From: a virus
IMG/VR virus record: IMGVR_UViG_3300030085_002231
Span: 27,450-91,449 of that record
Direction: 5' to 3' (one strand)
Length of the DNA: 64,000 nucleotides
Part shown: positions 1-64,000 of the stretch, one piece after another
Layout of the letters: every line of letters starts with the position of its first letter
How positions within the stretch are numbered: the stretch's first letter is position 1
Notes under the pieces: model-generated
The model's input: the letters and a program-made list of their open reading frames with translations, nothing else
What the model was told of the DNA's origin: nothing
The model's database searches: none
Program-made: the position numbers and the translations under genes

Positions 1-1
1 G

Positions 2-1348
2 TATCCAGGCTCACTAGGTAACTCACTACAGGTACAAATTTGCCCATCAGACTCGGCAAGTTCAATCTTTTCAAGTTGGACATACGTTAATAACTTTGAT
101 AAGGCACCAGGTACATCAACTTTTGCATCTAATAACGGCGCAAGAGGAGATGAGGTGCACATAGTAGTTGTTGATAAAGATGGCAAGTTCACAGGTACTC
201 GAGGTGAGGTACTCGAAACATTCCCATTCTTATCAGTAGGTAGGAATGCTAAGAATCCTGATGGCACAAACAACTATGCACCGGACGTGGTTAATGAACG
301 TTCTGAATACGTTTGGATGGTTGAGTTTGACTCTGACCATTTAGGAGCAGGTGCAAGTACAGACATCGATAATGGTGACGACTTCACCATGACCAATCGT
401 GCAATCAAAACATTTAACTTTAACGGTGGCGTAAATTCAGGCGCTCTAGGAACTGCAGAGTTCTTAACAGGCTTTGATCTTTTCGAAGATAAAGACCAAG
501 TTGAAGTTGACTTCTTGATCGCACCTGGCATGACCAGTACAGCCGATCAAACAACAATTGTTAACGATCTCGTCGCTACTGCACAGCAGACAAGAAAAGA
601 CTGTGTCGTAGTTGCATCACCAGCACGTGATGATATTGTTAACTTGACAAATGCAGCAACTATCAATACAAACGTGATTGCTACTGCCAATACATTTACG
701 AATTCATCGTATCTGATTATGGACGGTAACTATCTCAAGACGTATGATAAATACAATGACCAGTTCATTAGTATTCCTGCTGCATCATCTACTGCAGGTA
801 TCTGCGCAGCTACTGACTTGAATAGAGCCGCTTGGTTCTCACCGGCCGGTTCACGTAGAGGACAATACCTAGGTATCACCTCTCTGGCATACAGCCCGAA
901 CAAGTCACAGCGAGATGCACTGTATAGAGCAGACGTCAACCCGATCGCAAATATTCCTGGCCAAGGTACAATACTCTTCGGCGATAAGACAATGCTTGGA
1001 AGACCTTCAGCATTCGATCGAATCAACGTGCGTAGATTGTTCCTTATTCTTGAAAGAGCGATTGGTAGAGCAGCACAGCAAGTAATGTTCGAGTTTAACG
1101 ATGAGTTTACTCGTGCAGAATTTGTCAATATCATCGAACCGGTACTTCGCGAAGTCAAAGGTCGTCGTGGTATTACAGACTTTAGAGTAGTCTGTGATGA
1201 GACAAATAATACCGCTGCTGTTGTAGATCGAAATGAATTCATCGCAAACATCTTCATCAAACCGGCACGTTCAATCAACTACGTAACGCTTAACTTCGTA
1301 GCTGTCAGAACAGGTGTTGACTTTGAAGAAGTTGTTGGCACGGTATAA
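2..1348 (+). CDS. gp18: Tail sheath protein (5' truncated by window edge)
   Basis: Frame open from position 2 (YPGSLGNSL...); motifs WFSPAGSRRG, FDRINVRRLF, FEFNDEFTR, IKPARSINYVTLNF. Confidence 0.97.
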   Translation, partial: YPGSLGNSLQVQICPSDSASSIFSSWTYVNNFDKAPGTSTFASNNGARGDEVHIVVVDKDGKFTGTRGEVLETFPFLSVGRNAKNPDGTNNYAPDVVNERSEYVWMVEFDSDHLGAGASTDIDNGDDFTMTNRAIKTFNFNGGVNSGALGTAEFLTGFDLFEDKDQVEVDFLIAPGMTSTADQTTIVNDLVATAQQTRKDCVVVASPARDDIVNLTNAATINTNVIATANTFTNSSYLIMDGNYLKTYDKYNDQFISIPAASSTAGICAATDLNRAAWFSPAGSRRGQYLGITSLAYSPNKSQRDALYRADVNPIANIPGQGTILFGDKTMLGRPSAFDRINVRRLFLILERAIGRAAQQVMFEFNDEFTRAEFVNIIEPVLREVKGRRGITDFRVVCDETNNTAAVVDRNEFIANIFIKPARSINYVTLNFVAVRTGVDFEEVVGTV

Positions 1349-1360
1349 GGAGGTAGGTAA

Positions 1361-1888
1361 ATGGCTGTTCTCGGTGTAGATGACTTTAAGTCAAAACTGA
1401 GAGGTGGCGGCGCACGTCCTAACCTCTTTCAAGTAACAATCAACTATCCAGGATTTGCTGACGGTGATCCGGAACTCACATCGTTCTTATGTGAGGCAGC
1501 AACTCTACCTGGGTCAACGTTTGGTATCATACCAGTGTTCTTCCGTGGAAGGATTCTAAAGATGGCCGGTGACCGTACATTCGCTGAATGGGGCACCACG
1601 ATCATCAATGATACTGACTTTTCGATTCGTAACGCGATTGAAAGGTGGATGAACGGTATTAACGCACACTCTGCAAATACTGGTCTTACCGCACCAATCG
1701 CTTATGAAGCTGACTTGACAGTTGATCAGTTAGATCGTAACGGTGATAAACTCAAAACATACACATTCCGAGGTGCATATCCTCAGGATCTTTCAGAGAT
1801 TGCAGTGTCATACGCTGACAACGATAACATTGAAAGATTCACGTGTACTTGGGCATATCAGTACTTCGAGTCTAACACTACAAGCTAA
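1361..1888 (+). CDS. gp19: Tail tube protein
   Basis: GGARPNLF, AGDRTF.EW..TIIND motifs; directly after gp18; GGAGG RBS. Confidence 0.96.
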   Translation: MAVLGVDDFKSKLRGGGARPNLFQVTINYPGFADGDPELTSFLCEAATLPGSTFGIIPVFFRGRILKMAGDRTFAEWGTTIINDTDFSIRNAIERWMNGINAHSANTGLTAPIAYEADLTVDQLDRNGDKLKTYTFRGAYPQDLSEIAVSYADNDNIERFTCTWAYQYFESNTTS

Positions 1889-1897
1889 ATAAATAAA

Positions 1898-1921
1898 GGG
1901 AGCCGGCAACGGTTGGCTCCC
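1898..1921 (+). terminator. Stem-loop between gp19 and gp20 (terminator or processing hairpin)
   Basis: GGGAGCCGGC-aacg-GTTGGCTCCC; weak U-tail; preceded by late-promoter-like CTAAATAAATA. Confidence 0.6.
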
Positions 1922-1943
1922 TATCTCTAACTAAGGAATTGAA

Positions 1944-3470
1944 ATGGCTGAATATTCTGGTGCAGGCACCGAAGGCATTAAATTATTTGGTTTTGAAATA
2001 AAGAAAGCCAAAAAGAAGGAAGAACAAAAAGCTCCTTCCATTGTTCCGCCGCGAGATGATGAAGGCGGTAGTTACGCTACTGCGTCTGGTTCACACTATG
2101 GCCAGTATCTCAATCTTGGTGATGACGACTCAAAAGATAACTATCAACTTATTATGAAGTATCGTGGTAATGCGATGCACCCTGAAGTTGATATGGCGAT
2201 TGAAGACATTGTTAACGAATCAATCACAGGTTCACAGCTTGAACAAACACTAGACATCAACTTAGAAGATGTTGATGCACCTGATAGAATTAAGAAAGTA
2301 ATTAAAGAGGAGTTTGATACGATATATGGTATGCTTAACTTCAAAGAGTTAGGCCACGATATATTTCGTAGGTGGTACATCGACGGTAGAATGTTCCACC
2401 ACTTGATTATTAACGAAGCTCAACCAAAAGAAGGTATCGTTGAGATTCGACCTATTGACGCTGCCAAGATGCGCAAGGTTAAAAAAGTTAAAAAGAAAAA
2501 AGATCCAGCCACTGGCGCTAACGTTGTTGAAAATACAGAAGAGTTTTTTATTTACCAAGAAAAACCAGGTTCATCTACCAGTGGCGTAAAAATGACCAGT
2601 GATTCTGTAAGCTATGTTACATCCGGATTGCTATCAGAAGATCGAAGAAAGATTATATCATTTCTACATAAAGCATTGAAGCCAATTAACCAACTACGTA
2701 TGATGGAAGACGCACTGGTGATTTATAGGTTAGCTCGTGCACCGGAGCGTAGAATATTCTATATTGACGTAGGTAACTTGCCTCGAGGCAAAGCTGAACA
2801 GTACCTTAAAGACATTATGGCAAAGTATAGAAATAAACTTGTATACGATGCTAAGACTGGCGACATCAGAGATGATCGTAAACACATGTCTTTACTCGAA
2901 GATTTTTGGTTGCCAAGACGTGAAGGTGGTACAGGTACCTCAATTGAAACACTACCTGGTGGAGAAAACCTAGGCCAGATTGAAGACGTAATCTTCTTTC
3001 AAAAGAAAGTTTATAGGGCACTAAATGTTCCAATCAATAGGCTAGAACAAGAAGCACAGTTTAGCTTAGGTAGATCTACAGAAGTCAATAGAGACGAACT
3101 GAAGTTTCAAAAATTTATTGATAGACTAAGAATGAGGTTTGCACACCTGTTCTATGGGATATTGAAAAAGCAACTTATATTAAAAGGTATTATCACAGAA
3201 GAAGATTGGGAAAATTGGAAGAACGATATTACAGTTGACTACATTCGTGATAATCACTTTACAGAATTACGTGATATGGAAGTATTGCGTGAAAGACTAC
3301 AGACGATGGATATGGTACAACAGTATGTAGGTGAGTATTATTCTAAAGAGTGGATTCAGAAAAACGTTCTTATGTTATCTGATGAAGATGTAGAAAAAAT
3401 GAACAAAGAAATACAGGGTGAGAATCCTGATGAACCAGAACAACCGGAAGGTGGAGATGATAATGAGTGA
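1944..3470 (+). CDS. gp20: Portal vertex protein
   Basis: YRLARAPERRIFYIDVGNLP, EDFWLPRREGG motifs. Confidence 0.98.
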   Translation: MAEYSGAGTEGIKLFGFEIKKAKKKEEQKAPSIVPPRDDEGGSYATASGSHYGQYLNLGDDDSKDNYQLIMKYRGNAMHPEVDMAIEDIVNESITGSQLEQTLDINLEDVDAPDRIKKVIKEEFDTIYGMLNFKELGHDIFRRWYIDGRMFHHLIINEAQPKEGIVEIRPIDAAKMRKVKKVKKKKDPATGANVVENTEEFFIYQEKPGSSTSGVKMTSDSVSYVTSGLLSEDRRKIISFLHKALKPINQLRMMEDALVIYRLARAPERRIFYIDVGNLPRGKAEQYLKDIMAKYRNKLVYDAKTGDIRDDRKHMSLLEDFWLPRREGGTGTSIETLPGGENLGQIEDVIFFQKKVYRALNVPINRLEQEAQFSLGRSTEVNRDELKFQKFIDRLRMRFAHLFYGILKKQLILKGIITEEDWENWKNDITVDYIRDNHFTELRDMEVLRERLQTMDMVQQYVGEYYSKEWIQKNVLMLSDEDVEKMNKEIQGENPDEPEQPEGGDDNE

Positions 3471-3852
3471 AGAAGCAGTAGCGGAACCTGAAGTAATTGA
3501 ACCAAGCTTTGAAGTAAAAGACTTGATTCAACACGCTTTGGATCAAGACTATAACAAAGCTAATAAAGTATTTGGCGACATGATGGGTGTTAGAATCGGT
3601 GATGCACTTGATCAGGAAAAAATTAAATTGGCAGATCAAATCTTTAATGATGTAGAACCAGAGGAAGACGATGAAGAAGACGAGGATTATACCCAAGGCG
3701 AACTTGACCTTGAAGGAGAAGGCGAGTCTGAATCGGAAGAATCGGGAGATGAGGAAGAGTATGAAGACGAAGATGAGGAAGAGGACGTAGCTGACGAAGA
3801 AGAAGGTGATGTCTATGCCGATGATATTGAAGATGAAGTTCACGAACAGTAA
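3463..3852 (+). CDS. Acidic prohead core protein (gp67-like)
   Basis: Position between gp20 and gp68/gp21; very D/E-rich C-terminus. Confidence 0.7.
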   Translation: MSEEAVAEPEVIEPSFEVKDLIQHALDQDYNKANKVFGDMMGVRIGDALDQEKIKLADQIFNDVEPEEDDEEDEDYTQGELDLEGEGESESEESGDEEEYEDEDEEEDVADEEEGDVYADDIEDEVHEQ

Positions 3853-3880
3853 AAAAATTTCAATTTAAGAAATAAATTTT

Positions 3881-3888
3881 TATAAATA
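3881..3888 (+). promoter_or_regulatory. T4-type late promoter TATAAATA
   Basis: Exact consensus, intergenic, upstream of gp68-gp21-gp22-gp23; gp55 sigma encoded in window. Confidence 0.85.
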
Positions 3889-3898
3889 ATATGGTAAA

Positions 3899-4111
3899 AT
3901 GAAAACTTTTACAAATATAAGAGAATTAACTGGACGTAAGCCTGAAGGACAATTAGTTGTCAATAAAAAATTAGGCAGAGTTCAGATAATGGTATACAAA
4001 GAACGTAACGGTTTTGTCACATACGTAGATGGTGACAGATTAGATCGTTATAGAAGTAAAAACGAAGCTGAAAAGGCTGGAACTGCATTTATTAAGGCGC
4101 TAAAGAAATGA
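3899..4111 (+). CDS. Small prohead core protein (gp68 position)
   Basis: Synteny; N-terminus MKTFTNIRE resembles the capsid targeting sequence. Confidence 0.6.
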   Translation: MKTFTNIRELTGRKPEGQLVVNKKLGRVQIMVYKERNGFVTYVDGDRLDRYRSKNEAEKAGTAFIKALKK

Positions 4112-4764
4112 AACTTATTTCTGAATATACTGAAAATAATCTCGAAGTTATTATCGAAGCCAATGAAAATGGCAAGAAAAAATATATTATTGAAGGTGTA
4201 TTCGCGCAAGCAGAAACAAAGAATCGTAACGGTCGTATATATCCAATGCCAGTTATGGAGAAAGCTGTTGGCAAGTATGTCGGCGATCAAGTATCCAAAG
4301 GGCGTGCAGTAGGTGAATTGAATCACCCTGAAGGACCGACCGTTAACTTAGACAAAGTTTCTCACAAGATCGAAAGCCTCGATATAAAAGGCAAAGATGT
4401 TGTGGGTAGGGCGACTATTTTGGAAACTCCCATGGGGCAAATTGTAAAAGGTTTACTCGATGGTCAGGTACAATTAGGCGTCTCGACTCGTGGTATGGGA
4501 AGTCTGCAGAACAATGGTACCGCTATGGTTGTAAAACCAGACTTTATTCTTAACGCGGTGGACATCGTGCAAGACCCATCAGCCCCTAGCGCATTTGTTA
4601 ATGGAGTTATGGAGGGTGTTGAATGGGTTTGGAATAACGGAATCATTGAACCACAGGCTATTGAAATGATGGAGACTGAAATCAAGAAAGCTCCAAGAGC
4701 TGATCTCTATGAGACTCAGGTTCGTGAGTTTAAGAATTTCCTCTCGTTACTCAAATCTAAATGA
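4108..4764 (+). CDS. gp21: Prohead protease
   Basis: NRNGRIYP, GELNHP, GVSTRGMGS, DIVQDPSAP motifs. Confidence 0.97.
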   Translation: MKLISEYTENNLEVIIEANENGKKKYIIEGVFAQAETKNRNGRIYPMPVMEKAVGKYVGDQVSKGRAVGELNHPEGPTVNLDKVSHKIESLDIKGKDVVGRATILETPMGQIVKGLLDGQVQLGVSTRGMGSLQNNGTAMVVKPDFILNAVDIVQDPSAPSAFVNGVMEGVEWVWNNGIIEPQAIEMMETEIKKAPRADLYETQVREFKNFLSLLKSK

Positions 4765-4780
4765 CAAAGGAGTCAATTAA

Positions 4781-5884
4781 ATGACTGAAGATCAAAACAT
4801 TGAAGATCAGGACATTGAACTCCTCGATGATGAGAACGAAGACATCGAGGAAGCAATGGGTCACGATCCTAAAAATGCTGAGGCTCAATCAGTCGCTTCT
4901 GTAGACAAAGCAGGTGATGCAACAGGTAGTGCACCAAAGCGTAAAATGGCAGGCGGAACTGCTGCTGACGCGAGTAATGCAGAACCTATGCCCAAGCTTA
5001 CTAAGATGGGCATGATCAATGCTATGTACAAAGAAATGAAAAAGATGGATAAGAAAAAGCTAACTGCTGCTTATGGCGGAATGCAAAAAATCACCGGCAT
5101 GAAGCAACACATGAATAGTACTTCCGAAGAAGATTTCGAAGGACAGCCTATTCTTGATGATTACAAAGTAGATTTTTCTGCAGACATCAATGCTCTTTGC
5201 GAATCAGAAGCAACACTATCTGAAGAGTTCAAGCAAAAAGTGGAGACAATCTTTGAAGCAGCAATTAAGTCTAAGCTGACAGAAGAGATTGACCGACTTG
5301 AGGAAAAATACAACGAAGAGTTATCAGAAGCAGTTGAAGAAACTAAAGCTGATATCGTTGAAAAAGTCGATTCATATCTTAACTACGTAGTTGAGAGCTG
5401 GATGGAAGAAAATAAAGTAGCTGTACAGGCAGGTCTACGTACAGAGATCTCTGAGAACTTTATGAATAAGTTGAAAGACTTGTTCGAAGAGTCTTATATC
5501 GAAGTACCAGAAGGCAAAGTCGATCTTGTGGACGACTTGGCTGGTCAAGTTGAGGAACTCGAAGAGGCCCTTAACGAGTCCACTGCTGAGAATATTGAGA
5601 TGACAGAAATGTTAGAAAACTTTGCACGTGACGAAGTCATTCGCGAAGCTTCAACAGGACTTGCAGAAACTCAATTCGAAAAGCTAAAGAGTTTGGTAGC
5701 TGAAGTAGACTTCGAAGACTACGATACTTTTGCACAAAAAGTAGAGACTGTCAAAGAATCATACTTTACCAAGAAAACAACTGATGCCGCTGATATCGAA
5801 GAAGATACTGAAGGTGATGCACCTGAAGTAGCTTCTGACACAATGGCTCAGTACCTTTCCGCAATCAAGAAAACTAACAAATAA
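4781..5884 (+). CDS. gp22: Prohead core scaffold protein
   Basis: Acidic coiled coil, LSEEFKQK..TIFEAA, VDSYLNYVVESWMEEN; between gp21 and gp23. Confidence 0.93.
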   Translation: MTEDQNIEDQDIELLDDENEDIEEAMGHDPKNAEAQSVASVDKAGDATGSAPKRKMAGGTAADASNAEPMPKLTKMGMINAMYKEMKKMDKKKLTAAYGGMQKITGMKQHMNSTSEEDFEGQPILDDYKVDFSADINALCESEATLSEEFKQKVETIFEAAIKSKLTEEIDRLEEKYNEELSEAVEETKADIVEKVDSYLNYVVESWMEENKVAVQAGLRTEISENFMNKLKDLFEESYIEVPEGKVDLVDDLAGQVEELEEALNESTAENIEMTEMLENFARDEVIREASTGLAETQFEKLKSLVAEVDFEDYDTFAQKVETVKESYFTKKTTDAADIEEDTEGDAPEVASDTMAQYLSAIKKTNK

Positions 5885-5898
5885 TTGGGAGTCCAATA

Positions 5899-7229
5899 AT
5901 GCAAGACGTAATTTCTTACGACAAGTTGATGGAAAAATGGGCACCGGTACTGAACGAAGAGTCAGCGGGAGCCATTACCGACAACCACAGGAAAGCAGTT
6001 ACAGCTGCTATTCTTGAGAACCAAGAGCGGGCATTACGTGAAGAGCAAACTATGCTCAATGAAATGCCTACTAATAACACATCACAAGTAGCAAACTGGA
6101 ACCCAGTTCTGATTGCTCTTGTACGTCGTGCTATGCCTAACCTCATGGCATACGACATTTGCGGTGTTCAGCCAATGTCTGGTCCAACAGGCCTTATCTT
6201 TACGATGAAGCACTATTTAACGAAGCAGTGCCAGGATTCTCCGGTGATTCATCATCCGGTCCAGTTGCTGGTACAACTCAAAATCGTCTAGACGGTGTAA
6301 CTGCTGGCCCATCAGGCTTGTCAGGAATCGTTGACTCAGACGCCGACTCTACAATTGATGATACTCGTATCGATCCGGCAAACGGAACAACAGGTTTCGC
6401 CATGCCATTGTCCGACGGTGAAAACCTCGGTACAACTGGTGATTCACCATTTGCAGAAATGGGCTTTACCATCGAGAAATCAACTGTTAGTGCTCGGACA
6501 CGTGCACTGAAGGCAGAATACAGCCTCGAACTTGCTCAGGATCTGAAAGCCATTCATGGCCTGGATGCTGAGACTGAGTTGGCAAACATCTTGTCAACTG
6601 AGATCATGGCTGAAATCAACCGTGAAGTTGTTCGTACAATTAACTCACAAGCTAAGACTGGTGCTCTGCAAACTAACACTGCACTAAACGGTGTCTTCAA
6701 CGTCCAAACAGACGCAGACGGCCGTTGGTCAGTCGAGAAGTTTAAAGGTCTGATCGTACAGATTGAGCGTGAGTGTAACGTAATCGCAAAAGAAACACGT
6801 CGGGGTAAAGGTAACTTCATCATCTGTTCATCAGATGTTGCATCTTCCTTGTCAGCCTCTGGCATGCTCGATTACACACCTGCAATGTCAACAAACTTGA
6901 ATGTTGACGATACAGGAAACACCTTTGCTGGTGTCCTTAACGGTCGCACACGGGTCTACATCGATCCGTATGCTGTAGCTGACTATATCACAGTCGGTTA
7001 TAAGGGTACTAACCCATATGACGCAGGTCTCTTCTATTGCCCATACGTACCACTAACAATGGTTCGTGCAGTGGGTGAGGATACCTTCCAGCCGAAGATT
7101 GGATTTAAGACTCGCTATGGCTTGGCTTCAAACCCATTCGTTGGATCATCTCCAGCAGACGGCTTGGCTGCGATCAAGACCAACCAATACTATCGTATCT
7201 TCCGCGTAGACGATATTCTTGGATCATAA
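5899..7229 (+). CDS. gp23: Major capsid protein, interrupted by a frameshifting deletion near 6204-6210 in this sequence
   Basis: N-part (KWAPVL, LVRRAMPNL.AYDICGVQPMSGPTGLIF) in one frame; C-part (EALFNEA, RALKAEYSLELAQDLKAIHGLDAE, YCPYVPL, FKTRYG) in another. Confidence 0.93.
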
Positions 7230-7251
7230 TAAAAAATAACGTGGTTAGACT

Positions 7252-7278
7252 AGAGGGGCCTTCGGGTCCCTCTTTTTT
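7252..7278 (+). terminator. Rho-independent terminator after gp23
   Basis: AGAGGGGCC-TTCG-GGTCCCTCT followed by a T-run; UUCG tetraloop typical of T4-like phages. Confidence 0.9.
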
Positions 7279-7289
7279 ATCTAAACTTG

Positions 7290-7297
7290 TATAAATA
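7290..7297 (+). promoter_or_regulatory. Late promoter TATAAATA
   Basis: Exact consensus, 5 nt before the gp3 ATG. Confidence 0.85.
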
Positions 7298-7302
7298 GAT
7301 GT

Positions 7303-7803
7303 ATGGCGGAACTTACAGAAAATTTTAATTACCTACAACCGACTAGTTTTAAGTTAGTTATAGATCGACGTAACTATCCTAACCTTGAGTTTTTCTGTCA
7401 GAACGTTACGCATCCGGGTATGATAATGAATCCTGTTGAGTTGCCTGTTCGTAGATTAGCTGGTTTGCCGTTTCCTGGCGATACACTTACATTTAATGAA
7501 TTATCGACTAATATTCTTTTAGATGAAAATATGAATGCATATACGGAAATGTTCAATTGGATTCGTAGATTACTTGAAAACAATATGTTTGATAATAACG
7601 CCAGTGGAAAAGCTACGCAACCTAACTACGCAGATATTACGTTATCAATACTTTCAAGTCACAATAATCAAACGAAGCAAGTAAGATATATAGATTGTGT
7701 ACCTACATCGCTAGGTGATATAAACTTTGAATCTACGGCTAGTGGTCAAGAGTTTATCACGTTTGCTGCATCGTTTCGATTCAACTATTTTGAGTTAGTG
7801 TAA
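7303..7803 (+). CDS. gp3: Tail completion / sheath stabilizer
   Basis: NYLQPTSF, FFCQNVTHPG, PGDTLTF, LLDENM..YTE; follows gp23 as in marine T4-like phages. Confidence 0.88.
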   Translation: MAELTENFNYLQPTSFKLVIDRRNYPNLEFFCQNVTHPGMIMNPVELPVRRLAGLPFPGDTLTFNELSTNILLDENMNAYTEMFNWIRRLLENNMFDNNASGKATQPNYADITLSILSSHNNQTKQVRYIDCVPTSLGDINFESTASGQEFITFAASFRFNYFELV

Positions 7804-8090
7804 TGGCAGAATCAAAATCAAGAAATATTAATAAATCTTTTAGTCCGACTGGCGGCATTGAAGCGACAGCTGTTGTGACTACTACCGGTACTCCGGCATT
7901 GCCTTCTACAGGTGCAGCCTTAGATTCTGGATCAGTACAGGGACTTAAACACGATATATTTAGAATCAATTCACAAAGATTAAGACAAGACTTTACGATA
8001 CATGATTCTGACAACGCCAGTACAGTCGGCCCTATCACAGTAGATAGTGGTGTAACATTAACTATTAACGGGAACTATGTAGTGCTATGA
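7803..8090 (+). CDS. Small virion/fiber-associated protein
   Basis: C-terminus NASTVGPITVDSGVTLTINGNYVVL resembles short fiber-associated proteins of marine phages. Confidence 0.55.
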   Translation: MAESKSRNINKSFSPTGGIEATAVVTTTGTPALPSTGAALDSGSVQGLKHDIFRINSQRLRQDFTIHDSDNASTVGPITVDSGVTLTINGNYVVL

Positions 8091-8494
8091 GTACATTAGA
8101 GGTAGATAAGATACAAGGTGTGGCTACTGCTGGTTCACTTAACATAACTGGTGAAGGTAACAGCACTACAACTAATCTTCAACAAGGATTGTCAAAACAG
8201 TGGTCTAATAATACTATTAGCACTAATACGCATACTATACAAGATAGTTTTAACACATCTTCATTAACCGATGACGGAGCAGGTAGAACCGACATGGTCT
8301 TTACAAATAATATGAATGCTGTAAGATATTCGATAACTAGTACATGCTCTCTTAACGGCGGTCATTTGTATTCGCATCTAGGAAATAATACTTTACAAGC
8401 TACAAACCATTATAGAATAAACACAGCAGATTATTCCGGAACTGTTTTAGATTACGATTGTATGTGCAATAATGTATGTGGAGACCTCGCATGA
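8087..8494 (+). CDS. Small fiber/receptor-binding-like protein, paralog 1
   Basis: STL.VDKI, TTTNLQQGLSKQW, DSFNTSSLTDDGAG, C-terminal GDLA. Confidence 0.6.
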   Translation: MSTLEVDKIQGVATAGSLNITGEGNSTTTNLQQGLSKQWSNNTISTNTHTIQDSFNTSSLTDDGAGRTDMVFTNNMNAVRYSITSTCSLNGGHLYSHLGNNTLQATNHYRINTADYSGTVLDYDCMCNNVCGDLA

Positions 8495-8871
8495 CAAGTA
8501 CGATAAGAACAACAAATGTAGGTCCTGCGCCAACAGGTACAACTACTAATTTAATAAATGGATTGGCGAAGGCTTGGATAAATTTGAGTGGTGATAGCAC
8601 TATTTCTACACGAGATAGTTTTAATATATCTGGCACAACTGACCATGATACAGGAGAATATATTTTTGCTTGGACTAACGCTATGTCAAACATAAATTAC
8701 GTTTCTTCTGGAATGGCAGGGCAAAACCATACCGCTTTATTAAATATAAGTCAGCCAGAGAATGAACATGCGCCTACAACAGCAAACTGTCAGTATAATG
8801 TTGCTTATGCAAATTCTAGTAATTTTGACGGAACATATGTTGGTGTAAGCATTTACGGAGACTTAGCATGA
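8491..8871 (+). CDS. Small fiber/receptor-binding-like protein, paralog 2
   Basis: TTTNLINGLAKAW, DSFNISGTTDHDTG, C-terminal GDLA. Confidence 0.6.
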   Translation: MTSTIRTTNVGPAPTGTTTNLINGLAKAWINLSGDSTISTRDSFNISGTTDHDTGEYIFAWTNAMSNINYVSSGMAGQNHTALLNISQPENEHAPTTANCQYNVAYANSSNFDGTYVGVSIYGDLA

Positions 8872-9212
8872 GTGAGATAAGAGTTAACACACTAAAGGAT
8901 AAGTCTGGTAGAGAAGCTGCTACCTTAAAGGCGTTTTGCCAACTAGATCAAGGAACTACATTAAATGAAAGTTTAAACGTTAGTGGAATAGTAGACAATG
9001 GAGTTGGGAGATATGAAGCAACTTTGTCTAACGCTTTTACCAATGCAAACTACGCTTTAAATGTTTCTGCTGGTGCTACATCCGGGAATTGCTCTGTAGA
9101 TGATTCTCATTACGAAGCAGGAGTAATGTGTGTGAGACTTTATAGAACAGACACTTCTGCATACATGGAATCAGATCATTGTGTAATGCAAGCAGCAGGA
9201 ACTCTAGCATAA
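8868..9212 (+). CDS. Small fiber/receptor-binding-like protein, paralog 3
   Basis: LKAFC, ESLNVSGIVDNGVG, C-terminal GTLA. Confidence 0.6.
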   Translation: MSEIRVNTLKDKSGREAATLKAFCQLDQGTTLNESLNVSGIVDNGVGRYEATLSNAFTNANYALNVSAGATSGNCSVDDSHYEAGVMCVRLYRTDTSAYMESDHCVMQAAGTLA

Positions 9213-9217
9213 TTTAG

Positions 9218-9246
9218 TTTACTTTTGTAAATAACTGTGGTATAAT
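9218..9246 (+). promoter_or_regulatory. Sigma70-type early/middle promoter (uvsY)
   Basis: TTTACT-17 nt ending TGTGG-TATAAT; same motif recurs at least 13 times in the window. Confidence 0.85.
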
Positions 9247-9252
9247 TATAGT

Positions 9253-9699
9253 ATGATTGATTTGAAAACTATACACGAAATGTGGTCAAAAGACTGTGAA
9301 ATAAACTCAAACGAACTCGACAAGTCTTCGCGTGACCAGCCAATCTTACATGCCAAATACCTAGAACTCTTATCAACTTACAAGTTACAGTTGAAGCGTG
9401 CTGAGTTTGCACAGAAACAATTGTTAAAAGATAAGTGGCTTTGGTACAACGGTAAGATGTCACACGAAGAAATAGTTGAAAAAGGTTGGGACCCGGATCC
9501 TTTCAATGGGCTAAAAGTATTGAAAGGCGAGATGGAATATTATTATGATGCTGACCCTGAAATCCAAAAGTCTGAAGAAAAGATTCAGTACTTTAAGACA
9601 GTTATAGATACATTAACAGAGATTGTAAACAATATTAACTGGCGACATCAGACAATATCAAATATTATAAAATGGAAACAATTCGAGTCCGGAAACTAA
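9253..9699 (+). CDS. uvsY: Recombination mediator UvsY
   Basis: LHAKYL, KWLWYNGK, YYDAD.EI, ISNIIKWKQF; adjacent to uvsW. Confidence 0.9.
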   Translation: MIDLKTIHEMWSKDCEINSNELDKSSRDQPILHAKYLELLSTYKLQLKRAEFAQKQLLKDKWLWYNGKMSHEEIVEKGWDPDPFNGLKVLKGEMEYYYDADPEIQKSEEKIQYFKTVIDTLTEIVNNINWRHQTISNIIKWKQFESGN

Positions 9700-11171
9700 A
9701 TCATGCAAACCTGCACATAACGTGCGAAAGTGGCACAGCTCAAGAGCTCAATGAGTTTTTTAGTTTCTATGTGCCCGGATATAAATTCATGCCCGCGTAT
9801 AGAAATCGTATGTGGGATGGAAAGATTCGTTTATTCACTGTAATGTCTGGTGAACTACCGGCCGGTCTATACGAGCATCTTCTACAGTTTGCTGAACAAC
9901 GTGCTTATGAGATAGAAGTAGATGATTCTAAGTATGGTAAACCTGATGACTATAATAAGGTCGATGTAAAAGATCTCTATGAATATATTAAAGGACTAGA
10001 ACTACCGTTTGATATACGTGATTACCAATTTGATGCAGTTTCTACGGGAATCCATAGAAAAAGAGGCATACTCTTATCACCAACAGGATCTGGTAAATCT
10101 CTTATCATATACGCTTTAGTGCGTTATTGGTTAGAAAGGCTTACCACAGGGTATCGCTATCCACACAGCGGTAGGGCTTTAATCATCGTACCTACCACTT
10201 CACTCGTAGAACAAATGTATACGGACTTTATAAAGTATGGTTGTGGTGAGCGAGCCATGCATAGAATATATTCCGGTAAAGATAAGAAGTTTGAATCAGC
10301 AATATGTATTAGCACATGGCAATCAATATACAAACTACCGCGTGACTGGTACTCACAGTTTGGCATGGTAATAGGTGATGAGTGTCATGGTTTTAAATCA
10401 AAATCATTAATGTCAATTATGAACAAGGCCAGTGAAGCTGAATATAGGTTTGGCACGACTGGTACACTCGACGGGGCCCAAACACATGAACTCGTACTCC
10501 AAGGTCTATTCGGTAAGATATACCGCGTTACCACAACGAAAACTTTACAAGATAACAATACTCTCGCCAGCCTTGCCATTAAACGAATCGTACTTAAGTA
10601 CTCAGAAAAGATACGTAAGGAGTTTGGTAAACAACCATATCCGGATGAAATCGACTTCATTGTATCCAATGTCAAAAGAAATAAATTCATACGAAATCTG
10701 GCCTTAGATCTAAAAGGTAATACACTAATACTTTATAACTATGTTGAGAAACATGGTAAGCCACTTTACGATTTGATAGATAATAAAGTAGATGAGAATA
10801 GAAAAGTATTTTTTGTATCAGGCGAAACAGCTACCAATGATAGAGAAGCAATACGTGGTATTGTTGAAAAACAAAAAGACGCCATTATAGTAGCATCACT
10901 TGGTACCTTCTCAACAGGTATAAATATTAGGAACCTTCATAATATTGTTTTTGCTTCACCGAGTAAGTCACAGATAAGAGTGTTGCAAAGTATTGGTAGA
11001 GGTTTACGTAAAACAGAAGATGGAAAAGCTACTACACTATATGATATATCTGATGATATAAGTTGGAAAACGCGTAAAAATTATTCTTTACTGCATTCGT
11101 TTGAAAGATTAAAGATATATCAGAAAGAACAGTTTGAGTATAAAACCATACAACTGGAGTTAAAACCATGA
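9672..11171 (+). CDS. uvsW: RNA-DNA/DNA helicase UvsW
   Basis: WDGKIRLF, SPTGSGKS (Walker A), GDECH, QSIGRGLR. Confidence 0.96.
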   Translation: METIRVRKLNHANLHITCESGTAQELNEFFSFYVPGYKFMPAYRNRMWDGKIRLFTVMSGELPAGLYEHLLQFAEQRAYEIEVDDSKYGKPDDYNKVDVKDLYEYIKGLELPFDIRDYQFDAVSTGIHRKRGILLSPTGSGKSLIIYALVRYWLERLTTGYRYPHSGRALIIVPTTSLVEQMYTDFIKYGCGERAMHRIYSGKDKKFESAICISTWQSIYKLPRDWYSQFGMVIGDECHGFKSKSLMSIMNKASEAEYRFGTTGTLDGAQTHELVLQGLFGKIYRVTTTKTLQDNNTLASLAIKRIVLKYSEKIRKEFGKQPYPDEIDFIVSNVKRNKFIRNLALDLKGNTLILYNYVEKHGKPLYDLIDNKVDENRKVFFVSGETATNDREAIRGIVEKQKDAIIVASLGTFSTGINIRNLHNIVFASPSKSQIRVLQSIGRGLRKTEDGKATTLYDISDDISWKTRKNYSLLHSFERLKIYQKEQFEYKTIQLELKP

Positions 11172-11659
11172 AAGCTATGTATAAACAATTTAAGCTTACT
11201 AGTGGCGAAGAACTTATATGTGAGTTGGTCGAAACTAATGATGCAGACGAAGGTATCACAGACGTTATTATTAGACGCGCTATGAAGATTGTAACTACCG
11301 ATGATTTAGAAGAAAACACACGTTATTACACGTTTAAACCATACGTTACTTTTCAAGATGATACTACAGATTTAATAGCTCTTAACTCTGTACACATAGT
11401 TAGTGAGTCTACACCTTCAGAAGTTGTAATGACACATTATGCAAGTGCGCTTTCTGATGCAGATAAATTTAATAAGATACGTAAAGCCACTAATATTTCG
11501 CTTTCTGAAGTACAATCTAAACTAAAAGATCTTACAGAACAAGAGATGGACGAGTTTCTAGAATCAAAATTAGCAGAAATAAAAGACACTGATTTAGATA
11601 CTTTAGATTCACAAATGTCTAACGTTATAGAATTTAAGCCACGAGGTACGTACCATTGA
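11168..11659 (+). CDS. Conserved hypothetical protein (Sm-like N-terminus) between uvsW and gp55
   Basis: FKLTSGEELIC motif; conserved position in marine T4-like phages. Confidence 0.6.
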   Translation: MKAMYKQFKLTSGEELICELVETNDADEGITDVIIRRAMKIVTTDDLEENTRYYTFKPYVTFQDDTTDLIALNSVHIVSESTPSEVVMTHYASALSDADKFNKIRKATNISLSEVQSKLKDLTEQEMDEFLESKLAEIKDTDLDTLDSQMSNVIEFKPRGTYH

Positions 11660-12309
11660 GTTTTTTAGTACATCCTCTACCTCCAGAAAATGTATTAGTA
11701 AGAAAAGAATATCTCTATGATCTTGAACGCGGTCACGGAGAATACACGCCTGGCATTTGGATCTCGGTAAAATCAACTCAATACAAAGCGTTATACTTTG
11801 AAACGCTACTTACAGAATATGGTGCACTTTATGATAAACTTCCGCTGTCAGCTTTCGTTTGGAAAACAGATCATGGCGATCTACCTCTTGATGTTCTGCA
11901 GTTGTGGGATTGCTTTGATTACGACCTTACTGTAGTTGAAAAACCTATACTAAGTCGGTGTGAGTTTTTCGGCAAAGACAAGAATATGCACGCAGGTGAG
12001 TATATGTTTACTATCGATAATGCACATCGAGATAGATCTACAATAGACATAAACTTTTCTGAACACGACCCAGAACATAAAAGCTTTAACGTAATACAAT
12101 TGGATAACGGGCAATTTGCAGCTCAACCTAATAATAGAGTAATATGGCGTGATTCGAGTTTAACGCCTGATAAATTAAAACGTCCGGATTTTAAAGTATG
12201 TACACAAAACTATCGTGTAGAAACAGAACCAAAATGGTCTGTTGGCCATACTGATGAATGGCAATATATGACAGAGGACGAGGTATCTACCCTCCGGAAA
12301 GAATCTTAA
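11656..12309 (+). CDS. Conserved hypothetical protein
   Basis: 217-aa ORF with overlapping start/stop; LQLWDCF, LDNGQFAAQPNNR motifs. Confidence 0.7.
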   Translation: MSFLVHPLPPENVLVRKEYLYDLERGHGEYTPGIWISVKSTQYKALYFETLLTEYGALYDKLPLSAFVWKTDHGDLPLDVLQLWDCFDYDLTVVEKPILSRCEFFGKDKNMHAGEYMFTIDNAHRDRSTIDINFSEHDPEHKSFNVIQLDNGQFAAQPNNRVIWRDSSLTPDKLKRPDFKVCTQNYRVETEPKWSVGHTDEWQYMTEDEVSTLRKES

Positions 12310-12312
12310 TTT

Positions 12313-12340
12313 ATTATACCACAACGTACGAAAAAGTACA
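12313..12340 (-). promoter_or_regulatory. Reverse-strand copy of the early promoter motif
   Basis: Reverse complement reads TGTACT-16 nt ending TGTGG-TATAAT. Confidence 0.6.
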
Positions 12341-12375
12341 CCATTATTTTTTACATTCAAAACAAAATTAATCTA

Positions 12376-12404
12376 TTTACAAATATAGCTTACTAGTTTA
12401 TAAT
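12376..12404 (+). promoter_or_regulatory. Early/middle promoter (gp55)
   Basis: TTTACA-17-TATAAT. Confidence 0.8.
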
Positions 12405-12428
12405 ATACTATATAATGAAGGAGGCGAC

Positions 12429-13022
12429 ATGGCACGCGCACAAAGAAAAAGTATTCACTATGTCAATAATGCTGAATTCTCACAAGCCGTAGTGGAATAT
12501 GTCACAAAAGTTCAAGAAGCTAAGAAACAAGAAACAACTCTTCCAATAGTACCTGATTATATTGCCAGCTGTTTTCTACGAATAGCTGAGGGTTTGTCTC
12601 ACAAATCTAATTTTATTCGCTACACATATCGCGAAGAAATGGTAATGGACGCAGTAGAAAATTGTTTGAAGGCGATTGAGAACTATAACTTAGAAGCGGC
12701 TACCAGAACTGGAAAGCCAAACGCTTTTGCGTACTTTACACAGATTACGTGGTACGCTTTTTTGAGACGTATCGCTAAAGAGAAAAAACAGCAAGATATT
12801 AAATTAAAATATTTGACAAAGTCAGGTATCGAAAACTTTATTGACAACGAGTTAGGTGACGAAACATCGCAGCAAGTTGTTGGCGCTTTCGTTGATACAC
12901 TACGAGATCGCATTGAGAAAGTAAGATTCACAGATAACATTATTAAAGAGGAAGTGATAAAAGAAAAGAAGAGGCGCAAGTCAAAGAGTGCTGATTCTGA
13001 TTTATCAGAGTTTTTAACATGA
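12429..13022 (+). CDS. gp55: Late transcription sigma factor
   Basis: HYVNNAEF, NFIRYTYREEMVMDAVENC, NAFAYFTQI..YAFLRRIAKEKKQ. Confidence 0.96.
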   Translation: MARAQRKSIHYVNNAEFSQAVVEYVTKVQEAKKQETTLPIVPDYIASCFLRIAEGLSHKSNFIRYTYREEMVMDAVENCLKAIENYNLEAATRTGKPNAFAYFTQITWYAFLRRIAKEKKQQDIKLKYLTKSGIENFIDNELGDETSQQVVGAFVDTLRDRIEKVRFTDNIIKEEVIKEKKRRKSKSADSDLSEFLT

Positions 13023-13138
13023 AAAAAATTATTGAGTTCCTTAAAAGTAAAGACGATATTGAAATGTTTATGATTACTTGCGTATTAGGTACTATCTTTG
13101 CATTCTTTATCTATTGTGGTTGGAGTCTAATTAATTGA
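13019..13138 (+). CDS. Small membrane peptide (39 aa)
   Basis: ATGA/TTGA overlaps with gp55 and gp47; hydrophobic C-terminal half; below the ORF-track cutoff. Confidence 0.55.
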   Translation: MKKIIEFLKSKDDIEMFMITCVLGTIFAFFIYCGWSLIN

Positions 13139-14196
13139 AGGTAGCAGTATTAAATGACACACATTGCGGTATACGTAACTCTTCCGAGATCTTCCTCGAA
13201 AATGCCAGGGTATTTTACTCAGAGGTCTTCTTTCCTTACTGTAAAGAAAACGGGATCGAGCAAATCATACACTTGGGCGACTATTATGACCACAGGAAGT
13301 TTGTAAACTTTAAAGCGTTAAATCACAACAGGCAGCATTTTCTTAATCCATTACGCGAAAATGGTATGAAGATGGATATTATACCTGGCAATCACGATAC
13401 GTATTATAAGAACACAAACGATCTTAACTCACTCAAAGAATGTCTTGGTCATTTTATGAATGAGATCCATATTATTATGGAACCAAGAGTCATGGAATAC
13501 GGGTCACTAAAGATGGCCATGTTGCCGTGGATCAATCCAGAAAACTATGACGACTCTATGAAGTTCATAGCAGATTGTAAAGCTGACTGGCTTGGGTCAC
13601 ACTTAGAACTCAACGGATTTGAAGTAATGCGTGGTATGACAAGTAAACATGGCATGGATCCCAAACTGTTTTCTCGATTTGAATTAGTTTTATCAGGTCA
13701 TTATCACGTGGCATCTCGTAGAGATAACATCTGGTACCTAGGTTCGCAAATGGAGTTCTTCTGGTCAGACGCACACGATCCAAAGTATTTCCACGTTATC
13801 GATACAGAAACAAGACAGATAGAAAAAGTTAGAAATAATAACACTTTGTTTGAAAAAATAGTGTACAATGACGACAAAATGGATTATAATAACTATAACA
13901 TATCAAACTTAGATGGTAAGCTCGTAAAAGTCGTAGTAGTAAATAAAGCTGATACGTTTACGTTCGATCGTTTTATCGACAGGTTACAGTCACAAGATAT
14001 ATACGAACTGAAGATAGCAGAAAACTTTCAAGAGTTTTCCGGTGAAAGTATTGAGGATGATAAGATTAATTTTGACGACACCCAAGAGATTGTCGACTCG
14101 TATATTGACGCGGTCGATACAGATCTTGATAAAAATAAAATCAAAATCCAAGTAAGAGAACTTATGACTGAAGCACAAACTTTGGAATTTGCATGA
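13135..14196 (+). CDS. gp47: Recombination endonuclease subunit (Mre11-like)
   Basis: DTHCG, LGDYYD, GNHD, SGHYH metallophosphoesterase motifs. Confidence 0.95.
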   Translation: MKVAVLNDTHCGIRNSSEIFLENARVFYSEVFFPYCKENGIEQIIHLGDYYDHRKFVNFKALNHNRQHFLNPLRENGMKMDIIPGNHDTYYKNTNDLNSLKECLGHFMNEIHIIMEPRVMEYGSLKMAMLPWINPENYDDSMKFIADCKADWLGSHLELNGFEVMRGMTSKHGMDPKLFSRFELVLSGHYHVASRRDNIWYLGSQMEFFWSDAHDPKYFHVIDTETRQIEKVRNNNTLFEKIVYNDDKMDYNNYNISNLDGKLVKVVVVNKADTFTFDRFIDRLQSQDIYELKIAENFQEFSGESIEDDKINFDDTQEIVDSYIDAVDTDLDKNKIKIQVRELMTEAQTLEFA

Positions 14197-15932
14197 TAAA
14201 ATTTAAAACTCTTCGGTATAAGAACTTTCTGTCATCTGGAAATAACTTTACTGAAATACAACTTGATAGAAGCAAGTCAACACTCGTTGTCGGCCAGAAT
14301 GGCGCAGGTAAATCAACTATGTTGGATGCTTTATCTTTCGCTTTGTTTGGCAAAGCACATCGTAATATTAATAAGACACAACTTATCAACTCTATTAATA
14401 ATAAGGGTTGCCTAGTAGAAATAGAATTCAGTTTAAGTGGAAACGAGTTTAAAGTATCAAGAGGAATCAAGCCAAACGTATTTGAGATATGGAAGAATGG
14501 CACTATGCTTAACCAGTCATCTCACTCGCGTGAATATCAAAAGATTCTTGAACAGAACATACTAAAACTCAACCATAAATCGTTTCACCAGGTAGTTGTA
14601 TTAGGTAGCTCCTCTTTCATACCTTTCATGCAACTACCTTCACACATTCGTAGGGAAGTTATTGAAGATCTTCTCGATATTAACGTCTTTTCAAAGATGA
14701 ACATTATTTTAAAGGAAAAAAATGTACAGTTAAAAGATAAACTCAGACAGATAGATTACAACATAGATATTGTGAAAACTAAAATTGAATCTCAAAAGAA
14801 GTATATTCGCGATATCGCAGCACTAACTGAAGAGAATCGAAAGGACTATGAATCTAGGATACAAGCATCGCAGAATCTCGTCGATGAATTACAGAATGAG
14901 AATAGTGAGCTTAGCCTCGGACTCGATGAATCTGTATCAGAAGCCGAACAAGGGCTCAAACTGTTACAGGATAGGAAGCAGAGTTTACTCCTCCGAGGTC
15001 AAGATCGGCAATCGACTATCCGCGACCTCGAGAAGCGGATCACCTTTTTCGAAGAGAATGAGTCGTGTCCCGTGTGCGACCAAGCCATTTCAGACGGCCA
15101 TAAACATGCGATTTTATTATCGACACAAGAAGATAGGGATAGGCGGAAGACAGAGATTAAGCAAATCGGAACGGAAGGCTTTGCGGTGGAATCGGAGATT
15201 GAGCAACAGGCTGGCTTACTTTCAACGCTTCGCGATCGGGTACATAAACTCACTGCCAACTCGAAAGAGATTTCGAAACTGCAAGCAACCATATCTGATT
15301 ATAGGTCGCATATAGAAAAAGAAATCGGTACGGATCTTACTCAGGCTCGTACCGACTTACAAAAATTTGAAGATGATAGAAGTAATGAGTTAGAACAAAA
15401 ATTAAAACTTTCTGATGATTTAAATTATAATTCTGTTATTATCGAAATGTTAAAAGACACAGGTATTAAGACTAAGATTATTAAACAGTACCTGCCGGTT
15501 ATGAATAAACTAGTCAACCAATACCTACAAATCTTAGACTTCTTTGTACACTTCCACTTGGATGAATCGTTCCAAGAAGTTATAAGATCTAGGCACAGAG
15601 ACGAATTTACTTATGATTCTTTTAGCGAAGGTGAGAAACAGAGGATTGACCTAGCACTACTCTTCACCTGGCGGCAAGTGGCAAAGATGAAGAACAGCGT
15701 ATCGACTAATTTACTTTTACTCGATGAAACGTTTGACTCATCGCTTGACCACGACGGTGTAGAAAACTTACTGAAGATTTTATATACACTTGGTGAAGAC
15801 ACAAACGTATTTGTGATATCACATAAAGGTGATATACTCGATGGTAAGTTTGATAGTAAGATCGAATTTACTAAAGAAAAAAACTTCAGCCAGATGAAAA
15901 TTGGTGTACAAGCGAATGAACTTGTGGTATAA
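14193..15932 (+). CDS. gp46: Recombination ATPase subunit (Rad50-like)
   Basis: GQNGAGKS, CPVC zinc hook, FSEGEKQR, LLDETFD. Confidence 0.96.
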   Translation: MIKFKTLRYKNFLSSGNNFTEIQLDRSKSTLVVGQNGAGKSTMLDALSFALFGKAHRNINKTQLINSINNKGCLVEIEFSLSGNEFKVSRGIKPNVFEIWKNGTMLNQSSHSREYQKILEQNILKLNHKSFHQVVVLGSSSFIPFMQLPSHIRREVIEDLLDINVFSKMNIILKEKNVQLKDKLRQIDYNIDIVKTKIESQKKYIRDIAALTEENRKDYESRIQASQNLVDELQNENSELSLGLDESVSEAEQGLKLLQDRKQSLLLRGQDRQSTIRDLEKRITFFEENESCPVCDQAISDGHKHAILLSTQEDRDRRKTEIKQIGTEGFAVESEIEQQAGLLSTLRDRVHKLTANSKEISKLQATISDYRSHIEKEIGTDLTQARTDLQKFEDDRSNELEQKLKLSDDLNYNSVIIEMLKDTGIKTKIIKQYLPVMNKLVNQYLQILDFFVHFHLDESFQEVIRSRHRDEFTYDSFSEGEKQRIDLALLFTWRQVAKMKNSVSTNLLLLDETFDSSLDHDGVENLLKILYTLGEDTNVFVISHKGDILDGKFDSKIEFTKEKNFSQMKIGVQANELVV

Positions 15933-15933
15933 T
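15905..15933 (+). promoter_or_regulatory. Early/middle promoter (gp45)
   Basis: TGTACA-17 (TGTGG)-TATAAT. Confidence 0.75.
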
Positions 15934-15958
15934 ATACATATCTTTTGGAGGATATATA

Positions 15959-16636
15959 ATGGAACTAAATGAGAATACTCTCAACGTCTTGAAAAACTTT
16001 TCTGGTATCAATCAGAATATGTTGATTCAACAGGGCAGCACAATTAAAACTATTTCCGAAGCTCGCAATGTATTGGCCACAGCTGTGGTTGAAGAAGAGT
16101 TTCCACAACCTTTTGGCATCTATGATCTCAACGAGTTTATTGGTGTCCTTGGATTGGTAGATACACCTCGGCTTAAGTTTGCCGAAGAGTATGTTACCAT
16201 TGGCGACTCAACTGGTCGCTCAAAAGTCAAGTACTTCTTCTCACCAGAAGAAACATTGACAACCCCACAAAAAGATATTAACATGCCGGAAACGGAAGTT
16301 AAGTTTACACTAACAAACGATACTCTCAATAAAATTAAAAGAGCTGCATCCACTCTTGGACATGATGAAGTATTGATTACTGGCAAAGACGGTGTACTAA
16401 ATCTTTCTGTGGTTGAAAGCCAGAACTCAACGTCAAACGCGTTTACAATTGATATTGACGGTGAGTTTCCAGCTGAAACAAATTTTAACTTTATCTTGAG
16501 TATTTCAAATCTTAAGATTCTTACTGGTGACTATGATGTAGAAATATCGAGTAAGCTAATCTCTTGTTTCAAGCACAAAGATCTAAATGTCAAGTATTGG
16601 ATTGCACTTGAAAAAACCTCTTCGTACGGAGTTTAA
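15959..16636 (+). CDS. gp45: Sliding clamp
   Basis: LKNFSGINQ, FGIYDLNEF, YWIALE. Confidence 0.95.
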   Translation: MELNENTLNVLKNFSGINQNMLIQQGSTIKTISEARNVLATAVVEEEFPQPFGIYDLNEFIGVLGLVDTPRLKFAEEYVTIGDSTGRSKVKYFFSPEETLTTPQKDINMPETEVKFTLTNDTLNKIKRAASTLGHDEVLITGKDGVLNLSVVESQNSTSNAFTIDIDGEFPAETNFNFILSISNLKILTGDYDVEISSKLISCFKHKDLNVKYWIALEKTSSYGV

Positions 16637-16637
16637 T

Positions 16638-16862
16638 ATGAATGAAGAAATCGAAAATCAAGAACCAGATAAGATGGATCACTTGATGACATTATCTAAT
16701 CAGGTATCACGTTCGTGTGTTGCCGTGATTGATGCCATGTCACAGCGTGGTGCAGTCAAGGGTGAAGAAATGTCAACCCTTGGTAAACTACGTGATGATG
16801 CTGTACAAATCATCCAACTTGTTGAAACTATCCAACAAGAGAAAGCGATGGAGGAAGACTAA
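16638..16862 (+). CDS. Hypothetical protein
   Basis: GGAG RBS and ATG at 16638; helical 74-aa ORF. Confidence 0.65.
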   Translation: MNEEIENQEPDKMDHLMTLSNQVSRSCVAVIDAMSQRGAVKGEEMSTLGKLRDDAVQIIQLVETIQQEKAMEED

Positions 16863-16866
16863 GATA

Positions 16867-16895
16867 TTTACTTGCTCAGTGTTTTGTGGTATAAT
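16867..16895 (+). promoter_or_regulatory. Early/middle promoter (gp44)
   Basis: TTTACT-17 (TGTGG)-TATAAT. Confidence 0.8.
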
Positions 16896-16916
16896 ATTTG
16901 TTATGGAGTATAGTAA

Positions 16917-17852
16917 ATGTCTAATAATTTCCTTTGGGTCGAAAAGTATCGGCCGCGTACAATATCAGAAACTATCCTACCCGATAGTTTAAAGCAAGTC
17001 TTTCAAAAGATTGTAGAGTCCGGTGAACTTCCTAATATGTTGTTCACTGGCTCTGCTGGTCTTGGTAAGACTACAGTTGCCAAAGCTTTATGTAACGAGC
17101 TTGGCAATGACTTTATTATTATCAATGGTTCCGAAGAAGGTAACATTGATACGCTAAGAACAAAGATCAAACAGTTTGCGTCCACTGTATCGCTACAGGG
17201 TGGATATAAAGTTGTGATCCTTGACGAGGCAGATTATCTTAATCCACAGTCGACTCAACCTGCACTACGTGGATTTATCGAAGAGTTTGCCGATAACTGC
17301 AGGTTCATACTTACATGTAACTTTAAGAATCGTATCATTCAACCTCTACATTCTCGTTGTGGTGTATATGAATTTAATACGTCTAAGAAAGACATGGCTC
17401 AACTTGCTGCTAACTTCATGGAAAGAGTTACGGCAATCTTGGAAGCTGAACAAGTTGAGTATGATAAAAGAACAGTTGCCGATTTAATTATGAAGTTTGC
17501 CCCTGATTGGAGGAGAGTACTCAATGAACTACAAAGATATTCTGTTTTGGGGAGTGTGGCTGGGTCTGTTTCTAGTTCTAGTGGTGGATCCTTTGATGAG
17601 TTATATGCTCACTTAAAAGCTAAAGACTTTAAGAAAATGCGCGGCTGGGTTGTCAATAATATAGATACAGATGCAGCTGCAATCTTTCGCGGTCTGTACG
17701 ATTCTATGTACGACAAAGTCGCACCGCAATCGATACCACAGCTTGTTTTAATTCTTGCTGACTACCAATATAAAAATGCATTCGTGGCTGATCACGAACT
17801 AAACGTAGTCGCATGTCTTACGGAGGTAATGGCTAATGTCCAATTCAATTAA
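16917..17852 (+). CDS. gp44: Clamp loader large subunit
   Basis: LWVEKYRP, GSAGLGKTT, ILDEAD, SRC motifs. Confidence 0.96.
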   Translation: MSNNFLWVEKYRPRTISETILPDSLKQVFQKIVESGELPNMLFTGSAGLGKTTVAKALCNELGNDFIIINGSEEGNIDTLRTKIKQFASTVSLQGGYKVVILDEADYLNPQSTQPALRGFIEEFADNCRFILTCNFKNRIIQPLHSRCGVYEFNTSKKDMAQLAANFMERVTAILEAEQVEYDKRTVADLIMKFAPDWRRVLNELQRYSVLGSVAGSVSSSSGGSFDELYAHLKAKDFKKMRGWVVNNIDTDAAAIFRGLYDSMYDKVAPQSIPQLVLILADYQYKNAFVADHELNVVACLTEVMANVQFN

Positions 17853-18126
17853 GTTAACCTTATACACTCAACACAATTGCGATTACTGCGATATAATGAA
17901 AATGAAATTATCTAGCTGGGGTTATCATTTTGACGTGGTAAACATAAAAGAAAACGTGCAAGCCATGGCGTTTCTACGTATGAAAAATCATAGGACAGTG
18001 CCACAACTCTATTGGAACAATGTACATCTTAACAAAGTTGAAACTCTAGACTTTACGCGTGAAATGTTGGAAGAGGAATTAGATTATGAAAGCTATATTG
18101 GAGGTCCTACAGAATTTAGGTCCTGA
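17836..18126 (+). CDS. Glutaredoxin (NrdH-like)
   Basis: CDYC active site and TVPQ motif. Confidence 0.85.
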   Translation: MSNSIKLTLYTQHNCDYCDIMKMKLSSWGYHFDVVNIKENVQAMAFLRMKNHRTVPQLYWNNVHLNKVETLDFTREMLEEELDYESYIGGPTEFRS

Positions 18127-18280
18127 TTGGACTGCGTTTATTCTGTCTATGCAAGTTGCCCTTGTTATGGGATTCTTAGAATATTCTAAGACTACTATGA
18201 TATTAGTATGTGTAGGCATATATTGTTTTTTAAGATTCGTACAAAGACCATGGACTGATTATGACGACAAATCCCTTTGA
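18086..18280 (+). CDS. Small membrane protein
   Basis: Two hydrophobic segments; overlaps both neighbours. Confidence 0.5.
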   Translation: MKAILEVLQNLGPDWTAFILSMQVALVMGFLEYSKTTMILVCVGIYCFLRFVQRPWTDYDDKSL

Positions 18281-18644
18281 TTACTTAACTGCTATCAATG
18301 ACACAAAGAAAGATGTTATGATAGATGATATAGCCGAGAAAGGTTACAATGCTTTCATGGTTAATCGCGGTCTTTCTTACTTCAACGATACAGTTTTATT
18401 TGCAAATGAAATGAATTTGAATGCACACTTAGATAATCGTTTACAATTTGACTTTCTTATAAATATAGTAAGAAGGCGGAAAAGATTTTCTAAGTGGATG
18501 AAACCTGAAACCGCCAGTGACGTGGAAGTTGTCAAGGAATATTATGGCTACAGTAATGAAAAAGCCCGCCAAGCCTTGACCCTTCTCACACCTGAACAAA
18601 TAATAGATATAAAAAAGAAGGTGTATAAAGGTGGAAGAAAATAA
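18261..18644 (+). CDS. gp62: Clamp loader small subunit
   Basis: FMVNRGLS, ANEMN, RKRFSKW, KEYYGYSNEKA. Confidence 0.93.
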   Translation: MTTNPFDYLTAINDTKKDVMIDDIAEKGYNAFMVNRGLSYFNDTVLFANEMNLNAHLDNRLQFDFLINIVRRRKRFSKWMKPETASDVEVVKEYYGYSNEKARQALTLLTPEQIIDIKKKVYKGGRK

Positions 18645-19041
18645 TATTGTAGAATGGAATCCTACATCTATGCTCGAGATCTCATTAAACGAGCCAGATG
18701 ATTTTCTAAAAGTTAGAGAAACGCTTACACGAATAGGTGTAGCATCCCGTAAAGATAAAAAATTATTTCAGTCTTGTCATATATTACATAAGCAAGGCAG
18801 GTATTTTATCGTGCACTTCAAAGAGTTATTCTTACTCGATGGTAAGAAATCGAACTTAGAAGAAAATGATATTGCACGCAGAAATACTATCGCACAGCTA
18901 ATGAGCGACTGGGGTCTTATCAGTATTGAAACTGCAGATAAGATGAAACCACTGGCGCCGATGAGACAGATAAAAATCATTCCGTTCAAAGAAAAAAATG
19001 AATGGGAGTTGTGTCCGAAGTATAATATCGGAAACAAGTAA
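18631..19041 (+). CDS. regA: Translational repressor RegA
   Basis: DDFLKVRETLTRIGVAS, QSCHILHKQGRYFIVHFKELF. Confidence 0.97.
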   Translation: MEENNIVEWNPTSMLEISLNEPDDFLKVRETLTRIGVASRKDKKLFQSCHILHKQGRYFIVHFKELFLLDGKKSNLEENDIARRNTIAQLMSDWGLISIETADKMKPLAPMRQIKIIPFKEKNEWELCPKYNIGNK

Positions 19042-19054
19042 TATATATAGTATT

Positions 19055-19109
19055 GGACATGCCTTTTGGGTGTCCGCTTAACCTTGCTAGTCAATAGGAG
19101 GAAAATATG
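19055..19109 (+). promoter_or_regulatory. ROSE-like RNA thermometer upstream of hsp20
   Basis: Hairpin GGACATGCC/GGGTGTCC followed by CCTTGCT-N7-AGGAGG (UUGCU anti-SD signature). Confidence 0.6.
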
Positions 19110-19571
19110 ACTGGATCATTCGCATATCCGCGAAACGCATTTCTTGGTTTCGACCACATCTTTGATCAACTGGAAAATATTCACCAGCACTCAAAGGATA
19201 CCTATCCACCACACAATGTCATTAAAGACGAAGAGATGAAATACACTCTTGAAATGGCAGTAGCTGGTTTCAAAGAAGAACATATTGACATTGAAGTTAA
19301 AGATCATATTTTAACTATTAGTGGTGATCGACCTCAGCGTCGTGAACAAAGCGCTTATGTTCATAAAGGTATTAGTGCTCGTAACTGGAAGAAGTCATTT
19401 AGACTGTCGGAATATACCGAAGTAACCGGAGCCGATCTTGTAGATGGAATCTTGACTGTTAGTTTAGAAGTCGTTCTACCTGCAGAGAAGCTGCCTCGTA
19501 AAATCACAATTGGAACTTACGAGGGAAAAAATGACAACAATAGTTCTGAACTACTCACGGAATCTGCTTGA
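19107..19571 (+). CDS. hsp20: Small heat shock protein Hsp20/IbpA
   Basis: GFDHIF, YPPHNV, EMAVAGF, HKGISAR, GIL motifs. Confidence 0.94.
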   Translation: MTGSFAYPRNAFLGFDHIFDQLENIHQHSKDTYPPHNVIKDEEMKYTLEMAVAGFKEEHIDIEVKDHILTISGDRPQRREQSAYVHKGISARNWKKSFRLSEYTEVTGADLVDGILTVSLEVVLPAEKLPRKITIGTYEGKNDNNSSELLTESA

Positions 19572-19740
19572 CGTAATTAGAGAATTCTTCTCTGCAATGG
19601 GCACAGCTATCATGGTTTCTAGACAAATAGAAACTAATCATAAGCTAGCTCATCAGTTACGACATGAGTATCCAAAAGAAAATTATCAAGGCATTGTAGC
19701 AATCCTTAATGAAAAAACATTAAAGGAGTTCTACAAATGA
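19531..19740 (+). CDS. Hypothetical protein
   Basis: GAGG RBS; 69-aa ORF. Confidence 0.55.
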   Translation: MTTIVLNYSRNLLDVIREFFSAMGTAIMVSRQIETNHKLAHQLRHEYPKENYQGIVAILNEKTLKEFYK

Positions 19741-19788
19741 ATCCGAAAACAATCGACATAATTGCTAAAATTATGGGAAGGAAAAACA

Positions 19789-19929
19789 ATGATTAGTTTT
19801 TTTAAGAAGATGTTTACAATTGATATTTCTAAAGGAAACCCATTGAAGTATCGAGAATCTCAATACACACTCGCAGAACTTGAGCGTAGACTAAACGCAG
19901 AAATAAATGGGTTTAGTACAAGATACTAG
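19789..19929 (+). CDS. Small hypothetical protein (46 aa)
   Basis: MISFFKKMF...LAELERRL; preceded by AGGA. Confidence 0.45.
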   Translation: MISFFKKMFTIDISKGNPLKYRESQYTLAELERRLNAEINGFSTRY

Positions 19930-19938
19930 AATATAAAT

Positions 19939-19968
19939 AAAAGGGAACAGCTAATGTTGTTCCCTTTT
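19939..19968. terminator. Bidirectional terminator hairpin
   Basis: AAAAGGGAACAGC-taat-GTTGTTCCCTTTT; immediately after TATAAATA at 19932-19939. Confidence 0.7.
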
Positions 19969-19983
19969 AATATAGGAGGTAGC

Positions 19984-20139
19984 ATGATTGGATCACCGCG
20001 CTATTGTAAAAACTGTGGTTGTAGATGCCACTGTTTAACAACTGAATGTAAGACATGCGTTAATGATGTTTGCAATAACTGTGATTGTGAAAATCCAATA
20101 AAAGATATGCCTGATAGTTTTACCAAGGAGAATACATAA
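19984..20139 (+). CDS. Cys-rich metallothionein-like peptide
   Basis: GGAGG RBS; CKNCGCRCHC...C..C....C..CDC (10 Cys). Confidence 0.55.
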   Translation: MIGSPRYCKNCGCRCHCLTTECKTCVNDVCNNCDCENPIKDMPDSFTKENT

Positions 20140-20363
20140 TGAGACGTACAATAAAAGATAGGCTTAAAGACTTAGAAGAGAATCGTAGAAAAAATTATAT
20201 AAAAGTTCGTATCAGCCAGCTTATGGATGATATGAATAAAGCACATGATCAGCATGATAAAAACTGGTACAATCGTCTAATTCAAGAACTTAACTGGGTT
20301 CAACAGGCAGATAGTAAGCCGGATCGTAACTGTTACATGGAAGTAAAAGGAGCTACATGGTAA
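20139..20363 (+). CDS. Hypothetical protein
   Basis: AGGAG RBS, TAATG coupling; WYNRLIQELNW motif. Confidence 0.65.
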   Translation: MRRTIKDRLKDLEENRRKNYIKVRISQLMDDMNKAHDQHDKNWYNRLIQELNWVQQADSKPDRNCYMEVKGATW

Positions 20364-20824
20364 TGAATATTGATCAATTAAGAGAAGAATTAAAAGTTGA
20401 TGAGGGAGTAAAGTATGAAATTTATTTGGATCACCTCGGGCTTCCTACTTTTGGTATCGGTCATTTGGTTCTCGATACTGACCCAGAACATGGTGAACCG
20501 GTTGGAACTTCTGTCTCAGAAGATAGAGTTAACGAGTGCTTCGATCATGACGTTGAAATCGTCCTTGGAGATTGTAGAAAACTGTATGAAGACTTCGACG
20601 AACTGCCGGAAGAAGTACAACTAATCATTGCAAACATGATGTTCAACATGGGTCGACCACGCCTATCTAAATTCAAAGGTATGAAACGTGGTGTAGACGC
20701 CCGTGATTGGGATGCAGCTGCAGATGAGATGGTTGACTCAAGGTGGTATAGACAAGTAACTAATCGCGCTGATCGCTTAGTTGAAAGAATGAGAGCGGTT
20801 ACAATATCTGAAATTCCTGTCTAA
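20357..20824 (+). CDS. Lysozyme (GH24, T4 lysozyme-like)
   Basis: DEG..Y.D..G..T.GIGHL catalytic motif; NMMFNMG; SRWYRQ..RA.R. Confidence 0.92.
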   Translation: MVMNIDQLREELKVDEGVKYEIYLDHLGLPTFGIGHLVLDTDPEHGEPVGTSVSEDRVNECFDHDVEIVLGDCRKLYEDFDELPEEVQLIIANMMFNMGRPRLSKFKGMKRGVDARDWDAAADEMVDSRWYRQVTNRADRLVERMRAVTISEIPV

Positions 20825-21129
20825 TGATTGAAGTTACAGAAGCCGCAGTCGACTATCTTAATAAAGTCAGGGGTGATGACTTTGTAACTCTTGGCGTAAA
20901 AGGTGGTGGCTGCTCTGGTTTTCAGTATGTATGGGACTTCAAAGATAAGTGGCCCGACGTACAATGGAGCGAACCATATAAAGAATGTTTAGTCTTAGAT
21001 CCTATGGCAGAAATGTATATAGCCGGATGTACTATAGATTATGTAGAAGAACTTGGTGGTTCTTATCTTAAGATTATAAATCCAAACGCTACAGCGTCCT
21101 GTGGTTGTGGTGAATCTTTCGCAATTTAG
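20824..21129 (+). CDS. IscA/HesB A-type Fe-S cluster carrier
   Basis: GGGCSGFQY and NPNATASCGCGESF. Confidence 0.95.
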   Translation: MIEVTEAAVDYLNKVRGDDFVTLGVKGGGCSGFQYVWDFKDKWPDVQWSEPYKECLVLDPMAEMYIAGCTIDYVEELGGSYLKIINPNATASCGCGESFAI

Positions 21130-21132
21130 TTG

Positions 21133-21161
21133 TTTACAAACTCGTAAAAATTTGGTATAAT
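21133..21161 (+). promoter_or_regulatory. Early/middle promoter (gp43), probably leaderless transcript
   Basis: TTTACA-17-TATAAT; ATG 6 nt downstream with no SD. Confidence 0.8.
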
Positions 21162-21167
21162 AGTACT

Positions 21168-23660
21168 ATGTTTTATACTTCAGTAGTACGTTACGGTAAT
21201 TCATTTCTGTATCGCGGCTATGACGCTGCCGGCAAACGCGTCTATAAAAAAGATTCCTTCTCACCAAGATTGTTCGTACCTTCCAAAGCCGAAACATCTT
21301 GGCGTGGTCTCGATGGCGCACCCATCGGGCCAGTAGATTTCAAAACAATGCGTGAATGTCGGCAATGGCTTGACCAATATCGTGAAGTTGGTGGCTTCGA
21401 TATTTACGGCAATCCTAATATGATCCAACAGTATATCGCTCATAAGTTTCCAAGAGATATTGAGTTTGATCGTGACATAATCAACGTCACCACAATCGAT
21501 ATTGAAACAGCGTATGAGGATGGATTCCCAGAACCAGAGAAAGCCAACCAAGAAGTTTTGGCTATCACCATCAAAAATAATATCGATGGCATATATCGTG
21601 TATGGGGCATGAAAGATTATGACGTTGGTTCTGCGCTTATACAACCAGTGCGTTATTATAAATGTAAAGACGAGGTTGACTTACTTCTAAAGTTTCTTGA
21701 CTTTTGGCATGACCATCGCAACACGCCTGACGTTGTGACAGGTTGGAATGTAAAGTTTTTTGATATACCTTATCTCGTTAATCGTGTAAACAACGTGCTT
21801 GGTGTAGACCAATGTAAAAAGTTCTCGCCTTGGGGTATGGTTGACTATTCAAAGATTGTCAAACGTGGTCGCGAACAAATCACATACAAACTGCAGGGCA
21901 TACAAACTTTGGATTACCTTGATCTTTTCCAAAAGTTTGGATATACCTATGGCACACAAGAATCTTATAAACTGAACCATATTGCGTACGTAGTTCTTGG
22001 CGAAAAGAAACTGTCCTTTGCCGAAGAAGGTTCTCTACGTAACCTATACAAAGAAGACTTCCAAAAGTATATCGACTATAATATGAAAGATGTACAGTTA
22101 GTTGATAAGCTCGAAGAAAAGATGGGGCTTATCACTCTGGCTATGACTGTGGCGTATAAAGGTGGTGTCAATTACCAAGATACATTTGGTGTGGTTGCAA
22201 TATGGGAATCAATCATATATCGTAAACTCAACTCACAAAAAGTTATGCCAAAGATCGAGCCTGATGAAATGGGCATACGTGATTTTGAAGGTGGCTACGT
22301 TAAAGAACCACAGGTTGGTATGCATGACTGGGTAGTTTCTTTTGATTTGAATTCTCTGTATCCTAATATTATTGTGCAGTGGAACATGTCACCAGAAACT
22401 TTGAACAAAGATCCACAACTTAACATGCCAAGCGGTGTACAAAACTACTTACACAAAGAAGAAAAACAAAACAGTAGTTATACTGTAGCAGCCAATGGTT
22501 CTACTTATCGTAAAGACTTTGATGGTGTGGTACCAAATATCATTGTAGATTATTACGATGAACGGAAGTCAGTTAAGAACATGATGATCGCTGCAGAAAA
22601 AGAATATCAAAAATCTAAAACACCAGAACTTGAAAGAGAAATCAATCGACTCACAAACCAGCAGATGGCGATTAAAATTCTTATGAACTCTTTGTATGGT
22701 GCGATCGGTAACAAACACTTTCGATATTATGATCTACGTATCGCCGAAGGTATTACACTTACCGGTCAGCTCGCAATCAAGTGGGCAGAAAATGCTGTTA
22801 ATGACGAGTTAAATAAAATACTTAAAACAGACGAAGACTATGTTATCGCAATGGATACAGATTCACTCTATATCAACTTTGGTCCTATGATTGAAAAGCT
22901 ACAGCCAAAAGATCCAGTAAAGTTTCTTGATAAGATATGTGTAGAACACTTTGAACCTGTGCTTGCCAAAGCTTATAATAAACTATTTAATGTAATGAAC
23001 TGCTACAAGCCACGTATGGAAATGGGCAGGGAAGTTATTGCGGATCGTGGTATATGGACAGCAAAGAAAAGATATATCCTCAATGTACATAACTCAGAAG
23101 GTGTACAGTACGCACAGCCTAAACTTAAGATCATGGGTATTGAAGCTATCAAGTCTTCAACACCGGAAGTATGCCGTGATAAATTCAAGCAAATATTCAA
23201 TGTGATTATTACTGGCTGTGAAAAAGACACGCAGAAGTTTATACAAGATTTTAAGAATGAGTTTAGGTCACTACCACCTGAACAGGTCGCCTTCCCGCGT
23301 TCTGTAACAAACATTACAGATTACAAAGATCGCAAGACGATATATAAGAAAGGTTCGCCTATTCACGTACGTGGTTCTTTAGTATATAACAAAGCACTCA
23401 AAGAATCTGGTATGATGCATAAGTATGAAGCAATCACAAACGGTAGCCGTATTAAGTTTGTCTATATGAAAAAGCCTAACCTGGTACGTGAAAACGTAAT
23501 TGCTTTTCCGGAAGTATTACCCGAAGAGTTCGGTGTAACACGTAACATAGACTATGACAAGCAATTCGAAAAAACTTTCTTGGAACCACTCGAGCTTATA
23601 CTCAACGCGGTTGGTTGGGATGCCGAAGAGAAAGTTACACTGGAAGATTTCTTTGCATAA
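21168..23660 (+). CDS. gp43: Family B DNA polymerase
   Basis: DIET exonuclease, SFDLNSLYP, KILMNSLYG, DTDS motifs; uninterrupted. Confidence 0.98.
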   Translation: MFYTSVVRYGNSFLYRGYDAAGKRVYKKDSFSPRLFVPSKAETSWRGLDGAPIGPVDFKTMRECRQWLDQYREVGGFDIYGNPNMIQQYIAHKFPRDIEFDRDIINVTTIDIETAYEDGFPEPEKANQEVLAITIKNNIDGIYRVWGMKDYDVGSALIQPVRYYKCKDEVDLLLKFLDFWHDHRNTPDVVTGWNVKFFDIPYLVNRVNNVLGVDQCKKFSPWGMVDYSKIVKRGREQITYKLQGIQTLDYLDLFQKFGYTYGTQESYKLNHIAYVVLGEKKLSFAEEGSLRNLYKEDFQKYIDYNMKDVQLVDKLEEKMGLITLAMTVAYKGGVNYQDTFGVVAIWESIIYRKLNSQKVMPKIEPDEMGIRDFEGGYVKEPQVGMHDWVVSFDLNSLYPNIIVQWNMSPETLNKDPQLNMPSGVQNYLHKEEKQNSSYTVAANGSTYRKDFDGVVPNIIVDYYDERKSVKNMMIAAEKEYQKSKTPELEREINRLTNQQMAIKILMNSLYGAIGNKHFRYYDLRIAEGITLTGQLAIKWAENAVNDELNKILKTDEDYVIAMDTDSLYINFGPMIEKLQPKDPVKFLDKICVEHFEPVLAKAYNKLFNVMNCYKPRMEMGREVIADRGIWTAKKRYILNVHNSEGVQYAQPKLKIMGIEAIKSSTPEVCRDKFKQIFNVIITGCEKDTQKFIQDFKNEFRSLPPEQVAFPRSVTNITDYKDRKTIYKKGSPIHVRGSLVYNKALKESGMMHKYEAITNGSRIKFVYMKKPNLVRENVIAFPEVLPEEFGVTRNIDYDKQFEKTFLEPLELILNAVGWDAEEKVTLEDFFA

Positions 23661-23665
23661 AGTGG

Positions 23666-23694
23666 TTTACTTTTACGATAAAATGGAGTATAAT
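23666..23694 (+). promoter_or_regulatory. Early/middle promoter
   Basis: TTTACT-17-TATAAT; ATG at 23702. Confidence 0.8.
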
Positions 23695-23701
23695 AGATAT
23701 T

Positions 23702-24124
23702 ATGAGTAAAGATTGGGTACAAGATATTAGTGACATGCATACCAAGTTTGGTGTGCGTAAGTGGGTCAATGAACAAATCCAGTTTGGTGAAAAAGAAAAA
23801 CTCGAAAAGTTTCTCGAGTTTCGTCTTAAATTCTTAGAAGAAGAACTCAACGAAACACGAGCTGCAGCAATTGTGGATAAAAATCCAGAAGAAATTGTTG
23901 ACGGTTTGATTGATCTGTGTGTTGTTGCCATTGGTACACTGGATGCGTTTGGAGTTGACGCTCACAAAGCATGGGATAAAGTACACAACGCAAACATGGC
24001 CAAAGAACCGGGTGTAAAAGAATCGCGCCCTAATCCACTTGGCCTGCCCGATCTGATTAAACCAGAAGATTGGAAGGGACCCGATCATCGTGACAACCAT
24101 GGATATTTCATTCACAGTCTTTAA
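23702..24124 (+). CDS. MazG/PRA-PH-like all-alpha NTP pyrophosphohydrolase (candidate dCTPase/dUTPase)
   Basis: EELNE...EEIVDGLID...VHNANMAK...DLIKP. Confidence 0.8.
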   Translation: MSKDWVQDISDMHTKFGVRKWVNEQIQFGEKEKLEKFLEFRLKFLEEELNETRAAAIVDKNPEEIVDGLIDLCVVAIGTLDAFGVDAHKAWDKVHNANMAKEPGVKESRPNPLGLPDLIKPEDWKGPDHRDNHGYFIHSL

Positions 24125-25028
24125 TTCGATATTCGATAACAAGACTGACAAGCGCATGGACTTTCATGACTTTGATGATTTTGAAAAGTTCTTATATAAA
24201 CTTTCAAATCAAGAAAAGTCTTCTAAGAAAGATGCAGTACTAATATCTCCTGCGACATATCAACCCGACACTACACGTGCTAATGCTAATGTTGTAGAAT
24301 GGTCGGGTTGGTGTGCTGTCGATGTGGACGATTACCAACCAGATGGAGATTTAAAAGATGACCTATGTTCTCGCTTTTCTAATTTTAGGTTCATTTGTTA
24401 CAGCACTGCTAGCAGTACGATGGATCAGCCTAAGTTCAGATTGGTGTTCCCTTTGCGAAGACGAGTTGGAAGTGACAGAATCAGACATTTCTGGTATTCT
24501 CTTAACAAAGAGCTCGGAGAACTCAGTGACGCTCAAACTAAAGACTTATCACGCATGTACTATATCCCTGCGAAATACGCTGGTGCTAACAACTTTATTT
24601 TCAGTCATGATGGCGACACACTTGATCCTCAATCTTTAATGGACAAACATCCCTATGCAGAAAAAGCAAACCTCAATAACTTCTTCGACAGACTCCCAGA
24701 TGAGATCCAACGACAAATCATTGAACACAGAAAAGGACAAATGGACAACACTAATGTGGTGTGGACGTCCTATCGCGATTGTCCCTTCTTTCCACGCAAC
24801 CTCGAAGCAGAATACAGAACGATAAGTAATACCGGTTGGTATCACAAGATGTATCAGATCATGGTTGCTATCGCAGGTAACGCAGTCAAAAAGCATTATC
24901 CAATCACAGCACCAGAAATATCAAAGATGTGTAGAGAACTAGATATTGAAACTGGCAACTGGTACAAGAATCGTCCATTGGATAAAGAAGCAGATCGTGC
25001 TCTCGAATATGTTTATAAAAATATGTAA
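24099..25028 (+). CDS. AEP-superfamily primase/polymerase-like protein
   Basis: hhDhDD motif (AVDVDD), YSTASS, PKFRLVFPL, TKDLSRMYYIP; helical PriCT-like C-terminus. Confidence 0.65.
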   Translation: MDISFTVFNSIFDNKTDKRMDFHDFDDFEKFLYKLSNQEKSSKKDAVLISPATYQPDTTRANANVVEWSGWCAVDVDDYQPDGDLKDDLCSRFSNFRFICYSTASSTMDQPKFRLVFPLRRRVGSDRIRHFWYSLNKELGELSDAQTKDLSRMYYIPAKYAGANNFIFSHDGDTLDPQSLMDKHPYAEKANLNNFFDRLPDEIQRQIIEHRKGQMDNTNVVWTSYRDCPFFPRNLEAEYRTISNTGWYHKMYQIMVAIAGNAVKKHYPITAPEISKMCRELDIETGNWYKNRPLDKEADRALEYVYKNM

Positions 25029-25036
25029 AAAAACTA

Positions 25037-25065
25037 TTTACTTTCAATGAAAAATGGTGTATAAT
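25037..25065 (+). promoter_or_regulatory. Early/middle promoter
   Basis: TTTACT-17-TATAAT. Confidence 0.8.
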
Positions 25066-25093
25066 AGATCTATAATTAAAGAGGAGTTTGATT

Positions 25094-25528
25094 ATGAAAA
25101 TTGATTCTATAAATGGATGTGCAGTTGTTCCTTTAAAGTTTAGAGATAAAGTATACGTTGACATGTATACAACAGGTGGTCATCATTATTTCTTAGACGA
25201 AAATGGAAATCTTTTTAAATTACAAGAAATGTCTGTTGGTGAAAAACGCCCGTCTGCAAGTATTGATGGTGTGAATGTAACAATTGCTCAAGCTATGTTA
25301 GAATCTTGGTACCACTCACGAGATGAGTGGATTCTTACTGACGATGCTAGACCAGATAATGTTTCAATTGATGATTGGAGAAATACTCCAGATTCAGTAA
25401 AAAAAGCATTAGCTAAAAACGGAGTAGATGTAGACCACAAAAATGGTGATTCTAGTGATAATAGATTATCTAACCTACAATATTTGTATAGACACGCTAA
25501 TGTCATGAAAGGTGGCAAAAAGAAATGA
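25094..25528 (+). CDS. HNH endonuclease (free-standing homing type)
   Basis: VDHKNGDSSDNRLSNLQYL...N. Confidence 0.8.
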   Translation: MKIDSINGCAVVPLKFRDKVYVDMYTTGGHHYFLDENGNLFKLQEMSVGEKRPSASIDGVNVTIAQAMLESWYHSRDEWILTDDARPDNVSIDDWRNTPDSVKKALAKNGVDVDHKNGDSSDNRLSNLQYLYRHANVMKGGKKK

Positions 25529-25878
25529 AAGAATCAATAAAAGTATTACAAGAATGTGCTGAACTACAAGCCAAGAAGTCTGAAGATTATCAGAACGAAG
25601 GTTCAAACGTACTGCAAGCCATGCACTATCGTCGTGGCGTAGACAGCTTACACGATATCATTCAAGGTAAGTGTTATCGTGCACAGTCACTACTTGAATC
25701 TGGTAGTGATCCAAACCATGAATCACTAGAAGATACGTATAAAGATATTATTAACTACTGTTCTTTTGTAGTATCTTACATGCGTGGTAAGATGGAAGGT
25801 CAACGACCTGATCGTGATATGTTTAATAAGCCAAAGGTGAAAAAGAATGAAAGTGGGACTGACGGCGTCGACGTTTGA
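25525..25878 (+). CDS. Nucleotide-modification-associated protein (DUF1599/Nmad1-like)
   Basis: KKSEDY and ESLEDTYKDIINY motifs; located in the modification cluster. Confidence 0.65.
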   Translation: MKESIKVLQECAELQAKKSEDYQNEGSNVLQAMHYRRGVDSLHDIIQGKCYRAQSLLESGSDPNHESLEDTYKDIINYCSFVVSYMRGKMEGQRPDRDMFNKPKVKKNESGTDGVDV

Positions 25879-26269
25879 TTTACTACACGCCGGTCATATC
25901 GTTATGTTGCGTGAAGCAAAATCACAATGTGACTATTTAATATGTGCTTTGCAAGTTGATCCTACACTTGACCGTGCGACTAAGAACGCACCGGTCCAAA
26001 GTATCGTTGAAAGACAAGCACAACTCGCAGCAGTAAGTTACGTTGATGAAGTAATTATTTATTGTACAGAAGCTGATTTAGTTGATATAATAAACATGTA
26101 TCCAATTGATGTAAGAATACTCGGTGAAGAATATAGGCAGAAAGATTTTACTGGTAAAGATGAATGTCGTAATCGTGGCATACAGTTGTACTTTAACAAA
26201 CGTGACCACAGATTTTCATCAACAGATTTGAGAAAGAGAGTAGCAGATGCGAATGACAACCGTAAGTGA
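25847..26269 (+). CDS. Cytidylyltransferase (TagD/glycerol-3-phosphate type)
   Basis: STFDLLHAGH (HxGH), RDHRFSST. Confidence 0.88.
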   Translation: MKVGLTASTFDLLHAGHIVMLREAKSQCDYLICALQVDPTLDRATKNAPVQSIVERQAQLAAVSYVDEVIIYCTEADLVDIINMYPIDVRILGEEYRQKDFTGKDECRNRGIQLYFNKRDHRFSSTDLRKRVADANDNRK

Positions 26270-26924
26270 TATTAGAAAACATTTTATTGGAGAACTAAAA
26301 GATGAAGCCTTCACCACAGACAAAACTGGACAAAACACAATTGAGTTGCTTGGCGCTTCATTTCTTGCAGACGAGCCAGCAATCTTTGGAGATCCAAACG
26401 ATGCGTACATCCGAAGCGAAATTGATTGGTACCTTAGTGGTAGTACTAATATCAATGACATTTATCGCTGGCCTGATCACCCTAGTGATAAACAACCCCC
26501 AGCTGCTTGGCAGCTTGCTGCAAATGAACATGGCGAAATAAACTCTAACTATGGTCGATTGATTTTTAGTGATATATATTATAGACAGTACGATAACGTA
26601 CTTACAGAGTTGACAAATTGGCCTGACTCTCGTAGAGCGTCAATGATTTATCAAAGACCGTCTATATGGATAGAGTATACAGAAAATGGTAAAGGTGATT
26701 TCATATGTACTAATGCTGTCACTTATTATATACGCAATGATGAACTACAGTCAGTGGTCCAAATGCGCTCAAACGATGTCGTGTTCGGATACAAAAATGA
26801 CTATGCTTGGCAGCAGTATGTTCTAGAACAACTTGCAAACGATCTTAATATCAAACCAGGTTTTATAACTTGGCAAGTTCAAAATCTTCACGTTTACGAA
26901 AGACACTTCAACCTTGTTAAATAA
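26247..26924 (+). CDS. gp42: dCMP hydroxymethylase (thymidylate synthase family, gp42-like)
   Basis: YIRSEIDWY, INSNYG, SRRA, DFICTN (catalytic Cys), QMRSNDVVFGYKNDYAW with the dCMP-specifying Asp, LHVYERHF. Confidence 0.88.
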   Translation: MRMTTVSDIRKHFIGELKDEAFTTDKTGQNTIELLGASFLADEPAIFGDPNDAYIRSEIDWYLSGSTNINDIYRWPDHPSDKQPPAAWQLAANEHGEINSNYGRLIFSDIYYRQYDNVLTELTNWPDSRRASMIYQRPSIWIEYTENGKGDFICTNAVTYYIRNDELQSVVQMRSNDVVFGYKNDYAWQQYVLEQLANDLNIKPGFITWQVQNLHVYERHFNLVK

Positions 26925-27387
26925 ATGGGACATGCGATACCTTGCACTCGCAGAAGAAGTAGCACAGTGGTCGAAAGATCCATCCACTAAGATTGGTGCT
27001 ATTGCTGTAGGTAAGAAAGGTCAAGTCTTATCACAGGGTTACAATGGGTTTCCACGTGGTATCGAAGACAAAGTAGAATACTATCAAGATCGTGAAACAA
27101 AATATAAGTACGTAGTACACGCAGAAATGAATGTCATATATAATGCTACATATCATGGTGTTTGTTTAGAAGGCACAACACTATACGTTACAGGTTTACC
27201 CGTTTGTTCTGATTGTGCAAAGGGTATCATACAAGTCGGCATTACAAGAGTAGTAATGAAAGAAAGACTAACACCACAAAAGTGGGTAGACTCATGGAAG
27301 ACTACATCTAAAATGTTTGACGAAGCAAATGTTAAATGGGAGTTTATCAATGTCAGCAACACAGGAATGGTTGAAACAAAAGTTTAG
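26914..27387 (+). CDS. cd: dCMP deaminase
   Basis: SKDPST, GYNGFPRG, HAEMN, PVCSDC. Confidence 0.92.
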   Translation: MLNKWDMRYLALAEEVAQWSKDPSTKIGAIAVGKKGQVLSQGYNGFPRGIEDKVEYYQDRETKYKYVVHAEMNVIYNATYHGVCLEGTTLYVTGLPVCSDCAKGIIQVGITRVVMKERLTPQKWVDSWKTTSKMFDEANVKWEFINVSNTGMVETKV

Positions 27388-27559
27388 AGAAGACGCTGGT
27401 CTAGTAGCTTACAGCAATACTCGATTAACTGAAGAAATAGAAGATCTAAAAGAAAGATTAAAAAAGGTAGAAACTGACATGGCATATACACAGAAGATTA
27501 GATTTGCTCAAAGTCCTGAAGAGCAAAGGATAAATGATATAAGGAACGTAGTAGATTGA
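27350..27559 (+). CDS. Hypothetical coiled-coil protein
   Basis: GGGAG RBS; 69-aa ORF. Confidence 0.5.
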   Translation: MSATQEWLKQKFREDAGLVAYSNTRLTEEIEDLKERLKKVETDMAYTQKIRFAQSPEEQRINDIRNVVD

Positions 27560-27924
27560 TTTTAGTTGTTGGTCATAGTCCTTCTTCTAAAGAGTATTGT
27601 CCGAAGAAAGGCAATCCTTCTATCAACCGTCTTAACAGGTGGCTCGATGCATGTGGTGTGGATATATACAGCTTTACTAACCTGTGTGCACACCACAGTG
27701 AGTCTATCAAAGCAGCAGATATTGATGAAACATTAATAAAAGAATGTGTAAAACCTTATAATAAAGTAATAGCTTTAGGTAATGAAGTAGCACATTATTT
27801 CAAGAAAAAAGGTATCGATTGCTTTCATGCACCTCACCCATCTCCACGTAACAGGAAGTTTAACGACAAAAGTTACGAATCAACTGTAATTAATGGTTTA
27901 CAAAAGTACATACATATGATATAA
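27556..27924 (+). CDS. Minimal uracil-DNA-glycosylase-fold protein
   Basis: VVGHSPS, FTNL, IALG..., PHPSPRNR. Confidence 0.7.
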   Translation: MILVVGHSPSSKEYCPKKGNPSINRLNRWLDACGVDIYSFTNLCAHHSESIKAADIDETLIKECVKPYNKVIALGNEVAHYFKKKGIDCFHAPHPSPRNRKFNDKSYESTVINGLQKYIHMI

Positions 27925-27925
27925 T
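27897..27925 (+). promoter_or_regulatory. Early/middle promoter (agt operon)
   Basis: TTTACA-17-TATAAT. Confidence 0.75.
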
Positions 27926-27956
27926 ATACAATATAATAAAGACATAAGGTGAGACT

Positions 27957-29180
27957 ATGAAAATTGTACATATACTTGGCCGCGGCATTGAAGGTTGCGG
28001 CGTAACTCGATTTACACTTGAGTTAAAAGACTGGGCACTAAGCCAAGGTTGGAATTATACAGTATACGCACCAACCGATAAGAAATGGACACGTGCTTCA
28101 TCACACTATCTAGATGAAAATATTAAACAATGGAAGTGGGGAAACAAGCCCGCCCGCGGAGACACACGTTGTGGCACTGAATCGATTATAGAAGATTGTA
28201 ATAAGTCAGATTTAGTTCTTATTGGTTCACTGCCATCTAAAGGCCACCCAGATGATTGTATAGAAAATTTTGGTAAGTTAATTGAAGGAATCAAAACTAA
28301 AAAAGTTATGATTCAACACGACCACAAGATGATGTCAATCAGACGCAATGCATTGCTAGACGATGTGATTCAATCAGCCGACGTTATCTTTTCGTATTCT
28401 ACTAAAAGTCCTTTTATGGATTACTGTAAAAAGATTGGTGCCAAAGGAAACATGTTTAACTTCTGCAATGGAGTTAACGTACAAAGAATACGTGATGAAT
28501 ACTGGAAACCTATCGAAGAACAAGACCCTGATCATTTAAAATGGATTGGACGGTCTGCATATTGGAAAGGTTTCGATGTACTATTTGATTTACATAAAAG
28601 TACTAAAGGTACTAACTTACTATACACACTTGAAGGAATGGAAAAGTCAATACAGTTCGTAGATATACGTAAAGCTTTTGACTTCCACGAAATGGCTGAA
28701 GAGTTTGATGTAGAAACAAAGCACGGCGAAAAACCTTATGTCTTTGGTGCGTTCAAACATAGTGAAATGTTAGAACGTATGTCACGCTGTGGCTTTGGTT
28801 TTCAGCTGACAACTCTTCAGCCAGAATATATACAGAACTTTATTGAGTTCACACACCTAGAAATCGTAGCGTGTGGTGTAATACCAATTTTTAGAAAAGC
28901 TTTTGGTGATCACTGTACACACCTGCAAACTGGCAATAAACTAACTGCCGATAAAAACACCGGTACTATATGGGCAGGTGAAGTAGGTACAGATTGGAGT
29001 GAAACTATTGAACTCATAAATAAACTTAGATCAGATAATGTAATGCGTAACGAATGGCGTGAAATGGCTTATGAATATTATGCATCACACAACGGGCCGG
29101 ATGTATCGTTTCCTGATATATTCAATAAGATTGATAAACCGGCTGAAGGTCCATCCGACTTGTCTGAATTCTTTGGTTAG
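27957..29180 (+). CDS. DNA alpha-glucosyltransferase (T4 AGT) homolog
   Basis: N-terminus GRGIEGCGVTRFTLE...DK..TR..SH matches T4 AGT (ARGLEGCGVTKFSLE); QHDH, WIGR..WKG, EFTHLEIVACG. Confidence 0.85.
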   Translation: MKIVHILGRGIEGCGVTRFTLELKDWALSQGWNYTVYAPTDKKWTRASSHYLDENIKQWKWGNKPARGDTRCGTESIIEDCNKSDLVLIGSLPSKGHPDDCIENFGKLIEGIKTKKVMIQHDHKMMSIRRNALLDDVIQSADVIFSYSTKSPFMDYCKKIGAKGNMFNFCNGVNVQRIRDEYWKPIEEQDPDHLKWIGRSAYWKGFDVLFDLHKSTKGTNLLYTLEGMEKSIQFVDIRKAFDFHEMAEEFDVETKHGEKPYVFGAFKHSEMLERMSRCGFGFQLTTLQPEYIQNFIEFTHLEIVACGVIPIFRKAFGDHCTHLQTGNKLTADKNTGTIWAGEVGTDWSETIELINKLRSDNVMRNEWREMAYEYYASHNGPDVSFPDIFNKIDKPAEGPSDLSEFFG

Positions 29181-29189
29181 GAGTATAAA

Positions 29190-30140
29190 ATGAAAATATG
29201 TATTACAGGTGGCGCAGGTTTTATTGGCTTTCACTTAGCACAGAAATTACGTAAAGAAGGACACGGGGTATTTGGTTTTGATAACTTCAATAGTTACTAT
29301 GATGTAGACTTAAAAAGAAAACGTGCTGAAATTCTTGAAAGTCTTGGCATTCACATTGAGCCATTGGATTTACGTGTTAGAAGTAAATTAATAGAATATT
29401 TAGATCAAATCAGACCTGATGTTATAATGCACTTAGCAGCCATGGCTGGTGTTAGACACTCCATGGATGATCCAACAGCTTACGTTGATAACAATATTCT
29501 AGGTACACATAACCTTATCGAAGCCTGTGACCTTGTTGGTATTGAAAAAGTAGTGTATGCTTCTACGTCTTGTGTTATGGCTGGCAATCCACTTCCGTGG
29601 AATGAAGAAGAAAAGTTAGGTGTTGCAAAGAACCCATACGGATATTCTAAAGCTACTAATGAAGCACAGTTTATTTCTTCTAAAATCGATTCAACAATTG
29701 GCTTAAGATTCTTTACTGTCTATGGTCCTTGGGGTAGACCAGATATGGCGCTGTTCGATTTTACGAAAAGTATTATAGAAGAAAAACCTATTAAGCTTTT
29801 TAATAATGGTGATATGGTTCGCGACTTTACTTACGTTGATGATATTGTACAGGGCGTAGGTCTTGTCATAGATAGAATAAATGAAAAGTCAGACATTAAC
29901 GAGATTTATAATATTGGCTATGGACAGCAAGTACAACTTATGGAATTTGTAAAACACATAGAACAAAACTTAGATAGGGAAGCTATCAAAGAATACGTAC
30001 CTATGCACCCAGCCGATACACATAAAACTTGGTCTGACACAAGTAAAATAAGACAACTCGGATATTCACCTAAAACTCCAATAGGTAGAGGTGTATACGA
30101 GTTTGTTCAATGGTACAAGGATTATTATCATGTCAATTAA
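29190..30140 (+). CDS. UDP-glucuronate 4-epimerase-like extended SDR
   Basis: GGAGFIG, HLAAMAGVRHS, YGYSK, LRFFTVYGPWGRPDMA, RDFTYVDDIV. Confidence 0.88.
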   Translation: MKICITGGAGFIGFHLAQKLRKEGHGVFGFDNFNSYYDVDLKRKRAEILESLGIHIEPLDLRVRSKLIEYLDQIRPDVIMHLAAMAGVRHSMDDPTAYVDNNILGTHNLIEACDLVGIEKVVYASTSCVMAGNPLPWNEEEKLGVAKNPYGYSKATNEAQFISSKIDSTIGLRFFTVYGPWGRPDMALFDFTKSIIEEKPIKLFNNGDMVRDFTYVDDIVQGVGLVIDRINEKSDINEIYNIGYGQQVQLMEFVKHIEQNLDREAIKEYVPMHPADTHKTWSDTSKIRQLGYSPKTPIGRGVYEFVQWYKDYYHVN

Positions 30141-30957
30141 TATTGCAATCATAGGTCATGGATACGTAGGTAAAGCAGTAGATCATGGCTTCTCTACGAG
30201 TCAAGTTTCAAAGTATATTGTAGATCCAATATATGGGTCTCCAACTATCGAAGATCTCGTTGGTAAGATTCGTTTGCATGCAGCATTTGTTTGTGTACCT
30301 ACACCATTTGGTGATGATGGAAAGATTGATGCTTCTATAGTTAAAGATTCAGTACGTAAATTATCTGGTGCAATGTGTCCTATCGTTGTAAAGTCTACTA
30401 CTACACCTGACGTTATCGAAGAACTTTATTTAGAAAACGAAAACGTAATTTACAACCCAGAGTTCTTGACAGAAAAGAATGCTTTACACGATTTTATCAA
30501 TCCACCAATGCATGTACTTGGTGGTAAGAGGCAGTACACTAATAAAGTATTAGAACTATATGAAAACTACTCGCAGTGTACACCATGTCCAGCATACCAC
30601 ATGACTGCAAAAGAGGCATCCTTTGTAAAGTATGGAATCAATTCATTCTTAGCGAGTAAAGTTCTGTGGTTCAACCAATTTAAGGATGTGGTTGAAAAAT
30701 GGGATGCTAAGTATAACGTAATTGTTAATGCAATAGGTACTGATCCACGTATTGGACACAGTCACACACAAGTACCTGGTCCTGATGGACGTAAAGGTTT
30801 TGGTGGTGCTTGTTTTCCAAAAGATACGAATGCGTTTTGTGCCTTTTCTGATGGAGACCTACCTGTACTTAAAAAGATTATTGAGGAAAACAATAAATAC
30901 AGAAGTCAATATGAACTCGATGATCGTGAAAAAGAACAGAAAGTAAGTTATGAATAA
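30130..30957 (+). CDS. UDP-glucose/GDP-mannose 6-dehydrogenase (short form)
   Basis: IGHGYVG, CVPTP, KST, NPEFL, KY..NSFLA.K, GFGGACFPKD. Confidence 0.88.
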   Translation: MSINIAIIGHGYVGKAVDHGFSTSQVSKYIVDPIYGSPTIEDLVGKIRLHAAFVCVPTPFGDDGKIDASIVKDSVRKLSGAMCPIVVKSTTTPDVIEELYLENENVIYNPEFLTEKNALHDFINPPMHVLGGKRQYTNKVLELYENYSQCTPCPAYHMTAKEASFVKYGINSFLASKVLWFNQFKDVVEKWDAKYNVIVNAIGTDPRIGHSHTQVPGPDGRKGFGGACFPKDTNAFCAFSDGDLPVLKKIIEENNKYRSQYELDDREKEQKVSYE

Positions 30958-32146
30958 TTATGCGAGTATTATACCACTTATTGGCGGTGAAACAATCGCC
31001 ATGCAAAACGTATTTAAGAAAAAACCGGAGTATATTTTAAGCTATGAACCGTTTAAAGCAAACGATACTCACCTTGTTGAGTACTATCAACGAAAAGTTC
31101 CCTACCATCTGTTGGGAGATAACGGGGTGGACAACCTACCTAGTGTCGATGTTGTTAATACCGTATGTCCTTGTGCTGGGCTTAGCAGTCTTAGTACTAC
31201 AGCATCTACTGATTCTGCTGCTAACGATTGGATGCCTACCACAGCTCGTTATGTTTTGGGTACACTCCAACCTCGAGTATTCTGGGGCGAAAACGCACCA
31301 AGACTCGCTTCAGCAATGGGACGACCTATTGTCGAAAGTCTCCGCGAAATCGGTAAAGAGTTTGGATACACTTTCAGCATTTTTAAAACGAAGTCTATCC
31401 TTCATGGATTGAGTCAAGTCAGGGACAGAACGTTTTATTTCTTTTGGAAAGGTGATAAAGTACCAGTCTTTGAATATATAAAAAGGGAACACGAAAAAAT
31501 AGAAGACACGATACGTTCCGTGAAACGTGATCCACAGGATCCAATGAATGTACTTACTAATAAACGTGTTCCTACAGAAGACCCGTTCTATCGATACATT
31601 TTAGAAGAACTAGAAAATAATATTAGTCATACAGATTTTCAAAATAAGATACAAAAATCTTATGATGTCTTGTGGTACATAGAACAACACGTTACCTATG
31701 ATAAAGTTGCAAAGTGGATGGACAAGAATGGCTTTATAAAAAAAGCTGAACGCTGTCGTACAATGTTTGACAAATTAAAAGCTGGCGGTAACGTAATGAG
31801 AAGAGGTGTGTACATACCGAAAGATTATATAGGTGCCTTTGTTGGAGCACTACCTACAATGTGCACACACCCAGATGAAAATAGATTTTTAACTATTAGA
31901 GAATGTTTAAGTATTATGAAATTACCTTCTGATTTTGTATTACAAGGTGGCCTTAAAAATTTAAATCACATATGTCAAAACGTACCTGTCACTACTGCAA
32001 TGGATATGGCAGAACACGTATTAAAATATCTTGATGGCAGACTTGATAATAGGATGATCGATACAGATTACTTAGTACAAGATAATAAGAATATGACATT
32101 GAATTACAAAAAAGACAGTGTACAACTTGACGCTTTTATGGTATAA
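30950..32146 (+). CDS. C5-cytosine DNA methyltransferase-fold protein with degenerate SAM motif I
   Basis: PC (VCPCAGLS), ENAP, QVRDR, RFLTIRE...P.DF, QNVP; motif I reads IPLIGG instead of FxGxGG. Confidence 0.75.
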   Translation: MNNYASIIPLIGGETIAMQNVFKKKPEYILSYEPFKANDTHLVEYYQRKVPYHLLGDNGVDNLPSVDVVNTVCPCAGLSSLSTTASTDSAANDWMPTTARYVLGTLQPRVFWGENAPRLASAMGRPIVESLREIGKEFGYTFSIFKTKSILHGLSQVRDRTFYFFWKGDKVPVFEYIKREHEKIEDTIRSVKRDPQDPMNVLTNKRVPTEDPFYRYILEELENNISHTDFQNKIQKSYDVLWYIEQHVTYDKVAKWMDKNGFIKKAERCRTMFDKLKAGGNVMRRGVYIPKDYIGAFVGALPTMCTHPDENRFLTIRECLSIMKLPSDFVLQGGLKNLNHICQNVPVTTAMDMAEHVLKYLDGRLDNRMIDTDYLVQDNKNMTLNYKKDSVQLDAFMV

Positions 32147-32147
32147 T
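32119..32147 (+). promoter_or_regulatory. Early/middle promoter (uvsX operon)
   Basis: TGTACA-17-TATAAT. Confidence 0.7.
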
Positions 32148-32148
32148 A

Positions 32149-32313
32149 ATGGATGAATTGGCGGACAAACTGAAAGTTGTTTTGCAAGAACTTAGTGATG
32201 TTATGAAACAACGTAAAGACAAGATTGAAGAAATACGTAATCAAATAACAATACTTGAAAATAAAAATGAAGATCTTGATCGCAAGGTCAGTGAAATAAT
32301 GAGGGACTTTTAA
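32149..32313 (+). CDS. Small coiled-coil protein (54 aa)
   Basis: MDELADKLKVVLQELS...; TAATG coupling to uvsX; below the ORF-track cutoff. Confidence 0.5.
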   Translation: MDELADKLKVVLQELSDVMKQRKDKIEEIRNQITILENKNEDLDRKVSEIMRDF

Positions 32314-33359
32314 TGTCAATAATGGACAAACTAAAAAAGAATAGTAAGATCAAAGAAACTTCTATTCTTTCAGATTCTAAATTTTTTACAGAAAAAGATA
32401 TGGTGCCAACCGACGTACCAATGATGAACGTTGCACTATCTGGTTCTGTTGACGGTGGGTTGGCGCCAGGTCTTACTGTGCTTGCCGGTCCATCCAAACA
32501 TTTTAAAACTTCGTTTGGTCTTATCATGGCCAGCGCTTACTTAAAAAAATATAAAGATGCCGTGCTTCTGTTCTATGATTCAGAGTTTGGTTCGCCGCAA
32601 GCTTACTTCCAACAGTTCGATATCGATACAGAACGTGTACTACATACACCTATCACTAACGTAGAAGAACTAAAGTTTGATATTATCGCGCAGATGGAAG
32701 GTCTTGATCGCAATGATAAAGTTATTGTGATGATTGATTCAGTTGGCAACCTTGCTTCTAAAAAAGAATTAGAAGATGCTATCAACGAAAAGTCAGTTGC
32801 TGATATGTCACGTGCTAAAGCACTTAAAGGCTTGTTCCGTATGACTACACCATATTTAAATATGAAGAACATTCCGTTGATTGCTGTGAATCATACGTAC
32901 ATGGAGATTGGTTTATTTCCAAAAGCAATCGTATCAGGTGGCACAGGTATTTACTACTCAGCTGATAACATCTGGATTCTTGGTCGTCAGCAGGACAAGC
33001 AAGGCACAGAAATTAAAGGTTATCACTTTGTAATTAACGTGGAGAAATCAAGGTATGTCAAAGAAAAGTCTAAAATACCTATTAGCGTGTCTTGGGATGG
33101 CGGTGTTCAGTCTTACAGCGGCTTACTCGACGTCGGCCTTGCAGGCAATTACGTTGCTAAGCCTAGTAACGGTTGGTACTGTCGTGTTGATCGAACTACT
33201 GGAGAACTCATCGATCCAAAGGTTCGAGAGAAAGACACCTTGGATGAACAATTCTGGTTACCAATCTTTGAGTCCACCGATTTCAAAGATTACATTAAAT
33301 CCAAATTTGCCATTGGAGGAACGGGAAGCAATGAGCTTGTACTCGAAGATACAGCATAA
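32313..33359 (+). CDS. uvsX: RecA-like recombinase UvsX
   Basis: AGPSKHFKT, YDSEFG, DSVGNLASKKE, VADMSRAK. Confidence 0.97.
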   Translation: MSIMDKLKKNSKIKETSILSDSKFFTEKDMVPTDVPMMNVALSGSVDGGLAPGLTVLAGPSKHFKTSFGLIMASAYLKKYKDAVLLFYDSEFGSPQAYFQQFDIDTERVLHTPITNVEELKFDIIAQMEGLDRNDKVIVMIDSVGNLASKKELEDAINEKSVADMSRAKALKGLFRMTTPYLNMKNIPLIAVNHTYMEIGLFPKAIVSGGTGIYYSADNIWILGRQQDKQGTEIKGYHFVINVEKSRYVKEKSKIPISVSWDGGVQSYSGLLDVGLAGNYVAKPSNGWYCRVDRTTGELIDPKVREKDTLDEQFWLPIFESTDFKDYIKSKFAIGGTGSNELVLEDTA

Positions 33360-33660
33360 AGAAAACGTAACATATTCTCTTGTCCCTGGAGAAGGTGGTG
33401 ACCAACATTGGTTGGTGAGATTTATTGAAGGACCATTTGCTGAAACTGTAATTCAGTATGGTGCCATCAAGCTAGTACCAGAAGATGAAGGTAAAATCTC
33501 ATTTAACTTTTTTGTTGAGTCATCACCAGATCCCAATCTGACAAGTGAAGATGTAGATTTACAACTATGGTCAGGTGATGTACTCGAAGTAATACTTAGA
33601 CAATCACTTGAAGAAGGATCAGCACAGATATTTGAAGAGCCAGATGCAAGCAAACCTTGA
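33331..33660 (+). CDS. gp40-position protein (head vertex assembly chaperone-like)
   Basis: Between uvsX and gp41 as in T4; GGAGG RBS. Confidence 0.5.
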   Translation: MSLYSKIQHKENVTYSLVPGEGGDQHWLVRFIEGPFAETVIQYGAIKLVPEDEGKISFNFFVESSPDPNLTSEDVDLQLWSGDVLEVILRQSLEEGSAQIFEEPDASKP

Positions 33661-35020
33661 ACTTACTATATTAAGAAATATATTAACAGACGAAAAGTAT
33701 ATGCGCAAGGTATTACCTTTCGTCAAACCAGATTACTTTGAAGGGATTTATCGTATCCTATTTAGAGAGGCTGGTAAGTACGTTGGAAAATACAATAAAC
33801 TTCCAACTGCAGAATCATTTAAAGTTGAGATCGATCAGTCAGATAGACTTAGCGGTGAAAACTATACAGTAGCAGTTGACCTAGTGCCACAACTCTTTTC
33901 AAAGGAAAAGATCGATGAACAGTGGCTTGTTGACACTACAGAAAAGTGGTGCCAAGATCGAGCTATATATAATGCTATCATGGAATCTATATCGATAATC
34001 GATGGAAAGCATGAAACTCTAACTAAGGGAGCGTTACCTGACCTGCTTTCCAAAGCATTAGGTGTAGCGTTTGATACAAACGTTGGCCACGACTACATTG
34101 AAAACCAAGAAGAACGATACGAATTTTATCACCAACAAGAAGACCGCATTCCTTTCGACCTGGAATACTTTAACAAGATCACCAAAGGTGGTGTTCCTAA
34201 TAAAACACTTAATATTGCTTTGGCAGGCACTGGTGTTGGCAAGTCTCTTTTTATGTGCCATGTTGCTGCTTCGGCTCTTGTACAAGGCAGGGACGTTCTT
34301 TATATAACGATGGAAATGGCGGAAGAAAGAATCGCCGAACGTATTGATGCTAACTTACTTAACACACCTATCGATCAACTTACAAATCTATCGAAAGAAA
34401 TGCATAAAACCAAAGTTGAAGACATAGCACGTAAGACTACGGGTAAGTTAATTATTAAAGAATATCCTACTGGCTCTGCACACACCGGCCACTTCCGTGC
34501 ATTACTCAATGAGTTAAAACTAAAGAAGCAGTTTGAACCACAGATTATTTTTATTGATTATCTTAATATATGTGCTTCTTCTCGTATGAAAGGAATGGGT
34601 GGTGCAATCAACTCCTATAATTACATTAAAGCAATTGCTGAAGAATTACGTGGCCTTGCGGTCGAGTTCAACGTACCGCTCTTCTCTGCAACGCAAACGA
34701 CTCGTTCTGGTTATAGTAACTCGGATGTTGGGCTTGAAGATACGTCCGAGTCTTTTGGATTACCCGCTACCGCGGACTTAATGTTTGCTATCATATCCAC
34801 AGAAGAATTACAAAATCGTGGACAGATGATGGTTAAACAATTAAAGAATAGATATAATGATCCTGTTGCAAACCGCAGGTTCGTTATTGGTGTTGATCGA
34901 TCTAAGATGCGTTTATATGACGTAGATGAAAGTGAACAGGATCTTACAGACGATACGCCAGTTTTTGAGAAAACACAAGCACACGAAGAAATGTCAAAAT
35001 TTAAGGATTTTAAGCTATGA
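33644..35020 (+). CDS. gp41: Replicative DNA helicase
   Basis: AGTGVGKS, ITMEMAEERI, IDYLNIC, SESFGLPATAD, KQLKNRY. Confidence 0.97.
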   Translation: MQANLELTILRNILTDEKYMRKVLPFVKPDYFEGIYRILFREAGKYVGKYNKLPTAESFKVEIDQSDRLSGENYTVAVDLVPQLFSKEKIDEQWLVDTTEKWCQDRAIYNAIMESISIIDGKHETLTKGALPDLLSKALGVAFDTNVGHDYIENQEERYEFYHQQEDRIPFDLEYFNKITKGGVPNKTLNIALAGTGVGKSLFMCHVAASALVQGRDVLYITMEMAEERIAERIDANLLNTPIDQLTNLSKEMHKTKVEDIARKTTGKLIIKEYPTGSAHTGHFRALLNELKLKKQFEPQIIFIDYLNICASSRMKGMGGAINSYNYIKAIAEELRGLAVEFNVPLFSATQTTRSGYSNSDVGLEDTSESFGLPATADLMFAIISTEELQNRGQMMVKQLKNRYNDPVANRRFVIGVDRSKMRLYDVDESEQDLTDDTPVFEKTQAHEEMSKFKDFKL

Positions 35021-35226
35021 TTTATAGAGGACCAGGAATCAGTACGTATTGGGGAAGCGATGAGTATGAAGATCGCAGAGCTGAAGTTATGAAAAATGAA
35101 TTAGGCTTTTATATCGATATGTACAGAAAAGATAAGCTCGTTGAATCTAGGCCTCTATACGAACACAGCCAAATGTATGCAGAAAGTGCTGCAGAAAATT
35201 ATGTTATGGGAATTCTTAATCCATGA
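35017..35226 (+). CDS. Hypothetical protein
   Basis: ATGA overlaps; YAESAAENYV motif. Confidence 0.65.
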   Translation: MIYRGPGISTYWGSDEYEDRRAEVMKNELGFYIDMYRKDKLVESRPLYEHSQMYAESAAENYVMGILNP

Positions 35227-35891
35227 AAGTACGACTTATTAGTTACAGTAAACCACCGGAGGAACTCTATGTTGGTGACAACGTCCAAGAACTCATTGCG
35301 TATACAGCCCGTGTCTCGAACCCATCGAACCAAGACAACACCGAAACGTCAGAAAGATTACTACGATACCTCATTAGAGAAAAACACTGGTCGCCATTTG
35401 AAATGGTTAGCGCTTGCTTGGAAGTAGAAACTACCCGTGATATCGCAAGGCAGCTTTTGAGACATAGATCATTCTCTTTTCAAGAGTTTAGTCAGAGATA
35501 TGCTGACCCTACACAAGATCTTAAGTTTCAATTGAAAGATGCACGTCTACAAGACACAAAGAATAGACAGAATAGTATAAATGTAAAAGATCCAGACTTA
35601 CAACTAGAATGGTTAAAACAACAATCGGAGGCAGTCAATGCAGCAAAAAAATCTTACAGCTGGGCAATCGAAAATGGTATTGCTAAAGAACAAGCTCGTG
35701 CAGTTTTACCGGAAGGTATCATGGAATCTCGATTGTATGTCAACGGCACCATTAGGTCCTGGATACATTACGTCGGATTACGTTCAGGTCATGGGACGCA
35801 AAAAGAACACATACAACTCGCAGTAGAATGTGCGAAAGCTTTAGAACCTATCTTTCCTATGATTATGGAGTTTTGTAATGAAGAAGATTAA
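35223..35891 (+). CDS. thyX: Flavin-dependent thymidylate synthase
   Basis: HWSPFE, RQLLRHRSFSFQEFSQRY, EQARAVLP. Confidence 0.96.
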   Translation: MKVRLISYSKPPEELYVGDNVQELIAYTARVSNPSNQDNTETSERLLRYLIREKHWSPFEMVSACLEVETTRDIARQLLRHRSFSFQEFSQRYADPTQDLKFQLKDARLQDTKNRQNSINVKDPDLQLEWLKQQSEAVNAAKKSYSWAIENGIAKEQARAVLPEGIMESRLYVNGTIRSWIHYVGLRSGHGTQKEHIQLAVECAKALEPIFPMIMEFCNEED

Positions 35892-36180
35892 CTATAAATT
35901 TAATGAGAAAGAACTAATTAAAGAGTTTCAAGAATACATTGATTCGACGTATAGCGCTCACTACTCAAAAGATAACTTTCAAGCTACTGAGTTTATTATT
36001 GATGGCGGCCATGGCACTGGATTTTGCATTGGTAATGTATTAAAGTACGCACAAAGATATGGTAAAAAAGGTATGGCTTCAGATGCTAGAAAAGATTTAA
36101 TGAAAGTCTTACACTATGCTTTGATTCAATTATACGTTCATGATGTTGAAGAAGACTTACCTTTGTTTGATAGACGCTGA
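35878..36180 (+). CDS. DUF3310-like protein
   Basis: HY...FCIGNVLKYAQRYGKK...KDLMKVLHY. Confidence 0.7.
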   Translation: MKKINYKFNEKELIKEFQEYIDSTYSAHYSKDNFQATEFIIDGGHGTGFCIGNVLKYAQRYGKKGMASDARKDLMKVLHYALIQLYVHDVEEDLPLFDRR

Positions 36181-36329
36181 CATTCAACCTTGAAGTTTTC
36201 CCAAGTAGTATCCATAAAGGTTTCGTATATTCGTTCTCTATGATATTCACATGTCTTTAAGTCTTTGTAAGACAAGTGATCAAAGTTATAAACAGTAGCT
36301 CCTATTTGGATGAGAATCGCATATAACAT
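36138..36329 (-). CDS. Small hypothetical protein
   Basis: Part of a three-gene minus-strand unit; hydrophobic N-terminus, C...C pair. Confidence 0.5.
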   Translation of the reverse strand: MLYAILIQIGATVYNFDHLSYKDLKTCEYHRERIYETFMDTTWENFKVECQRLSNKGKSSSTS

Positions 36330-36481
36330 AACTTATACCTGTCTTTTAAGTCAGAACATTTTTCTTCTAGTCTCGTAGGTTTATAAGGAACGTCAAATCT
36401 ATCAACTACCTCATAGGCATAACCAGCAAAAACTAGTAAACCTATGAGATAAGTTAATGCTATAAAGAAAAGATAAATCAT
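36302..36481 (-). CDS. Small membrane protein
   Basis: ATGA overlap with the upstream minus-strand gene; MIYLFFIALTYLIGLLVF. Confidence 0.5.
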   Translation of the reverse strand: MIYLFFIALTYLIGLLVFAGYAYEVVDRFDVPYKPTRLEEKCSDLKDRYKLCYMRFSSK

Positions 36482-36957
36482 ACTGCACCAGATACTGCGA
36501 ACCAAATGGCAAATATACCAAATATCAAAGCACCAATTACAATAGCACCTATCTTTATTTGTTCCCATACTTCTTCTTGTTCTTTTCTTTTTGCTATGGC
36601 TGCTAATCTTCGAGCTTCTTTTTCTTCTTGTATTCTTTTAGCTCTTAAATCTAGTATGCTTTGCCACGTACCAGGACCAAAGCGCATGTCTACTAGAGTT
36701 CTCATTTCTTGTAGTTTTTCTTCAGCCAGTTTGGCATCTATTACTTCTTGGGCTACGTTATTGATACCAAACTGATCTTTTACACTAACGCCTGATTTTT
36801 TGTTTCTTTGTTTTTGGCAATCTTCAGCACCTTGGAACAATCCATCGATTGCCCCAGCGATTTCTCCAATGTCTTTTGCAGTATCGATATTCGACTTAAT
36901 AAAATCAACACTTGACTTTACCAATGCTATGCCGGCTAAAACTTCTGCGACGACCAT
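36478..36957 (-). CDS. Conserved hypothetical protein with C-terminal TM helix
   Basis: AGGT RBS; RFGPGTWQSI motif; minus-strand TATAAATA at 37029-37036. Confidence 0.75.
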   Translation of the reverse strand: MVVAEVLAGIALVKSSVDFIKSNIDTAKDIGEIAGAIDGLFQGAEDCQKQRNKKSGVSVKDQFGINNVAQEVIDAKLAEEKLQEMRTLVDMRFGPGTWQSILDLRAKRIQEEKEARRLAAIAKRKEQEEVWEQIKIGAIVIGALIFGIFAIWFAVSGAV

Positions 36958-37028
36958 TTCGATCTACCTATGTTAAAGTTAGATAGATATAAATCAAATA
37001 GGGATATAATATATTCCACTCTCAGTAA

Positions 37029-37072
37029 TATTTATATTTACATTCAACACTACTTGTGGTATAATATAAATA
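37029..37072. promoter_or_regulatory. Divergent promoter cluster: minus-strand late promoter (37029-37036), plus-strand early promoter (37037-37065), plus-strand late promoter (37065-37072)
   Basis: TATTTATA; TTTACA-17 (TGTGG)-TATAAT; TATAAATA. Confidence 0.8.
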
Positions 37073-37074
37073 TA

Positions 37075-37340
37075 ATTGAAGATGCTAGAAGGTAGACTGG
37101 ACTCGGGGGCGGTACCCGACGCCTCCACCAATATTCACCGACCGGTGCATGCTTATGGGGGCGAAATAGGATCGACAGATGCTGGAGTCTTCGAGAAGTA
37201 AATGCAAACGATAACGTTGCACAACCTAAGTTTATGAAGAAGCGTAACACCTTCGCTCGTAAAGTTGGGTTTACTAAAGGTATGGCCTTAGCTGCCTAGT
37301 CCTTACGGGCCCGCCGGAGCCTGGGAACAGAATCCGGCAC
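37075..37340 (+). ncRNA. ssrA: Two-piece (circularly permuted) tmRNA, alphaproteobacterial type
   Basis: Acceptor piece first: T-arm TCGGG-GGCGGTA-CCCGA and CGCCTCC-A-CCA (37103-37130); spacer; 5' end GGGGGCGAAATAGGATCGAC at 37157 giving G3-U70; tag ORF GCA AAC GAT AAC (ANDN)...ALAA-TAG at 37204-37299; outer ends approximate. Confidence 0.93.
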
Positions 37341-37363
37341 ACATTTTTTGATTGGAAAACATA

Positions 37364-37747
37364 ATGCAAAAATTTACTAGAGACTTGATAATAGCATTCA
37401 CATTTGGAATCGCAGTAATAATAGGTTCTAACCTAGCATTTTCACAGCCAAAGGAAGGTATCGAATGGCGAACAAAGCCGGTACAGTGCGGACCTGAAAA
37501 AGAATTTTGGCCAGTGTTAAATCAACACGGTGAAAAAGCTTTGCTTGGAGCAATCACAAAACTAGAAGCTCCTGGTGAACCTACAACTTATATGCCAATT
37601 TACGTATTCACAAATACGGATACAGGAACTTTCACTATAGCAGAGTTTCATTTACATTCGAATGAAGTATGCATTATAGGCTATGGCAGTGGTATTGATT
37701 TTGATGTACAAGATCTTTTCGAAAATAGACAATCTACTGGAACTTAG
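37364..37747 (+). CDS. Exported hypothetical protein
   Basis: Signal-peptide-like N-terminus; KPVQCG, TGTFTIAE, VCIIGYG. Confidence 0.7.
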   Translation: MQKFTRDLIIAFTFGIAVIIGSNLAFSQPKEGIEWRTKPVQCGPEKEFWPVLNQHGEKALLGAITKLEAPGEPTTYMPIYVFTNTDTGTFTIAEFHLHSNEVCIIGYGSGIDFDVQDLFENRQSTGT

Positions 37748-37756
37748 GAGTAAAAT

Positions 37757-38053
37757 ATGCTAACTAAAATGAAAGATTTTATTTCATGGAATCCAAAACA
37801 TTTAGCAGAGGCTGAAGTTGTAAAATCTCGTGCTTTAAGAAATGAAAAAGGTGGATATTGGTGGCATGCAAAATTAGCTTTTAAAGAAGCTGGTTTTTCG
37901 CTTATCATGTCTATTGGATGGTTTCTACACGCATTATTACCATGGTTATTCGACTTCAAACTTTTAGAAGCACAAGTGGATAGATTAAGAATGATTTCAA
38001 GAATTTTACCTGATCTACCGCTGTTCAAGAAAGTTAAGTTTCTTAAAAAATAA
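37757..38053 (+). CDS. DUF6356-like small membrane protein, copy 1
   Basis: HL.E...Y..H...A...HALLPWLF. Confidence 0.55.
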   Translation: MLTKMKDFISWNPKHLAEAEVVKSRALRNEKGGYWWHAKLAFKEAGFSLIMSIGWFLHALLPWLFDFKLLEAQVDRLRMISRILPDLPLFKKVKFLKK

Positions 38054-38727
38054 TGTACCCTGTAAGTGAAGGGCGTATTACCTTTTCAAGTGGAACTACT
38101 AATACGCCTAAAAAAATTTGGCATCCTAAAGATAAACTTAATTTAACGTCTGAGGTTTATAAAAGAACACACAACTTAGACGCTTCTTCACGCATATTAA
38201 ACTTTATGCCACGCTATCACATAGGTGGATTAGCTTTGGAATTAGCAGGTCAATATGTAGGTGCTAGTGTTACAAATATAGAATTTAACGCATATAATTT
38301 TTTAGATCAACTTGACGATTACAGCCACACAATGCTGCCTGATTCATCAATAAGTGCATTGAGAAAAACTAAAAAATTTAATGATTATAATTTCAAAGAT
38401 AAGTTTTTGCATTGTGGAACTGAACCACATAAGAAAGAAAATATTCTTTCATTAGTAGAAAGAGGCGGTACAGCATTTTGTAACTGGGGAATGACAGAAA
38501 TAGGTCCAATCTGTATTCATACTACATTTAAACCGTATGATACTGAAAGAGTAGAAAAATATTTTAAACCAGGATTTTTACTAGGTGATAATTTTGAAAT
38601 AGAATGGAAAACAGATTCAGATGAATTAGTAGTGAGAAGTGAGATGTCAATATACAAAGATTGGTTTTATACAGGTGATATTGTAAAGTTCGTAGATGGA
38701 GCTTTGTACTATGTCAAAAGAAGATAA
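38053..38727 (+). CDS. Minimal adenylate-forming (acyl-CoA synthetase-like) enzyme
   Basis: FSSGTTNTPK (A3), WGMTE (A5), FYTGD (A7); lacks the N-terminal part and the C-terminal subdomain. Confidence 0.75.
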   Translation: MYPVSEGRITFSSGTTNTPKKIWHPKDKLNLTSEVYKRTHNLDASSRILNFMPRYHIGGLALELAGQYVGASVTNIEFNAYNFLDQLDDYSHTMLPDSSISALRKTKKFNDYNFKDKFLHCGTEPHKKENILSLVERGGTAFCNWGMTEIGPICIHTTFKPYDTERVEKYFKPGFLLGDNFEIEWKTDSDELVVRSEMSIYKDWFYTGDIVKFVDGALYYVKRR

Positions 38728-39283
38728 TTACTTTGTAAGTCAAGATTTTGACAAATATGATTTAGATAGATTTATGTCTATATGTAATAAGTTAGGTTAC
38801 AAAAACAATATATCTAGAAAAGCAATGAAGATTGACTGGGTGCGTAAAAACTTTGGTGACTTTTGGGCTTTTGTAAAAAATGATAAAATAATTGCGGTAT
38901 CCGGATGTCACCCGTTTCCAGATTTAAACGACACATATAGAATAGGATTCAGGGCTGCACAATTGCCAGGTGAAGATCCTTTCATAGGATTATCTAAGTA
39001 TGGATATAACTCTATTTCTATAAGAGTCTTATTGCAATATCAAATAAAATTTTGTGAAACAATTGGAATAGATAATTTTATATTGACAACGAATTCAAAA
39101 AGTACTGGTCACTTATACATGTCGCATATGATGCAGGTACAAATAAATAAATGTACAAATTTAACTGAGTACTTAGGTGAAAAAATGCTATACGGTGTAA
39201 ATCAATCATTGTGGAAATATAATATTAATGAATATAAAAAATCGATATTAAGATTAAAACCAGAGAAGTATTACATTATATGA
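38711..39283 (+). CDS. GNAT-like acyltransferase, copy 1
   Basis: KIIAVSGC, R...QLP, FILTTN; paralog of 42206-42793; fold call is inference. Confidence 0.55.
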   Translation: MSKEDNYFVSQDFDKYDLDRFMSICNKLGYKNNISRKAMKIDWVRKNFGDFWAFVKNDKIIAVSGCHPFPDLNDTYRIGFRAAQLPGEDPFIGLSKYGYNSISIRVLLQYQIKFCETIGIDNFILTTNSKSTGHLYMSHMMQVQINKCTNLTEYLGEKMLYGVNQSLWKYNINEYKKSILRLKPEKYYII

Positions 39284-40101
39284 AAAAGCTTATGATTGTT
39301 GGAGGTGACAGCTACACTGATCCTAATTTTGGTATATACAAAAAATTTAACATATCGCCTTGGCCTACACATTTGGCTAAACTAAATAATTATGATATGA
39401 TTAATACTGCTACAGGTGGTTCTAGTAATAGACATATTTTCAATTCAGTAGTTGATGCCATTATTGATAATCAACATAGAGAAATGATAGTCGTGACAGC
39501 TTGGTCTGAATTATATAGACTATCATTTATTGATGATGTTGATCTTGATAGTACAATATGGTTATTCAGTGATAAAGAACATAAATTTAGATGCACATTA
39601 TCTGAAGGTCTTAAAAAATATTTTACTAGAATAAATCCTTTAAGAAAAGAATATATTAAACTTATAAAAGATAAGTGTATTGACCAGAAAGAATTTGATA
39701 GTAAGTTAATATCGCAATCATTTAAAAATATTTGGTTATTACAAGATTTCTGTAAAAATAGAAATATACCTATGTATCATTTTCATACGTATGATCCATT
39801 AGCATATGATTATAGCCTATCAGTACAAATTTATGGTGATGTAGAAAAATCTTTGTATGAAAACATTTATCTTACATATGTAGAAAAAGATGAAAACTAT
39901 GTAGGACATGACTATTGCTTGTATAATGATATAGAAAAAAATAAATATTTTATTAAGAATGGCGATATTACGAATCTACACGCAAATCAAGAAGGTCATA
40001 TACATATAGCTGAAAAAATAAGTAAGTTTATAAAAGATGGTGTAAGACCTGAGTCTAATATTGAAGAACACGGTGAGCTTTATAGGATAATAAGAAAATG
40101 A
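39280..40101 (+). CDS. SGNH/GDSL hydrolase-like protein
   Basis: GGDSYT, WP..L, GGSSN, HANQEGH. Confidence 0.7.
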   Translation: MKKLMIVGGDSYTDPNFGIYKKFNISPWPTHLAKLNNYDMINTATGGSSNRHIFNSVVDAIIDNQHREMIVVTAWSELYRLSFIDDVDLDSTIWLFSDKEHKFRCTLSEGLKKYFTRINPLRKEYIKLIKDKCIDQKEFDSKLISQSFKNIWLLQDFCKNRNIPMYHFHTYDPLAYDYSLSVQIYGDVEKSLYENIYLTYVEKDENYVGHDYCLYNDIEKNKYFIKNGDITNLHANQEGHIHIAEKISKFIKDGVRPESNIEEHGELYRIIRK

Positions 40102-41534
40102 ATCCTTTCTATACACTATTGCCTACAGATAGGCCAGCAATCAGCGATATTCATCAGACAATAACATATAAGCAACTTATATCTGAAGCCATAAAAATAA
40201 GAGATTGGTTTTCATCGATGGGTTATAAACGAGGCCATCGTATAGGAATTGCTGGTCAGCAAAGTATAGAGACATACAAATACTTTCTTGCAGCCTGGAT
40301 GATTTCATCTGCTGTAGGGCTTAGAATTGATCAAAAACAAAATGATTGGAATCATAAAATTCCTGCAAGTAATTTAAATGTAGTTATAGAACTAGCAGAT
40401 GAAGTTTTAGTACATCACAAACATTTTGATAAATCTATTGAGTGCCCTAAAGAATTTGCTACATACTTTAGTTCAGGAACTACAAGTAATAATTGGGCAC
40501 AAGCTCAGTCGACTCCTATGGTTTGGGAAATTGACGAGTATAACTGGGGGCAAAGCTTAGATGTAAATCATTATTGTCGTGCAATCGCAAACCCATGTGT
40601 ACATGAACCATCGAAGAATATTCAAATACAAGTTATGCAACCTTGGATTACATGGGGACAAGAAATGGTTGCTTACAATCTAATACATCAAGGGCATGTC
40701 ATTTTAGTAAATGAAATTCAAGAGTGGGATATTTTATTAAGAAGGTTTAAACCAACGTGGACTGTAATGTTTCCTATGATAGCTTTTAGATTAATGGAAA
40801 AAAATACGGGTGCTAATCATAAGCTAGATTGCGTAGAGATGTCAGGTGTACGTCCAACTATGAATCAAATAAATGATATGAAAAAGTTTTTCAATTGCGA
40901 TTATTTTACATCACACTATGGAACATCACAGGCTGGTAATGTAAGTTACAATAGTGGTGATGGAAAAAACTTACAACATATAGGAAAAGTATGCGATGGA
41001 TTTATACATGCCTTTGGAGAAGATATGCACCGTATAGGTAAAAATGGAACTATGGAGATAAAGTGGCCAGCAAATCCACCTACAATGTTAAATGAAGATG
41101 GATACTATGATACTAACGACATAGTTGAATTAGGTCATGATGGTAACTATCATTTTCTAGGTAGAGCTAATGAAATGCTTATGATACGTGGTGGATCAAA
41201 GTTCCAGGCGCCAAGTGTCGAAGATAGACTTATGGAAAATATTAATATAAAAGAAGCGTACATATATCCAATACCTGATCCTAACATAAACGAAAAAGGA
41301 TCACTATTTCAAATACCCGGTTGTCTATATTATGGTGAAATAACAGTAGATGAAGTTAAAGAATACTGCGATCAGCAACTACCACCTTATATGAGACCTA
41401 TACAGATTCATAAACTAAAGAATAAACTTTCTACATTTACTGATGAATCTGTATGGAAAGTTCGTAGACTACATATGCATGATTCCTTATTGGAGAATAA
41501 AGATGAATGGTGCTCATCTTCTTATTATCAATAG
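40098..41534 (+). CDS. Adenylate-forming enzyme (acyl-CoA ligase family)
   Basis: ITYKQL, FSSGTT, HYGTSQ, YYDTNDIV, FLGRANE, LPPYMRP. Confidence 0.8.
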   Translation: MNPFYTLLPTDRPAISDIHQTITYKQLISEAIKIRDWFSSMGYKRGHRIGIAGQQSIETYKYFLAAWMISSAVGLRIDQKQNDWNHKIPASNLNVVIELADEVLVHHKHFDKSIECPKEFATYFSSGTTSNNWAQAQSTPMVWEIDEYNWGQSLDVNHYCRAIANPCVHEPSKNIQIQVMQPWITWGQEMVAYNLIHQGHVILVNEIQEWDILLRRFKPTWTVMFPMIAFRLMEKNTGANHKLDCVEMSGVRPTMNQINDMKKFFNCDYFTSHYGTSQAGNVSYNSGDGKNLQHIGKVCDGFIHAFGEDMHRIGKNGTMEIKWPANPPTMLNEDGYYDTNDIVELGHDGNYHFLGRANEMLMIRGGSKFQAPSVEDRLMENINIKEAYIYPIPDPNINEKGSLFQIPGCLYYGEITVDEVKEYCDQQLPPYMRPIQIHKLKNKLSTFTDESVWKVRRLHMHDSLLENKDEWCSSSYYQ

Positions 41535-42234
41535 TCTACAAGGCGGAGGAGGACATAGATTAGGCAGAATATTTTGCTGTTACGATAATGTATATTGGTA
41601 TGCACATGATAATAATGGGTGGAACCCTTGGGAATTTGCATTAAATAATAATATCAAAGAAACAAAGTTTGCTAGGATGCATTATGATAGAATACTTTCT
41701 GATGGATCTATAGTTCCTTTGATAGGAAGTAGAATTGAAAAGTATTGGGATAATGAATATTGGTACTACAATTGGATTAAGATTATGTCTAATCTAGATT
41801 TACCTGATCAATATATCACTTATGTTGTACATGATAATCCAAAATATTTAAGAAGACTATTTCCAAAAAGTTACATAGTAAACTTAATTGGTGATCCAAT
41901 AAGTGCAACTGATCATCATATGAATACGTCTGCTAAATTTAGAATTAATTATAAATTTGAGGGACAAGTTCCTAATTATAAAAGTAAATGGGTAAAGTTA
42001 AGAGATGAATTAATTAAAATGTCTGATCAAACAACTGCACAACAAGCTTGGGAATTTATGCATCCTAATAAAGAATATTACGATTATATACTAAAAGATA
42101 ATATAAAATCAAATAAAAAAAATATCGAAGAAAAAGACTATGCAGATTTAAGTGTTGAATACGCAACTTTTGATCCAACAAAGATAAACACTTTTGGTAA
42201 ATTGAATGCTAATTACAAAAGACTCATGCGATAA
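41503..42234 (+). CDS. Hypothetical protein, possible sulfotransferase/P-loop-like fold
   Basis: LIINSLQGGGGHRLGR N-terminal loop; GGAG RBS. Confidence 0.4.
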   Translation: MNGAHLLIINSLQGGGGHRLGRIFCCYDNVYWYAHDNNGWNPWEFALNNNIKETKFARMHYDRILSDGSIVPLIGSRIEKYWDNEYWYYNWIKIMSNLDLPDQYITYVVHDNPKYLRRLFPKSYIVNLIGDPISATDHHMNTSAKFRINYKFEGQVPNYKSKWVKLRDELIKMSDQTTAQQAWEFMHPNKEYYDYILKDNIKSNKKNIEEKDYADLSVEYATFDPTKINTFGKLNANYKRLMR

Positions 42235-42793
42235 GAATGAACTTAAGTTATTTTACAAGAAGTGTAAAAGTTTAGGTTACAGGTTTGAGCTTAAAGATAC
42301 ACAAAATAAATGGGAGAAGTTCTTTTATACATATAAAGGCGATAATATTATATCAGTATCTGGTTGCTATGAATATTCATTTTTACAAATGTATGGAGAT
42401 AAACTAGAAAAAACTAGATATGTTGATGGAATGAGAATATGCTATTTGGGTATGCAATTGCCTAATGAAGATACTTATAAAGTATTAAGCAAATATCATA
42501 TGAACTCTATACCATTTCGTGAACACATACCTCTTCAAATAGAGTGGGGTAATAACATTGGATATGATAGATTCTTTATAACAACACACAATTGGTATGG
42601 TACACCAGCAAATTTATATAAAGGTCCTCATAGAAAGTGGAATAGAACAAACGCTGCTATGAAACATTTGCGTAAATTAAACATTGTGAATGAACAATCT
42701 CAAAATTACGTAGACGGTTACTGGCAAACAGTGTGGGAGTTAAATCAGTATGAATATTTTAGAGTTCAAACACTTACAAGACACAAAAAGTAA
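42206..42793 (+). CDS. GNAT-like acyltransferase, copy 2
   Basis: NIISVSGC, QLPNED, LSKYHMNSIPFR, FFITT; paralog of 38711-39283. Confidence 0.55.
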   Translation: MLITKDSCDKNELKLFYKKCKSLGYRFELKDTQNKWEKFFYTYKGDNIISVSGCYEYSFLQMYGDKLEKTRYVDGMRICYLGMQLPNEDTYKVLSKYHMNSIPFREHIPLQIEWGNNIGYDRFFITTHNWYGTPANLYKGPHRKWNRTNAAMKHLRKLNIVNEQSQNYVDGYWQTVWELNQYEYFRVQTLTRHKK

Positions 42794-42953
42794 TTATATA
42801 AAACATTTCAAATACGCAATGTATTATAACTTCTTAGCTTTGATGGTGTTCATTACAGGCATGATACATGCATTTATACCATTTTTATTTCCGTACTTAC
42901 CTTATGAATTAGCAAAGAAGATTACTGATGGGACAGAAAAAAACTTTAAATAA
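42750..42953 (+). CDS. DUF6356-like small membrane protein, copy 2
   Basis: HLQD...YIKHFKYA...IHAFIPFLF. Confidence 0.6.
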   Translation: MNILEFKHLQDTKSNYIKHFKYAMYYNFLALMVFITGMIHAFIPFLFPYLPYELAKKITDGTEKNFK

Positions 42954-43458
42954 TTATTTTGAAAAAGAATGGAAACCAAACTATGATTCAAAAAGTTATT
43001 CAGGATGGAAATTAATCGATAAAGTAAAAAGCAACGAAACTATATTAGATATTGGTTGTGGATATAATTTATTTAAAGAACATTTTTCTAAAAACTTATA
43101 TGGCATAGATCCTGCTAATGATGCTGCAGATGAAAGAGTTAGTATTGAAGAGTTTAATAGTGCAGGCAACCAATGGGATGTTATATTTTGCTTAGGTAGT
43201 TTGAATTTTGGAGATGAATCTGTGGTTAAGCCACAAGTTGAAAAAGCAGTATCATTATGTAAAAGTGGTGGTAGAATATATTGGAGACAGAATCCTGGAT
43301 TAGGTGATCACCCGTGGAAAGGTGTTGAGGAAATTAAGTTTTTCCCATGGTCAGAAGAATTGAACTATCAGTGGTCTAAGGAGTTTGATTGCCGAGTTGT
43401 CTTTATGGATTGGGAACCAAAGGGCAATAGATTATATGCAGAATGGGTTAAGAATTGA
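42928..43458 (+). CDS. Class I SAM-dependent methyltransferase
   Basis: ILDIGCG, GID, WDVIFCLGS, KSGGRI. Confidence 0.85.
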   Translation: MGQKKTLNNYFEKEWKPNYDSKSYSGWKLIDKVKSNETILDIGCGYNLFKEHFSKNLYGIDPANDAADERVSIEEFNSAGNQWDVIFCLGSLNFGDESVVKPQVEKAVSLCKSGGRIYWRQNPGLGDHPWKGVEEIKFFPWSEELNYQWSKEFDCRVVFMDWEPKGNRLYAEWVKN

Positions 43459-44888
43459 GTGAACTATACGCTTTATTAGGCGGAACACTTTATGGATTAA
43501 TGATTGGTATCATACCTAGTGCAGGTGCTACGACAGGTCTGATTGCACTATTTGGTTTTATATCATACTTCTTAAGTGATCCCTATCTAGGTGTCATATT
43601 TTGCATGGCAGTAGTCGCAGCTAGTACTACCGGTGATACTTACGCAGGTGTGTTGTTAGGTATACCAGGTGCAAATAGTGCGGCCGCAACTATGGTCGAT
43701 GGCTTTCCACTAGCCAAGCAAGGCAAAGCAACATACGCAATCACTGCAGCAGTTACAACTAGTACCATCAATGGAATAATATGGGGCACACTAACTTTTG
43801 CTTTGCTGCCTTGGTATAGTAAACTCATAATGATATTAGGCATACCTGAACTATGGGCTTTTACCATGCTTGCTCTGGCTACCGTTGCTTTTGTATCAGG
43901 TAAATGGTGGTTTAGAAGTTTTATAGCAATCGGTCTAGGAATATTTCTTGGATTAGTTGGCACAGATCCAGAAACAAATGCTGATAGATACACACTTGGG
44001 TGGGAATATTTAGGTGACGGAATACAAATAATGGCTGTGGCCGCAGGACTCTTTGCATTACCTGAGTTAATCTTAGGTCTACAAAGAATGCAAACATCGA
44101 ATAAAAGTATTAATGAATTAAGACAAACAATCGATGGTCTGAAAGCTGTTTGGCAAAATAAATGGGATTCTTTGCGCGGTGGATTTATAGGAGCATTTAT
44201 AGGACTACTGCCTGGCCTCGGTGGAGGAGCTGCAGATTGGATTTCTTATAGTGCAACTGTAGCAGCAAATCCTAAGGAAGATTTTGGTGATGGAAATATC
44301 AAAGGCGTAGTTGGACCGGAAGGTGCGAACAATGCACAGAAAGCTACGTCTATGATACCAACAGTTTTGTTCGGTATTCCAGGCGCAAAGTATGCTGCAG
44401 TTATTATGGCGCTTTTTTCTTACTTAGGTTTTGAACTAGGAACTATGGATTTAGTGAATGATACTAAGTTCTTTGATAGTTTGACTTATGGATTTATGTG
44501 GGCTACAGTTATTGTGGGTATATTCTGCTTATTATTCACACGCTATATCAGCGCAATTACTAGAGTACCTTATAAGTATTATTTCCCAATAATATTTTTG
44601 TTTATCGTGTGGGCCTGTACAAGATACACCGGTGGCTGGGAAGACTACGTCATGTTAAGTATATTTACAATAGTTGGACTTATAGCAAAGATATATAAAT
44701 TTAGTAGGCCAGGTATGATAATCGGTTTCATACTTGCAGATAGAATAGAAGGTTTAACGTTGCAAATAAATGCACTGTATACGATTGAATCACTATTAAC
44801 AAGACCAATATTTTTAACTATAGTTATTGGGGCACTAATAGCTTTTATAATAGGTATAAGATCTAAAAGGAAATTGAATTATGCGTAA
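43455..44888 (+). CDS. tctA: Tripartite tricarboxylate transporter permease TctA
   Basis: Polytopic; GIPG....ATMVDGFPLAKQG, IGLLPGLG, PEGANNA, FGIPG. Confidence 0.92.
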   Translation: MSELYALLGGTLYGLMIGIIPSAGATTGLIALFGFISYFLSDPYLGVIFCMAVVAASTTGDTYAGVLLGIPGANSAAATMVDGFPLAKQGKATYAITAAVTTSTINGIIWGTLTFALLPWYSKLIMILGIPELWAFTMLALATVAFVSGKWWFRSFIAIGLGIFLGLVGTDPETNADRYTLGWEYLGDGIQIMAVAAGLFALPELILGLQRMQTSNKSINELRQTIDGLKAVWQNKWDSLRGGFIGAFIGLLPGLGGGAADWISYSATVAANPKEDFGDGNIKGVVGPEGANNAQKATSMIPTVLFGIPGAKYAAVIMALFSYLGFELGTMDLVNDTKFFDSLTYGFMWATVIVGIFCLLFTRYISAITRVPYKYYFPIIFLFIVWACTRYTGGWEDYVMLSIFTIVGLIAKIYKFSRPGMIIGFILADRIEGLTLQINALYTIESLLTRPIFLTIVIGALIAFIIGIRSKRKLNYA

Positions 44889-45936
44889 ATTGTTTTTAGC
44901 TGCAATGCTAATGTTTTCTACACCTTCTTTTGCAGACTACACATTTGTCGTACCACAGAGACCGGGTAGCGGAACTACTATATGGGCAGAGATTGTAGCT
45001 CGAGAGCTCGAACCATTTCTCGGTGAAAAGATTATTATTAAAAATATTCCAGGCGCTCGTGACATACCCGGCTTTAATAAGTTTCACAATGAACTACAGT
45101 ATGATGATAAGACTGTAATGGTATCGCATGGTGGAAACGGTGTCGCTTTTCTACAAGAAGAAGTTGACTATAATTATTTCGATTACACTAGCATTGGTTT
45201 AATGAATTTAAATATTATTACAGCAATTCGTAAAGACTATGATCCTCAAGAAAAAATTAAATTTTCTGCAGGTTCAGGACAAACACCAGAAGCTTATGCA
45301 ATTACTATGTTATTGTGTGGTCCTAATCTTACAGTAGATGAATACATTAAATGCTTTCAAGAAAATGTAGTCTGGGTCAAAGGTATGAAAGGTGGAGAAA
45401 GACGATTAGCTTTCAAACGCGGTGAACTGAACGCAACTCGTGAAAATCCTGCTGCTTTTAAAAAACACGTAGTACCAGATGAAAATGCAGAGATATGGTT
45501 CCATCATGGTATATTGCAACCTGATGGTAGTCACGCTGACGATCCAAATTATCCTAATCATCAGTTTGAAATACTATTTGAAAAATGGTATGGTGTAAAA
45601 CCTGAAGGTGATTTCTACGATGCGTATAAACTCGTAAAGAGTTTTAGAGACGGGTTGCAAAAAGCTTTGTGGGTGCGTGAAGGTAACCCTAATGCAAAGA
45701 AGTTACAAGATGCATTAAGAGAAATGAGTAAAGATCCTGAAGCCACTAAAGCTATTCAAAAGAAAGTTGGTAACTACGAGTGGTTAATTGGTGAAGATGG
45801 CGATGCACATCGTGATATGCTGATGACATTCATTAACGAAGGACCCATGCAAACTCTAGTAAAATTTAATAAAGAAGCTTTAGGATTGAAAAGCTTATTG
45901 AAAGAGTTGGTAAGTCTTAGTATTGTTTATAAGTAA
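44881..45936 (+). CDS. tctC: TctC/Bug-family periplasmic binding protein
   Basis: Signal peptide, FVVP..PGSGT..WA, KNIPGA, RGEL; adjacent to tctA. Confidence 0.78.
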   Translation: MRKLFLAAMLMFSTPSFADYTFVVPQRPGSGTTIWAEIVARELEPFLGEKIIIKNIPGARDIPGFNKFHNELQYDDKTVMVSHGGNGVAFLQEEVDYNYFDYTSIGLMNLNIITAIRKDYDPQEKIKFSAGSGQTPEAYAITMLLCGPNLTVDEYIKCFQENVVWVKGMKGGERRLAFKRGELNATRENPAAFKKHVVPDENAEIWFHHGILQPDGSHADDPNYPNHQFEILFEKWYGVKPEGDFYDAYKLVKSFRDGLQKALWVREGNPNAKKLQDALREMSKDPEATKAIQKKVGNYEWLIGEDGDAHRDMLMTFINEGPMQTLVKFNKEALGLKSLLKELVSLSIVYK

Positions 45937-46418
45937 TGATAAAATTAAATAAAATATACGACATCGAAAAAATAAAAAACGAAGTTGCAATTTTATTAGC
46001 GGAACACGAATTAGTTAGTAACCAACTTTTGTTACAATCAGTAAAAGGTGATGATTGGTATAATATACAAGCGCCTTACATGATTAGAGAAGATTTGCGT
46101 GACTGGCATTTTGATACGCCGAACACTAAAAAAGATTGGGAGATTACTCGTTTTATTGAAGAGAATAACATTTATCGTACTCGACTAATGTTACTTAAAC
46201 CAAAGAAGTGTTATTCTTGGCATAAAGATTATGGTGAACGAATGCATCTCTCAGTCATAACAAGTCCTGATTGTTTCTTTATAGAAAATAAACAAGTGCT
46301 GAACATACCAGCCGACGGACATCCATATATCGTAGATGTTAATAACCATCATACTGCGCTAAATTGTAGTCAACATGATAGGTATCATTTAGTTGGAATT
46401 ATTAGGGAACCACAGTAA
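45936..46418 (+). CDS. Aspartyl/asparaginyl beta-hydroxylase-like 2OG-Fe(II) oxygenase
   Basis: RTRLM.L.P...SWHKD, RMH, HTALNCS...RYHLV. Confidence 0.75.
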   Translation: MIKLNKIYDIEKIKNEVAILLAEHELVSNQLLLQSVKGDDWYNIQAPYMIREDLRDWHFDTPNTKKDWEITRFIEENNIYRTRLMLLKPKKCYSWHKDYGERMHLSVITSPDCFFIENKQVLNIPADGHPYIVDVNNHHTALNCSQHDRYHLVGIIREPQ

Positions 46419-46836
46419 GATCTTTTATTCGATGAGGTTGTTGTAAAACCCAATCAATAATAGACACACAATATTCTATTGACATTTTAGGTTTATCGAT
46501 ATGTGCAACTCTTTCGCTATCAAAAAACCCAAAGTTTATTATAGTTGTATCTGCACCTTGCCAAAACAATTGATCATTAACATCTCTTAATGTCTTCTTT
46601 TCAATGCCGTATCTAAAGTTTTCTTTATATCCTTTAGTCCAATCACTCGCGGCACTACCAATATTAATAATTTTTTTATTAAGTTTTGCAGCTTTATATA
46701 ATAAATCGACCTGTTTGAAACCATCATGTTTACAATTGATAAATACATCACATTCTTCTAATGTACTTACTGTATCATATAGTAAACTTAAAGAATAACC
46801 AAGGCCTCTTCTTTTTCCTGTAATAAAAAAAGTCAT
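46402..46836 (-). CDS. Truncated short-chain dehydrogenase/reductase
   Basis: ITGKRRGLG, FINC, IINIGS, YGIEK (YxxxK). Confidence 0.7.
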   Translation of the reverse strand: MTFFITGKRRGLGYSLSLLYDTVSTLEECDVFINCKHDGFKQVDLLYKAAKLNKKIINIGSAASDWTKGYKENFRYGIEKKTLRDVNDQLFWQGADTTIINFGFFDSERVAHIDKPKMSIEYCVSIIDWVLQQPHRIKDLTVVP

Positions 46837-46864
46837 TTTTTTTAAATAAAATGCATTTTAGGGG

Positions 46865-46893
46865 TTTACTTTTCCGAAAAACTAGTGTATAAT
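46865..46893 (+). promoter_or_regulatory. Strong early promoter
   Basis: TTTACT-17-TATAAT with AT-rich UP region; GAGGAG RBS downstream. Confidence 0.85.
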
Positions 46894-46927
46894 ATATCTA
46901 TAATCAAAAAGGAAGAGGAGTCCTGAT

Positions 46928-47203
46928 ATGTTTTTAGAAAATCTTACAAAGCTTGAAAAGAATCTTTGGAACAGCCACGTTGAGTTTATGGGTGTTGACC
47001 ATGATATGGCTGAAATGTATGCCGAAGATCGTAACGATGTCATCGAAGTTAAAGATCGTTATAACCGTGGTCATATGGGTTCGCTTCGTACTTTTATCGA
47101 CCGCATGGATACACATCCACGTGAAGGTGTAGTATTGGCTTTAGCCGCTGATCTTGGTGAAGATTGGGTTCTTAAAAATCTTGGTTATGAGGTACGTGTA
47201 TAA
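46928..47203 (+). CDS. Early hypothetical protein
   Basis: Promoter and GAGGAG RBS; MDTHPRE motif. Confidence 0.75.
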   Translation: MFLENLTKLEKNLWNSHVEFMGVDHDMAEMYAEDRNDVIEVKDRYNRGHMGSLRTFIDRMDTHPREGVVLALAADLGEDWVLKNLGYEVRV

Positions 47204-47285
47204 TGAATCATATTGTAGAAACTTGGATTTGTGGTATCCTATTCGTTATATTCATGTCAGCTTTACCTATCTTGTTGGTTTGGTA

Positions 47286-47483
47286 ATGTCACACGAATCA
47301 GAAATCATTAACACTAAAGGTCATCCGTGGGTCGGTGTTCGCTGGCCCGTAACAGGAAGTAAGGGAGACAAGTATCATGTCGAAATGGTCAACTACGGAT
47401 TTGAGTGTGATTGCATTGCATATCGAAAGTGCAAGCATATCAAAGAAGTCGAGAAAAAAATCTCTAATCAATGCACTTTTTAG
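47286..47483 (+). CDS. SWIM zinc-finger protein
   Basis: GSKG..Y.V....FECDC.....CKH. Confidence 0.7.
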   Translation: MSHESEIINTKGHPWVGVRWPVTGSKGDKYHVEMVNYGFECDCIAYRKCKHIKEVEKKISNQCTF

Positions 47484-47512
47484 TTTACTTTCGTTTAAAA
47501 GTGTGGTATAAT
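47484..47512 (+). promoter_or_regulatory. Strong early promoter
   Basis: TTTACT-17 (TGTGG)-TATAAT. Confidence 0.85.
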
Positions 47513-47543
47513 ATATAAGTAAAATGGAAAAAGAGGAGTTATA

Positions 47544-47819
47544 ATGTTAATCAAATCTCAAATGCAACATATCGAATCAATGTTTAATGAAGCAAGTGAT
47601 GAGCAAATGCAAGAAATTGCTCAAATGTTCAATGATGCTCGTCGCACCAGAGCTGCTAAAGCTGCACGCTCTTTCAAAGTTGGCCAGCAGGTCACATGGT
47701 TTGGTAAGAAAGGCCAGTTATCTGGCGTGGTTGCTAAGATTAATCGTAAAAATGTTGTGGTAAATGCTGGTCAAAACGGCATGTGGAATGTTACCGCTTC
47801 TATGTTAATTGCTCAATAG
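47544..47819 (+). CDS. Early hypothetical protein (KOW/SH3-like C-terminus)
   Basis: FKVGQQVTW...G.V.KINRKNVVV...WNV...ML. Confidence 0.7.
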   Translation: MLIKSQMQHIESMFNEASDEQMQEIAQMFNDARRTRAAKAARSFKVGQQVTWFGKKGQLSGVVAKINRKNVVVNAGQNGMWNVTASMLIAQ

Positions 47820-47830
47820 GGAGATATATA

Positions 47831-48787
47831 ATGGCACATTTAGTTGAAACAATGGCGTACGCCGGTGAAGTTCCATGGCATGGTCTTGGTGTACCAGTCA
47901 GCAATGACTTAACACCTGTACAAATGCAGGAAAAAGCAGGCCTCGATTGGCAGGTCCGTGAAGTCGAATCATTCATCGAGTTTGACGGTAAGCGTATGCC
48001 AACAGGTCAAAAGTCTTTGGTCCGTGAAACAGACGGTAAGATTCTTACCAACGTAGGCGAAAACTGGAATCCAGTTCAAAACGACAAAGCGTTTGAATTC
48101 TTCCACGAGTTTGTATTGTCAGGTGATATGGAAATGCATACTGCCGGCTCACTCAAAGGTGGGCAGATGGTATGGGCTTTGGCTAAAGTCAAAGACTCTT
48201 TTGTCATCAATGGTAGGGATCGCGTAGACTCTTACTTGCTCTTCTCTAATCCACATCAGTATGGCAAGTCAATTGACATTCGCTTTACACCTATCCGTGT
48301 GGTATGTAACAACACTCTTACATTCTCACTTGACAGCAAATCAGATGCTTCAGTAAGAGTTGGTCACCGTGTAGAGTTCGATGCCGACGCTGCAAAGAAA
48401 GCTATCGGTATTGCAAAGGACAAGATGGAAACCTACAGCGATGTAGCACAGTTCTTGTCAAGCAAGCGCTTTACACCTGACTCATACATCGAGTATCTCA
48501 ACGCAGTCTTTCCACGTACAGCAGACAAGCGTGTACAGGGTAAAGCACTGTCAGTAGAAACTCTATCACGCAATGCAAAGCTTGCACACGATGTACTGGA
48601 AACCCAGCCTGGTGCTGAATACGCTGAAGGCTCATGGTGGCAGGCATTTAATTCAGTAACGTTCATTACAGATCATGTACAGGGACGTAATTCTGATAAT
48701 CGCTTGTATTCATCATGGTTCGGTGGAAATCAAGTACGCAAGCGGGATGCACTAAAGTCTGCAATTGAATATGCAGAAGCAGCATAA
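47831..48787 (+). CDS. DUF932/DUF945 family protein
   Basis: PWHGLG, AGLDW.V, PVQN, TAGSLKGG, TPIRVVCNNTL. Confidence 0.9.
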   Translation: MAHLVETMAYAGEVPWHGLGVPVSNDLTPVQMQEKAGLDWQVREVESFIEFDGKRMPTGQKSLVRETDGKILTNVGENWNPVQNDKAFEFFHEFVLSGDMEMHTAGSLKGGQMVWALAKVKDSFVINGRDRVDSYLLFSNPHQYGKSIDIRFTPIRVVCNNTLTFSLDSKSDASVRVGHRVEFDADAAKKAIGIAKDKMETYSDVAQFLSSKRFTPDSYIEYLNAVFPRTADKRVQGKALSVETLSRNAKLAHDVLETQPGAEYAEGSWWQAFNSVTFITDHVQGRNSDNRLYSSWFGGNQVRKRDALKSAIEYAEAA

Positions 48788-48930
48788 TGCGAGATTTGTA
48801 TATGATGATAGTAATAGTCTCTATGAGTGGTTGTACCGCCGTAGAGACTTCTACTCAATTATATCAACTGTGTAAATATCAGGACAAGTGTCCCGTAGAA
48901 GTTGTAGGTAATTGGTTAAAGGGAGGATAG
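48787..48930 (+). CDS. Small putative lipoprotein (47 aa)
   Basis: TAATG coupling; hydrophobic stretch and lipobox-like MSGC. Confidence 0.5.
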   Translation: MRDLYMMIVIVSMSGCTAVETSTQLYQLCKYQDKCPVEVVGNWLKGG

Positions 48931-48992
48931 ATAATGGAAATAATCGCATTTCTAGTAATTGGTAATATTCTATTAAGTGGATTAAATATTTT

Positions 48993-49190
48993 ATGAGTAT
49001 GAGAAGTATCGAAAGAGATGTCAAGGCTATGTCATTAGGCCTTGACGTCGTCAACCAAGAAATAGATTTTTGGGAAGCTCGTCTAAAGAAAGATCGTTCA
49101 GTTAAAAAAAGACTCGAGCGATTATACGAAGCTCGCAAGCATCTTATAGATAATCCTGAAAAAGCAAATGAACTGATACAGAGGTTGTAA
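48993..49190 (+). CDS. Hypothetical protein
   Basis: 65-aa ORF coupled to the next gene. Confidence 0.6.
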   Translation: MSMRSIERDVKAMSLGLDVVNQEIDFWEARLKKDRSVKKRLERLYEARKHLIDNPEKANELIQRL

Positions 49191-49552
49191 TGAGAGAGTT
49201 CATATATAATAGTTGGAATGGTGTGATGGATTCCAACTACAATCCTTTACGTCACATTCCTGATTTAAACACACGCCACTTAGTGTTGCAAGTTTTAGCT
49301 TGGATGTGGTGTATTGTGTTTGCAATCATTGTAGGTAGTTGGACTGTATTTGGTATTAGTGCAGTTGTGCACGTTATCTTACTTGCAGCAATTGCAATTA
49401 CAGTTGGTACATTCGAAGTTGCAAGAAAAAATCCTGCGTTCTTTATAAAGAAAGATGGTTATCATAGCTTTCCACGTGCACGACAGACAATGTGGATTAA
49501 TGGTAAGAAAGTAAAACTCGATAAGAACGATCCTGGTGGAGAGCATGAATAA
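49190..49552 (+). CDS. Conserved hypothetical membrane protein
   Basis: WNGVMD..YNPLRHIPD...RH..LQVLAWMWC; two TM helices. Confidence 0.75.
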   Translation: MREFIYNSWNGVMDSNYNPLRHIPDLNTRHLVLQVLAWMWCIVFAIIVGSWTVFGISAVVHVILLAAIAITVGTFEVARKNPAFFIKKDGYHSFPRARQTMWINGKKVKLDKNDPGGEHE

Positions 49553-49823
49553 TAGCCAATGGAACGTAGAAATAAAACCTAAGTGTGAATCCGGGTCACG
49601 TTTGTTTATTACAGCTGAAGGTAAAGTTCGTCCTTGTATGTGGATTAGTGAAAGAAGTCCAGAAAAAAACATTTTTGATGATGATATAAATTACGATTTG
49701 AATCATACAACAATTGACGATATAGTAAATGTACACTTAAAAAAATTCACAGATGACATAAAAGAAAATCCGTACATGGGTTTGAAAATTTGTTTTTATG
49801 AATGCACATCTAGAACTAACTAG
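49545..49823 (+). CDS. Stand-alone SPASM/Twitch-like domain
   Basis: PKC......ITAEG.V.PC, C...C at C-terminus. Confidence 0.65.
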   Translation: MNNSQWNVEIKPKCESGSRLFITAEGKVRPCMWISERSPEKNIFDDDINYDLNHTTIDDIVNVHLKKFTDDIKENPYMGLKICFYECTSRTN

Positions 49824-50400
49824 AAGATGCTTATTAGCATGTCCTAAATGCCCGCGTACTATAATGCGCGGACAATACAACGTATGTGATTTATCTTTAC
49901 AACACATATCTCAAATTTGTACATTAAATCCAAAAATGCTATACATGTTGGGTAACTATGGTGATCCAATATATCACCCACAAATGCAAGAAATAATAAT
50001 GATTATGCAACATTATGATCAAGCATACACACTTGCTACTGCAGGTACAGGTAGAAAGCTAGATTGGTGGAGTGATTTATATAATGGATATGATAATAAA
50101 AAAGGTAGATATATTTTTGTAGTAGACGGTATTGAACATAGTGCACCAATATATAGAGTTGGTATGAACTGGAAAGAAACATTTGGTGCTATGACTTTAG
50201 GTGCCAATTTAGGAAAGAATATTGTGTGGGAATATATAATAATGAAACACAATGAAGATGATGTTATGATAGCTAAACAAATGGCAAGTGATCATGGCAT
50301 CAAATTAAAATTAGAATACAGTCAGAAGTGGGATGGAGAAGATGATCCTTATAAACCACGTATGACTTATGAAGAATATAAAAATTTATTAACAGCATAG
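49798..50400 (+). CDS. Radical SAM protein
   Basis: ELT..CLLACPKCPR (CxxxCxxC), GNYGDP..HP, VDG, YRVG, HNE. Confidence 0.88.
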   Translation: MNAHLELTRRCLLACPKCPRTIMRGQYNVCDLSLQHISQICTLNPKMLYMLGNYGDPIYHPQMQEIIMIMQHYDQAYTLATAGTGRKLDWWSDLYNGYDNKKGRYIFVVDGIEHSAPIYRVGMNWKETFGAMTLGANLGKNIVWEYIIMKHNEDDVMIAKQMASDHGIKLKLEYSQKWDGEDDPYKPRMTYEEYKNLLTA

Positions 50401-50411
50401 TGGAAAAGGTA

Positions 50412-51377
50412 ATGAAAAAATTTATGCTTGTTGCCGCATTAGCGGTTTTCGGTATGTCATCAAATGCAAATGCAGAATGTGGCAAATTTACAATGGCTGG
50501 CCTATCATGGGGTTCAGCTTCAATCTTAGGTGAAATCGATAGACTAATCTTAAATAAAAATTATGGTTGTGAAATTGATTTGATTCCCGGTGGTACTGTA
50601 CCATCATTTACATCGATGAATGAAAAACAAGTACCCGATGTGATGGGTGAACTGTGGCCAAATGCTGCAGGTATTGATGTCTATAATGAAGCAATCAAAA
50701 ATAATCGAATTGTAGAAGTCGTAGATAAATCACCAATTGGTGGTGTAGCTGAGGGCTGGTACATCCTACCAAACATTTTAGAAACTAACCCTGAACTTAC
50801 AACACTTGAAGCAGTACTAAACCGCCCGGATCTTTTTCCACATTTTGAAGATCCGACAGTTGGAGGCTTCGTAACGTGCCCTATTGGTGCAGGTTGCCAA
50901 ATTTCTAACGCCAATCTTTTTGTTGCAAACAAAATGAAAGAAAAAGGCTGGAAGATTATTGAGCCTGGTTCATACGCGGCTGAAGATGCAACCATCACAC
51001 GTGCAGCAAATCGTAACCTGCCATGGTTTGGTTATTATTCTGCGCCAACTGCATTCATCGGTAAGTATAAGCTAGTAAAGTTAGACTGGGGTGTAGGATT
51101 TGCAGGACAAGAAAACTGGAATTGTATTACAAAACCAGATTGTCCAGATCCTAAGCCATCTGCATGGACTGAATCTTTTGTAAGAACTATTTTTACCAGT
51201 GAATTTGACAATAAAGTTACACCAGAAGTAAGAAACTATTTTGCTAATCGTGTAATTCCAGGTGATCTAATGAACAACCTATTGTTGTACATGGAAGATA
51301 ATCAATCAACACCAGATGAAGTAGCCGAATACTTTATGGAGAACTATAAGGATGTTTGGCAAGACTGGGTTATGTAA
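50412..51377 (+). CDS. Glycine betaine/proline ABC transporter substrate-binding protein (ProX/OpuAC family)
   Basis: Signal peptide; W.SA, YGC..L.PG.TVPSFTSM.EK..PD...ELW, EGWY, CP.G.GC. Confidence 0.85.
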   Translation: MKKFMLVAALAVFGMSSNANAECGKFTMAGLSWGSASILGEIDRLILNKNYGCEIDLIPGGTVPSFTSMNEKQVPDVMGELWPNAAGIDVYNEAIKNNRIVEVVDKSPIGGVAEGWYILPNILETNPELTTLEAVLNRPDLFPHFEDPTVGGFVTCPIGAGCQISNANLFVANKMKEKGWKIIEPGSYAAEDATITRAANRNLPWFGYYSAPTAFIGKYKLVKLDWGVGFAGQENWNCITKPDCPDPKPSAWTESFVRTIFTSEFDNKVTPEVRNYFANRVIPGDLMNNLLLYMEDNQSTPDEVAEYFMENYKDVWQDWVM

Positions 51378-51608
51378 TGAAAAAACATAGCATAGATCAA
51401 ACTGCAGCTTGGGCTAAGAGTTGGAAGCTCAAAGGATATGAACACCTGTATCCAGAGAATCGTGAAAAGAACAGGCAGCATGCGATTAAAAAAAATAATG
51501 AACGCAAGAGAAACACTGATTACAAATGAAGTGGTTATTAGCTTGGTATAAAAAATGGCTGGCTAAAAAAGAAGCTAGCGTGCCTAAGTACTTAGGACGT
51601 AAGTAATT

Positions 51609-51640
51609 AAAAAAAGGGGAGATCTTTTCTCCCCTTTTTC
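51609..51640. terminator. Bidirectional terminator between convergent genes
   Basis: AAAAAGGGGAGA-tctt-TCTCCCCTTTTT. Confidence 0.85.
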
Positions 51641-51643
51641 ATC

Positions 51644-51877
51644 TTATTTTCTATTCCAGATTCCCCAAAGAACCCAGACAGCAATAAGACCCATAATCCC
51701 GTGTGACCCTAGTGTACTGAGCATCGAAGAAACATTTTCGACTACGCTAAGTCCTTGTGGCATGAATGGCATGTTGCCAAGACCAAGAACTTCAACAACG
51801 ATTGCGAGTGCTGCTACGCTGATACCAACGTCGGCTAGTGCACCAGCCCATTGTTTGATTTTGTTAAGCACTTCCAT
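51644..51877 (-). CDS. Small two-TM membrane protein
   Basis: GAGGAGG RBS; two hydrophobic helices. Confidence 0.8.
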   Translation of the reverse strand: MEVLNKIKQWAGALADVGISVAALAIVVEVLGLGNMPFMPQGLSVVENVSSMLSTLGSHGIMGLIAVWVLWGIWNRK

Positions 51878-51953
51878 GTAGTGCCTCCTCTACTAGTTAT
51901 GAGAGACATTTACTCTCAACATTAATTTATTTATCTAAAAGCAAATTTTATAG

Positions 51954-51982
51954 TGTACTTTTCAGTATAAATAGGGTATAAT
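51954..51982 (+). promoter_or_regulatory. Early promoter with a late promoter nested in its spacer
   Basis: TGTACT-17-TATAAT containing TATAAATA at 51966-51973. Confidence 0.7.
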
Positions 51983-52004
51983 AATAGTAGGATGGAAAAA
52001 TACC

Positions 52005-53399
52005 GTGTTACGTTTTAAAAGATTCTTATTGGAGAAAGCTATGCCAAGTTATGGACGTTTGTCGCCAGCTGAGTTTTCGAAAGTAAATTCACAAACGGGA
52101 GAGCCGCGGCTTGACATCTTACGTAGAATTATGAAAGATGGTGAGGAGATACCTAAAATTGATGGCTCTATGATTAAGATAACAAACAATCAAGCAAATC
52201 AGGATGCTATTAATAAATTAGAATCAGAAAATAAAACACAAGATATTGAAACTAACTTCGGAACTATCAAAACATCAGAGATAGGTAAGTCACCAATATT
52301 CGGCGGGGCCGGAGCTGGCGCAGGTATGACCGGTCAAACCGCTAAAGGCGAAAGTTTGCAATGCTTATATTGTGCAGCAATAGCTGCAGATAATCGTGTA
52401 AGGTCTTTCGAATCATATGCTCAAGATGATCTCAAAGGTGTATTGAATCGTGTTGGTGTGGATACAACATTTGATGTTATGATGGAACTGGATGGGTCAT
52501 GGCACTGGTCAGCGTATTGGACAGCAAAGACATTGAAGCGTAAAGGTTACCTCGATAAAGCAATGACTTTTCATAGAGGCGATGCAGTGATGAAGTCTAT
52601 ATATGATGCAAAAAATAAAGCTGTTAGGAACTCAGGTCTTGGTCGTTTTTCTGATGATAAATGGAATCCTGGAGATATATGGGCAGTGGGTAGAGGCTAT
52701 AATCCTAAAAATTTGCCTACTGGGTCAATACAAGAATTAAATGAGGAATTGCTAAGACTATTAAATAACAAAAAACTTATTGGTATATCGCTCAAAAAAA
52801 TTATAAAAGAAGACGGTGTAAAGTGTGAACTACTAAATGCAGAAAACGGTTTGGACACTCACACATTCAAGAGTGGAAGACTTATGGTATCTTTTGCTAG
52901 AAAAGGTTCTGAGTTCTGGCGCAGTCAAAAAGGTGATATTGAATTTGATTCGACAAGTAAGATGGATGTTAGAACATCATCTGCCTTATCAGCACCTAAT
53001 GTTGAAATACAGTTAGCAACTGCCCGCGGTGGTAGAGCAGGATGGGGAGAAATAACTCAATCTTTAAGAAAGAGATTAAACAAAAATGTTCCAAGCAATG
53101 AATCATTAAAAAGACAAGCAAGGGAATTAAATACTCGTGGTGAAAAATCTCGATTTGCAACAGTATATTATAACATGGCGAAGAAGGTACATCCAGGTTT
53201 AAGTAAAGATGAATTTAATGCAGGACTTACATCAAGCGCTTTGTCGAAAGTGCACAGTAAGATTGCAGCAATCTATGTCATATCATCTTTAATTGAAAAT
53301 AAGCGAAATGGAAAAGCAGATTTAGTTATTACAGATCTTGTAAATTTTGCAGGTTCAAAGTCTGATATATCGTCTGCATATTTGAAGGTATACCAATAA
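52005..53399 (+). CDS. Putative PD-(D/E)xK-fold nuclease with capsid-targeting-like N-terminus
   Basis: GESLQC...KWNPGDIW...IGISLKK; N-terminus MLRFKRFLLE. Confidence 0.5.
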   Translation: MLRFKRFLLEKAMPSYGRLSPAEFSKVNSQTGEPRLDILRRIMKDGEEIPKIDGSMIKITNNQANQDAINKLESENKTQDIETNFGTIKTSEIGKSPIFGGAGAGAGMTGQTAKGESLQCLYCAAIAADNRVRSFESYAQDDLKGVLNRVGVDTTFDVMMELDGSWHWSAYWTAKTLKRKGYLDKAMTFHRGDAVMKSIYDAKNKAVRNSGLGRFSDDKWNPGDIWAVGRGYNPKNLPTGSIQELNEELLRLLNNKKLIGISLKKIIKEDGVKCELLNAENGLDTHTFKSGRLMVSFARKGSEFWRSQKGDIEFDSTSKMDVRTSSALSAPNVEIQLATARGGRAGWGEITQSLRKRLNKNVPSNESLKRQARELNTRGEKSRFATVYYNMAKKVHPGLSKDEFNAGLTSSALSKVHSKIAAIYVISSLIENKRNGKADLVITDLVNFAGSKSDISSAYLKVYQ

Positions 53400-54628
53400 T
53401 GGAAAGCTTTAGTGGATATATAACTGAAAGTAAAAATACACACATGACTCATATAGAAGACAAAGTTCTATATGGTGGTGTTAAAGGTACGAGAGAAGCA
53501 ATCATGGCATTGCGTTCTCTACGTGACATGTTAGGAGGTGATCATGCTAGTAACGTATCTGTCAAGTGGGACGGTGCTCCTGCTGTGTTTGCTGGCACTG
53601 ACCCTAGTGATGGTAGATTCTTCGTGGCGAAAAAAGGGATCTTTAACAAATCTCCCAAAGTATACAAGAGTAATGCTGATATTGACGCTGATACTAGTGG
53701 TGACCTTAATTCAAAACTTAAGCTTGCTTTACAATATCTACCTGAGTTAGGAATCAAAGGAGTAATACAAGGTGATTTTCTCTACGGTCCGGGCGATGTG
53801 CAAAAGAAAAAAATCGGTGGTAAAAGCTATATTACGTTCCACCCCAATACAATTGTTTATGCAATACCGGCTGGCACGGATATGGCCAGGGAAATACAGA
53901 GAAAAAAGATTGGAATCGTATGGCATACGTCGTACAAAGGTAGAACATTTGCAGGAATGAAACAAAGTTTTGGTGTTGACACAAGTAAGTTTCGCAATAG
54001 TAAAAACGTATGGTCGCAAGATGCTATGTTACGTGATTTGACTAAGTACACCTTAAGTAAAAAGGACACGGAGGAAGTCAATGAATTACTTAGCAAAGCG
54101 GGTTTTATCTTCAATCAAATCGCTGGTAGCACTCTTCGCCAGTTGGAAGCTAATCAAACTCTTGCTCAAACTATTGAGACGTATAATAATACCTTTGTTC
54201 GTCGTGGTGAAGTGGTTAAAAACACACGTAATCATGTTGGTGGTCTTCTACGTTATATACGCAACAAGTATAGGAAAGAGCGTGACAAGCGCACTACACA
54301 AGCTGGCAAGGCTGCTCAAGATAAAAAGTTAAACGAAATCTTAGCTTTCTTTTCAGAAAAAAATAAAAAGTCATTGATACAAATGTTTGAACTACAAAAG
54401 ATGATAGTTCTTGCAAAATTAAAACTTATAAATAGATTAGATAAACTTGCAAATGTTGAAGCATTTTTAAAAACAAACAAGGGGTATCGTACAACTGGCC
54501 AAGAAGGCTATGTAGCAATCGATAAACTTGGTGGTGATGCAGTGAAGATCGTTGACCGTATGGAATTTTCATACGCCAACTTTTCACCGGATATATTAAA
54601 AGGATGGGATAAACCAGGGAGAAAATAA
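53399..54628 (+). CDS. DUF6267-like protein, ligase/nucleotidyltransferase-type KxDG
   Basis: KNTHMTHIED, SVKWDGAPA, QGDFLY, EGYVAID, VKIVDRMEFS. Confidence 0.65.
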   Translation: MESFSGYITESKNTHMTHIEDKVLYGGVKGTREAIMALRSLRDMLGGDHASNVSVKWDGAPAVFAGTDPSDGRFFVAKKGIFNKSPKVYKSNADIDADTSGDLNSKLKLALQYLPELGIKGVIQGDFLYGPGDVQKKKIGGKSYITFHPNTIVYAIPAGTDMAREIQRKKIGIVWHTSYKGRTFAGMKQSFGVDTSKFRNSKNVWSQDAMLRDLTKYTLSKKDTEEVNELLSKAGFIFNQIAGSTLRQLEANQTLAQTIETYNNTFVRRGEVVKNTRNHVGGLLRYIRNKYRKERDKRTTQAGKAAQDKKLNEILAFFSEKNKKSLIQMFELQKMIVLAKLKLINRLDKLANVEAFLKTNKGYRTTGQEGYVAIDKLGGDAVKIVDRMEFSYANFSPDILKGWDKPGRK

Positions 54629-55104
54629 TGAATGACATATACGATCATCAAAAACCTGTAGGTGGTCCATTATCATTCAGACATTTTTATGTAGCAGAGT
54701 ATAGACCAGGTGAGGATGAACTCACTAATTATCGTGCAAAGAAACGTAAAAATGGTGCAATGTATGAAGAAACTGAAACCAGCGAGGCTCTAAGCTTATC
54801 ACAGCGCTTAGCTCGCCGGCGTATGATGAAAAGATTCAAGGGTAAGATTAAGATCGGCCGTGATCGTGCAAAGCGTAGAATGGCTAATAAAAAAGTCCTT
54901 GACAGACGTGCCATAAAACAAGCCAAAACAACCATCCTTAAAAAATTAACAAAAGGTGTTCCTAAGAGTGAACTATCTTTTGCTCGCCGCCAAGAAATAG
55001 AAAGAAGACTTGAAAAACCTAATGTGCGTAAGCGAATACAAATGCTGGCCAAAAGGTTATATAAAGACGTGAGAAAGAAAGAAGTACAGCGGAAAAAAGG
55101 ATGA
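54628..55104 (+). CDS. Basic (R/K-rich) head-associated protein
   Basis: EALSLSQRLARRRMM; extremely basic. Confidence 0.65.
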   Translation: MNDIYDHQKPVGGPLSFRHFYVAEYRPGEDELTNYRAKKRKNGAMYEETETSEALSLSQRLARRRMMKRFKGKIKIGRDRAKRRMANKKVLDRRAIKQAKTTILKKLTKGVPKSELSFARRQEIERRLEKPNVRKRIQMLAKRLYKDVRKKEVQRKKG

Positions 55105-56300
55105 TTAATTCTTTTAAGAATTTTTTAGTTGAAGACAGTAAGGTAGTTTATTTTACATTTGGTAGAATGAACCCACCTACTATAGGTCATGAGAAAGTAC
55201 TAGACAAGTTAGCTACATTATCTCGTGGTAATACTTATAGAGTGTTCTTGTCACAGTCACAGGATAACAAAAAAAATCCTTTGTCATATAGAGAAAAAAT
55301 TAAAATTGCACGTAAGATGTTTCCAAGACATGCACGTTCAATTATGATGAATAAAAAAGTTAAGAACGTATTCGATATTGCAAAAGTATTATACGACGAA
55401 GGGTTTACTAAAGTATGTATGGTAGTAGGTTCAGATCGTGTTAGAGAGTTCGATATACTATTAAACAAGTATAATGGAAAAAAAGCTAATCATGGGTTTT
55501 ATAACTTTAAAAGTATCGAAGTAAAATCTGCAGGTGAAAGAGATCCAGATGCTGAAGGTGCATCAGGAATGTCAGCTACAAAGATGAGAGATGCGGCAAA
55601 GGACAATGAGTTTACAAAGTTCGCACAAGGTCTGCCAAAGAAAGTTTCTAATGCAGATGCTAAGTCAATATTCAATTCAGTGCGAAAAGGCATGGGTCTA
55701 AAAGAACAAAAACAGTTTAAAAATCACGTGCAGTTAAAATCAGTATCAAGTGATAGAGAAGATTTTGTAGAAGGTTTATATCAACCAGGTGATAAAGTAA
55801 TAATTAAAGAATCAGACGTAGTTGCAACGGTAGTACAAAGAGGTGCCAACTATCTGATAGTAGAATCAAATGGTGTGCAAATGAGAAAATGGTTAGAACA
55901 CGTAGAGTTGATGGAAAAAGAAGGCAACCAAAAAGTGCGGCAAGATCCTGATATCAAGAAAGCACCGGGCACACAGCCGGCTCCTTACTATGGTGGTCTT
56001 AAAAAATCAACTAAGAAGAAAAGACTAGCACACTTTAAGAAGGGTGCAAAGATGGATGATGATAATCCAGCTGCGTATAAACCAGCACCTGGTGATAAAA
56101 CGGCAAAGACAAAGCCAAGCAAACACACTTTGAAATATAAAAGAATGTTTGGTGATTCAGTTGATGAAAAAATAAACCTTGCAATGGCAAAGAAAAAAAT
56201 TAATAAAGAAAAAGATAGACTTGCTATGAAACACGATAGAATGATGGACAGGGCTCGTATAAGAGATGCAAGACAAAAGAACAGGGAAACAAGACCATGA
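55101..56300 (+). CDS. HxGH-superfamily nucleotidyltransferase (cytidylyltransferase-like) with basic C-terminal extension
   Basis: FGRMNPPTIGHEK, KNPL, VGSDRV, MSATKMR. Confidence 0.85.
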   Translation: MINSFKNFLVEDSKVVYFTFGRMNPPTIGHEKVLDKLATLSRGNTYRVFLSQSQDNKKNPLSYREKIKIARKMFPRHARSIMMNKKVKNVFDIAKVLYDEGFTKVCMVVGSDRVREFDILLNKYNGKKANHGFYNFKSIEVKSAGERDPDAEGASGMSATKMRDAAKDNEFTKFAQGLPKKVSNADAKSIFNSVRKGMGLKEQKQFKNHVQLKSVSSDREDFVEGLYQPGDKVIIKESDVVATVVQRGANYLIVESNGVQMRKWLEHVELMEKEGNQKVRQDPDIKKAPGTQPAPYYGGLKKSTKKKRLAHFKKGAKMDDDNPAAYKPAPGDKTAKTKPSKHTLKYKRMFGDSVDEKINLAMAKKKINKEKDRLAMKHDRMMDRARIRDARQKNRETRP

Positions 56301-56548
56301 TTAAGTTTAGTCAATACATTTTAGAGAATGAGGGACTAAAAAAGAAGGCAGCCAAGTCTGGCATTTCTTTAGGAACTCTTAAAAAAGTTTATAACCGCGG
56401 CATGGCAGCATGGCGTACAGGTCACCGGCCAGGTACTACACCACAACAGTGGGGCATGGCTCGAGTCAATTCATATATCACAAAAGGTAAAGGCACGTAT
56501 TACGGGGCTGATGCTGATTTGCGTGGCGCTAAGAGGAAAACAAAATGA
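56297..56548 (+). CDS. DUF5824-like small basic protein
   Basis: VYNRGMAAWRTGHRPG.TPQQWGMARVNS. Confidence 0.7.
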   Translation: MIKFSQYILENEGLKKKAAKSGISLGTLKKVYNRGMAAWRTGHRPGTTPQQWGMARVNSYITKGKGTYYGADADLRGAKRKTK

Positions 56549-57126
56549 AAACTTTCGACCAAATAAGAGAAGGATACGTTTCTTACGCACAGCAGAAAGC
56601 TGCACACGCCTCCATGGCAGAACGTGGTAAGAAGAAAAAGAAAGAAGATACTTCTGACGCAGTCAAAGCTTTCTTAGCAAAAGGTGGTAAGATAAAAAAA
56701 CTTCCACCGGCAAAAGCACAGGGCTATCATGGCAAGGATGATCCTGGCAAAGATGTTAGAGGTATGCTAGATAAGCCTGACACTAAGAAGTCTGTGATGG
56801 GTACTCGTAAAAAAGCCAAATCAATGGAAGCAAACGAAGCAATGATTATACGGTCTAAGAAACCTGCATCAAAACTTCGTAGGGATGCAGAAAGTCGGCC
56901 GGCCGGAGTGAGAGAAATATCAAAGGCAAAGCTTGGTCGCTATATGAAGAAGGTACCGGCAAGTGCAGCTGATGCTGGAAGAAAATCCGCCGGTACTACT
57001 GGTATTGGTCCGGACGATCAAAAGAAAAATGTAGAAAAAGGAATCAGAAAATTTGTCAATAGACAAAAAGGTACATCTATGGCTGTAGATAAACTAACTG
57101 GTAAAGCTAAAGTACCTGCAAAATAG
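56545..57126 (+). CDS. Basic internal head protein
   Basis: MKTFDQIRE N-terminus; K-rich modules. Confidence 0.65.
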   Translation: MKTFDQIREGYVSYAQQKAAHASMAERGKKKKKEDTSDAVKAFLAKGGKIKKLPPAKAQGYHGKDDPGKDVRGMLDKPDTKKSVMGTRKKAKSMEANEAMIIRSKKPASKLRRDAESRPAGVREISKAKLGRYMKKVPASAADAGRKSAGTTGIGPDDQKKNVEKGIRKFVNRQKGTSMAVDKLTGKAKVPAK

Positions 57127-57135
57127 GATTGTAAA

Positions 57136-59334
57136 ATGCCACTAGGAAAAAAAGCAGATGCTGGTGATTACGTAAAAGATTTTTACAAATCGAAGGCACC
57201 GCAGTTTAAAGGTAAATCAAAAAACAAGCGTAGGCAAATGGCCATCGCTGCGTACCTAGACGCACGCGATGCAGGTAAAGCTAAAAAAGAAAGCACAGAT
57301 AACTTGATGGTTGTCTGTCCAAAATGTCGTGACACTGATGAAAGAGAAGGATGTACTTTTTGTGATGGTAAAGGACAAGTTCCTTTACAAGAAGCTATGA
57401 CATTTAGGGTAGAAGTTGATGGACTACCTGCAATGTATATTGATGGCAATTCACCAGGCCAAGTGAAGAATCACTTACGCAAATTAATCAAGCAACCTTC
57501 GATGATTAAAGGTGTAAGTCGTATGACAAAGCACGATGTAAAGAAAACATATCGTGCTAAAGCTCAGGGTAAAGATGTCGATGAAATGACTAAACAAAGT
57601 AAGATCCATCCTAATCTTAAGATTGCTGTAGGTAAATCTGCTCAATCTGCAAAAGATACTAAAGCTAGATCAGATAAAAGAAGAGCACAAAAAGCCGGTA
57701 CACCATTAGCAGCCGGTACATCTTGTGAATCTACTGTTAATGAACTTTCTCCCGATACAATGAAGAGATATAGAAAAGCAGCATCAAATAGTAATTTCCG
57801 TGCAGCACAAAGATATGCAAGAGTTGCAGGATCATCTGCTGGTAGAAAATATAAAAACAAAGAGATGGACAAACAAGATGATATAATGAGAAAGCGTAAA
57901 GCTGGAATATCTAAAGTAGATAAAAAAGTAGGTATGGGTGAAAGGTATGACTATCCGCACGGTACAGCAAAAGCATATAAGGCTGCAACACCGGGTCAAG
58001 AAAAAGGTGATGGTTACACTAAAGAAGCTGCACGTATACCACGTAAGAAAGGTCAGCCGGCTGATTCTAAGAAACACAGTGATCTATATACTGATGAAAA
58101 TCCTAAGGGTACGATTCACGGCTTAAAGTTTGCTACGGTTGCAGATGCAAAAGCTTCGGTGGCCAAGATTAAAAAGTCTAGTAGAAAACATGCACATAAA
58201 ATTCAAGCAGCGATAGCTATGGAACAGAGGGCGAGGGTTGCAGGTAAAACTGCTGAAGCTGCAGTATACAGAAAGTACATCAACGCCATGAAAAAGAAAA
58301 CAAAATCAATGCAAAATGAAAACACTGATAGACTCAATAGAGTTATCGATAGGCATGCAACTGCCATGAAAATTCATAAAGCGCAATTCAAAAAAACTGG
58401 CGATGCAAAACATATGAATGCTTTCCAAGATGCTAAGAAAAGACATGACCACGCCGTACAAAAACAGAGTCATGGTAAGATGCAAAATGAAGCTATCAAA
58501 TACACACATGTTGCAGTCGATAAAAAAGGTAAAGTTGCAGGAATGGCTAGTAAAGCATCTGATGCAAAAGACATGGCTCGAAGACACGGTGGAACACATC
58601 ATCAGTTAAAGAAACCCATGCATCCTAAAGTAGGTGACATGATGATTAATAGACCTTTTAATCCTGTATTGAAAGCTGCTGTCAAAGTTGACGAACTTAA
58701 ATACACAACCATGAACAAGTATATGAGTAAGGCTCAAAGAAGTAAAGATAGAGCTACTAACTCTGCAGTTGCAACTATACTAAGAAAAGGTGATCATTCT
58801 AAAGATTTACAGACTATGAAAAAGCGTGATAAAGGTATGAAGCTTGCAAAGAGTCGCGCTGTAGATAAGATACGCAAAGGGCAAACAGAAGCTAGTGCTA
58901 TGGATATGGTTAAAGCGAATAACGCTCAATCTAAAAAAGGTTATAAGACTGAAAAGATTTCAATACCAAAGATACGAAACATAATGTATAAAGGTGCAAA
59001 AGCTTTAGGTGATGTACAAGCTGTACGTAAAAAGAAGGTAGGTAAGCGTGTAGCGCGCCGGGTTGCAGGCAAATTTGCAAGTCGTGCATTGAGAAGGCTA
59101 ATTAGAAATGATGTACAAGAAGGCAAGGGTGGTAAACCAGAATCTTTTGAAAAGCAATTTAAGCGTAGAGTTGTAAAGACCACAAAGCCAGAACATAAAG
59201 AAAAAGGTTACAACTGGCGAATAAAAGGCAAGGATAGGCCAGAAATTTCTATTAAGTTGTATAAGTCTAAACCTGGCCAAGCAGAGTTTAACAAGCAACT
59301 AAGAAGAGTAGCGGGGCACGAGTTTGGTGGATAG
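57136..59334 (+). CDS. Large modular Lys-rich internal head polyprotein
   Basis: Basic modules separated by xxE sites; CPKC...CTFC zinc finger; KKHSDLYTDENP module. Confidence 0.65.
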   Translation: MPLGKKADAGDYVKDFYKSKAPQFKGKSKNKRRQMAIAAYLDARDAGKAKKESTDNLMVVCPKCRDTDEREGCTFCDGKGQVPLQEAMTFRVEVDGLPAMYIDGNSPGQVKNHLRKLIKQPSMIKGVSRMTKHDVKKTYRAKAQGKDVDEMTKQSKIHPNLKIAVGKSAQSAKDTKARSDKRRAQKAGTPLAAGTSCESTVNELSPDTMKRYRKAASNSNFRAAQRYARVAGSSAGRKYKNKEMDKQDDIMRKRKAGISKVDKKVGMGERYDYPHGTAKAYKAATPGQEKGDGYTKEAARIPRKKGQPADSKKHSDLYTDENPKGTIHGLKFATVADAKASVAKIKKSSRKHAHKIQAAIAMEQRARVAGKTAEAAVYRKYINAMKKKTKSMQNENTDRLNRVIDRHATAMKIHKAQFKKTGDAKHMNAFQDAKKRHDHAVQKQSHGKMQNEAIKYTHVAVDKKGKVAGMASKASDAKDMARRHGGTHHQLKKPMHPKVGDMMINRPFNPVLKAAVKVDELKYTTMNKYMSKAQRSKDRATNSAVATILRKGDHSKDLQTMKKRDKGMKLAKSRAVDKIRKGQTEASAMDMVKANNAQSKKGYKTEKISIPKIRNIMYKGAKALGDVQAVRKKKVGKRVARRVAGKFASRALRRLIRNDVQEGKGGKPESFEKQFKRRVVKTTKPEHKEKGYNWRIKGKDRPEISIKLYKSKPGQAEFNKQLRRVAGHEFGG

Positions 59335-59620
59335 ATTAAAAACATTTATCGAAAAAGAAACTGGTAAAGATTCAAAGGGTCATTTCCGCGCCACAGAAAA
59401 AGGCGCCGGTATGACACAGAAAGGTGTTGACGCTTATAACCGTAAAACCGGTGGTAATTTAAAAACAGCGGTGACTGGTAAAGTTAAACCTGGATCGAAG
59501 GCTGCAAAGAGACGCAAGTCATTCTGTGCACGTAGTGCAGGTCAAATGAAAATGTTTCCAAAGGCAGCCAAAGATCCAAATAGCAGATTGAGACAGGCGC
59601 GCAGAAGGTGGAAGTGTTGA
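59324..59620 (+). CDS. DUF6321-like small basic protein
   Basis: GGNLKTAV, RRKSFCARS.G, DPNSRL...RRWKC. Confidence 0.7.
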   Translation: MVDRLKTFIEKETGKDSKGHFRATEKGAGMTQKGVDAYNRKTGGNLKTAVTGKVKPGSKAAKRRKSFCARSAGQMKMFPKAAKDPNSRLRQARRRWKC

Positions 59621-59625
59621 AGTAA

Positions 59626-60084
59626 ATGGCACACAAATTAAGTGAAAATACCGAATTGTCTATGCCGATTCGGAATCTGATTGCGATGGTAGTAGGTGCA
59701 GCAATTGGAACATGGGCATACTTTGGTATCATAGAACGATTAAATACAATTGAAAACAAAATTATTATGTCTGAAGCTGATGTTGGTATGAACACTGAGT
59801 TTAGAATCAAATGGCCAAGAGGTGAGATGGGATCCTTGCCGGCAGATTCAGAGCAGTTTATGTTGATTGAACATTTAGCAGGCGAGTTAGATAAGTTAGC
59901 TGAGAATATTGAAACAGGTCAAGCACCGTATGATCAACAGCAGACACTGACTCTTGAATTTTATAAAGATAGAATTACACAACTCGAATCAGAGATAAAA
60001 GATATAAGAAAAGACATGATGAATATGGTACATGACATGAATGGTATTAAAAGAACTAACGGGAACGGGCACGAAGGACACTAA
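59626..60084 (+). CDS. Conserved hypothetical protein with N-terminal TM
   Basis: SENT..SMPIRNL, FRIKWPRGEMGSLPADSEQFMLIEH. Confidence 0.75.
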   Translation: MAHKLSENTELSMPIRNLIAMVVGAAIGTWAYFGIIERLNTIENKIIMSEADVGMNTEFRIKWPRGEMGSLPADSEQFMLIEHLAGELDKLAENIETGQAPYDQQQTLTLEFYKDRITQLESEIKDIRKDMMNMVHDMNGIKRTNGNGHEGH

Positions 60085-60085
60085 A

Positions 60086-60346
60086 ATGGTAGGTGAATTT
60101 TTTGTATTACTAATGTTCTTTGGAGAACCACTAAGTCTCAAAGAATATACTATAAGAGAAAGCGTAGGCGAGTGTCTAAGTGCAAAACGCACTATCGAGC
60201 GTACGCTACGCGGCGGTAGGTCAAAAGAATATGGTGGTTCAGTACGACTATCATGTAAAAAATTAAATGTAGAATATGATGATGGTTATAACATCATTCG
60301 ATTTGTAGACGATTTAGATAAGGTTTTAGGTAAACAGCATGGCTGA
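60086..60346 (+). CDS. Small hypothetical protein
   Basis: AAGGA RBS; CLSAKR.IER motif. Confidence 0.6.
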   Translation: MVGEFFVLLMFFGEPLSLKEYTIRESVGECLSAKRTIERTLRGGRSKEYGGSVRLSCKKLNVEYDDGYNIIRFVDDLDKVLGKQHG

Positions 60347-60617
60347 CACTACTGATCAAAGACTTGACAGGATAGAAGAGAAGCTCGACAAGTTAGCCGA
60401 GGCCATGATTGCACTTGCGCGAGCAGAAGAGAAGCTTGCTGCAATGCAAAGAAATCAAGAGAATAATCATGAACGTGTGAATAAGTTATCTGTTAAATTA
60501 GATGACATTGAAAAAAAGGTGGACACTAATCACCGTACAGTATGCCTTATAAATAAACTAGTATACGCTGCTCTGATCGCAGCGGTCGGAGCGTATGTGG
60601 CTCAACTATGGTTGTAG
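60339..60617 (+). CDS. Coiled-coil protein with C-terminal TM
   Basis: RLDRIEEKLDKLAEAMIALARAEEK. Confidence 0.7.
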   Translation: MADTTDQRLDRIEEKLDKLAEAMIALARAEEKLAAMQRNQENNHERVNKLSVKLDDIEKKVDTNHRTVCLINKLVYAALIAAVGAYVAQLWL

Positions 60618-60626
60618 GAGAAAAAG

Positions 60627-61631
60627 ATGTTTGGTAATAATCCATTCGATTTACGTGGTAGGGCCACACAAGAAACGGTCCAAGAAAACAAATACGTAAT
60701 ACCTGAAGAAATCCCAGCAAACGAACGTACTGCTTTTCACGGTGCGGCAGCTGCTGCGGCCAAGGCTGGTAAAAAATCATTTAACTTCGGTGGCAAATCA
60801 CACCCAGTGACAATGAAGAAAGACTTAGCTAAAAAGATTGCAGATCAAAAAGAATCCGTAGAAGTACAAGAAGAAATGGATCCTCGCGATCATGTAGGTA
60901 AAAGTAAAAAAAATCCAGACATGTTCTGTGTATTCGACAAAGACGGAAAAGAAGTCAAGCTCTTCAAAGACAAAAAAGATGCTGAAGAGTTTGCTATCAA
61001 AAATCATGATATGCTTATGGGACGTGAAAAATCAGAAGGTTATATGAAAGATCTTGCCACAAACAAAACAGAACCAAAGCCAAAGTCCGATGCTAAAGTT
61101 GCAGCTGACTTTAAGAAGCGTCGCAAGATGAATGGTAAAGATAAAGCTGAAGGTGGCGGTAAAGAAGGGGATGTTCAAATGAACCCTAAAATGGAAACAG
61201 GTAGTAAATCAGAGTCTCGTATTAGAGAAGCTTTGATGTCAGTACTTGAAAAGAAACAAGATGATCACTATAAGTCTGCAACTGAACCTGAGATGATGAA
61301 GGATAAGTTGAAAGGTAAAGGTGCACAAGATATGGCAGCCGGTGCTGAAAAAGAAATCAGCAAGGGCCCAGAGGCACACCTTGATGAACCAGAAATGTTA
61401 AAGAAAGATCGTGCTAAGATGACTTCAAATGTTAAGAAGTCTGCAATGCGCAAAAATGATAATCCGAAAGGTGATACTAGCGTTGTTCCTGGTGGAACTG
61501 CGATGAAAGACCCTGCTGCTATGAAGTCGGAATCATACGATAAAATGTCTGGAATACTATCGGCATATGCATCGATGTATAAAACTGAAGAAATAACTGA
61601 AGAAGTGGAAAAAGAAGAAGATGGCTCTTAA
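60627..61631 (+). CDS. Charged modular hypothetical (internal head-like) protein
   Basis: AGGAG RBS; AFHGAAAAAAKAGKKSFNFGGK.HPVT module; many xxE sites. Confidence 0.65.
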   Translation: MFGNNPFDLRGRATQETVQENKYVIPEEIPANERTAFHGAAAAAAKAGKKSFNFGGKSHPVTMKKDLAKKIADQKESVEVQEEMDPRDHVGKSKKNPDMFCVFDKDGKEVKLFKDKKDAEEFAIKNHDMLMGREKSEGYMKDLATNKTEPKPKSDAKVAADFKKRRKMNGKDKAEGGGKEGDVQMNPKMETGSKSESRIREALMSVLEKKQDDHYKSATEPEMMKDKLKGKGAQDMAAGAEKEISKGPEAHLDEPEMLKKDRAKMTSNVKKSAMRKNDNPKGDTSVVPGGTAMKDPAAMKSESYDKMSGILSAYASMYKTEEITEEVEKEEDGS

Positions 61632-61926
61632 AGGACCAAGAGGTGCAGTCCCCACACCGCGTGGATGGATGAATCCTAAGACAAATGAGATACTTTCTGT
61701 TCGTAAATTCACACAAGAAGAAATCGATGAGTGGTATGGTGTCGACACTAGCAACCCTGAGCCTACAGCTGAGATGTTAGTTGAAGCACCACGTAATAAT
61801 ACAAGTCTAGAAGAAATGTCTAAGACAGAACTCGAAGCACTTGGTATGGAACACGGTGTAGATCTTGACAGGCGTTATTCTAAAAAGAAACTTATTAATA
61901 CATTGAAGGTTCTTGGTGCTGATTAA
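61621..61926 (+). CDS. Hypothetical protein with Rho-N/HeH-like C-terminus
   Basis: MSKTELEALG.EHGVDLDRR.SKKKLI. Confidence 0.65.
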   Translation: MALKGPRGAVPTPRGWMNPKTNEILSVRKFTQEEIDEWYGVDTSNPEPTAEMLVEAPRNNTSLEEMSKTELEALGMEHGVDLDRRYSKKKLINTLKVLGAD

Positions 61927-61937
61927 TATATATTGTT

Positions 61938-62300
61938 ATGGATGCACAACTTACTGATGATACATTATTTTTGTATGCTGCTAAACATTATTACAACCCG
62001 CAGTTTTCTGATATTGAAGAATTTTTTGAAGATCTCAAAAGATTTAAATATATTAAAAGACTTGTGAATCGTTATCTTGACACAGATGAATTTCCTCATC
62101 GTTTGTTATTAAATCATATTATAGTTATCTTCAATGTCTTTGGAATTGAAGCATCACTGAAGATACTAGAATTGAGGTTAGATGAAAAACATTGGCCAGT
62201 GATTAAACCTATTTTATTATATCTAAGTTACATACGGAATGATCAATACACAGGAATCGAAATGGATCAAACAGTAGTAGAATTTTTGAGGACAATATAA
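61938..62300 (+). CDS. Conserved T4-like hypothetical protein
   Basis: YAAKHYYNP, EDLKRFKYIKRL, LLNHII...NVFG. Confidence 0.85.
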   Translation: MDAQLTDDTLFLYAAKHYYNPQFSDIEEFFEDLKRFKYIKRLVNRYLDTDEFPHRLLLNHIIVIFNVFGIEASLKILELRLDEKHWPVIKPILLYLSYIRNDQYTGIEMDQTVVEFLRTI

Positions 62301-62887
62301 TGGGTTTAGTTAAGAGAGCTGCAGATCTTACTTATACGTTTAGGTTTATACGTATGATAGTACTTGACTGGAGGGAATGGGATGCTTACAAGCTTGGCAT
62401 CATTGATGAAAAAGGTAAAAGACAAAAACAAGTCAAGCTCGACAATGACGAACGAAAGTCTGCATATACACCTTTCATCAGACTTTGTGCGAACATCAAG
62501 AGGTTGGTGGCTAATATTCCTGGCGGCAGTAGCAAGCTCGGTAGCTTTGCATCTGCTCTTTTTCTTATAAAAGAAAAGTATGAGCTTACCGATACTTGTT
62601 TAGAGAAGATACTAAGTAAGGCCGGTGTTGACAGACTAGATATGATGATTGAAAAAAACGAGTGGTTTATGCTAGAAGATGGTTCAGTATCGCCGGGTGT
62701 TTATAAGATTCGAGGTAATAAACTAATAAATAGATCATGTGAGGAAGCAGTTTGGGCTAAGGATAGTATTAGAATAGAAGAGGATTCATATCCAGTAGGT
62801 GAAGTTTTTGGTATATCAATATATGAAGCTTTACATATGAAAACAAATCAAAGGATTTACGTTTCAGTAAGCGAGATCTATAGGTAA
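62300..62887 (+). CDS. Conserved T4-like hypothetical protein
   Basis: YTFRFIR, AYKLGIIDEKG, AYTPFIRL..NIKR, ASALFLIKE. Confidence 0.8.
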   Translation: MGLVKRAADLTYTFRFIRMIVLDWREWDAYKLGIIDEKGKRQKQVKLDNDERKSAYTPFIRLCANIKRLVANIPGGSSKLGSFASALFLIKEKYELTDTCLEKILSKAGVDRLDMMIEKNEWFMLEDGSVSPGVYKIRGNKLINRSCEEAVWAKDSIRIEEDSYPVGEVFGISIYEALHMKTNQRIYVSVSEIYR

Positions 62888-62891
62888 TAAA

Positions 62892-63668
62892 ATGGCATTC
62901 ACTAGAAGAGTAAGAGACATTGCAACAATACTCGGGCGGACCGAGGCAGCAAATACTACTAATACTGCTTTAGGAACTGGCGGTGGAGGTGTCGACTCTG
63001 CAGGTGTTACACATCTCTTAGACTCAGCAGGAATACAGTCACCTATCTTAGCTTCAAAGCCAGGACTTTTAATTGAGCCTGGAGCGAATTTGTACCATTG
63101 GGGATCGTCACATCAAGATTCAGATGGCACTCTAAGCCCGCCATTCGTAAACGTAGCGCAGGTTAGAAAAGGTGGTATAGTACAAGTTGCGAGTAATTTA
63201 ACCGGCGGTGTTGCAGTTGAACGATTTAGAGAACGCCAACAATACATGTATCAGAACTGCTTTTATTTAGCTCCTTCTGCAAATACGGGTATTGATATTC
63301 TTAGATACACAGTGCTTGATCAAGCAGATGATGCAATACCAAGCAGCGCTGAAGTATATGGTAGAGTAAACTGGATATGTTGGGCTGGTGGTCATACAAA
63401 TGCAACTGGTAACGGATCAAAGCACGAAATAGGATGTATTGATTATAACGGTGCAAATCCTTCAAACGGCACTTCACACGCTCATACTGACGGCAATGCA
63501 CCTGATTTTTCTTGGAGTCACAGCAACTATGTTTCTACATTAAATGTACAAGGATCAGGCTCTAGTGCCAATGTTGGTTACTTCACCGTATATGTACAAA
63601 TATTGTTTACTCATGGCGCAGGTTCTCGCGGTTCAGCCATTTACTATAAGCTAGAGGAGTTAGTCTAA
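62892..63668 (+). CDS. Virion fiber/receptor-binding-like protein
   Basis: G/S/T/N-rich; N-terminal RDIATILGRTEA anchor shared with 63852. Confidence 0.55.
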   Translation: MAFTRRVRDIATILGRTEAANTTNTALGTGGGGVDSAGVTHLLDSAGIQSPILASKPGLLIEPGANLYHWGSSHQDSDGTLSPPFVNVAQVRKGGIVQVASNLTGGVAVERFRERQQYMYQNCFYLAPSANTGIDILRYTVLDQADDAIPSSAEVYGRVNWICWAGGHTNATGNGSKHEIGCIDYNGANPSNGTSHAHTDGNAPDFSWSHSNYVSTLNVQGSGSSANVGYFTVYVQILFTHGAGSRGSAIYYKLEELV

Positions 63669-63850
63669 TGTCTGATTACACTTTTGGCAACGACTCCGCA
63701 GAACAAAATCAAATTATAGTTACAAAAAGACAAGCTGCTTATAAGAAAGAGTTAGGTAGTTGGGAGAGTCAACTACATATGATATACGATGACGAGGCGA
63801 ACTGGCGGGCCAAGGTAGCAGAAATAAAAGCAAAGTTTCCGAAGGTGTAA
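63668..63850 (+). CDS. Tail fiber assembly chaperone-like protein
   Basis: R..AY.....QL.MIYDD...W....AEIKAKFPK. Confidence 0.6.
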   Translation: MSDYTFGNDSAEQNQIIVTKRQAAYKKELGSWESQLHMIYDDEANWRAKVAEIKAKFPKV

Positions 63851-63851
63851 A

Positions 63852-64000
63852 ATGAGTAGGTCAAGAGACATATCAAAAATACTAGGCTTAACAGAAGCTG
63901 ACAATACTACTAATCAATCTTTAGGCGCTGGAGGTGGTGGAACTGCTGACACAGCCGGTAGTATCTTTGACAAGATTGTCAGAGAACACAGCCACACTTT
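63852..64000 (+). CDS. Virion fiber-like protein (3' truncated)
   Basis: MSRSRDISKILGLTEADNTTNQSLGAGGGG parallels the 62892 N-terminus. Confidence 0.6.
   Translation, partial: MSRSRDISKILGLTEADNTTNQSLGAGGGGTADTAGSIFDKIVREHSHT

Follow-up and report, generated by a model that had tools for sequence, protein, structure and literature searches.

Which sugar would be placed on the DNA of a T4-like phage that encodes, next to the enzymes for hydroxymethylcytosine (hmC) and a DNA glycosyltransferase, nucleotide-sugar enzymes of its own? The question is raised by a window of 64,000 nucleotides from an uncultured marine T4-like phage contig (IMG/VR record IMGVR_UViG_3300030085_002231; ~52% complete), and all readings given here are gene-based. 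A preliminary description of this DNA had proposed uronic-acid glycosylation of hmC, and all of the genes it named are found where it placed them, on the + strand. The features relevant to the proposal are the following.

23615-24124, + strand: MazG/PRA-PH-like NTP pyrophosphohydrolase (PRA-PH PF01503, E 6.6e-10; start codon uncertain)
25525-25878, + strand: Nmad1 (DUF1599) protein (PF07659, E 3e-7)
25847-26269, + strand: TagD/ECT/RfaE-II-type cytidylyltransferase-fold nucleotidyltransferase (CTP_transf_like PF01467, E 1e-12)
26247-26924, + strand: gp42-type dCMP hydroxymethylase (PDB 1B49, E 4e-67, residues 4-224)
26914-27387, + strand: dCMP deaminase (dCMP_cyt_deam_1 PF00383, E 7e-20; phrog_174, E 2e-44)
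27556-27924, + strand: small UDG-superfamily-like protein (PF03167, E 1.6e-4, below cut-off)
27897-27925, + strand: sigma-70-like promoter match ahead of a four-gene unit (TTTACA-17-TATAAT, 11/12, with TG; consensus match only)
27957-29180, + strand: DNA glycosyltransferase of the T4 alpha-glucosyltransferase (AGT) family (PF11440, E 1.4e-54; PDB 1Y6F, E 6e-65)
29190-30140, + strand: UDP-glucuronate 4-epimerase-type extended SDR (PDB 5U4Q, E 8e-79)
30130-30957, + strand: short nucleotide-sugar 6-dehydrogenase, or short Ugd (PF03721 and PF00984; catalytic Cys; no C-terminal UDP-sugar domain)
30950-32146, + strand: C5-cytosine-methyltransferase-like enzyme (DNA_methylase PF00145, E 8e-17)

Hydroxymethylcytosine synthesis and the DNA glycosyltransferase

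The gp42 homolog aligns with 1B49 at E 4e-67, whereas its best thymidylate synthase match is at E 2e-10. The alignment bears out both residues earlier ascribed to this dCMP hydroxymethylase: the catalytic Cys (FICTN, aligned with T4 FMCTN) and the dCMP-specifying Asp (KNDYAW, aligned with T4 RNDYAW). Thymidylate synthases have Asn at the pyrimidine-reading position, where enzymes of the gp42 type have Asp; PDB 6L18 is a variant with N at this residue of gp42. The dCMP deaminase that had been named beside it is likewise upheld by its PF00383 and phrog_174 matches. T4-type gp56 is not seen; the MazG/PRA-PH-like protein is there instead and is a candidate for the dCTP-clearing enzyme. Nmad1 co-travels with gp42 in relatives, at 61 of 79 loci with a T4 beta-glucosyltransferase (BGT)-like transferase (the u74 family) and at most AGT loci, and the small UDG-like gene stands before the transferase in many relatives.

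The transferase is a T4 AGT homolog, as first described. It matches PF11440 over model positions 1-354 out of 355 (185.9 bits against a cut-off of 25) and also aligns in full length with the T4 AGT structure 1Y6F, although its identity to T4 AGT is only ~34%. The sugar genes are absent from its sister clade, the members of which are 66-69% identical to the window AGT, and this suggests that a donor supplied by the host can suffice for AGT in the window lineage. A further AGT clade at 41% identity likewise lacks them. On the AGT tree, the presence of SDR and Ugd together corresponds to two whole clades and requires only two changes. Comparison of clade-specific positions revealed no substitution common to these two clades, such as one to a basic residue, by which use of an acidic donor could be recognized.

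The genes for AGT, SDR, short Ugd and the C5-methyltransferase-like enzyme are tightly packed, with a 9 nt gap or overlaps of 11 and 8 nt. Directly before AGT lies the top sigma-70-like match within 23500-33500, and together these features agree with the promoter-led four-gene unit already proposed. The sugar and hmC genes sit in the early replication block, apart from structural or lysis genes.

The sugar genes and their partners among relatives

Assignment of the SDR as UDP-glucuronate 4-epimerase-like holds up well. It is ~50% identical to an enzyme of this type from end to end, the nucleotide-binding half included, and further PDB matches include the Bacillus cereus UDP-GlcA 4-epimerase (6ZL6, E 3.5e-48) and MoeE5 (E 9e-35). 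The Gly-rich NAD motif GGAGFIG and YGYSK (YxxxK) are invariant in 48 homologs. Aligned to the B. cereus enzyme, the window SDR keeps the carboxylate-handling residues, with T126, S127, Y149, K153, T178 and R185 retained and S128 replaced by C; the equivalents of S127, Y149, K153, T178 and R185 are invariant across the 48 phage homologs. R185 is the clamp for the UDP-GalA carboxylate in the B. cereus epimerase (PMC12338863).

The UDP-glucose 6-dehydrogenase of the preliminary description stands in part. The reading frame runs from 30091 or 30130 to 30957, with ATG at 30130 the likely start (275 aa), and has the N-terminal NAD-binding and central domains, the motif GHGYVG, and GGACFPKD with the catalytic Cys; GxGxxG, NPEFLxE, a K/N pair and the Cys of GGACFPKD are invariant in 19 homologs. 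These domains, the Cys motif and the other invariant catalytic residues are shared with canonical Ugd/UGDH. The window enzyme differs in a shortened N-domain, a conserved loop ahead of the catalytic Cys that is longer, and truncation ~45 residues past that Cys, such that its alignment spans roughly residues 85-320 of proteins of ~445 aa. PF03720, the C-terminal UDP-sugar-binding domain, was not found anywhere on the contig with a search in which control profiles were detected. The truncation is a property of a distinct, conserved subfamily of ~275 aa with thousands of mostly viral or marine members, found on no fewer than 591 contigs of IMG/VR. Lengths among the 120 best homologs range from 229 to 293 aa, mostly 270-290, and each of these proteins consists of just the two domains. 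An AF2 model (pLDDT 86.5) finds UDP-Glc dehydrogenases as its Foldseek matches, with TM 0.72-0.78 on the query and ~0.5 on the target. Since the UDP-sugar-binding domain is missing, synthesis of UDP-GlcA by this enzyme is put forward here only as a prediction.

The TagD-like cytidylyltransferase had been suggested to add a further substituent to the base, a role that its distribution does not favor: its companion across loci is the short Ugd and not gp42. It carries HxGH and RFSST motifs, matches TIGR02199 at E 1e-19 (below cut-off), and resembles ECT (3ELB, E 1.4e-17) and TagD (1COZ, E 1.6e-12). Among 43 complete islands, cytidylyltransferase and short Ugd occur together in 28, Ugd only in 7 and neither in 8, while the cytidylyltransferase is never found without the short Ugd (counts uncorrected for shared ancestry). 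It is often directly beside the short Ugd, sometimes with a phosphomannomutase-type HAD enzyme before it, and may, judged from these patterns, belong to donor synthesis.

The C5-methyltransferase-like enzyme is a constant partner of gp42 and the transferase, present at 78 of 79 BGT-like (u74) loci and at every AGT locus that reaches that far. The PF00145 match and motifs IV, VI, VIII, IX and X are as expected of DNA cytosine-C5 methyltransferases, and PCAGLS, GENAP, QVRDR (QxRxR) and QNVPV are invariant in 16 members. Motif I (FxGxG, the AdoMet loop) reads PLIGG, also invariant, with the aromatic residue and first Gly replaced.

Across 120 related loci, the position between the DNA glycosyltransferase (AGT, the T4-BGT-like u74 family that is without a Pfam model, or TAGT) and the C5-methyltransferase-like gene was compared. 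At AGT loci it holds SDR-Ugd in 19 plus the window and is empty in 17; at BGT-like loci it holds SDR-Ugd in 9, SDR in 4 and UDP-galactopyranose mutase in 32, and is empty in 35; at TAGT loci it holds SDR-Ugd in 1 and is empty in 3. When filled, the position contains UDP-sugar-tailoring enzymes only, with all three transferase families. It is thus a slot for such genes, which fits a phage-made donor. The nearest relatives of the window sugar genes (Ugd 78%, SDR 70% identity) have another protein in place of AGT, the predicted structure of which best matches T4 beta-glucosyltransferase; the sugar module is thus retained when the transferase is exchanged. The AGT-SDR-Ugd-cytidylyltransferase cassette is, in addition, transferred whole to different genomic settings (loci L030, L031 and L035).

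Occurrence of dehydrogenase and epimerase genes independently of AGT had been named as grounds against the proposal, and these grounds apply in part. Both do occur without AGT in relatives; in the cases examined, their neighbor is then often a DNA glycosyltransferase of another kind, or the genome encodes a TET/JBP system. Complete islands seeded on Ugd have a transferase-like gene in only 9 of 31 cases and gp42 in 7 of 31; the short Ugd is often alone, or with the cytidylyltransferase, beside UvsX with no transferase nearby. One relative (86% complete) with TAGT and SDR-Ugd has no gp42, thymidylate-synthase-family or TET gene.

A predicted pathway and its alternatives

The window would encode a cytosine hypermodification system in the manner of T-even phages, but with a sugar donor tailored by the phage itself, its DNA bearing alpha-hexuronosyl-hmC, a reading to which the gene content lends about an even chance. 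Two early steps are well supported by homology: the gp42 homolog would produce hm-dCMP, with dCMP deaminase, the MazG-like and Nmad1 proteins and ThyX favoring hmC incorporation at replication, and the AGT homolog would add a sugar to the hmC of the DNA. The donor is predicted to be determined by SDR and short Ugd, which are co-transcribed with AGT. The short dehydrogenase would convert nucleotide-glucose to glucuronate, and the SDR would be its C4 epimerase, with UDP-GlcA turned into UDP-GalA as the most likely reaction, to give alpha-hexuronosyl-hmC, probably galacturonosyl-hmC. The TagD-like nucleotidyltransferase is probably part of the sugar module, and the C5-methyltransferase-like enzyme is a fixed fourth component. 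Abundant marine T4-like phages would then bear negatively charged galacturonate or glucuronate on every hmC, and a plug-in slot by the DNA glycosyltransferase (uronic-acid genes, UDP-galactopyranose mutase, or empty) would set the genome sugar, adding to the forms of sugar camouflage known for pre-replicative hmC DNA. Evasion of GmrSD-type enzymes by such a base, as earlier supposed, is conceivable. Transferases of the AGT and BGT-like types that accept new donors would be of practical interest for 5hmC labelling, as would a minimal two-domain sugar dehydrogenase, and the question would be raised of the task of a C5-methyltransferase-like enzyme on DNA already substituted at C5.

An unlikely alternative is that the sugar attached by the AGT homolog is, as for T4, a common hexose of the host, either glucose or galactose, and that SDR, short Ugd and cytidylyltransferase serve to drain or reroute host nucleotide sugars, to remodel envelope or capsule, or to glycosylate the virion. 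The two AGT clades without sugar genes are as expected from it, as is the wide spread of the short Ugd, often with no transferase nearby. The restriction of filled slots to UDP-sugar tailoring genes beside three DNA transferase families, the movement of the cassette as a unit, and its location in the replication block all argue against it. Distinctly improbable is a module not based on UDP-glucose, in which the cytidylyltransferase would make a CDP- or ADP-sugar, the short dehydrogenase would oxidize that sugar or hmC-attached glucose, and the final substituent would not be plain UDP-delivered GlcA or GalA. A CTP-transferase and GT-B pair does yield heptosyl-hmC (bioRxiv 10.1101/2023.12.21.572611). 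The UDP domain is absent from the whole short-Ugd subfamily, the cytidylyltransferase occurs in none of the 43 islands without the short Ugd, and the HAD enzyme sometimes upstream would complete a mutase-nucleotidyltransferase-dehydrogenase series. However, the resemblance of the SDR to UDP-GlcA-epimerase-type enzymes includes the nucleotide-binding half, the cytidylyltransferase is missing from 7 of 35 short-Ugd islands, and the co-occurrence counts ignore shared ancestry.

UDP-GlcA is also the precursor of UDP-Xyl and UDP-Ara, and could be a mere intermediate if the SDR decarboxylates and the DNA bears a pentose (xylose or arabinose), like the arabinosyl-hmC of RB69. This is very improbable. 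Loss of the Arg185 clamp does make a decarboxylase of the epimerase (PMC12338863), but Arg185 and the Thr/Ser carboxylate network are kept in the window SDR and 48 of 48 homologs. An SDR beside short Ugd and TAGT in another lineage (locus L069) does have human UDP-GlcA decarboxylase as its top PDB match (E 1e-25), but barely above GalE. A more speculative and improbable scheme, again drawn from the missing UDP domain, has the short dehydrogenase oxidizing hmC-attached glucose or a CDP/ADP-sugar and the invariant C5-methyltransferase-like enzyme, its cofactor loop altered, performing non-methylation chemistry via covalent C6 attack on (glycosyl-)hmC; if true, marine T4-like phages would harbor an undescribed cytosine modification and enzyme logic.

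Relation to known modification systems

The preliminary description offered hexuronosyl-hmC as the product of a candidate new pathway, but the base itself had been reported before: hexuronic-acid-modified 5hmC (433 amu) has been measured for metavirome contig 57 (epimerase and glycosyltransferase) and contig 91 (glycosyltransferase alone), from phage GT-A enzymes and metavirome transferase-epimerase pairs that yield 5-HexA-mC, with the epimerase required by most such transferases; in contig 53, a CTP-transferase feeds a GT-B (bioRxiv 10.1101/2023.12.21.572611). The predicted product is not a new kind of base. What stands of the uronic-acid proposal is the hmC enzymes, the AGT family, the SDR residues and the slot; the truncated dehydrogenase counts against it. 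The published transferase-epimerase pairs are a precedent for it. The metavirome "subclass II" clusters (C5-MT, 5mYOX/TET, GT and sugar epimerase) share the pairing of DNA glycosyltransferase with sugar epimerase, but there hmC arises post-replicatively via methylase and dioxygenase, whereas in the window it would arise pre-replicatively via gp42. The window also has an AGT-type transferase and its own truncated dehydrogenase, the two sets of enzymes being distinguished by description, not sequence.

The T-even system (T4 gp42, Cd, gp56, and alpha- and beta-glucosyltransferase) is likened to the window by the gp42 homolog, dCMP deaminase and AGT-family transferase, and by genes in the replication block, with hmC made pre-replicatively and glycosylated post-replicatively (for the window, as judged by its genes alone). 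It differs in that the window donor-tailoring genes (epimerase-type SDR and short dehydrogenase) are co-transcribed with AGT, and in that the C5-methyltransferase-like gene, Nmad1 and cytidylyltransferase, constant or frequent partners in the window group, are absent from T4.

In Bacillus phage SP-15, DNA carries glucose and phosphoglucuronolactone on dihydroxypentyluracil, and the uronic acid is predicted to come from the action of a UDP-glucose dehydrogenase, a phosphomannomutase and nucleotidyltransferases of the phage (PMC5977210). A uronic acid on phage DNA and a phage-encoded UDP-glucose dehydrogenase are the points of likeness to the window; SP-15 differs in its uracil-derived base, in attachment of glucuronate via phosphodiester, in phage family and in transferases. 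With the window short Ugd as tblastn query, the dehydrogenase of SP-15 is matched weakly.

Predicted synthesis and glycosylation of hydroxymethylcytosine

The window comes from an IMG/VR viral contig of 91 kb, with an estimated completeness of ~52%, whose T4-like replication genes encode the gp43 polymerase, UvsX and a helicase of the gp41 type. The closest named relative is phage C48C1, classified in the Kyanoviridae. The modification-cassette genes all lie on the + strand, flanked by polymerase and UvsX; megablast of the region against the INPHARED phages gave no match, placing the cassette in no isolate of that collection. The relevant features are:

23615-24124, + strand, MazG/PRA-PH-type pyrophosphohydrolase
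25847-26269, + strand, TagD-like enzyme (CTase) with HxGH and RxSST-type motifs
26247-26924, + strand, dCMP hydroxymethylase of the T4 gp42 type (solved T4 enzyme, E 4e-67)
26914-27387, + strand, dCMP deaminase
27897-27925, strongest sigma-70-like promoter match in 23500-33500
27957-29180, + strand, full-length member of the T4 alpha-glucosyltransferase (AGT) family (PF11440, 186 bits; T4 AGT, E 6e-65)
29190-30140, + strand, UDP-glucuronate-4-epimerase-type SDR (top PDB match 5U4Q, E 8e-79)
30130 (likely start)-30957, + strand, short nucleotide-sugar dehydrogenase (short Ugd), 275 residues
30950-32146, + strand, C5-methyltransferase-like (C5-MTase-like) gene
35223-35891, ThyX

The gp42 homolog has both the catalytic Cys (FICTN) and the dCMP-specifying Asp (KNDYAW), and thymidylate synthase is a far weaker match (best E 2e-10). 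The AGT homolog is about 34% identical to T4 AGT. The preliminary description had named this hydroxymethylase, the deaminase and the AGT homolog, and all three identifications hold; by homology, hmC synthesis and hmC glycosylation by the AGT homolog are well-supported predictions. The MazG/PRA-PH-type enzyme and ThyX plausibly round out a set of genes for rewiring the nucleotide pool.

Downstream of the promoter-like match the order is AGT, SDR, short Ugd and C5-MTase-like gene, separated by a 9-nt gap and then by overlaps of 11 and 8 nt. The promoter-led unit proposed earlier fits the promoter match and tight packing, and no convincing terminator-like site was found inside it, only a weak match with a 5-bp stem at 28781-28793.

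Two further genes lie nearby. A conserved 312-aa protein lacking any Pfam match (24090-25028) comes after the polymerase in almost every relative; its C48C1 homolog is annotated "DNA primase", and it had earlier been labelled AEP-primase-like. Upstream of the transferase, 27556-27924 encodes a 122-aa UDG-superfamily-like protein that falls below the Pfam cut-off.

The sugar genes

The next PDB matches of the SDR are biochemically characterised UDP-glucuronate 4-epimerases, namely that of B. cereus (6ZL6, E 3.5e-48) and MoeE5. In alignment with 6ZL6 the SDR retains Thr126, Ser127, Tyr149, Lys153, Thr178 and Arg185, with Cys in place of Ser128. Arg185 grips the carboxylate of UDP-GalA; without this residue the enzyme becomes a decarboxylase (PMC12338863). 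The equivalent positions are invariant across 48 distinct phage homologs; these features support the earlier description of a UDP-glucuronate-4-epimerase-like SDR.

An NAD motif, a central domain and the catalytic GGACFPKD sequence are all in place in the short Ugd, which stops about 45 residues past the catalytic Cys, where the next gene starts; solved enzymes of ~445 residues align with it over about their residues 85-320. The C-terminal UDP-sugar domain (PF03720) was found nowhere on the contig, which represents only about half a genome. The UDP-glucose 6-dehydrogenase of the preliminary description therefore stands as to family, NAD and central domains and catalytic motif, but as a truncated form without the PF03720 domain. 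A pseudogene, which truncation might indicate, is ruled out because homologs of this length number in the thousands and their catalytic residues do not vary: more than 7,000 homologs were found, the best 120 are 229-293 aa long (most 270-290) with two domains only, and at least 591 IMG/VR contigs encode one. An AlphaFold model (pLDDT 86.5) matches UDP-Glc dehydrogenases with TM 0.72-0.78 on the query and about 0.5 on the target. With this fold match, the gene is an unbroken one for a real enzyme of the UDP-Glc dehydrogenase family, whose substrate we infer. A predicted complex with the cytidylyltransferase, as a possible source of the missing domain in trans, scored 0.00, evidence neither way. 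The nearest short Ugd in a named phage, that of C48C1, is 45% identical.

The TagD-like enzyme is nearest to ethanolamine-phosphate and glycerol-3-phosphate cytidylyltransferases and the RfaE adenylyltransferase domain. Among 43 complete islands, 28 have both CTase and Ugd, 7 Ugd only, 8 neither and 0 CTase only, and the CTase was not found in AGT loci without sugar genes. Never occurring without short Ugd, and missing from those AGT loci, it seems to belong to the sugar module and not to the hmC module. It accompanies short Ugd in the window (25847-26269) and, among the loci compared, in L066, L071-L080 and L105-L117, and its gene often directly adjoins that of short Ugd. Several lineages have in series a phosphomannomutase-type HAD enzyme, a nucleotidyltransferase and short Ugd, which suggests a self-contained NDP-sugar pathway; given the company kept by the TagD-like enzyme, the donor nucleotide may be one other than UDP.

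Exchangeable transferases and the probable sugar

For comparison, some 200 related loci were retrieved with AGT, short Ugd and a third protein as seeds and annotated by tblastn and clustering. In the AGT tree, SDR and Ugd are confined to two whole clades, that of the window and a second, distant clade (32-35% identity), so that two changes suffice to explain their distribution. In the sister clade of the window AGT (66-69% identical) the C5-MTase-like gene follows AGT directly. No donor signature emerged in AGT: of the 52 positions that distinguish the window clade from this sugar-gene-free sister clade, none is tellingly common to the second sugar-gene clade.

The sugar genes nearest to those of the window (SDR about 70%, Ugd about 78%) occur in L039, L040 and L130-L136, where AGT gives way to a protein of 363 aa that matches no Pfam family. 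With AGT swapped beside the closest sugar genes, the transferase appears exchangeable. This protein belongs to a family of 483 clusters, found on 259 IMG/VR contigs, with members of about 365 aa, and the best match of its structural model (pLDDT 83.6) is T4 beta-glucosyltransferase (BGT; E 9.5e-9, TM about 0.6). In 79 loci its gene lies exactly where AGT otherwise does; 76 of them have gp42 upstream, and 78 have the C5-MTase-like gene downstream. By model and position, the BGT-like proteins are likely an unnamed family of hmC DNA glycosyltransferases. An example is L040:3975-5066, after gp42 and dCMP deaminase (the family is also in L039 and L130-L208); the UDG-superfamily-like gene precedes the transferase in 42 of the 79 loci.

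The space between transferase and C5-MTase-like gene (the slot) was surveyed in 120 loci having both genes, including those with TET-associated glycosyltransferases (TAGT).

Contents of the slot by type of transferase (loci; counted over related contigs, uncorrected for shared descent)
Transferase; SDR-Ugd; SDR only; UDP-galactopyranose mutase; empty
AGT; 19 (plus the window); 0; 0; 17
BGT-like family; 9; 4; 32; 35
TAGT; 1; 0; 0; 3

No occupant other than UDP-sugar-tailoring genes was found in the 120 loci, as expected if the slot encodes the donor of the adjacent transferase. The 32 mutase loci (L146, L159-L161, L163-L167, L171-L177, L194-L208) carry a homolog of the C48C1 mutase (PF03275 in that phage); for these phages galactofuranosyl-hmC is predicted.

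No gene accompanies gp42 and a transferase, be it AGT, BGT-like or TAGT, more constantly than the C5-MTase-like gene (about 120 loci). Its motifs IV, VI and VIII are invariant, motif I reads PLIGG, not FxGxG, and solved C5 methylases are only remote relatives. As no TET/JBP gene was found on the contig, it lies outside any methylase-dioxygenase route here. In one subclade (L007-L012; for example L009:14185-14784) a small class-I methyltransferase-like gene with weak Pfam matches sits between it and UvsX.

A preprint on metavirome clusters rebuilt in E. coli, [quoted passage not shown], reports hexuronic-acid-modified 5hmC (433 amu) for one epimerase and glycosyltransferase pair and for one glycosyltransferase alone, dependence of most epimerase-linked glycosyltransferases on their epimerase, and heptosyl-hmC from a CTP-transferase and GT-B set (10.1101/2023.12.21.572611). 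Phage SP-15, with phosphoglucuronolactone on its DNA, encodes a UDP-glucose dehydrogenase (PMC5977210). Our literature search found no paper describing a gp42-type phage in which an AGT- or BGT-like transferase is coupled to an epimerase and a dehydrogenase. The hexuronosyl-hmC pathway proposed in the preliminary description is well supported by homology as far as hmC and AGT, and the modular slot and published precedent strengthen the case for its sugar, but the truncated dehydrogenase and the sugar-gene-free sister clade weaken it. We give even chances to the sugar on hmC being a hexuronic acid; galacturonate would be the most likely one, dehydrogenase and 4-epimerase both being present. Hexuronosyl-hmC here would not be a new kind of base, the modified base having already been measured in the preprint.

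Sugar genes away from AGT

It had also been suggested that dehydrogenase and epimerase genes occurring independently of AGT would imply a cell-surface role. They do so occur: the complete C48C1 genome has SDR-Ugd and no AGT, TAGT or gp42. That genome, however, also has a TET/JBP dioxygenase gene followed by a BGT-like homolog (E 3e-57) and UDP-galactopyranose mutase, a different way of arriving at a glycosylated base, which may be thymine- or cytosine-derived. In other T4-like lineages short Ugd adjoins TAGT (PF20691) and GT4-like proteins. A cell-surface role drawn from AGT-less occurrence is weakened by these neighbouring TAGT, GT4-like or BGT-like transferases and by the AGT-less relative with its TET/JBP and BGT-like genes. 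The distribution of short Ugd nevertheless exceeds what DNA glycosylation alone accounts for, since, of 31 Ugd-seeded islands covered over the whole stretch between the primase-like gene and UvsX, a transferase-like gene is present in only 9 and gp42 in 7, counts not adjusted for the common ancestry of the contigs, and since the contig of L054 (G001; 177 kb, 86% complete) has two TAGT genes and SDR-short Ugd with no gp42, thymidylate-synthase-family or TET/JBP gene. L122 and L124 are grouped with it for two TAGT genes and SDR-short Ugd, with no gp42, thymidylate-synthase-family or TET/JBP gene found.

The C48C1 TET/JBP cluster lies at L129:3584-7031 (OQ984149.1 49583-53030), its products annotated as hypothetical proteins; no C5 methylase is near it, and SDR-short Ugd adjoins UvsX in that genome. 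In gp42-positive loci (L086:7974-9991, L103:2719-5543, L113:5386-7409), two adjacent proteins of about 320 and 345 aa, lacking Pfam matches, stand where the transferase would be, after dCMP deaminase and before short Ugd-SDR, and may represent another kind of transferase.

Follow-up and report, generated by a model that had tools for sequence, protein, structure and literature searches.

What use has a marine T4-like phage for a protein with the fold of a cytosine-C5 methyltransferase, when the same phage appears equipped to make hydroxymethylcytosine (hmC)? The question is raised by the open reading frame (ORF) at 30950-32146 of the window, the 64,000-nt stretch of DNA analyzed here, which spans positions 27,450-91,449 of the 91-kb record IMGVR_UViG_3300030085_002231 (~52% complete). 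The first-pass annotation placed this gene within an hmC operon, and that operon is real: homologs of the T4-type dCMP hydroxymethylase (gp42) and of the DNA alpha-glucosyltransferase (AGT) are both present (Table 1). Few DNA enzymes are as well understood as the cytosine-C5 methylases, whose side reactions on hmC in the absence of cofactor serve as laboratory tools. The product of ORF 30950-32146 probably acts on newly made phage DNA, and it is probably no ordinary methylase.

Table 1. Genes, motifs and signals considered in the text, in positions of the window
Feature	Position	Strand	Remarks
Late sigma factor gp55	12429..13022	+	second reference clamp tail, DLSEFLT
gp45 sliding clamp	15959..16636	+	putative partner for the tail to dock on
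Family B DNA polymerase (gp43)	21168..23660	+	reference clamp tail, TLEDFFA
MazG-like nucleotide pyrophosphohydrolase	23615..24124	+	candidate dCTPase
dCMP hydroxymethylase, T4 gp42 type	26247..26924	+	E 4e-67 to PDB 1b49; catalytic Cys and dCMP-specifying Asp179 kept
dCMP deaminase	26914..27387	+	
Mini UDG-like ORF	27556-27924		four genes upstream of the methyltransferase-like gene; 22.2 bits, under the Pfam cut-off of 24.3
Best sigma-70-like promoter match	27897..27925	+	TTTACA-17-TATAAT, 11/12, with TG; precedes the four-gene unit AGT, epimerase, UGDH-like, methyltransferase-like
DNA alpha-glucosyltransferase (AGT) homolog	27957..29180	+	E 6e-65 to T4 AGT; extra C-terminal tail DLSEFFG
NAD-dependent sugar-nucleotide epimerase/dehydratase (SDR)	29190..30140	+	
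UDP-glucose-dehydrogenase-like (UGDH-like) protein	30091..30957	+	288 aa; C-terminal UDP-binding domain missing
C5-cytosine-methyltransferase-fold protein, PL[IV]GG family	30950..32146	+	398 aa; open frame; from its ATG on, shares 8 nt with the end of the upstream gene
Motif I variant IIPLIGG	30968..30988	+	aa 7-13, replacing FxGxGG; near-invariant in 129 representatives
Motif IV CPCAGLS	31166..31186	+	aa 73-79, catalytic Cys75; Ala76 at the canonical Gln position; aligned to HaeIII PPCQSWS
Motif VI GENAP	31286..31300	+	aa 113-117, Glu114; Ala116 at the canonical Val position
Motif VIII QVRDR	31415..31429	+	aa 156-160; Arg158 and Arg160 family-invariant
Motif IX RFLTIRE to motif X QNVP	31883..31987	+	aa 312-318 to aa 343-346
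C-terminal tail QLDAFMV	32123..32143	+	putative gp45 sliding-clamp binding motif

The ORF matches PF00145 with an E of 8e-17 (62.1 bits against a Pfam cut-off of 22), a match that begins only at residue 37, and it scores below the curated cut-off of NCBIfam dcm (TIGR00675; 30.2 vs 100.65 bits). An AlphaFold2 model of the 398-residue protein (pLDDT 94.6) was aligned by VIA-align with M.HaeIII (1dct; Z 26.0, rmsd 3.1, 279 residues aligned) and with M.HhaI (Z 25.8, rmsd 3.4, 296 residues aligned, with model residues 1-367 lying on HhaI 11-326); as modeled, the product is a two-domain C5-cytosine methyltransferase fold. Motifs IV, VI and VIII had been annotated as intact, and they are: they read CPC with Cys75, ENAP and QVRDR, and vary little or not at all in the PL[IV]GG family, which was sampled through 129 representatives sharing no more than 50% identity with one another. 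Cys75 is present in 128/129 and Glu114, Arg158 and Arg160 in 129/129 each, in sequences down to 30% identity, and the recognition domain is kept throughout the family. Two substitutions lie within these motifs, Ala76 replacing Gln in 106/129 representatives and Ala116 replacing Val in 123/129, and together they would free space next to C5. In motif IV, the engineered forms of M.HhaI and M.SssI likewise have Ala for Gln.

While this catalytic half is kept, the half that would hold the cofactor has been remodeled. Motif I does read IIPLIGG, as the first-pass annotation had noticed, but its description as degenerate was mistaken, PL[IV]GG being a conserved derived motif and not the product of decay. 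Conservation among homologs had been set beforehand as a check, and in the 129 representatives Pro9 (125), Leu10 (124), Gly12 (126) and Gly13 (123) are near-invariant. Provided that no gap falls within the first 13 residues, superposition places I8-P9-L10-I11-G12-G13 on HhaI residues 18-23, which we take to be F-A-G-L-G-G; the position of the motif I Phe is aromatic in 0/129 sequences, and that of the first Gly is Leu in 124/129. Only 33/129 (26%) have an acid where strand 2 ends, the motif II residue that binds the ribose, and the family profile aligns with solved methylases only from about residues 40-55 on. The likely adenine contacts are conserved, namely F35 (122/129), an acid at 56 or 57 (111/129), W94 (107/129) and N344 (123/129), and the protein studied here retains both E33, the motif II acid, and D57. 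Because F35, the acid at 56/57 and W94 are largely kept, SAM could still be bound; to our knowledge, nearly all characterized members of PF00145 use SAM or a SAM derivative. Judged from these alignments, the PL[IV]GG family has a rebuilt methyl-donor site, new in form and conserved.

Loci were found with a hand-made, family-specific degenerate DNA pattern (W-M ... ENAP ... HGxPQxRxR), and their contexts were taken from IMG/VR. More than 120 viral contigs matched this pattern, whereas 185,579 species genomes gave only 9 matching contigs. Each of these comes from a MAG, several also have phage genes, and no restriction-modification context was seen around them. ESM Atlas matches were confined to viral ‘DNA methylase’ clusters. 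By its sequence matches, the family appears restricted to phages. A megablast of phage records gave no match, a literature search found no description of the family, and neither the MetaGPA paper nor the 5-hydroxycytosine paper mentions such a methylase.

A link to gp42-type genes, the other point singled out for checking, was found across distant phage lineages. A thymidylate-synthase homolog accompanies the gene in 66 of the 80 loci having at least 4 kb of upstream sequence, at a median distance of 2.8 kb, and 92 of 93 linked homologs have Asp at the position of T4 gp42 Asp179. Asp-type homologs were also present in all four complete genomes checked (4/4), and Pseudoalteromonas phage XG4 likewise has one. 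Frequent occurrence in phages that have no hmC genes, a pattern that the first-pass annotation had regarded as contrary to its reading, was not encountered; the apparent exception, cyanophage S-TIM61, encodes a ‘ThyA’ whose dCMP-specifying residue is Asp, together with a Pfam-significant AGT homolog. Wherever testable, the family travels with a thymidylate-synthase homolog of predicted dCMP (Asp) type, a linkage that could largely reflect one module inherited among related marine T4-like phages. A gp42 search of the whole records of four further loci, records only 8-15% complete, gave no match, and T-even phages make hmC without a gene of the PL[IV]GG type.

Within these loci the methyltransferase-like gene is the constant member beside very different cassettes, which contain AGT, a TAGT-type transferase or a kinase-like protein. 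This constancy argues against a reaction bound to one specific hmC adduct, and action on residual unmodified cytosine fits it at least as well as non-methyl chemistry does. In the 91-kb record, neither dinucleotide nor tetranucleotide statistics revealed a telling avoidance (CpG 0.84, CCGG 1.65).

The end of the protein suggests where it may act. An L-x-x-F-[FLM] ending is found in only 4 of 320 ORFs, those of gp55, gp43, AGT and the methylase look-alike itself. Across loci, such tails occur on 142/197 methyltransferase-like proteins, 19/21 polymerases and 39/56 AGT-like proteins, vs 55/1333 other ORFs, and the type of tail on the methyltransferase-like protein agrees with that of the polymerase or the transferase in the same locus. 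The occurrence of this putative clamp-type tail, L-x-x-F, in common on the methylase look-alike, gp43, gp55 and AGT is new here, and it points to recruitment of the ORF 30950-32146 product by the gp45 sliding clamp. A complex prediction with three copies of gp45 and residues 345-398 scored 0.56; one unrelated control scored 0.59.

We propose that the protein is an active, phage-specific enzyme of the cytosine-C5-methyltransferase fold, which would flip a cytosine from the DNA and attack its C6 with Cys75. Its gene would invariably come last in a DNA-modification cassette that follows an enzyme modifying the C5 of dCMP before replication, here the gp42-type hydroxymethylase, while the protein itself would be loaded via the gp45 clamp onto newly replicated phage DNA and act after replication. 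The reaction would not be classical SAM methyl transfer; rather, the Cys-C6 adduct would serve other C5 chemistry, which might put a C5 substituent on cytosines that escape hydroxymethylation, for example by hydroxymethylation at the DNA level, or might exchange or remove the hydroxymethyl group of hmC. We put the probability of non-classical C5 chemistry on nascent phage DNA by an active, clamp-loaded protein of this fold at roughly one half. The first-pass annotation had suggested either non-methyl C5 chemistry or protection of residual cytosine, and this is borne out in part: conservation of PLIGG and linkage to gp42 speak for it, while the largely kept adenine contacts, and with them the possible binding of SAM, speak against the non-methyl option. 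A bolder version, which we advance only tentatively, is that this is the first natural C5-methyltransferase-fold enzyme to have abandoned classical SAM methyl transfer, a clamp-riding enzyme whose Cys-C6 adduct hydroxymethylates stray cytosines with a non-SAM one-carbon donor or substitutes the hydroxymethyl group of hmC.

Much of this evidence could also describe an ordinary SAM-dependent cytosine-C5 methyltransferase in which motif I has merely diverged, and which guards against restriction as a back-up, by methylating either some short motif or the few unmodified cytosines that get past the dCTPase. Such an enzyme would have the full set of intact catalytic motifs, pass the Pfam cut-off and keep the likely adenine contacts (F35, D56/57, W94, N344, and E33 in the present protein) as well as the recognition domain; a gene constant next to variable cassettes and a clamp tail suited to scanning nascent DNA agree with it too, and one family member has a CXXC zinc finger, a domain that binds unmodified CpG. 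It sits poorly, however, with a motif I in which Leu takes the place of the first Gly in nearly all members and the Phe position is never aromatic, with the loss of the ribose-binding acid in about three quarters of the family, and with an NCBIfam dcm score far under the cut-off. Moreover, the family was not found in cellular restriction-modification contexts, and an ordinary methylase offers no obvious reason for confinement to phages with Asp-type thymidylate-synthase homologs. We consider it rather unlikely.

Loss of the cofactor could have had a different consequence. C5 methylases deprived of SAM deaminate cytosine to uracil in vitro, and a cofactor-less enzyme might do the same through the Cys-C6 dihydrocytosine adduct, on host DNA or on mis-incorporated cytosine, with uracil excision then leading to repair or degradation, possibly by the UDG-like protein. 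The rebuilt SAM site, the mostly immune status that hmC DNA would enjoy and the conservation of the mini UDG-like ORF, which most marine T4-like relatives have in their cassettes, all agree with such a conversion. Simple cofactor loss, however, would not predict a strictly conserved new pocket, the known deamination is a slow side reaction, and the clamp tail indicates phage rather than host DNA; the UDG-like match is under the Pfam cut-off and appears to have few counterparts among distant members. This conversion appears quite improbable. Scarcely credible, in turn, is a non-catalytic base-flipping DNA binder, such as a shield or sensor of hmC DNA, in which the fold is merely retained: an altered cofactor site and a tail positioning the protein on DNA would suit it, but the Cys nucleophile, the ENxP Glu and both motif VIII Arg residues, needless for mere binding, are invariant or nearly so down to 30% identity.

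The preferred reading, non-classical C5 chemistry by an active enzyme, can be set against known systems. With M.HhaI and M.HaeIII (PF00145) the family has in common the two-domain fold and motifs IV, VI, VIII, IX and X; it differs in PL[IV]GG for FxGxG, in the unconserved motif II acid and in the Gln-to-Ala and Val-to-Ala changes. Unlike bacterial and phage C5 methylases, it is without a restriction partner, apparently phage-only and clamp-tailed. CmoX (PDB 8YF3; PMC12783734) is a phage C5-methylase homolog repurposed for a non-methyl C5 group, and is a structural match to the model (Z 24.1). CmoX has the canonical SAM contacts Phe25, Glu47/Phe48 and Asp69, Arg350 in motif X, and an SPPC motif (PMC12783734), whereas the protein studied here has Asn344 in QNVP, CPC instead of SPPC and the rebuilt motif I. 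No match to CmoA was found in the 64-kb window of this ~52% complete record; the one trace, in ORF 42928-43458, was CmoB-like and scored 15.7 bits. With no motif X Arg, no SPPC and no CmoA match in the window, identity with CmoX/CmoA was rejected.

In the phage methyltransferase, TET/5mYOX and glycosyltransferase pathway (PMC8256090), too, a gene of C5-methylase type lies next to DNA glycosyltransferases within a locus for cytosine hypermodification. There, hmC arises from 5mC after replication and a dioxygenase is required (PMC8256090), while here hmC would be pre-replicative, through the gp42-type enzyme; a TET/JBP search of five records gave no match, control genomes being equally silent. 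The chemistry itself has precedents. As the first-pass annotation stated, cofactor-free reactions of C5 methyltransferases are established in vitro: eM.SssI couples thiols to hmC, M.HhaI with formaldehyde makes hmC, and dehydroxymethylation without SAM has been reported (PMC7176277, PMC11347137). The covalent chemistry proposed for ORF 30950-32146 is the same; that of the engineered M.HhaI and M.SssI, however, is a laboratory side reaction of SAM enzymes. We know of no natural enzyme dedicated to such SAM-free C5 reactions.

In a large and abundant family of marine phage enzymes, a catalytic half that is kept, a cofactor half that is rebuilt and a tie to pre-replicative C5 modification of dCMP suggest that nature may already use this chemistry. 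They may also reveal an unrecognized need, the handling of unmodified cytosines in otherwise fully modified genomes. A clamp-riding, non-SAM C5 enzyme, if that is what the gene encodes, would represent a cytosine modification not described until now, or a step of ‘modification proofreading’, and might supply new enzymes with which to map hmC or label DNA.

Tethering of a DNA-modifying or DNA-reading enzyme to a clamp by a short hydrophobic tail is familiar from DNMT1-PCNA and from T4 gp43 and gp55 with gp45; the difference is that clamp binding of the ORF 30950-32146 product is deduced from its motif. The clamp tail is also found on glycosyltransferases of several families and on the kinase-like enzyme, and its presence on several modification enzymes suggests a principle whereby phage DNA hypermodification may be coupled to the replisome.

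The window, the 3' 64 kb of a 91,449-bp IMG/VR record with a completeness estimate of 52%, comes from a marine T4-like phage, whose gene set includes gp20 portal, gp23 capsid, UvsW, gp55, gp47/46, gp45, gp44, gp43, UvsX, a gp41-like helicase and ThyX. The first-pass annotation had placed a C5-methylase-fold protein in an hmC operon, and this context is borne out by a gp42-type dCMP hydroxymethylase and a homolog of the T4 DNA alpha-glucosyltransferase (AGT). Near these two genes are a MazG-like pyrophosphohydrolase, a DUF1599 protein, a small nucleotidyltransferase, a dCMP deaminase, an SDR epimerase and a UDP-glucose-dehydrogenase-like protein. Because the best sigma-70-like promoter match of the region stands at the head of the glucosyltransferase gene, no plus-strand terminator-like site was found between that gene and the methylase-like gene in a search reaching to the end of the latter, and the methylase-like ATG overlaps the 3' end of the preceding gene, the methylase-like gene is the last of a four-gene unit.

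Features of the window and the C-terminal tails of their products
Feature	Position	Strand	Remarks
gp55 late sigma factor	12429-13022	+	tail DLSEFLT
gp45 clamp gene	15959-16636		
gp43 polymerase	21168-23660	+	tail TLEDFFA
dCMP hydroxymethylase (T4 gp42 type)	26247-26924	+	E 4e-67 to T4 enzyme; catalytic Cys and dCMP-specifying Asp kept
Mini UDG-like ORF	27556-27924	+	122 aa; motifs GHSPS ... HPSPRN
Best sigma-70-like promoter match of region	27897-27925		11/12, with TG; directly ahead of glucosyltransferase gene
DNA alpha-glucosyltransferase homolog	27957-29180	+	E 6e-65 to T4 AGT; tail DLSEFFG, on an extension without T4 AGT counterpart
Terminator-like site	28781-28793	+	sole plus-strand site of the four-gene unit; within glucosyltransferase gene
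UDP-glucose-dehydrogenase-like protein	30091-30957	+	288 aa
Methylase-like protein	30950-32146	+	398 aa; tail QLDAFMV
AMP-binding (acyl-CoA-ligase-type) enzyme pieces	38053-41534	+	middle part 38053-38727; N- and C-terminal parts 40098-41534
TctA-family tricarboxylate transporter subunit and OpuAC-type glycine-betaine-binding protein	43455-44888 and 50400-51377	+	

The UDP-glucose-dehydrogenase-like protein aligns with positions 78-296 of a model 413 positions long and so lacks the C-terminal UDP-binding domain; close relatives have this short form too, at 97% conservation. This protein and the adjoining epimerase suggest that the sugar donor of the glucosyltransferase homolog is a uronic acid or a pentose. 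The mini UDG-like ORF scores 22.2 bits against Pfam UDG, slightly below the cut-off, and most marine T4-like relatives keep it at this place, directly after the dCMP deaminase gene.

Structure matching (Foldseek, VIA-align) of an AlphaFold2 model based on 44 members of the family (mean pLDDT 94.6) places the methylase-like protein firmly among the C5-cytosine methyltransferases. The Z scores were 26.0 to M.HaeIII, 25.8 to M.HhaI and 24.1 to the phage C5-carboxymethyltransferase CmoX (8YF3), with residues 1-367 of the model superposed onto HhaI 11-326. All motifs named earlier were found (IIPLIGG at residues 7-13, CPCAGLS at 73-79, GENAP at 113-117 and QVRDR at 156-160), together with RFLTIRE at 312-318 and QNVP at 343-346. 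The Pfam DNA_methylase match (E 8e-17) starts only at residue 37, alignment of the family profile with solved methylases begins only at about position 40-55, and the NCBI dcm model gives 30 bits, below its cut-off of 100.65.

When 1.84 billion cluster representatives were searched exhaustively with HMMER, 246 clusters matched at E < 1e-30; a word-index search returned 2,028 proteins, many of which came from marine sampling, Tara included. In an alignment of 129 full-length representatives, the altered motif I is itself conserved (P9 in 125, L10 in 124, G12 in 126, G13 in 123), an aromatic residue never occupies the motif I Phe position (0/129), and just 33 retain the acid that ends strand 2 and canonically contacts the ribose. 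Catalytic residues are close to fixed: none of the 129 lacks E114, R158 or R160, 128 have C75, and N115, Q156, Q343 and N344 vary hardly at all. Conservation also extends to F35 (122), W94 (107) and an acidic residue at position 56 or 57 (111). The catalytic half and the cofactor half are thus both under strict selection, the latter for something different, and motif I, described as degenerate in the first-pass annotation, reads from this alignment as rebuilt. Beside the target C5, Ala76 replaces the Gln of HaeIII and MET1 and Ala116 their Val, both smaller than the canonical residues; in engineered M.HhaI and M.SssI the Gln-to-Ala replacement serves to create room. Four long PL[IV]GG members, on 2-5-kb contigs from metagenomes or metatranscriptomes, bear eukaryote-looking tails: a zf-CXXC domain scores 29.7 bits in P0199, C2H2-like fingers occur with K/E-rich stretches in P0158 and P0178, and P0184 reaches 1462 aa.

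Among 50,697 phage records, tblastn matched only Pseudoalteromonas phage XG4, five S-TIM5-type cyanophage records (four phages) and, with a weak hit, Bacillus phage G; the T-even phages in this set have no methylase-like gene. A family-specific degenerate DNA pattern matched at least 120 IMG/VR contigs, and only nine contigs, all from MAGs, in single genomes of 185,579 prokaryotic species. Several of the nine also bear phage genes, such as polB, UvsX, gp42 and dCMP deaminase, and none showed restriction-modification neighbours; therefore, no such context was seen for the family.

In 200 viral loci the methylase-like gene lies a few kb downstream of gp42-like and dCMP deaminase genes. Eighty loci extend 4 kb or more upstream, and 66 of them have a thymidylate-synthase homolog, with a median distance of 2.8 kb; split by percent identity with the window protein, the counts were 29/29 at 60% or above, 29/31 at 40-60% and 8/20 below 40%. 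Whole-record searches found one in 8/10 further records, including 4/4 complete genomes. Asp occupies the T4 gp42 Asp179 position in 92 of 93 homologs, divergent 270-320-aa subfamilies included, and the remaining one is an ordinary ThyA alongside an Asp-type enzyme. Cyanophage S-TIM61, where no gp42-like match was found, is an apparent exception. Its 'ThyA' (L002:6769-7605, minus strand), 2.4 kb from the methylase-like gene, reads GVPLDMF versus GVPFNIA in ThyA, with Asp at the dUMP-specifying Asn; Liu and Santi in 1992 reportedly turned thymidylate synthase into a dCMP enzyme by this Asn-to-Asp change. S-TIM61 also has a Pfam-significant AGT homolog (L005:1288-2568), and from these two genes S-TIM5-type cyanophages probably modify cytosine at C5. 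Given this linkage and the two S-TIM61 genes, the pattern that the first-pass annotation had named as refuting its proposal, homologs being common in phages without hmC genes, is not seen.

T4 gp43 and gp55 bind the gp45 sliding clamp through short C-terminal tails. In a six-frame scan of the 91-kb record, only four of the 320 ORFs 50 aa or longer ended in L-x-x-F-[FLM]: gp43, gp55, the glucosyltransferase and the methylase-like protein. Across the viral loci the strict motif was found on 142/197 methylase-like proteins, 19/21 polymerases and 39/56 AGT-like proteins, and on just 55/1333 other ORFs, many of those listed lying directly upstream of the methylase-like gene. A Pfam scan of ten tail-bearing ORFs identified, among others, a TET-associated-type glycosyltransferase, a 5-hmdU-DNA-kinase-like protein and, below cut-off, GT-B-like proteins. 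Other lineages have a second tail type, -LF, similar to the beta-clamp motif of bacteria; in locus L155 the methylase-like protein and the transferase both end in it in place of the polymerase-type tail. The window and the viral loci L091, L097, L098, L108, L112 and L199 show the putative polymerase-type clamp tail on modification-cassette enzymes generally: AGT-like and TAGT-type glycosyltransferases, GT-B-like proteins and 340-420-aa proteins directly upstream of the methylase-like gene. We infer that the entire cassette, the methylase-like enzyme included, may be tethered to the sliding clamp and act on new phage DNA.

In locus L097, a clamp-tailed protein (3367-4539, plus strand) matches the 5-hmdU DNA kinase helical domain PF18723 at 44 bits and is followed by a 377-aa clamp-tailed protein (4520-5653) and the methylase-like gene from 5656. 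This relative has a gp42-type hydroxymethylase, and its cassette hints at phosphorylation-activated hypermodification of hmC, which to our knowledge has so far been known only for hmU.

The methylase-like enzyme should still be able to flip cytosine out, with Cys75 adding to C6. C5 methylases without SAM can, in vitro, convert cytosine and formaldehyde to hmC, remove hydroxymethyl groups and couple thiols to hmC (PMC7176277, PMC11347137). We propose a non-classical reaction at C5, with a probability of about 0.5, because motif I is rebuilt yet conserved and the ribose acid lost, because there is extra room next to C5, because the family is apparently phage-restricted, and because it is strictly associated with pre-replicative C5 modification. 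The earlier suggestion of non-methyl chemistry or protection of residual cytosine thus stands in part: PLIGG conservation and the pre-replicative link hold, and the chemistry itself is about an even bet. The main rival is appreciably less probable: the protein would be a genuine SAM methylase whose motif I is unusual and whose target is residual cytosine, and the conserved F35, D56/57, W94 and N344 could still accommodate the adenine. A cofactor-less C-to-U deaminase paired with the small UDG-like protein is a slim possibility, and a non-catalytic binder is more unlikely still. The non-classical reaction could take two forms. The unchanging presence of the gene next to widely differing cassettes and the CXXC zinc finger on one family member favour a mop-up enzyme, which would give stray unmodified cytosines a C5 group; the enlarged C5 pocket favours the alternative, action on hmC itself.

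The closest known natural repurposing of the C5-methylase fold is CmoX (PMC12783734), which keeps all SAM contacts and has an Arg in motif X, whereas the methylase-like protein has neither; CmoA, the Cx-SAM synthase, was not detectable in the window. In the methyltransferase-TET-glycosyltransferase route (PMC8256090) hmC is made after replication, in contrast to the window phage, where it is made before. A literature search found no paper describing the PL[IV]GG family, and there is a realistic chance, though short of even, that this protein would represent a truly new DNA-modifying activity. The present analysis adds the rule that the linked thymidylate-synthase homologs are Asp-type, the S-TIM5 case, the apparent absence of the family from cellular genomes and the putative clamp tail found across the cassette. 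Elsewhere in the window, the pieces of the AMP-binding enzyme lie in non-collinear order on two or more ORFs, with two hitless ORFs between, and the TctA-family and OpuAC-type genes are unusual auxiliary genes for a phage.
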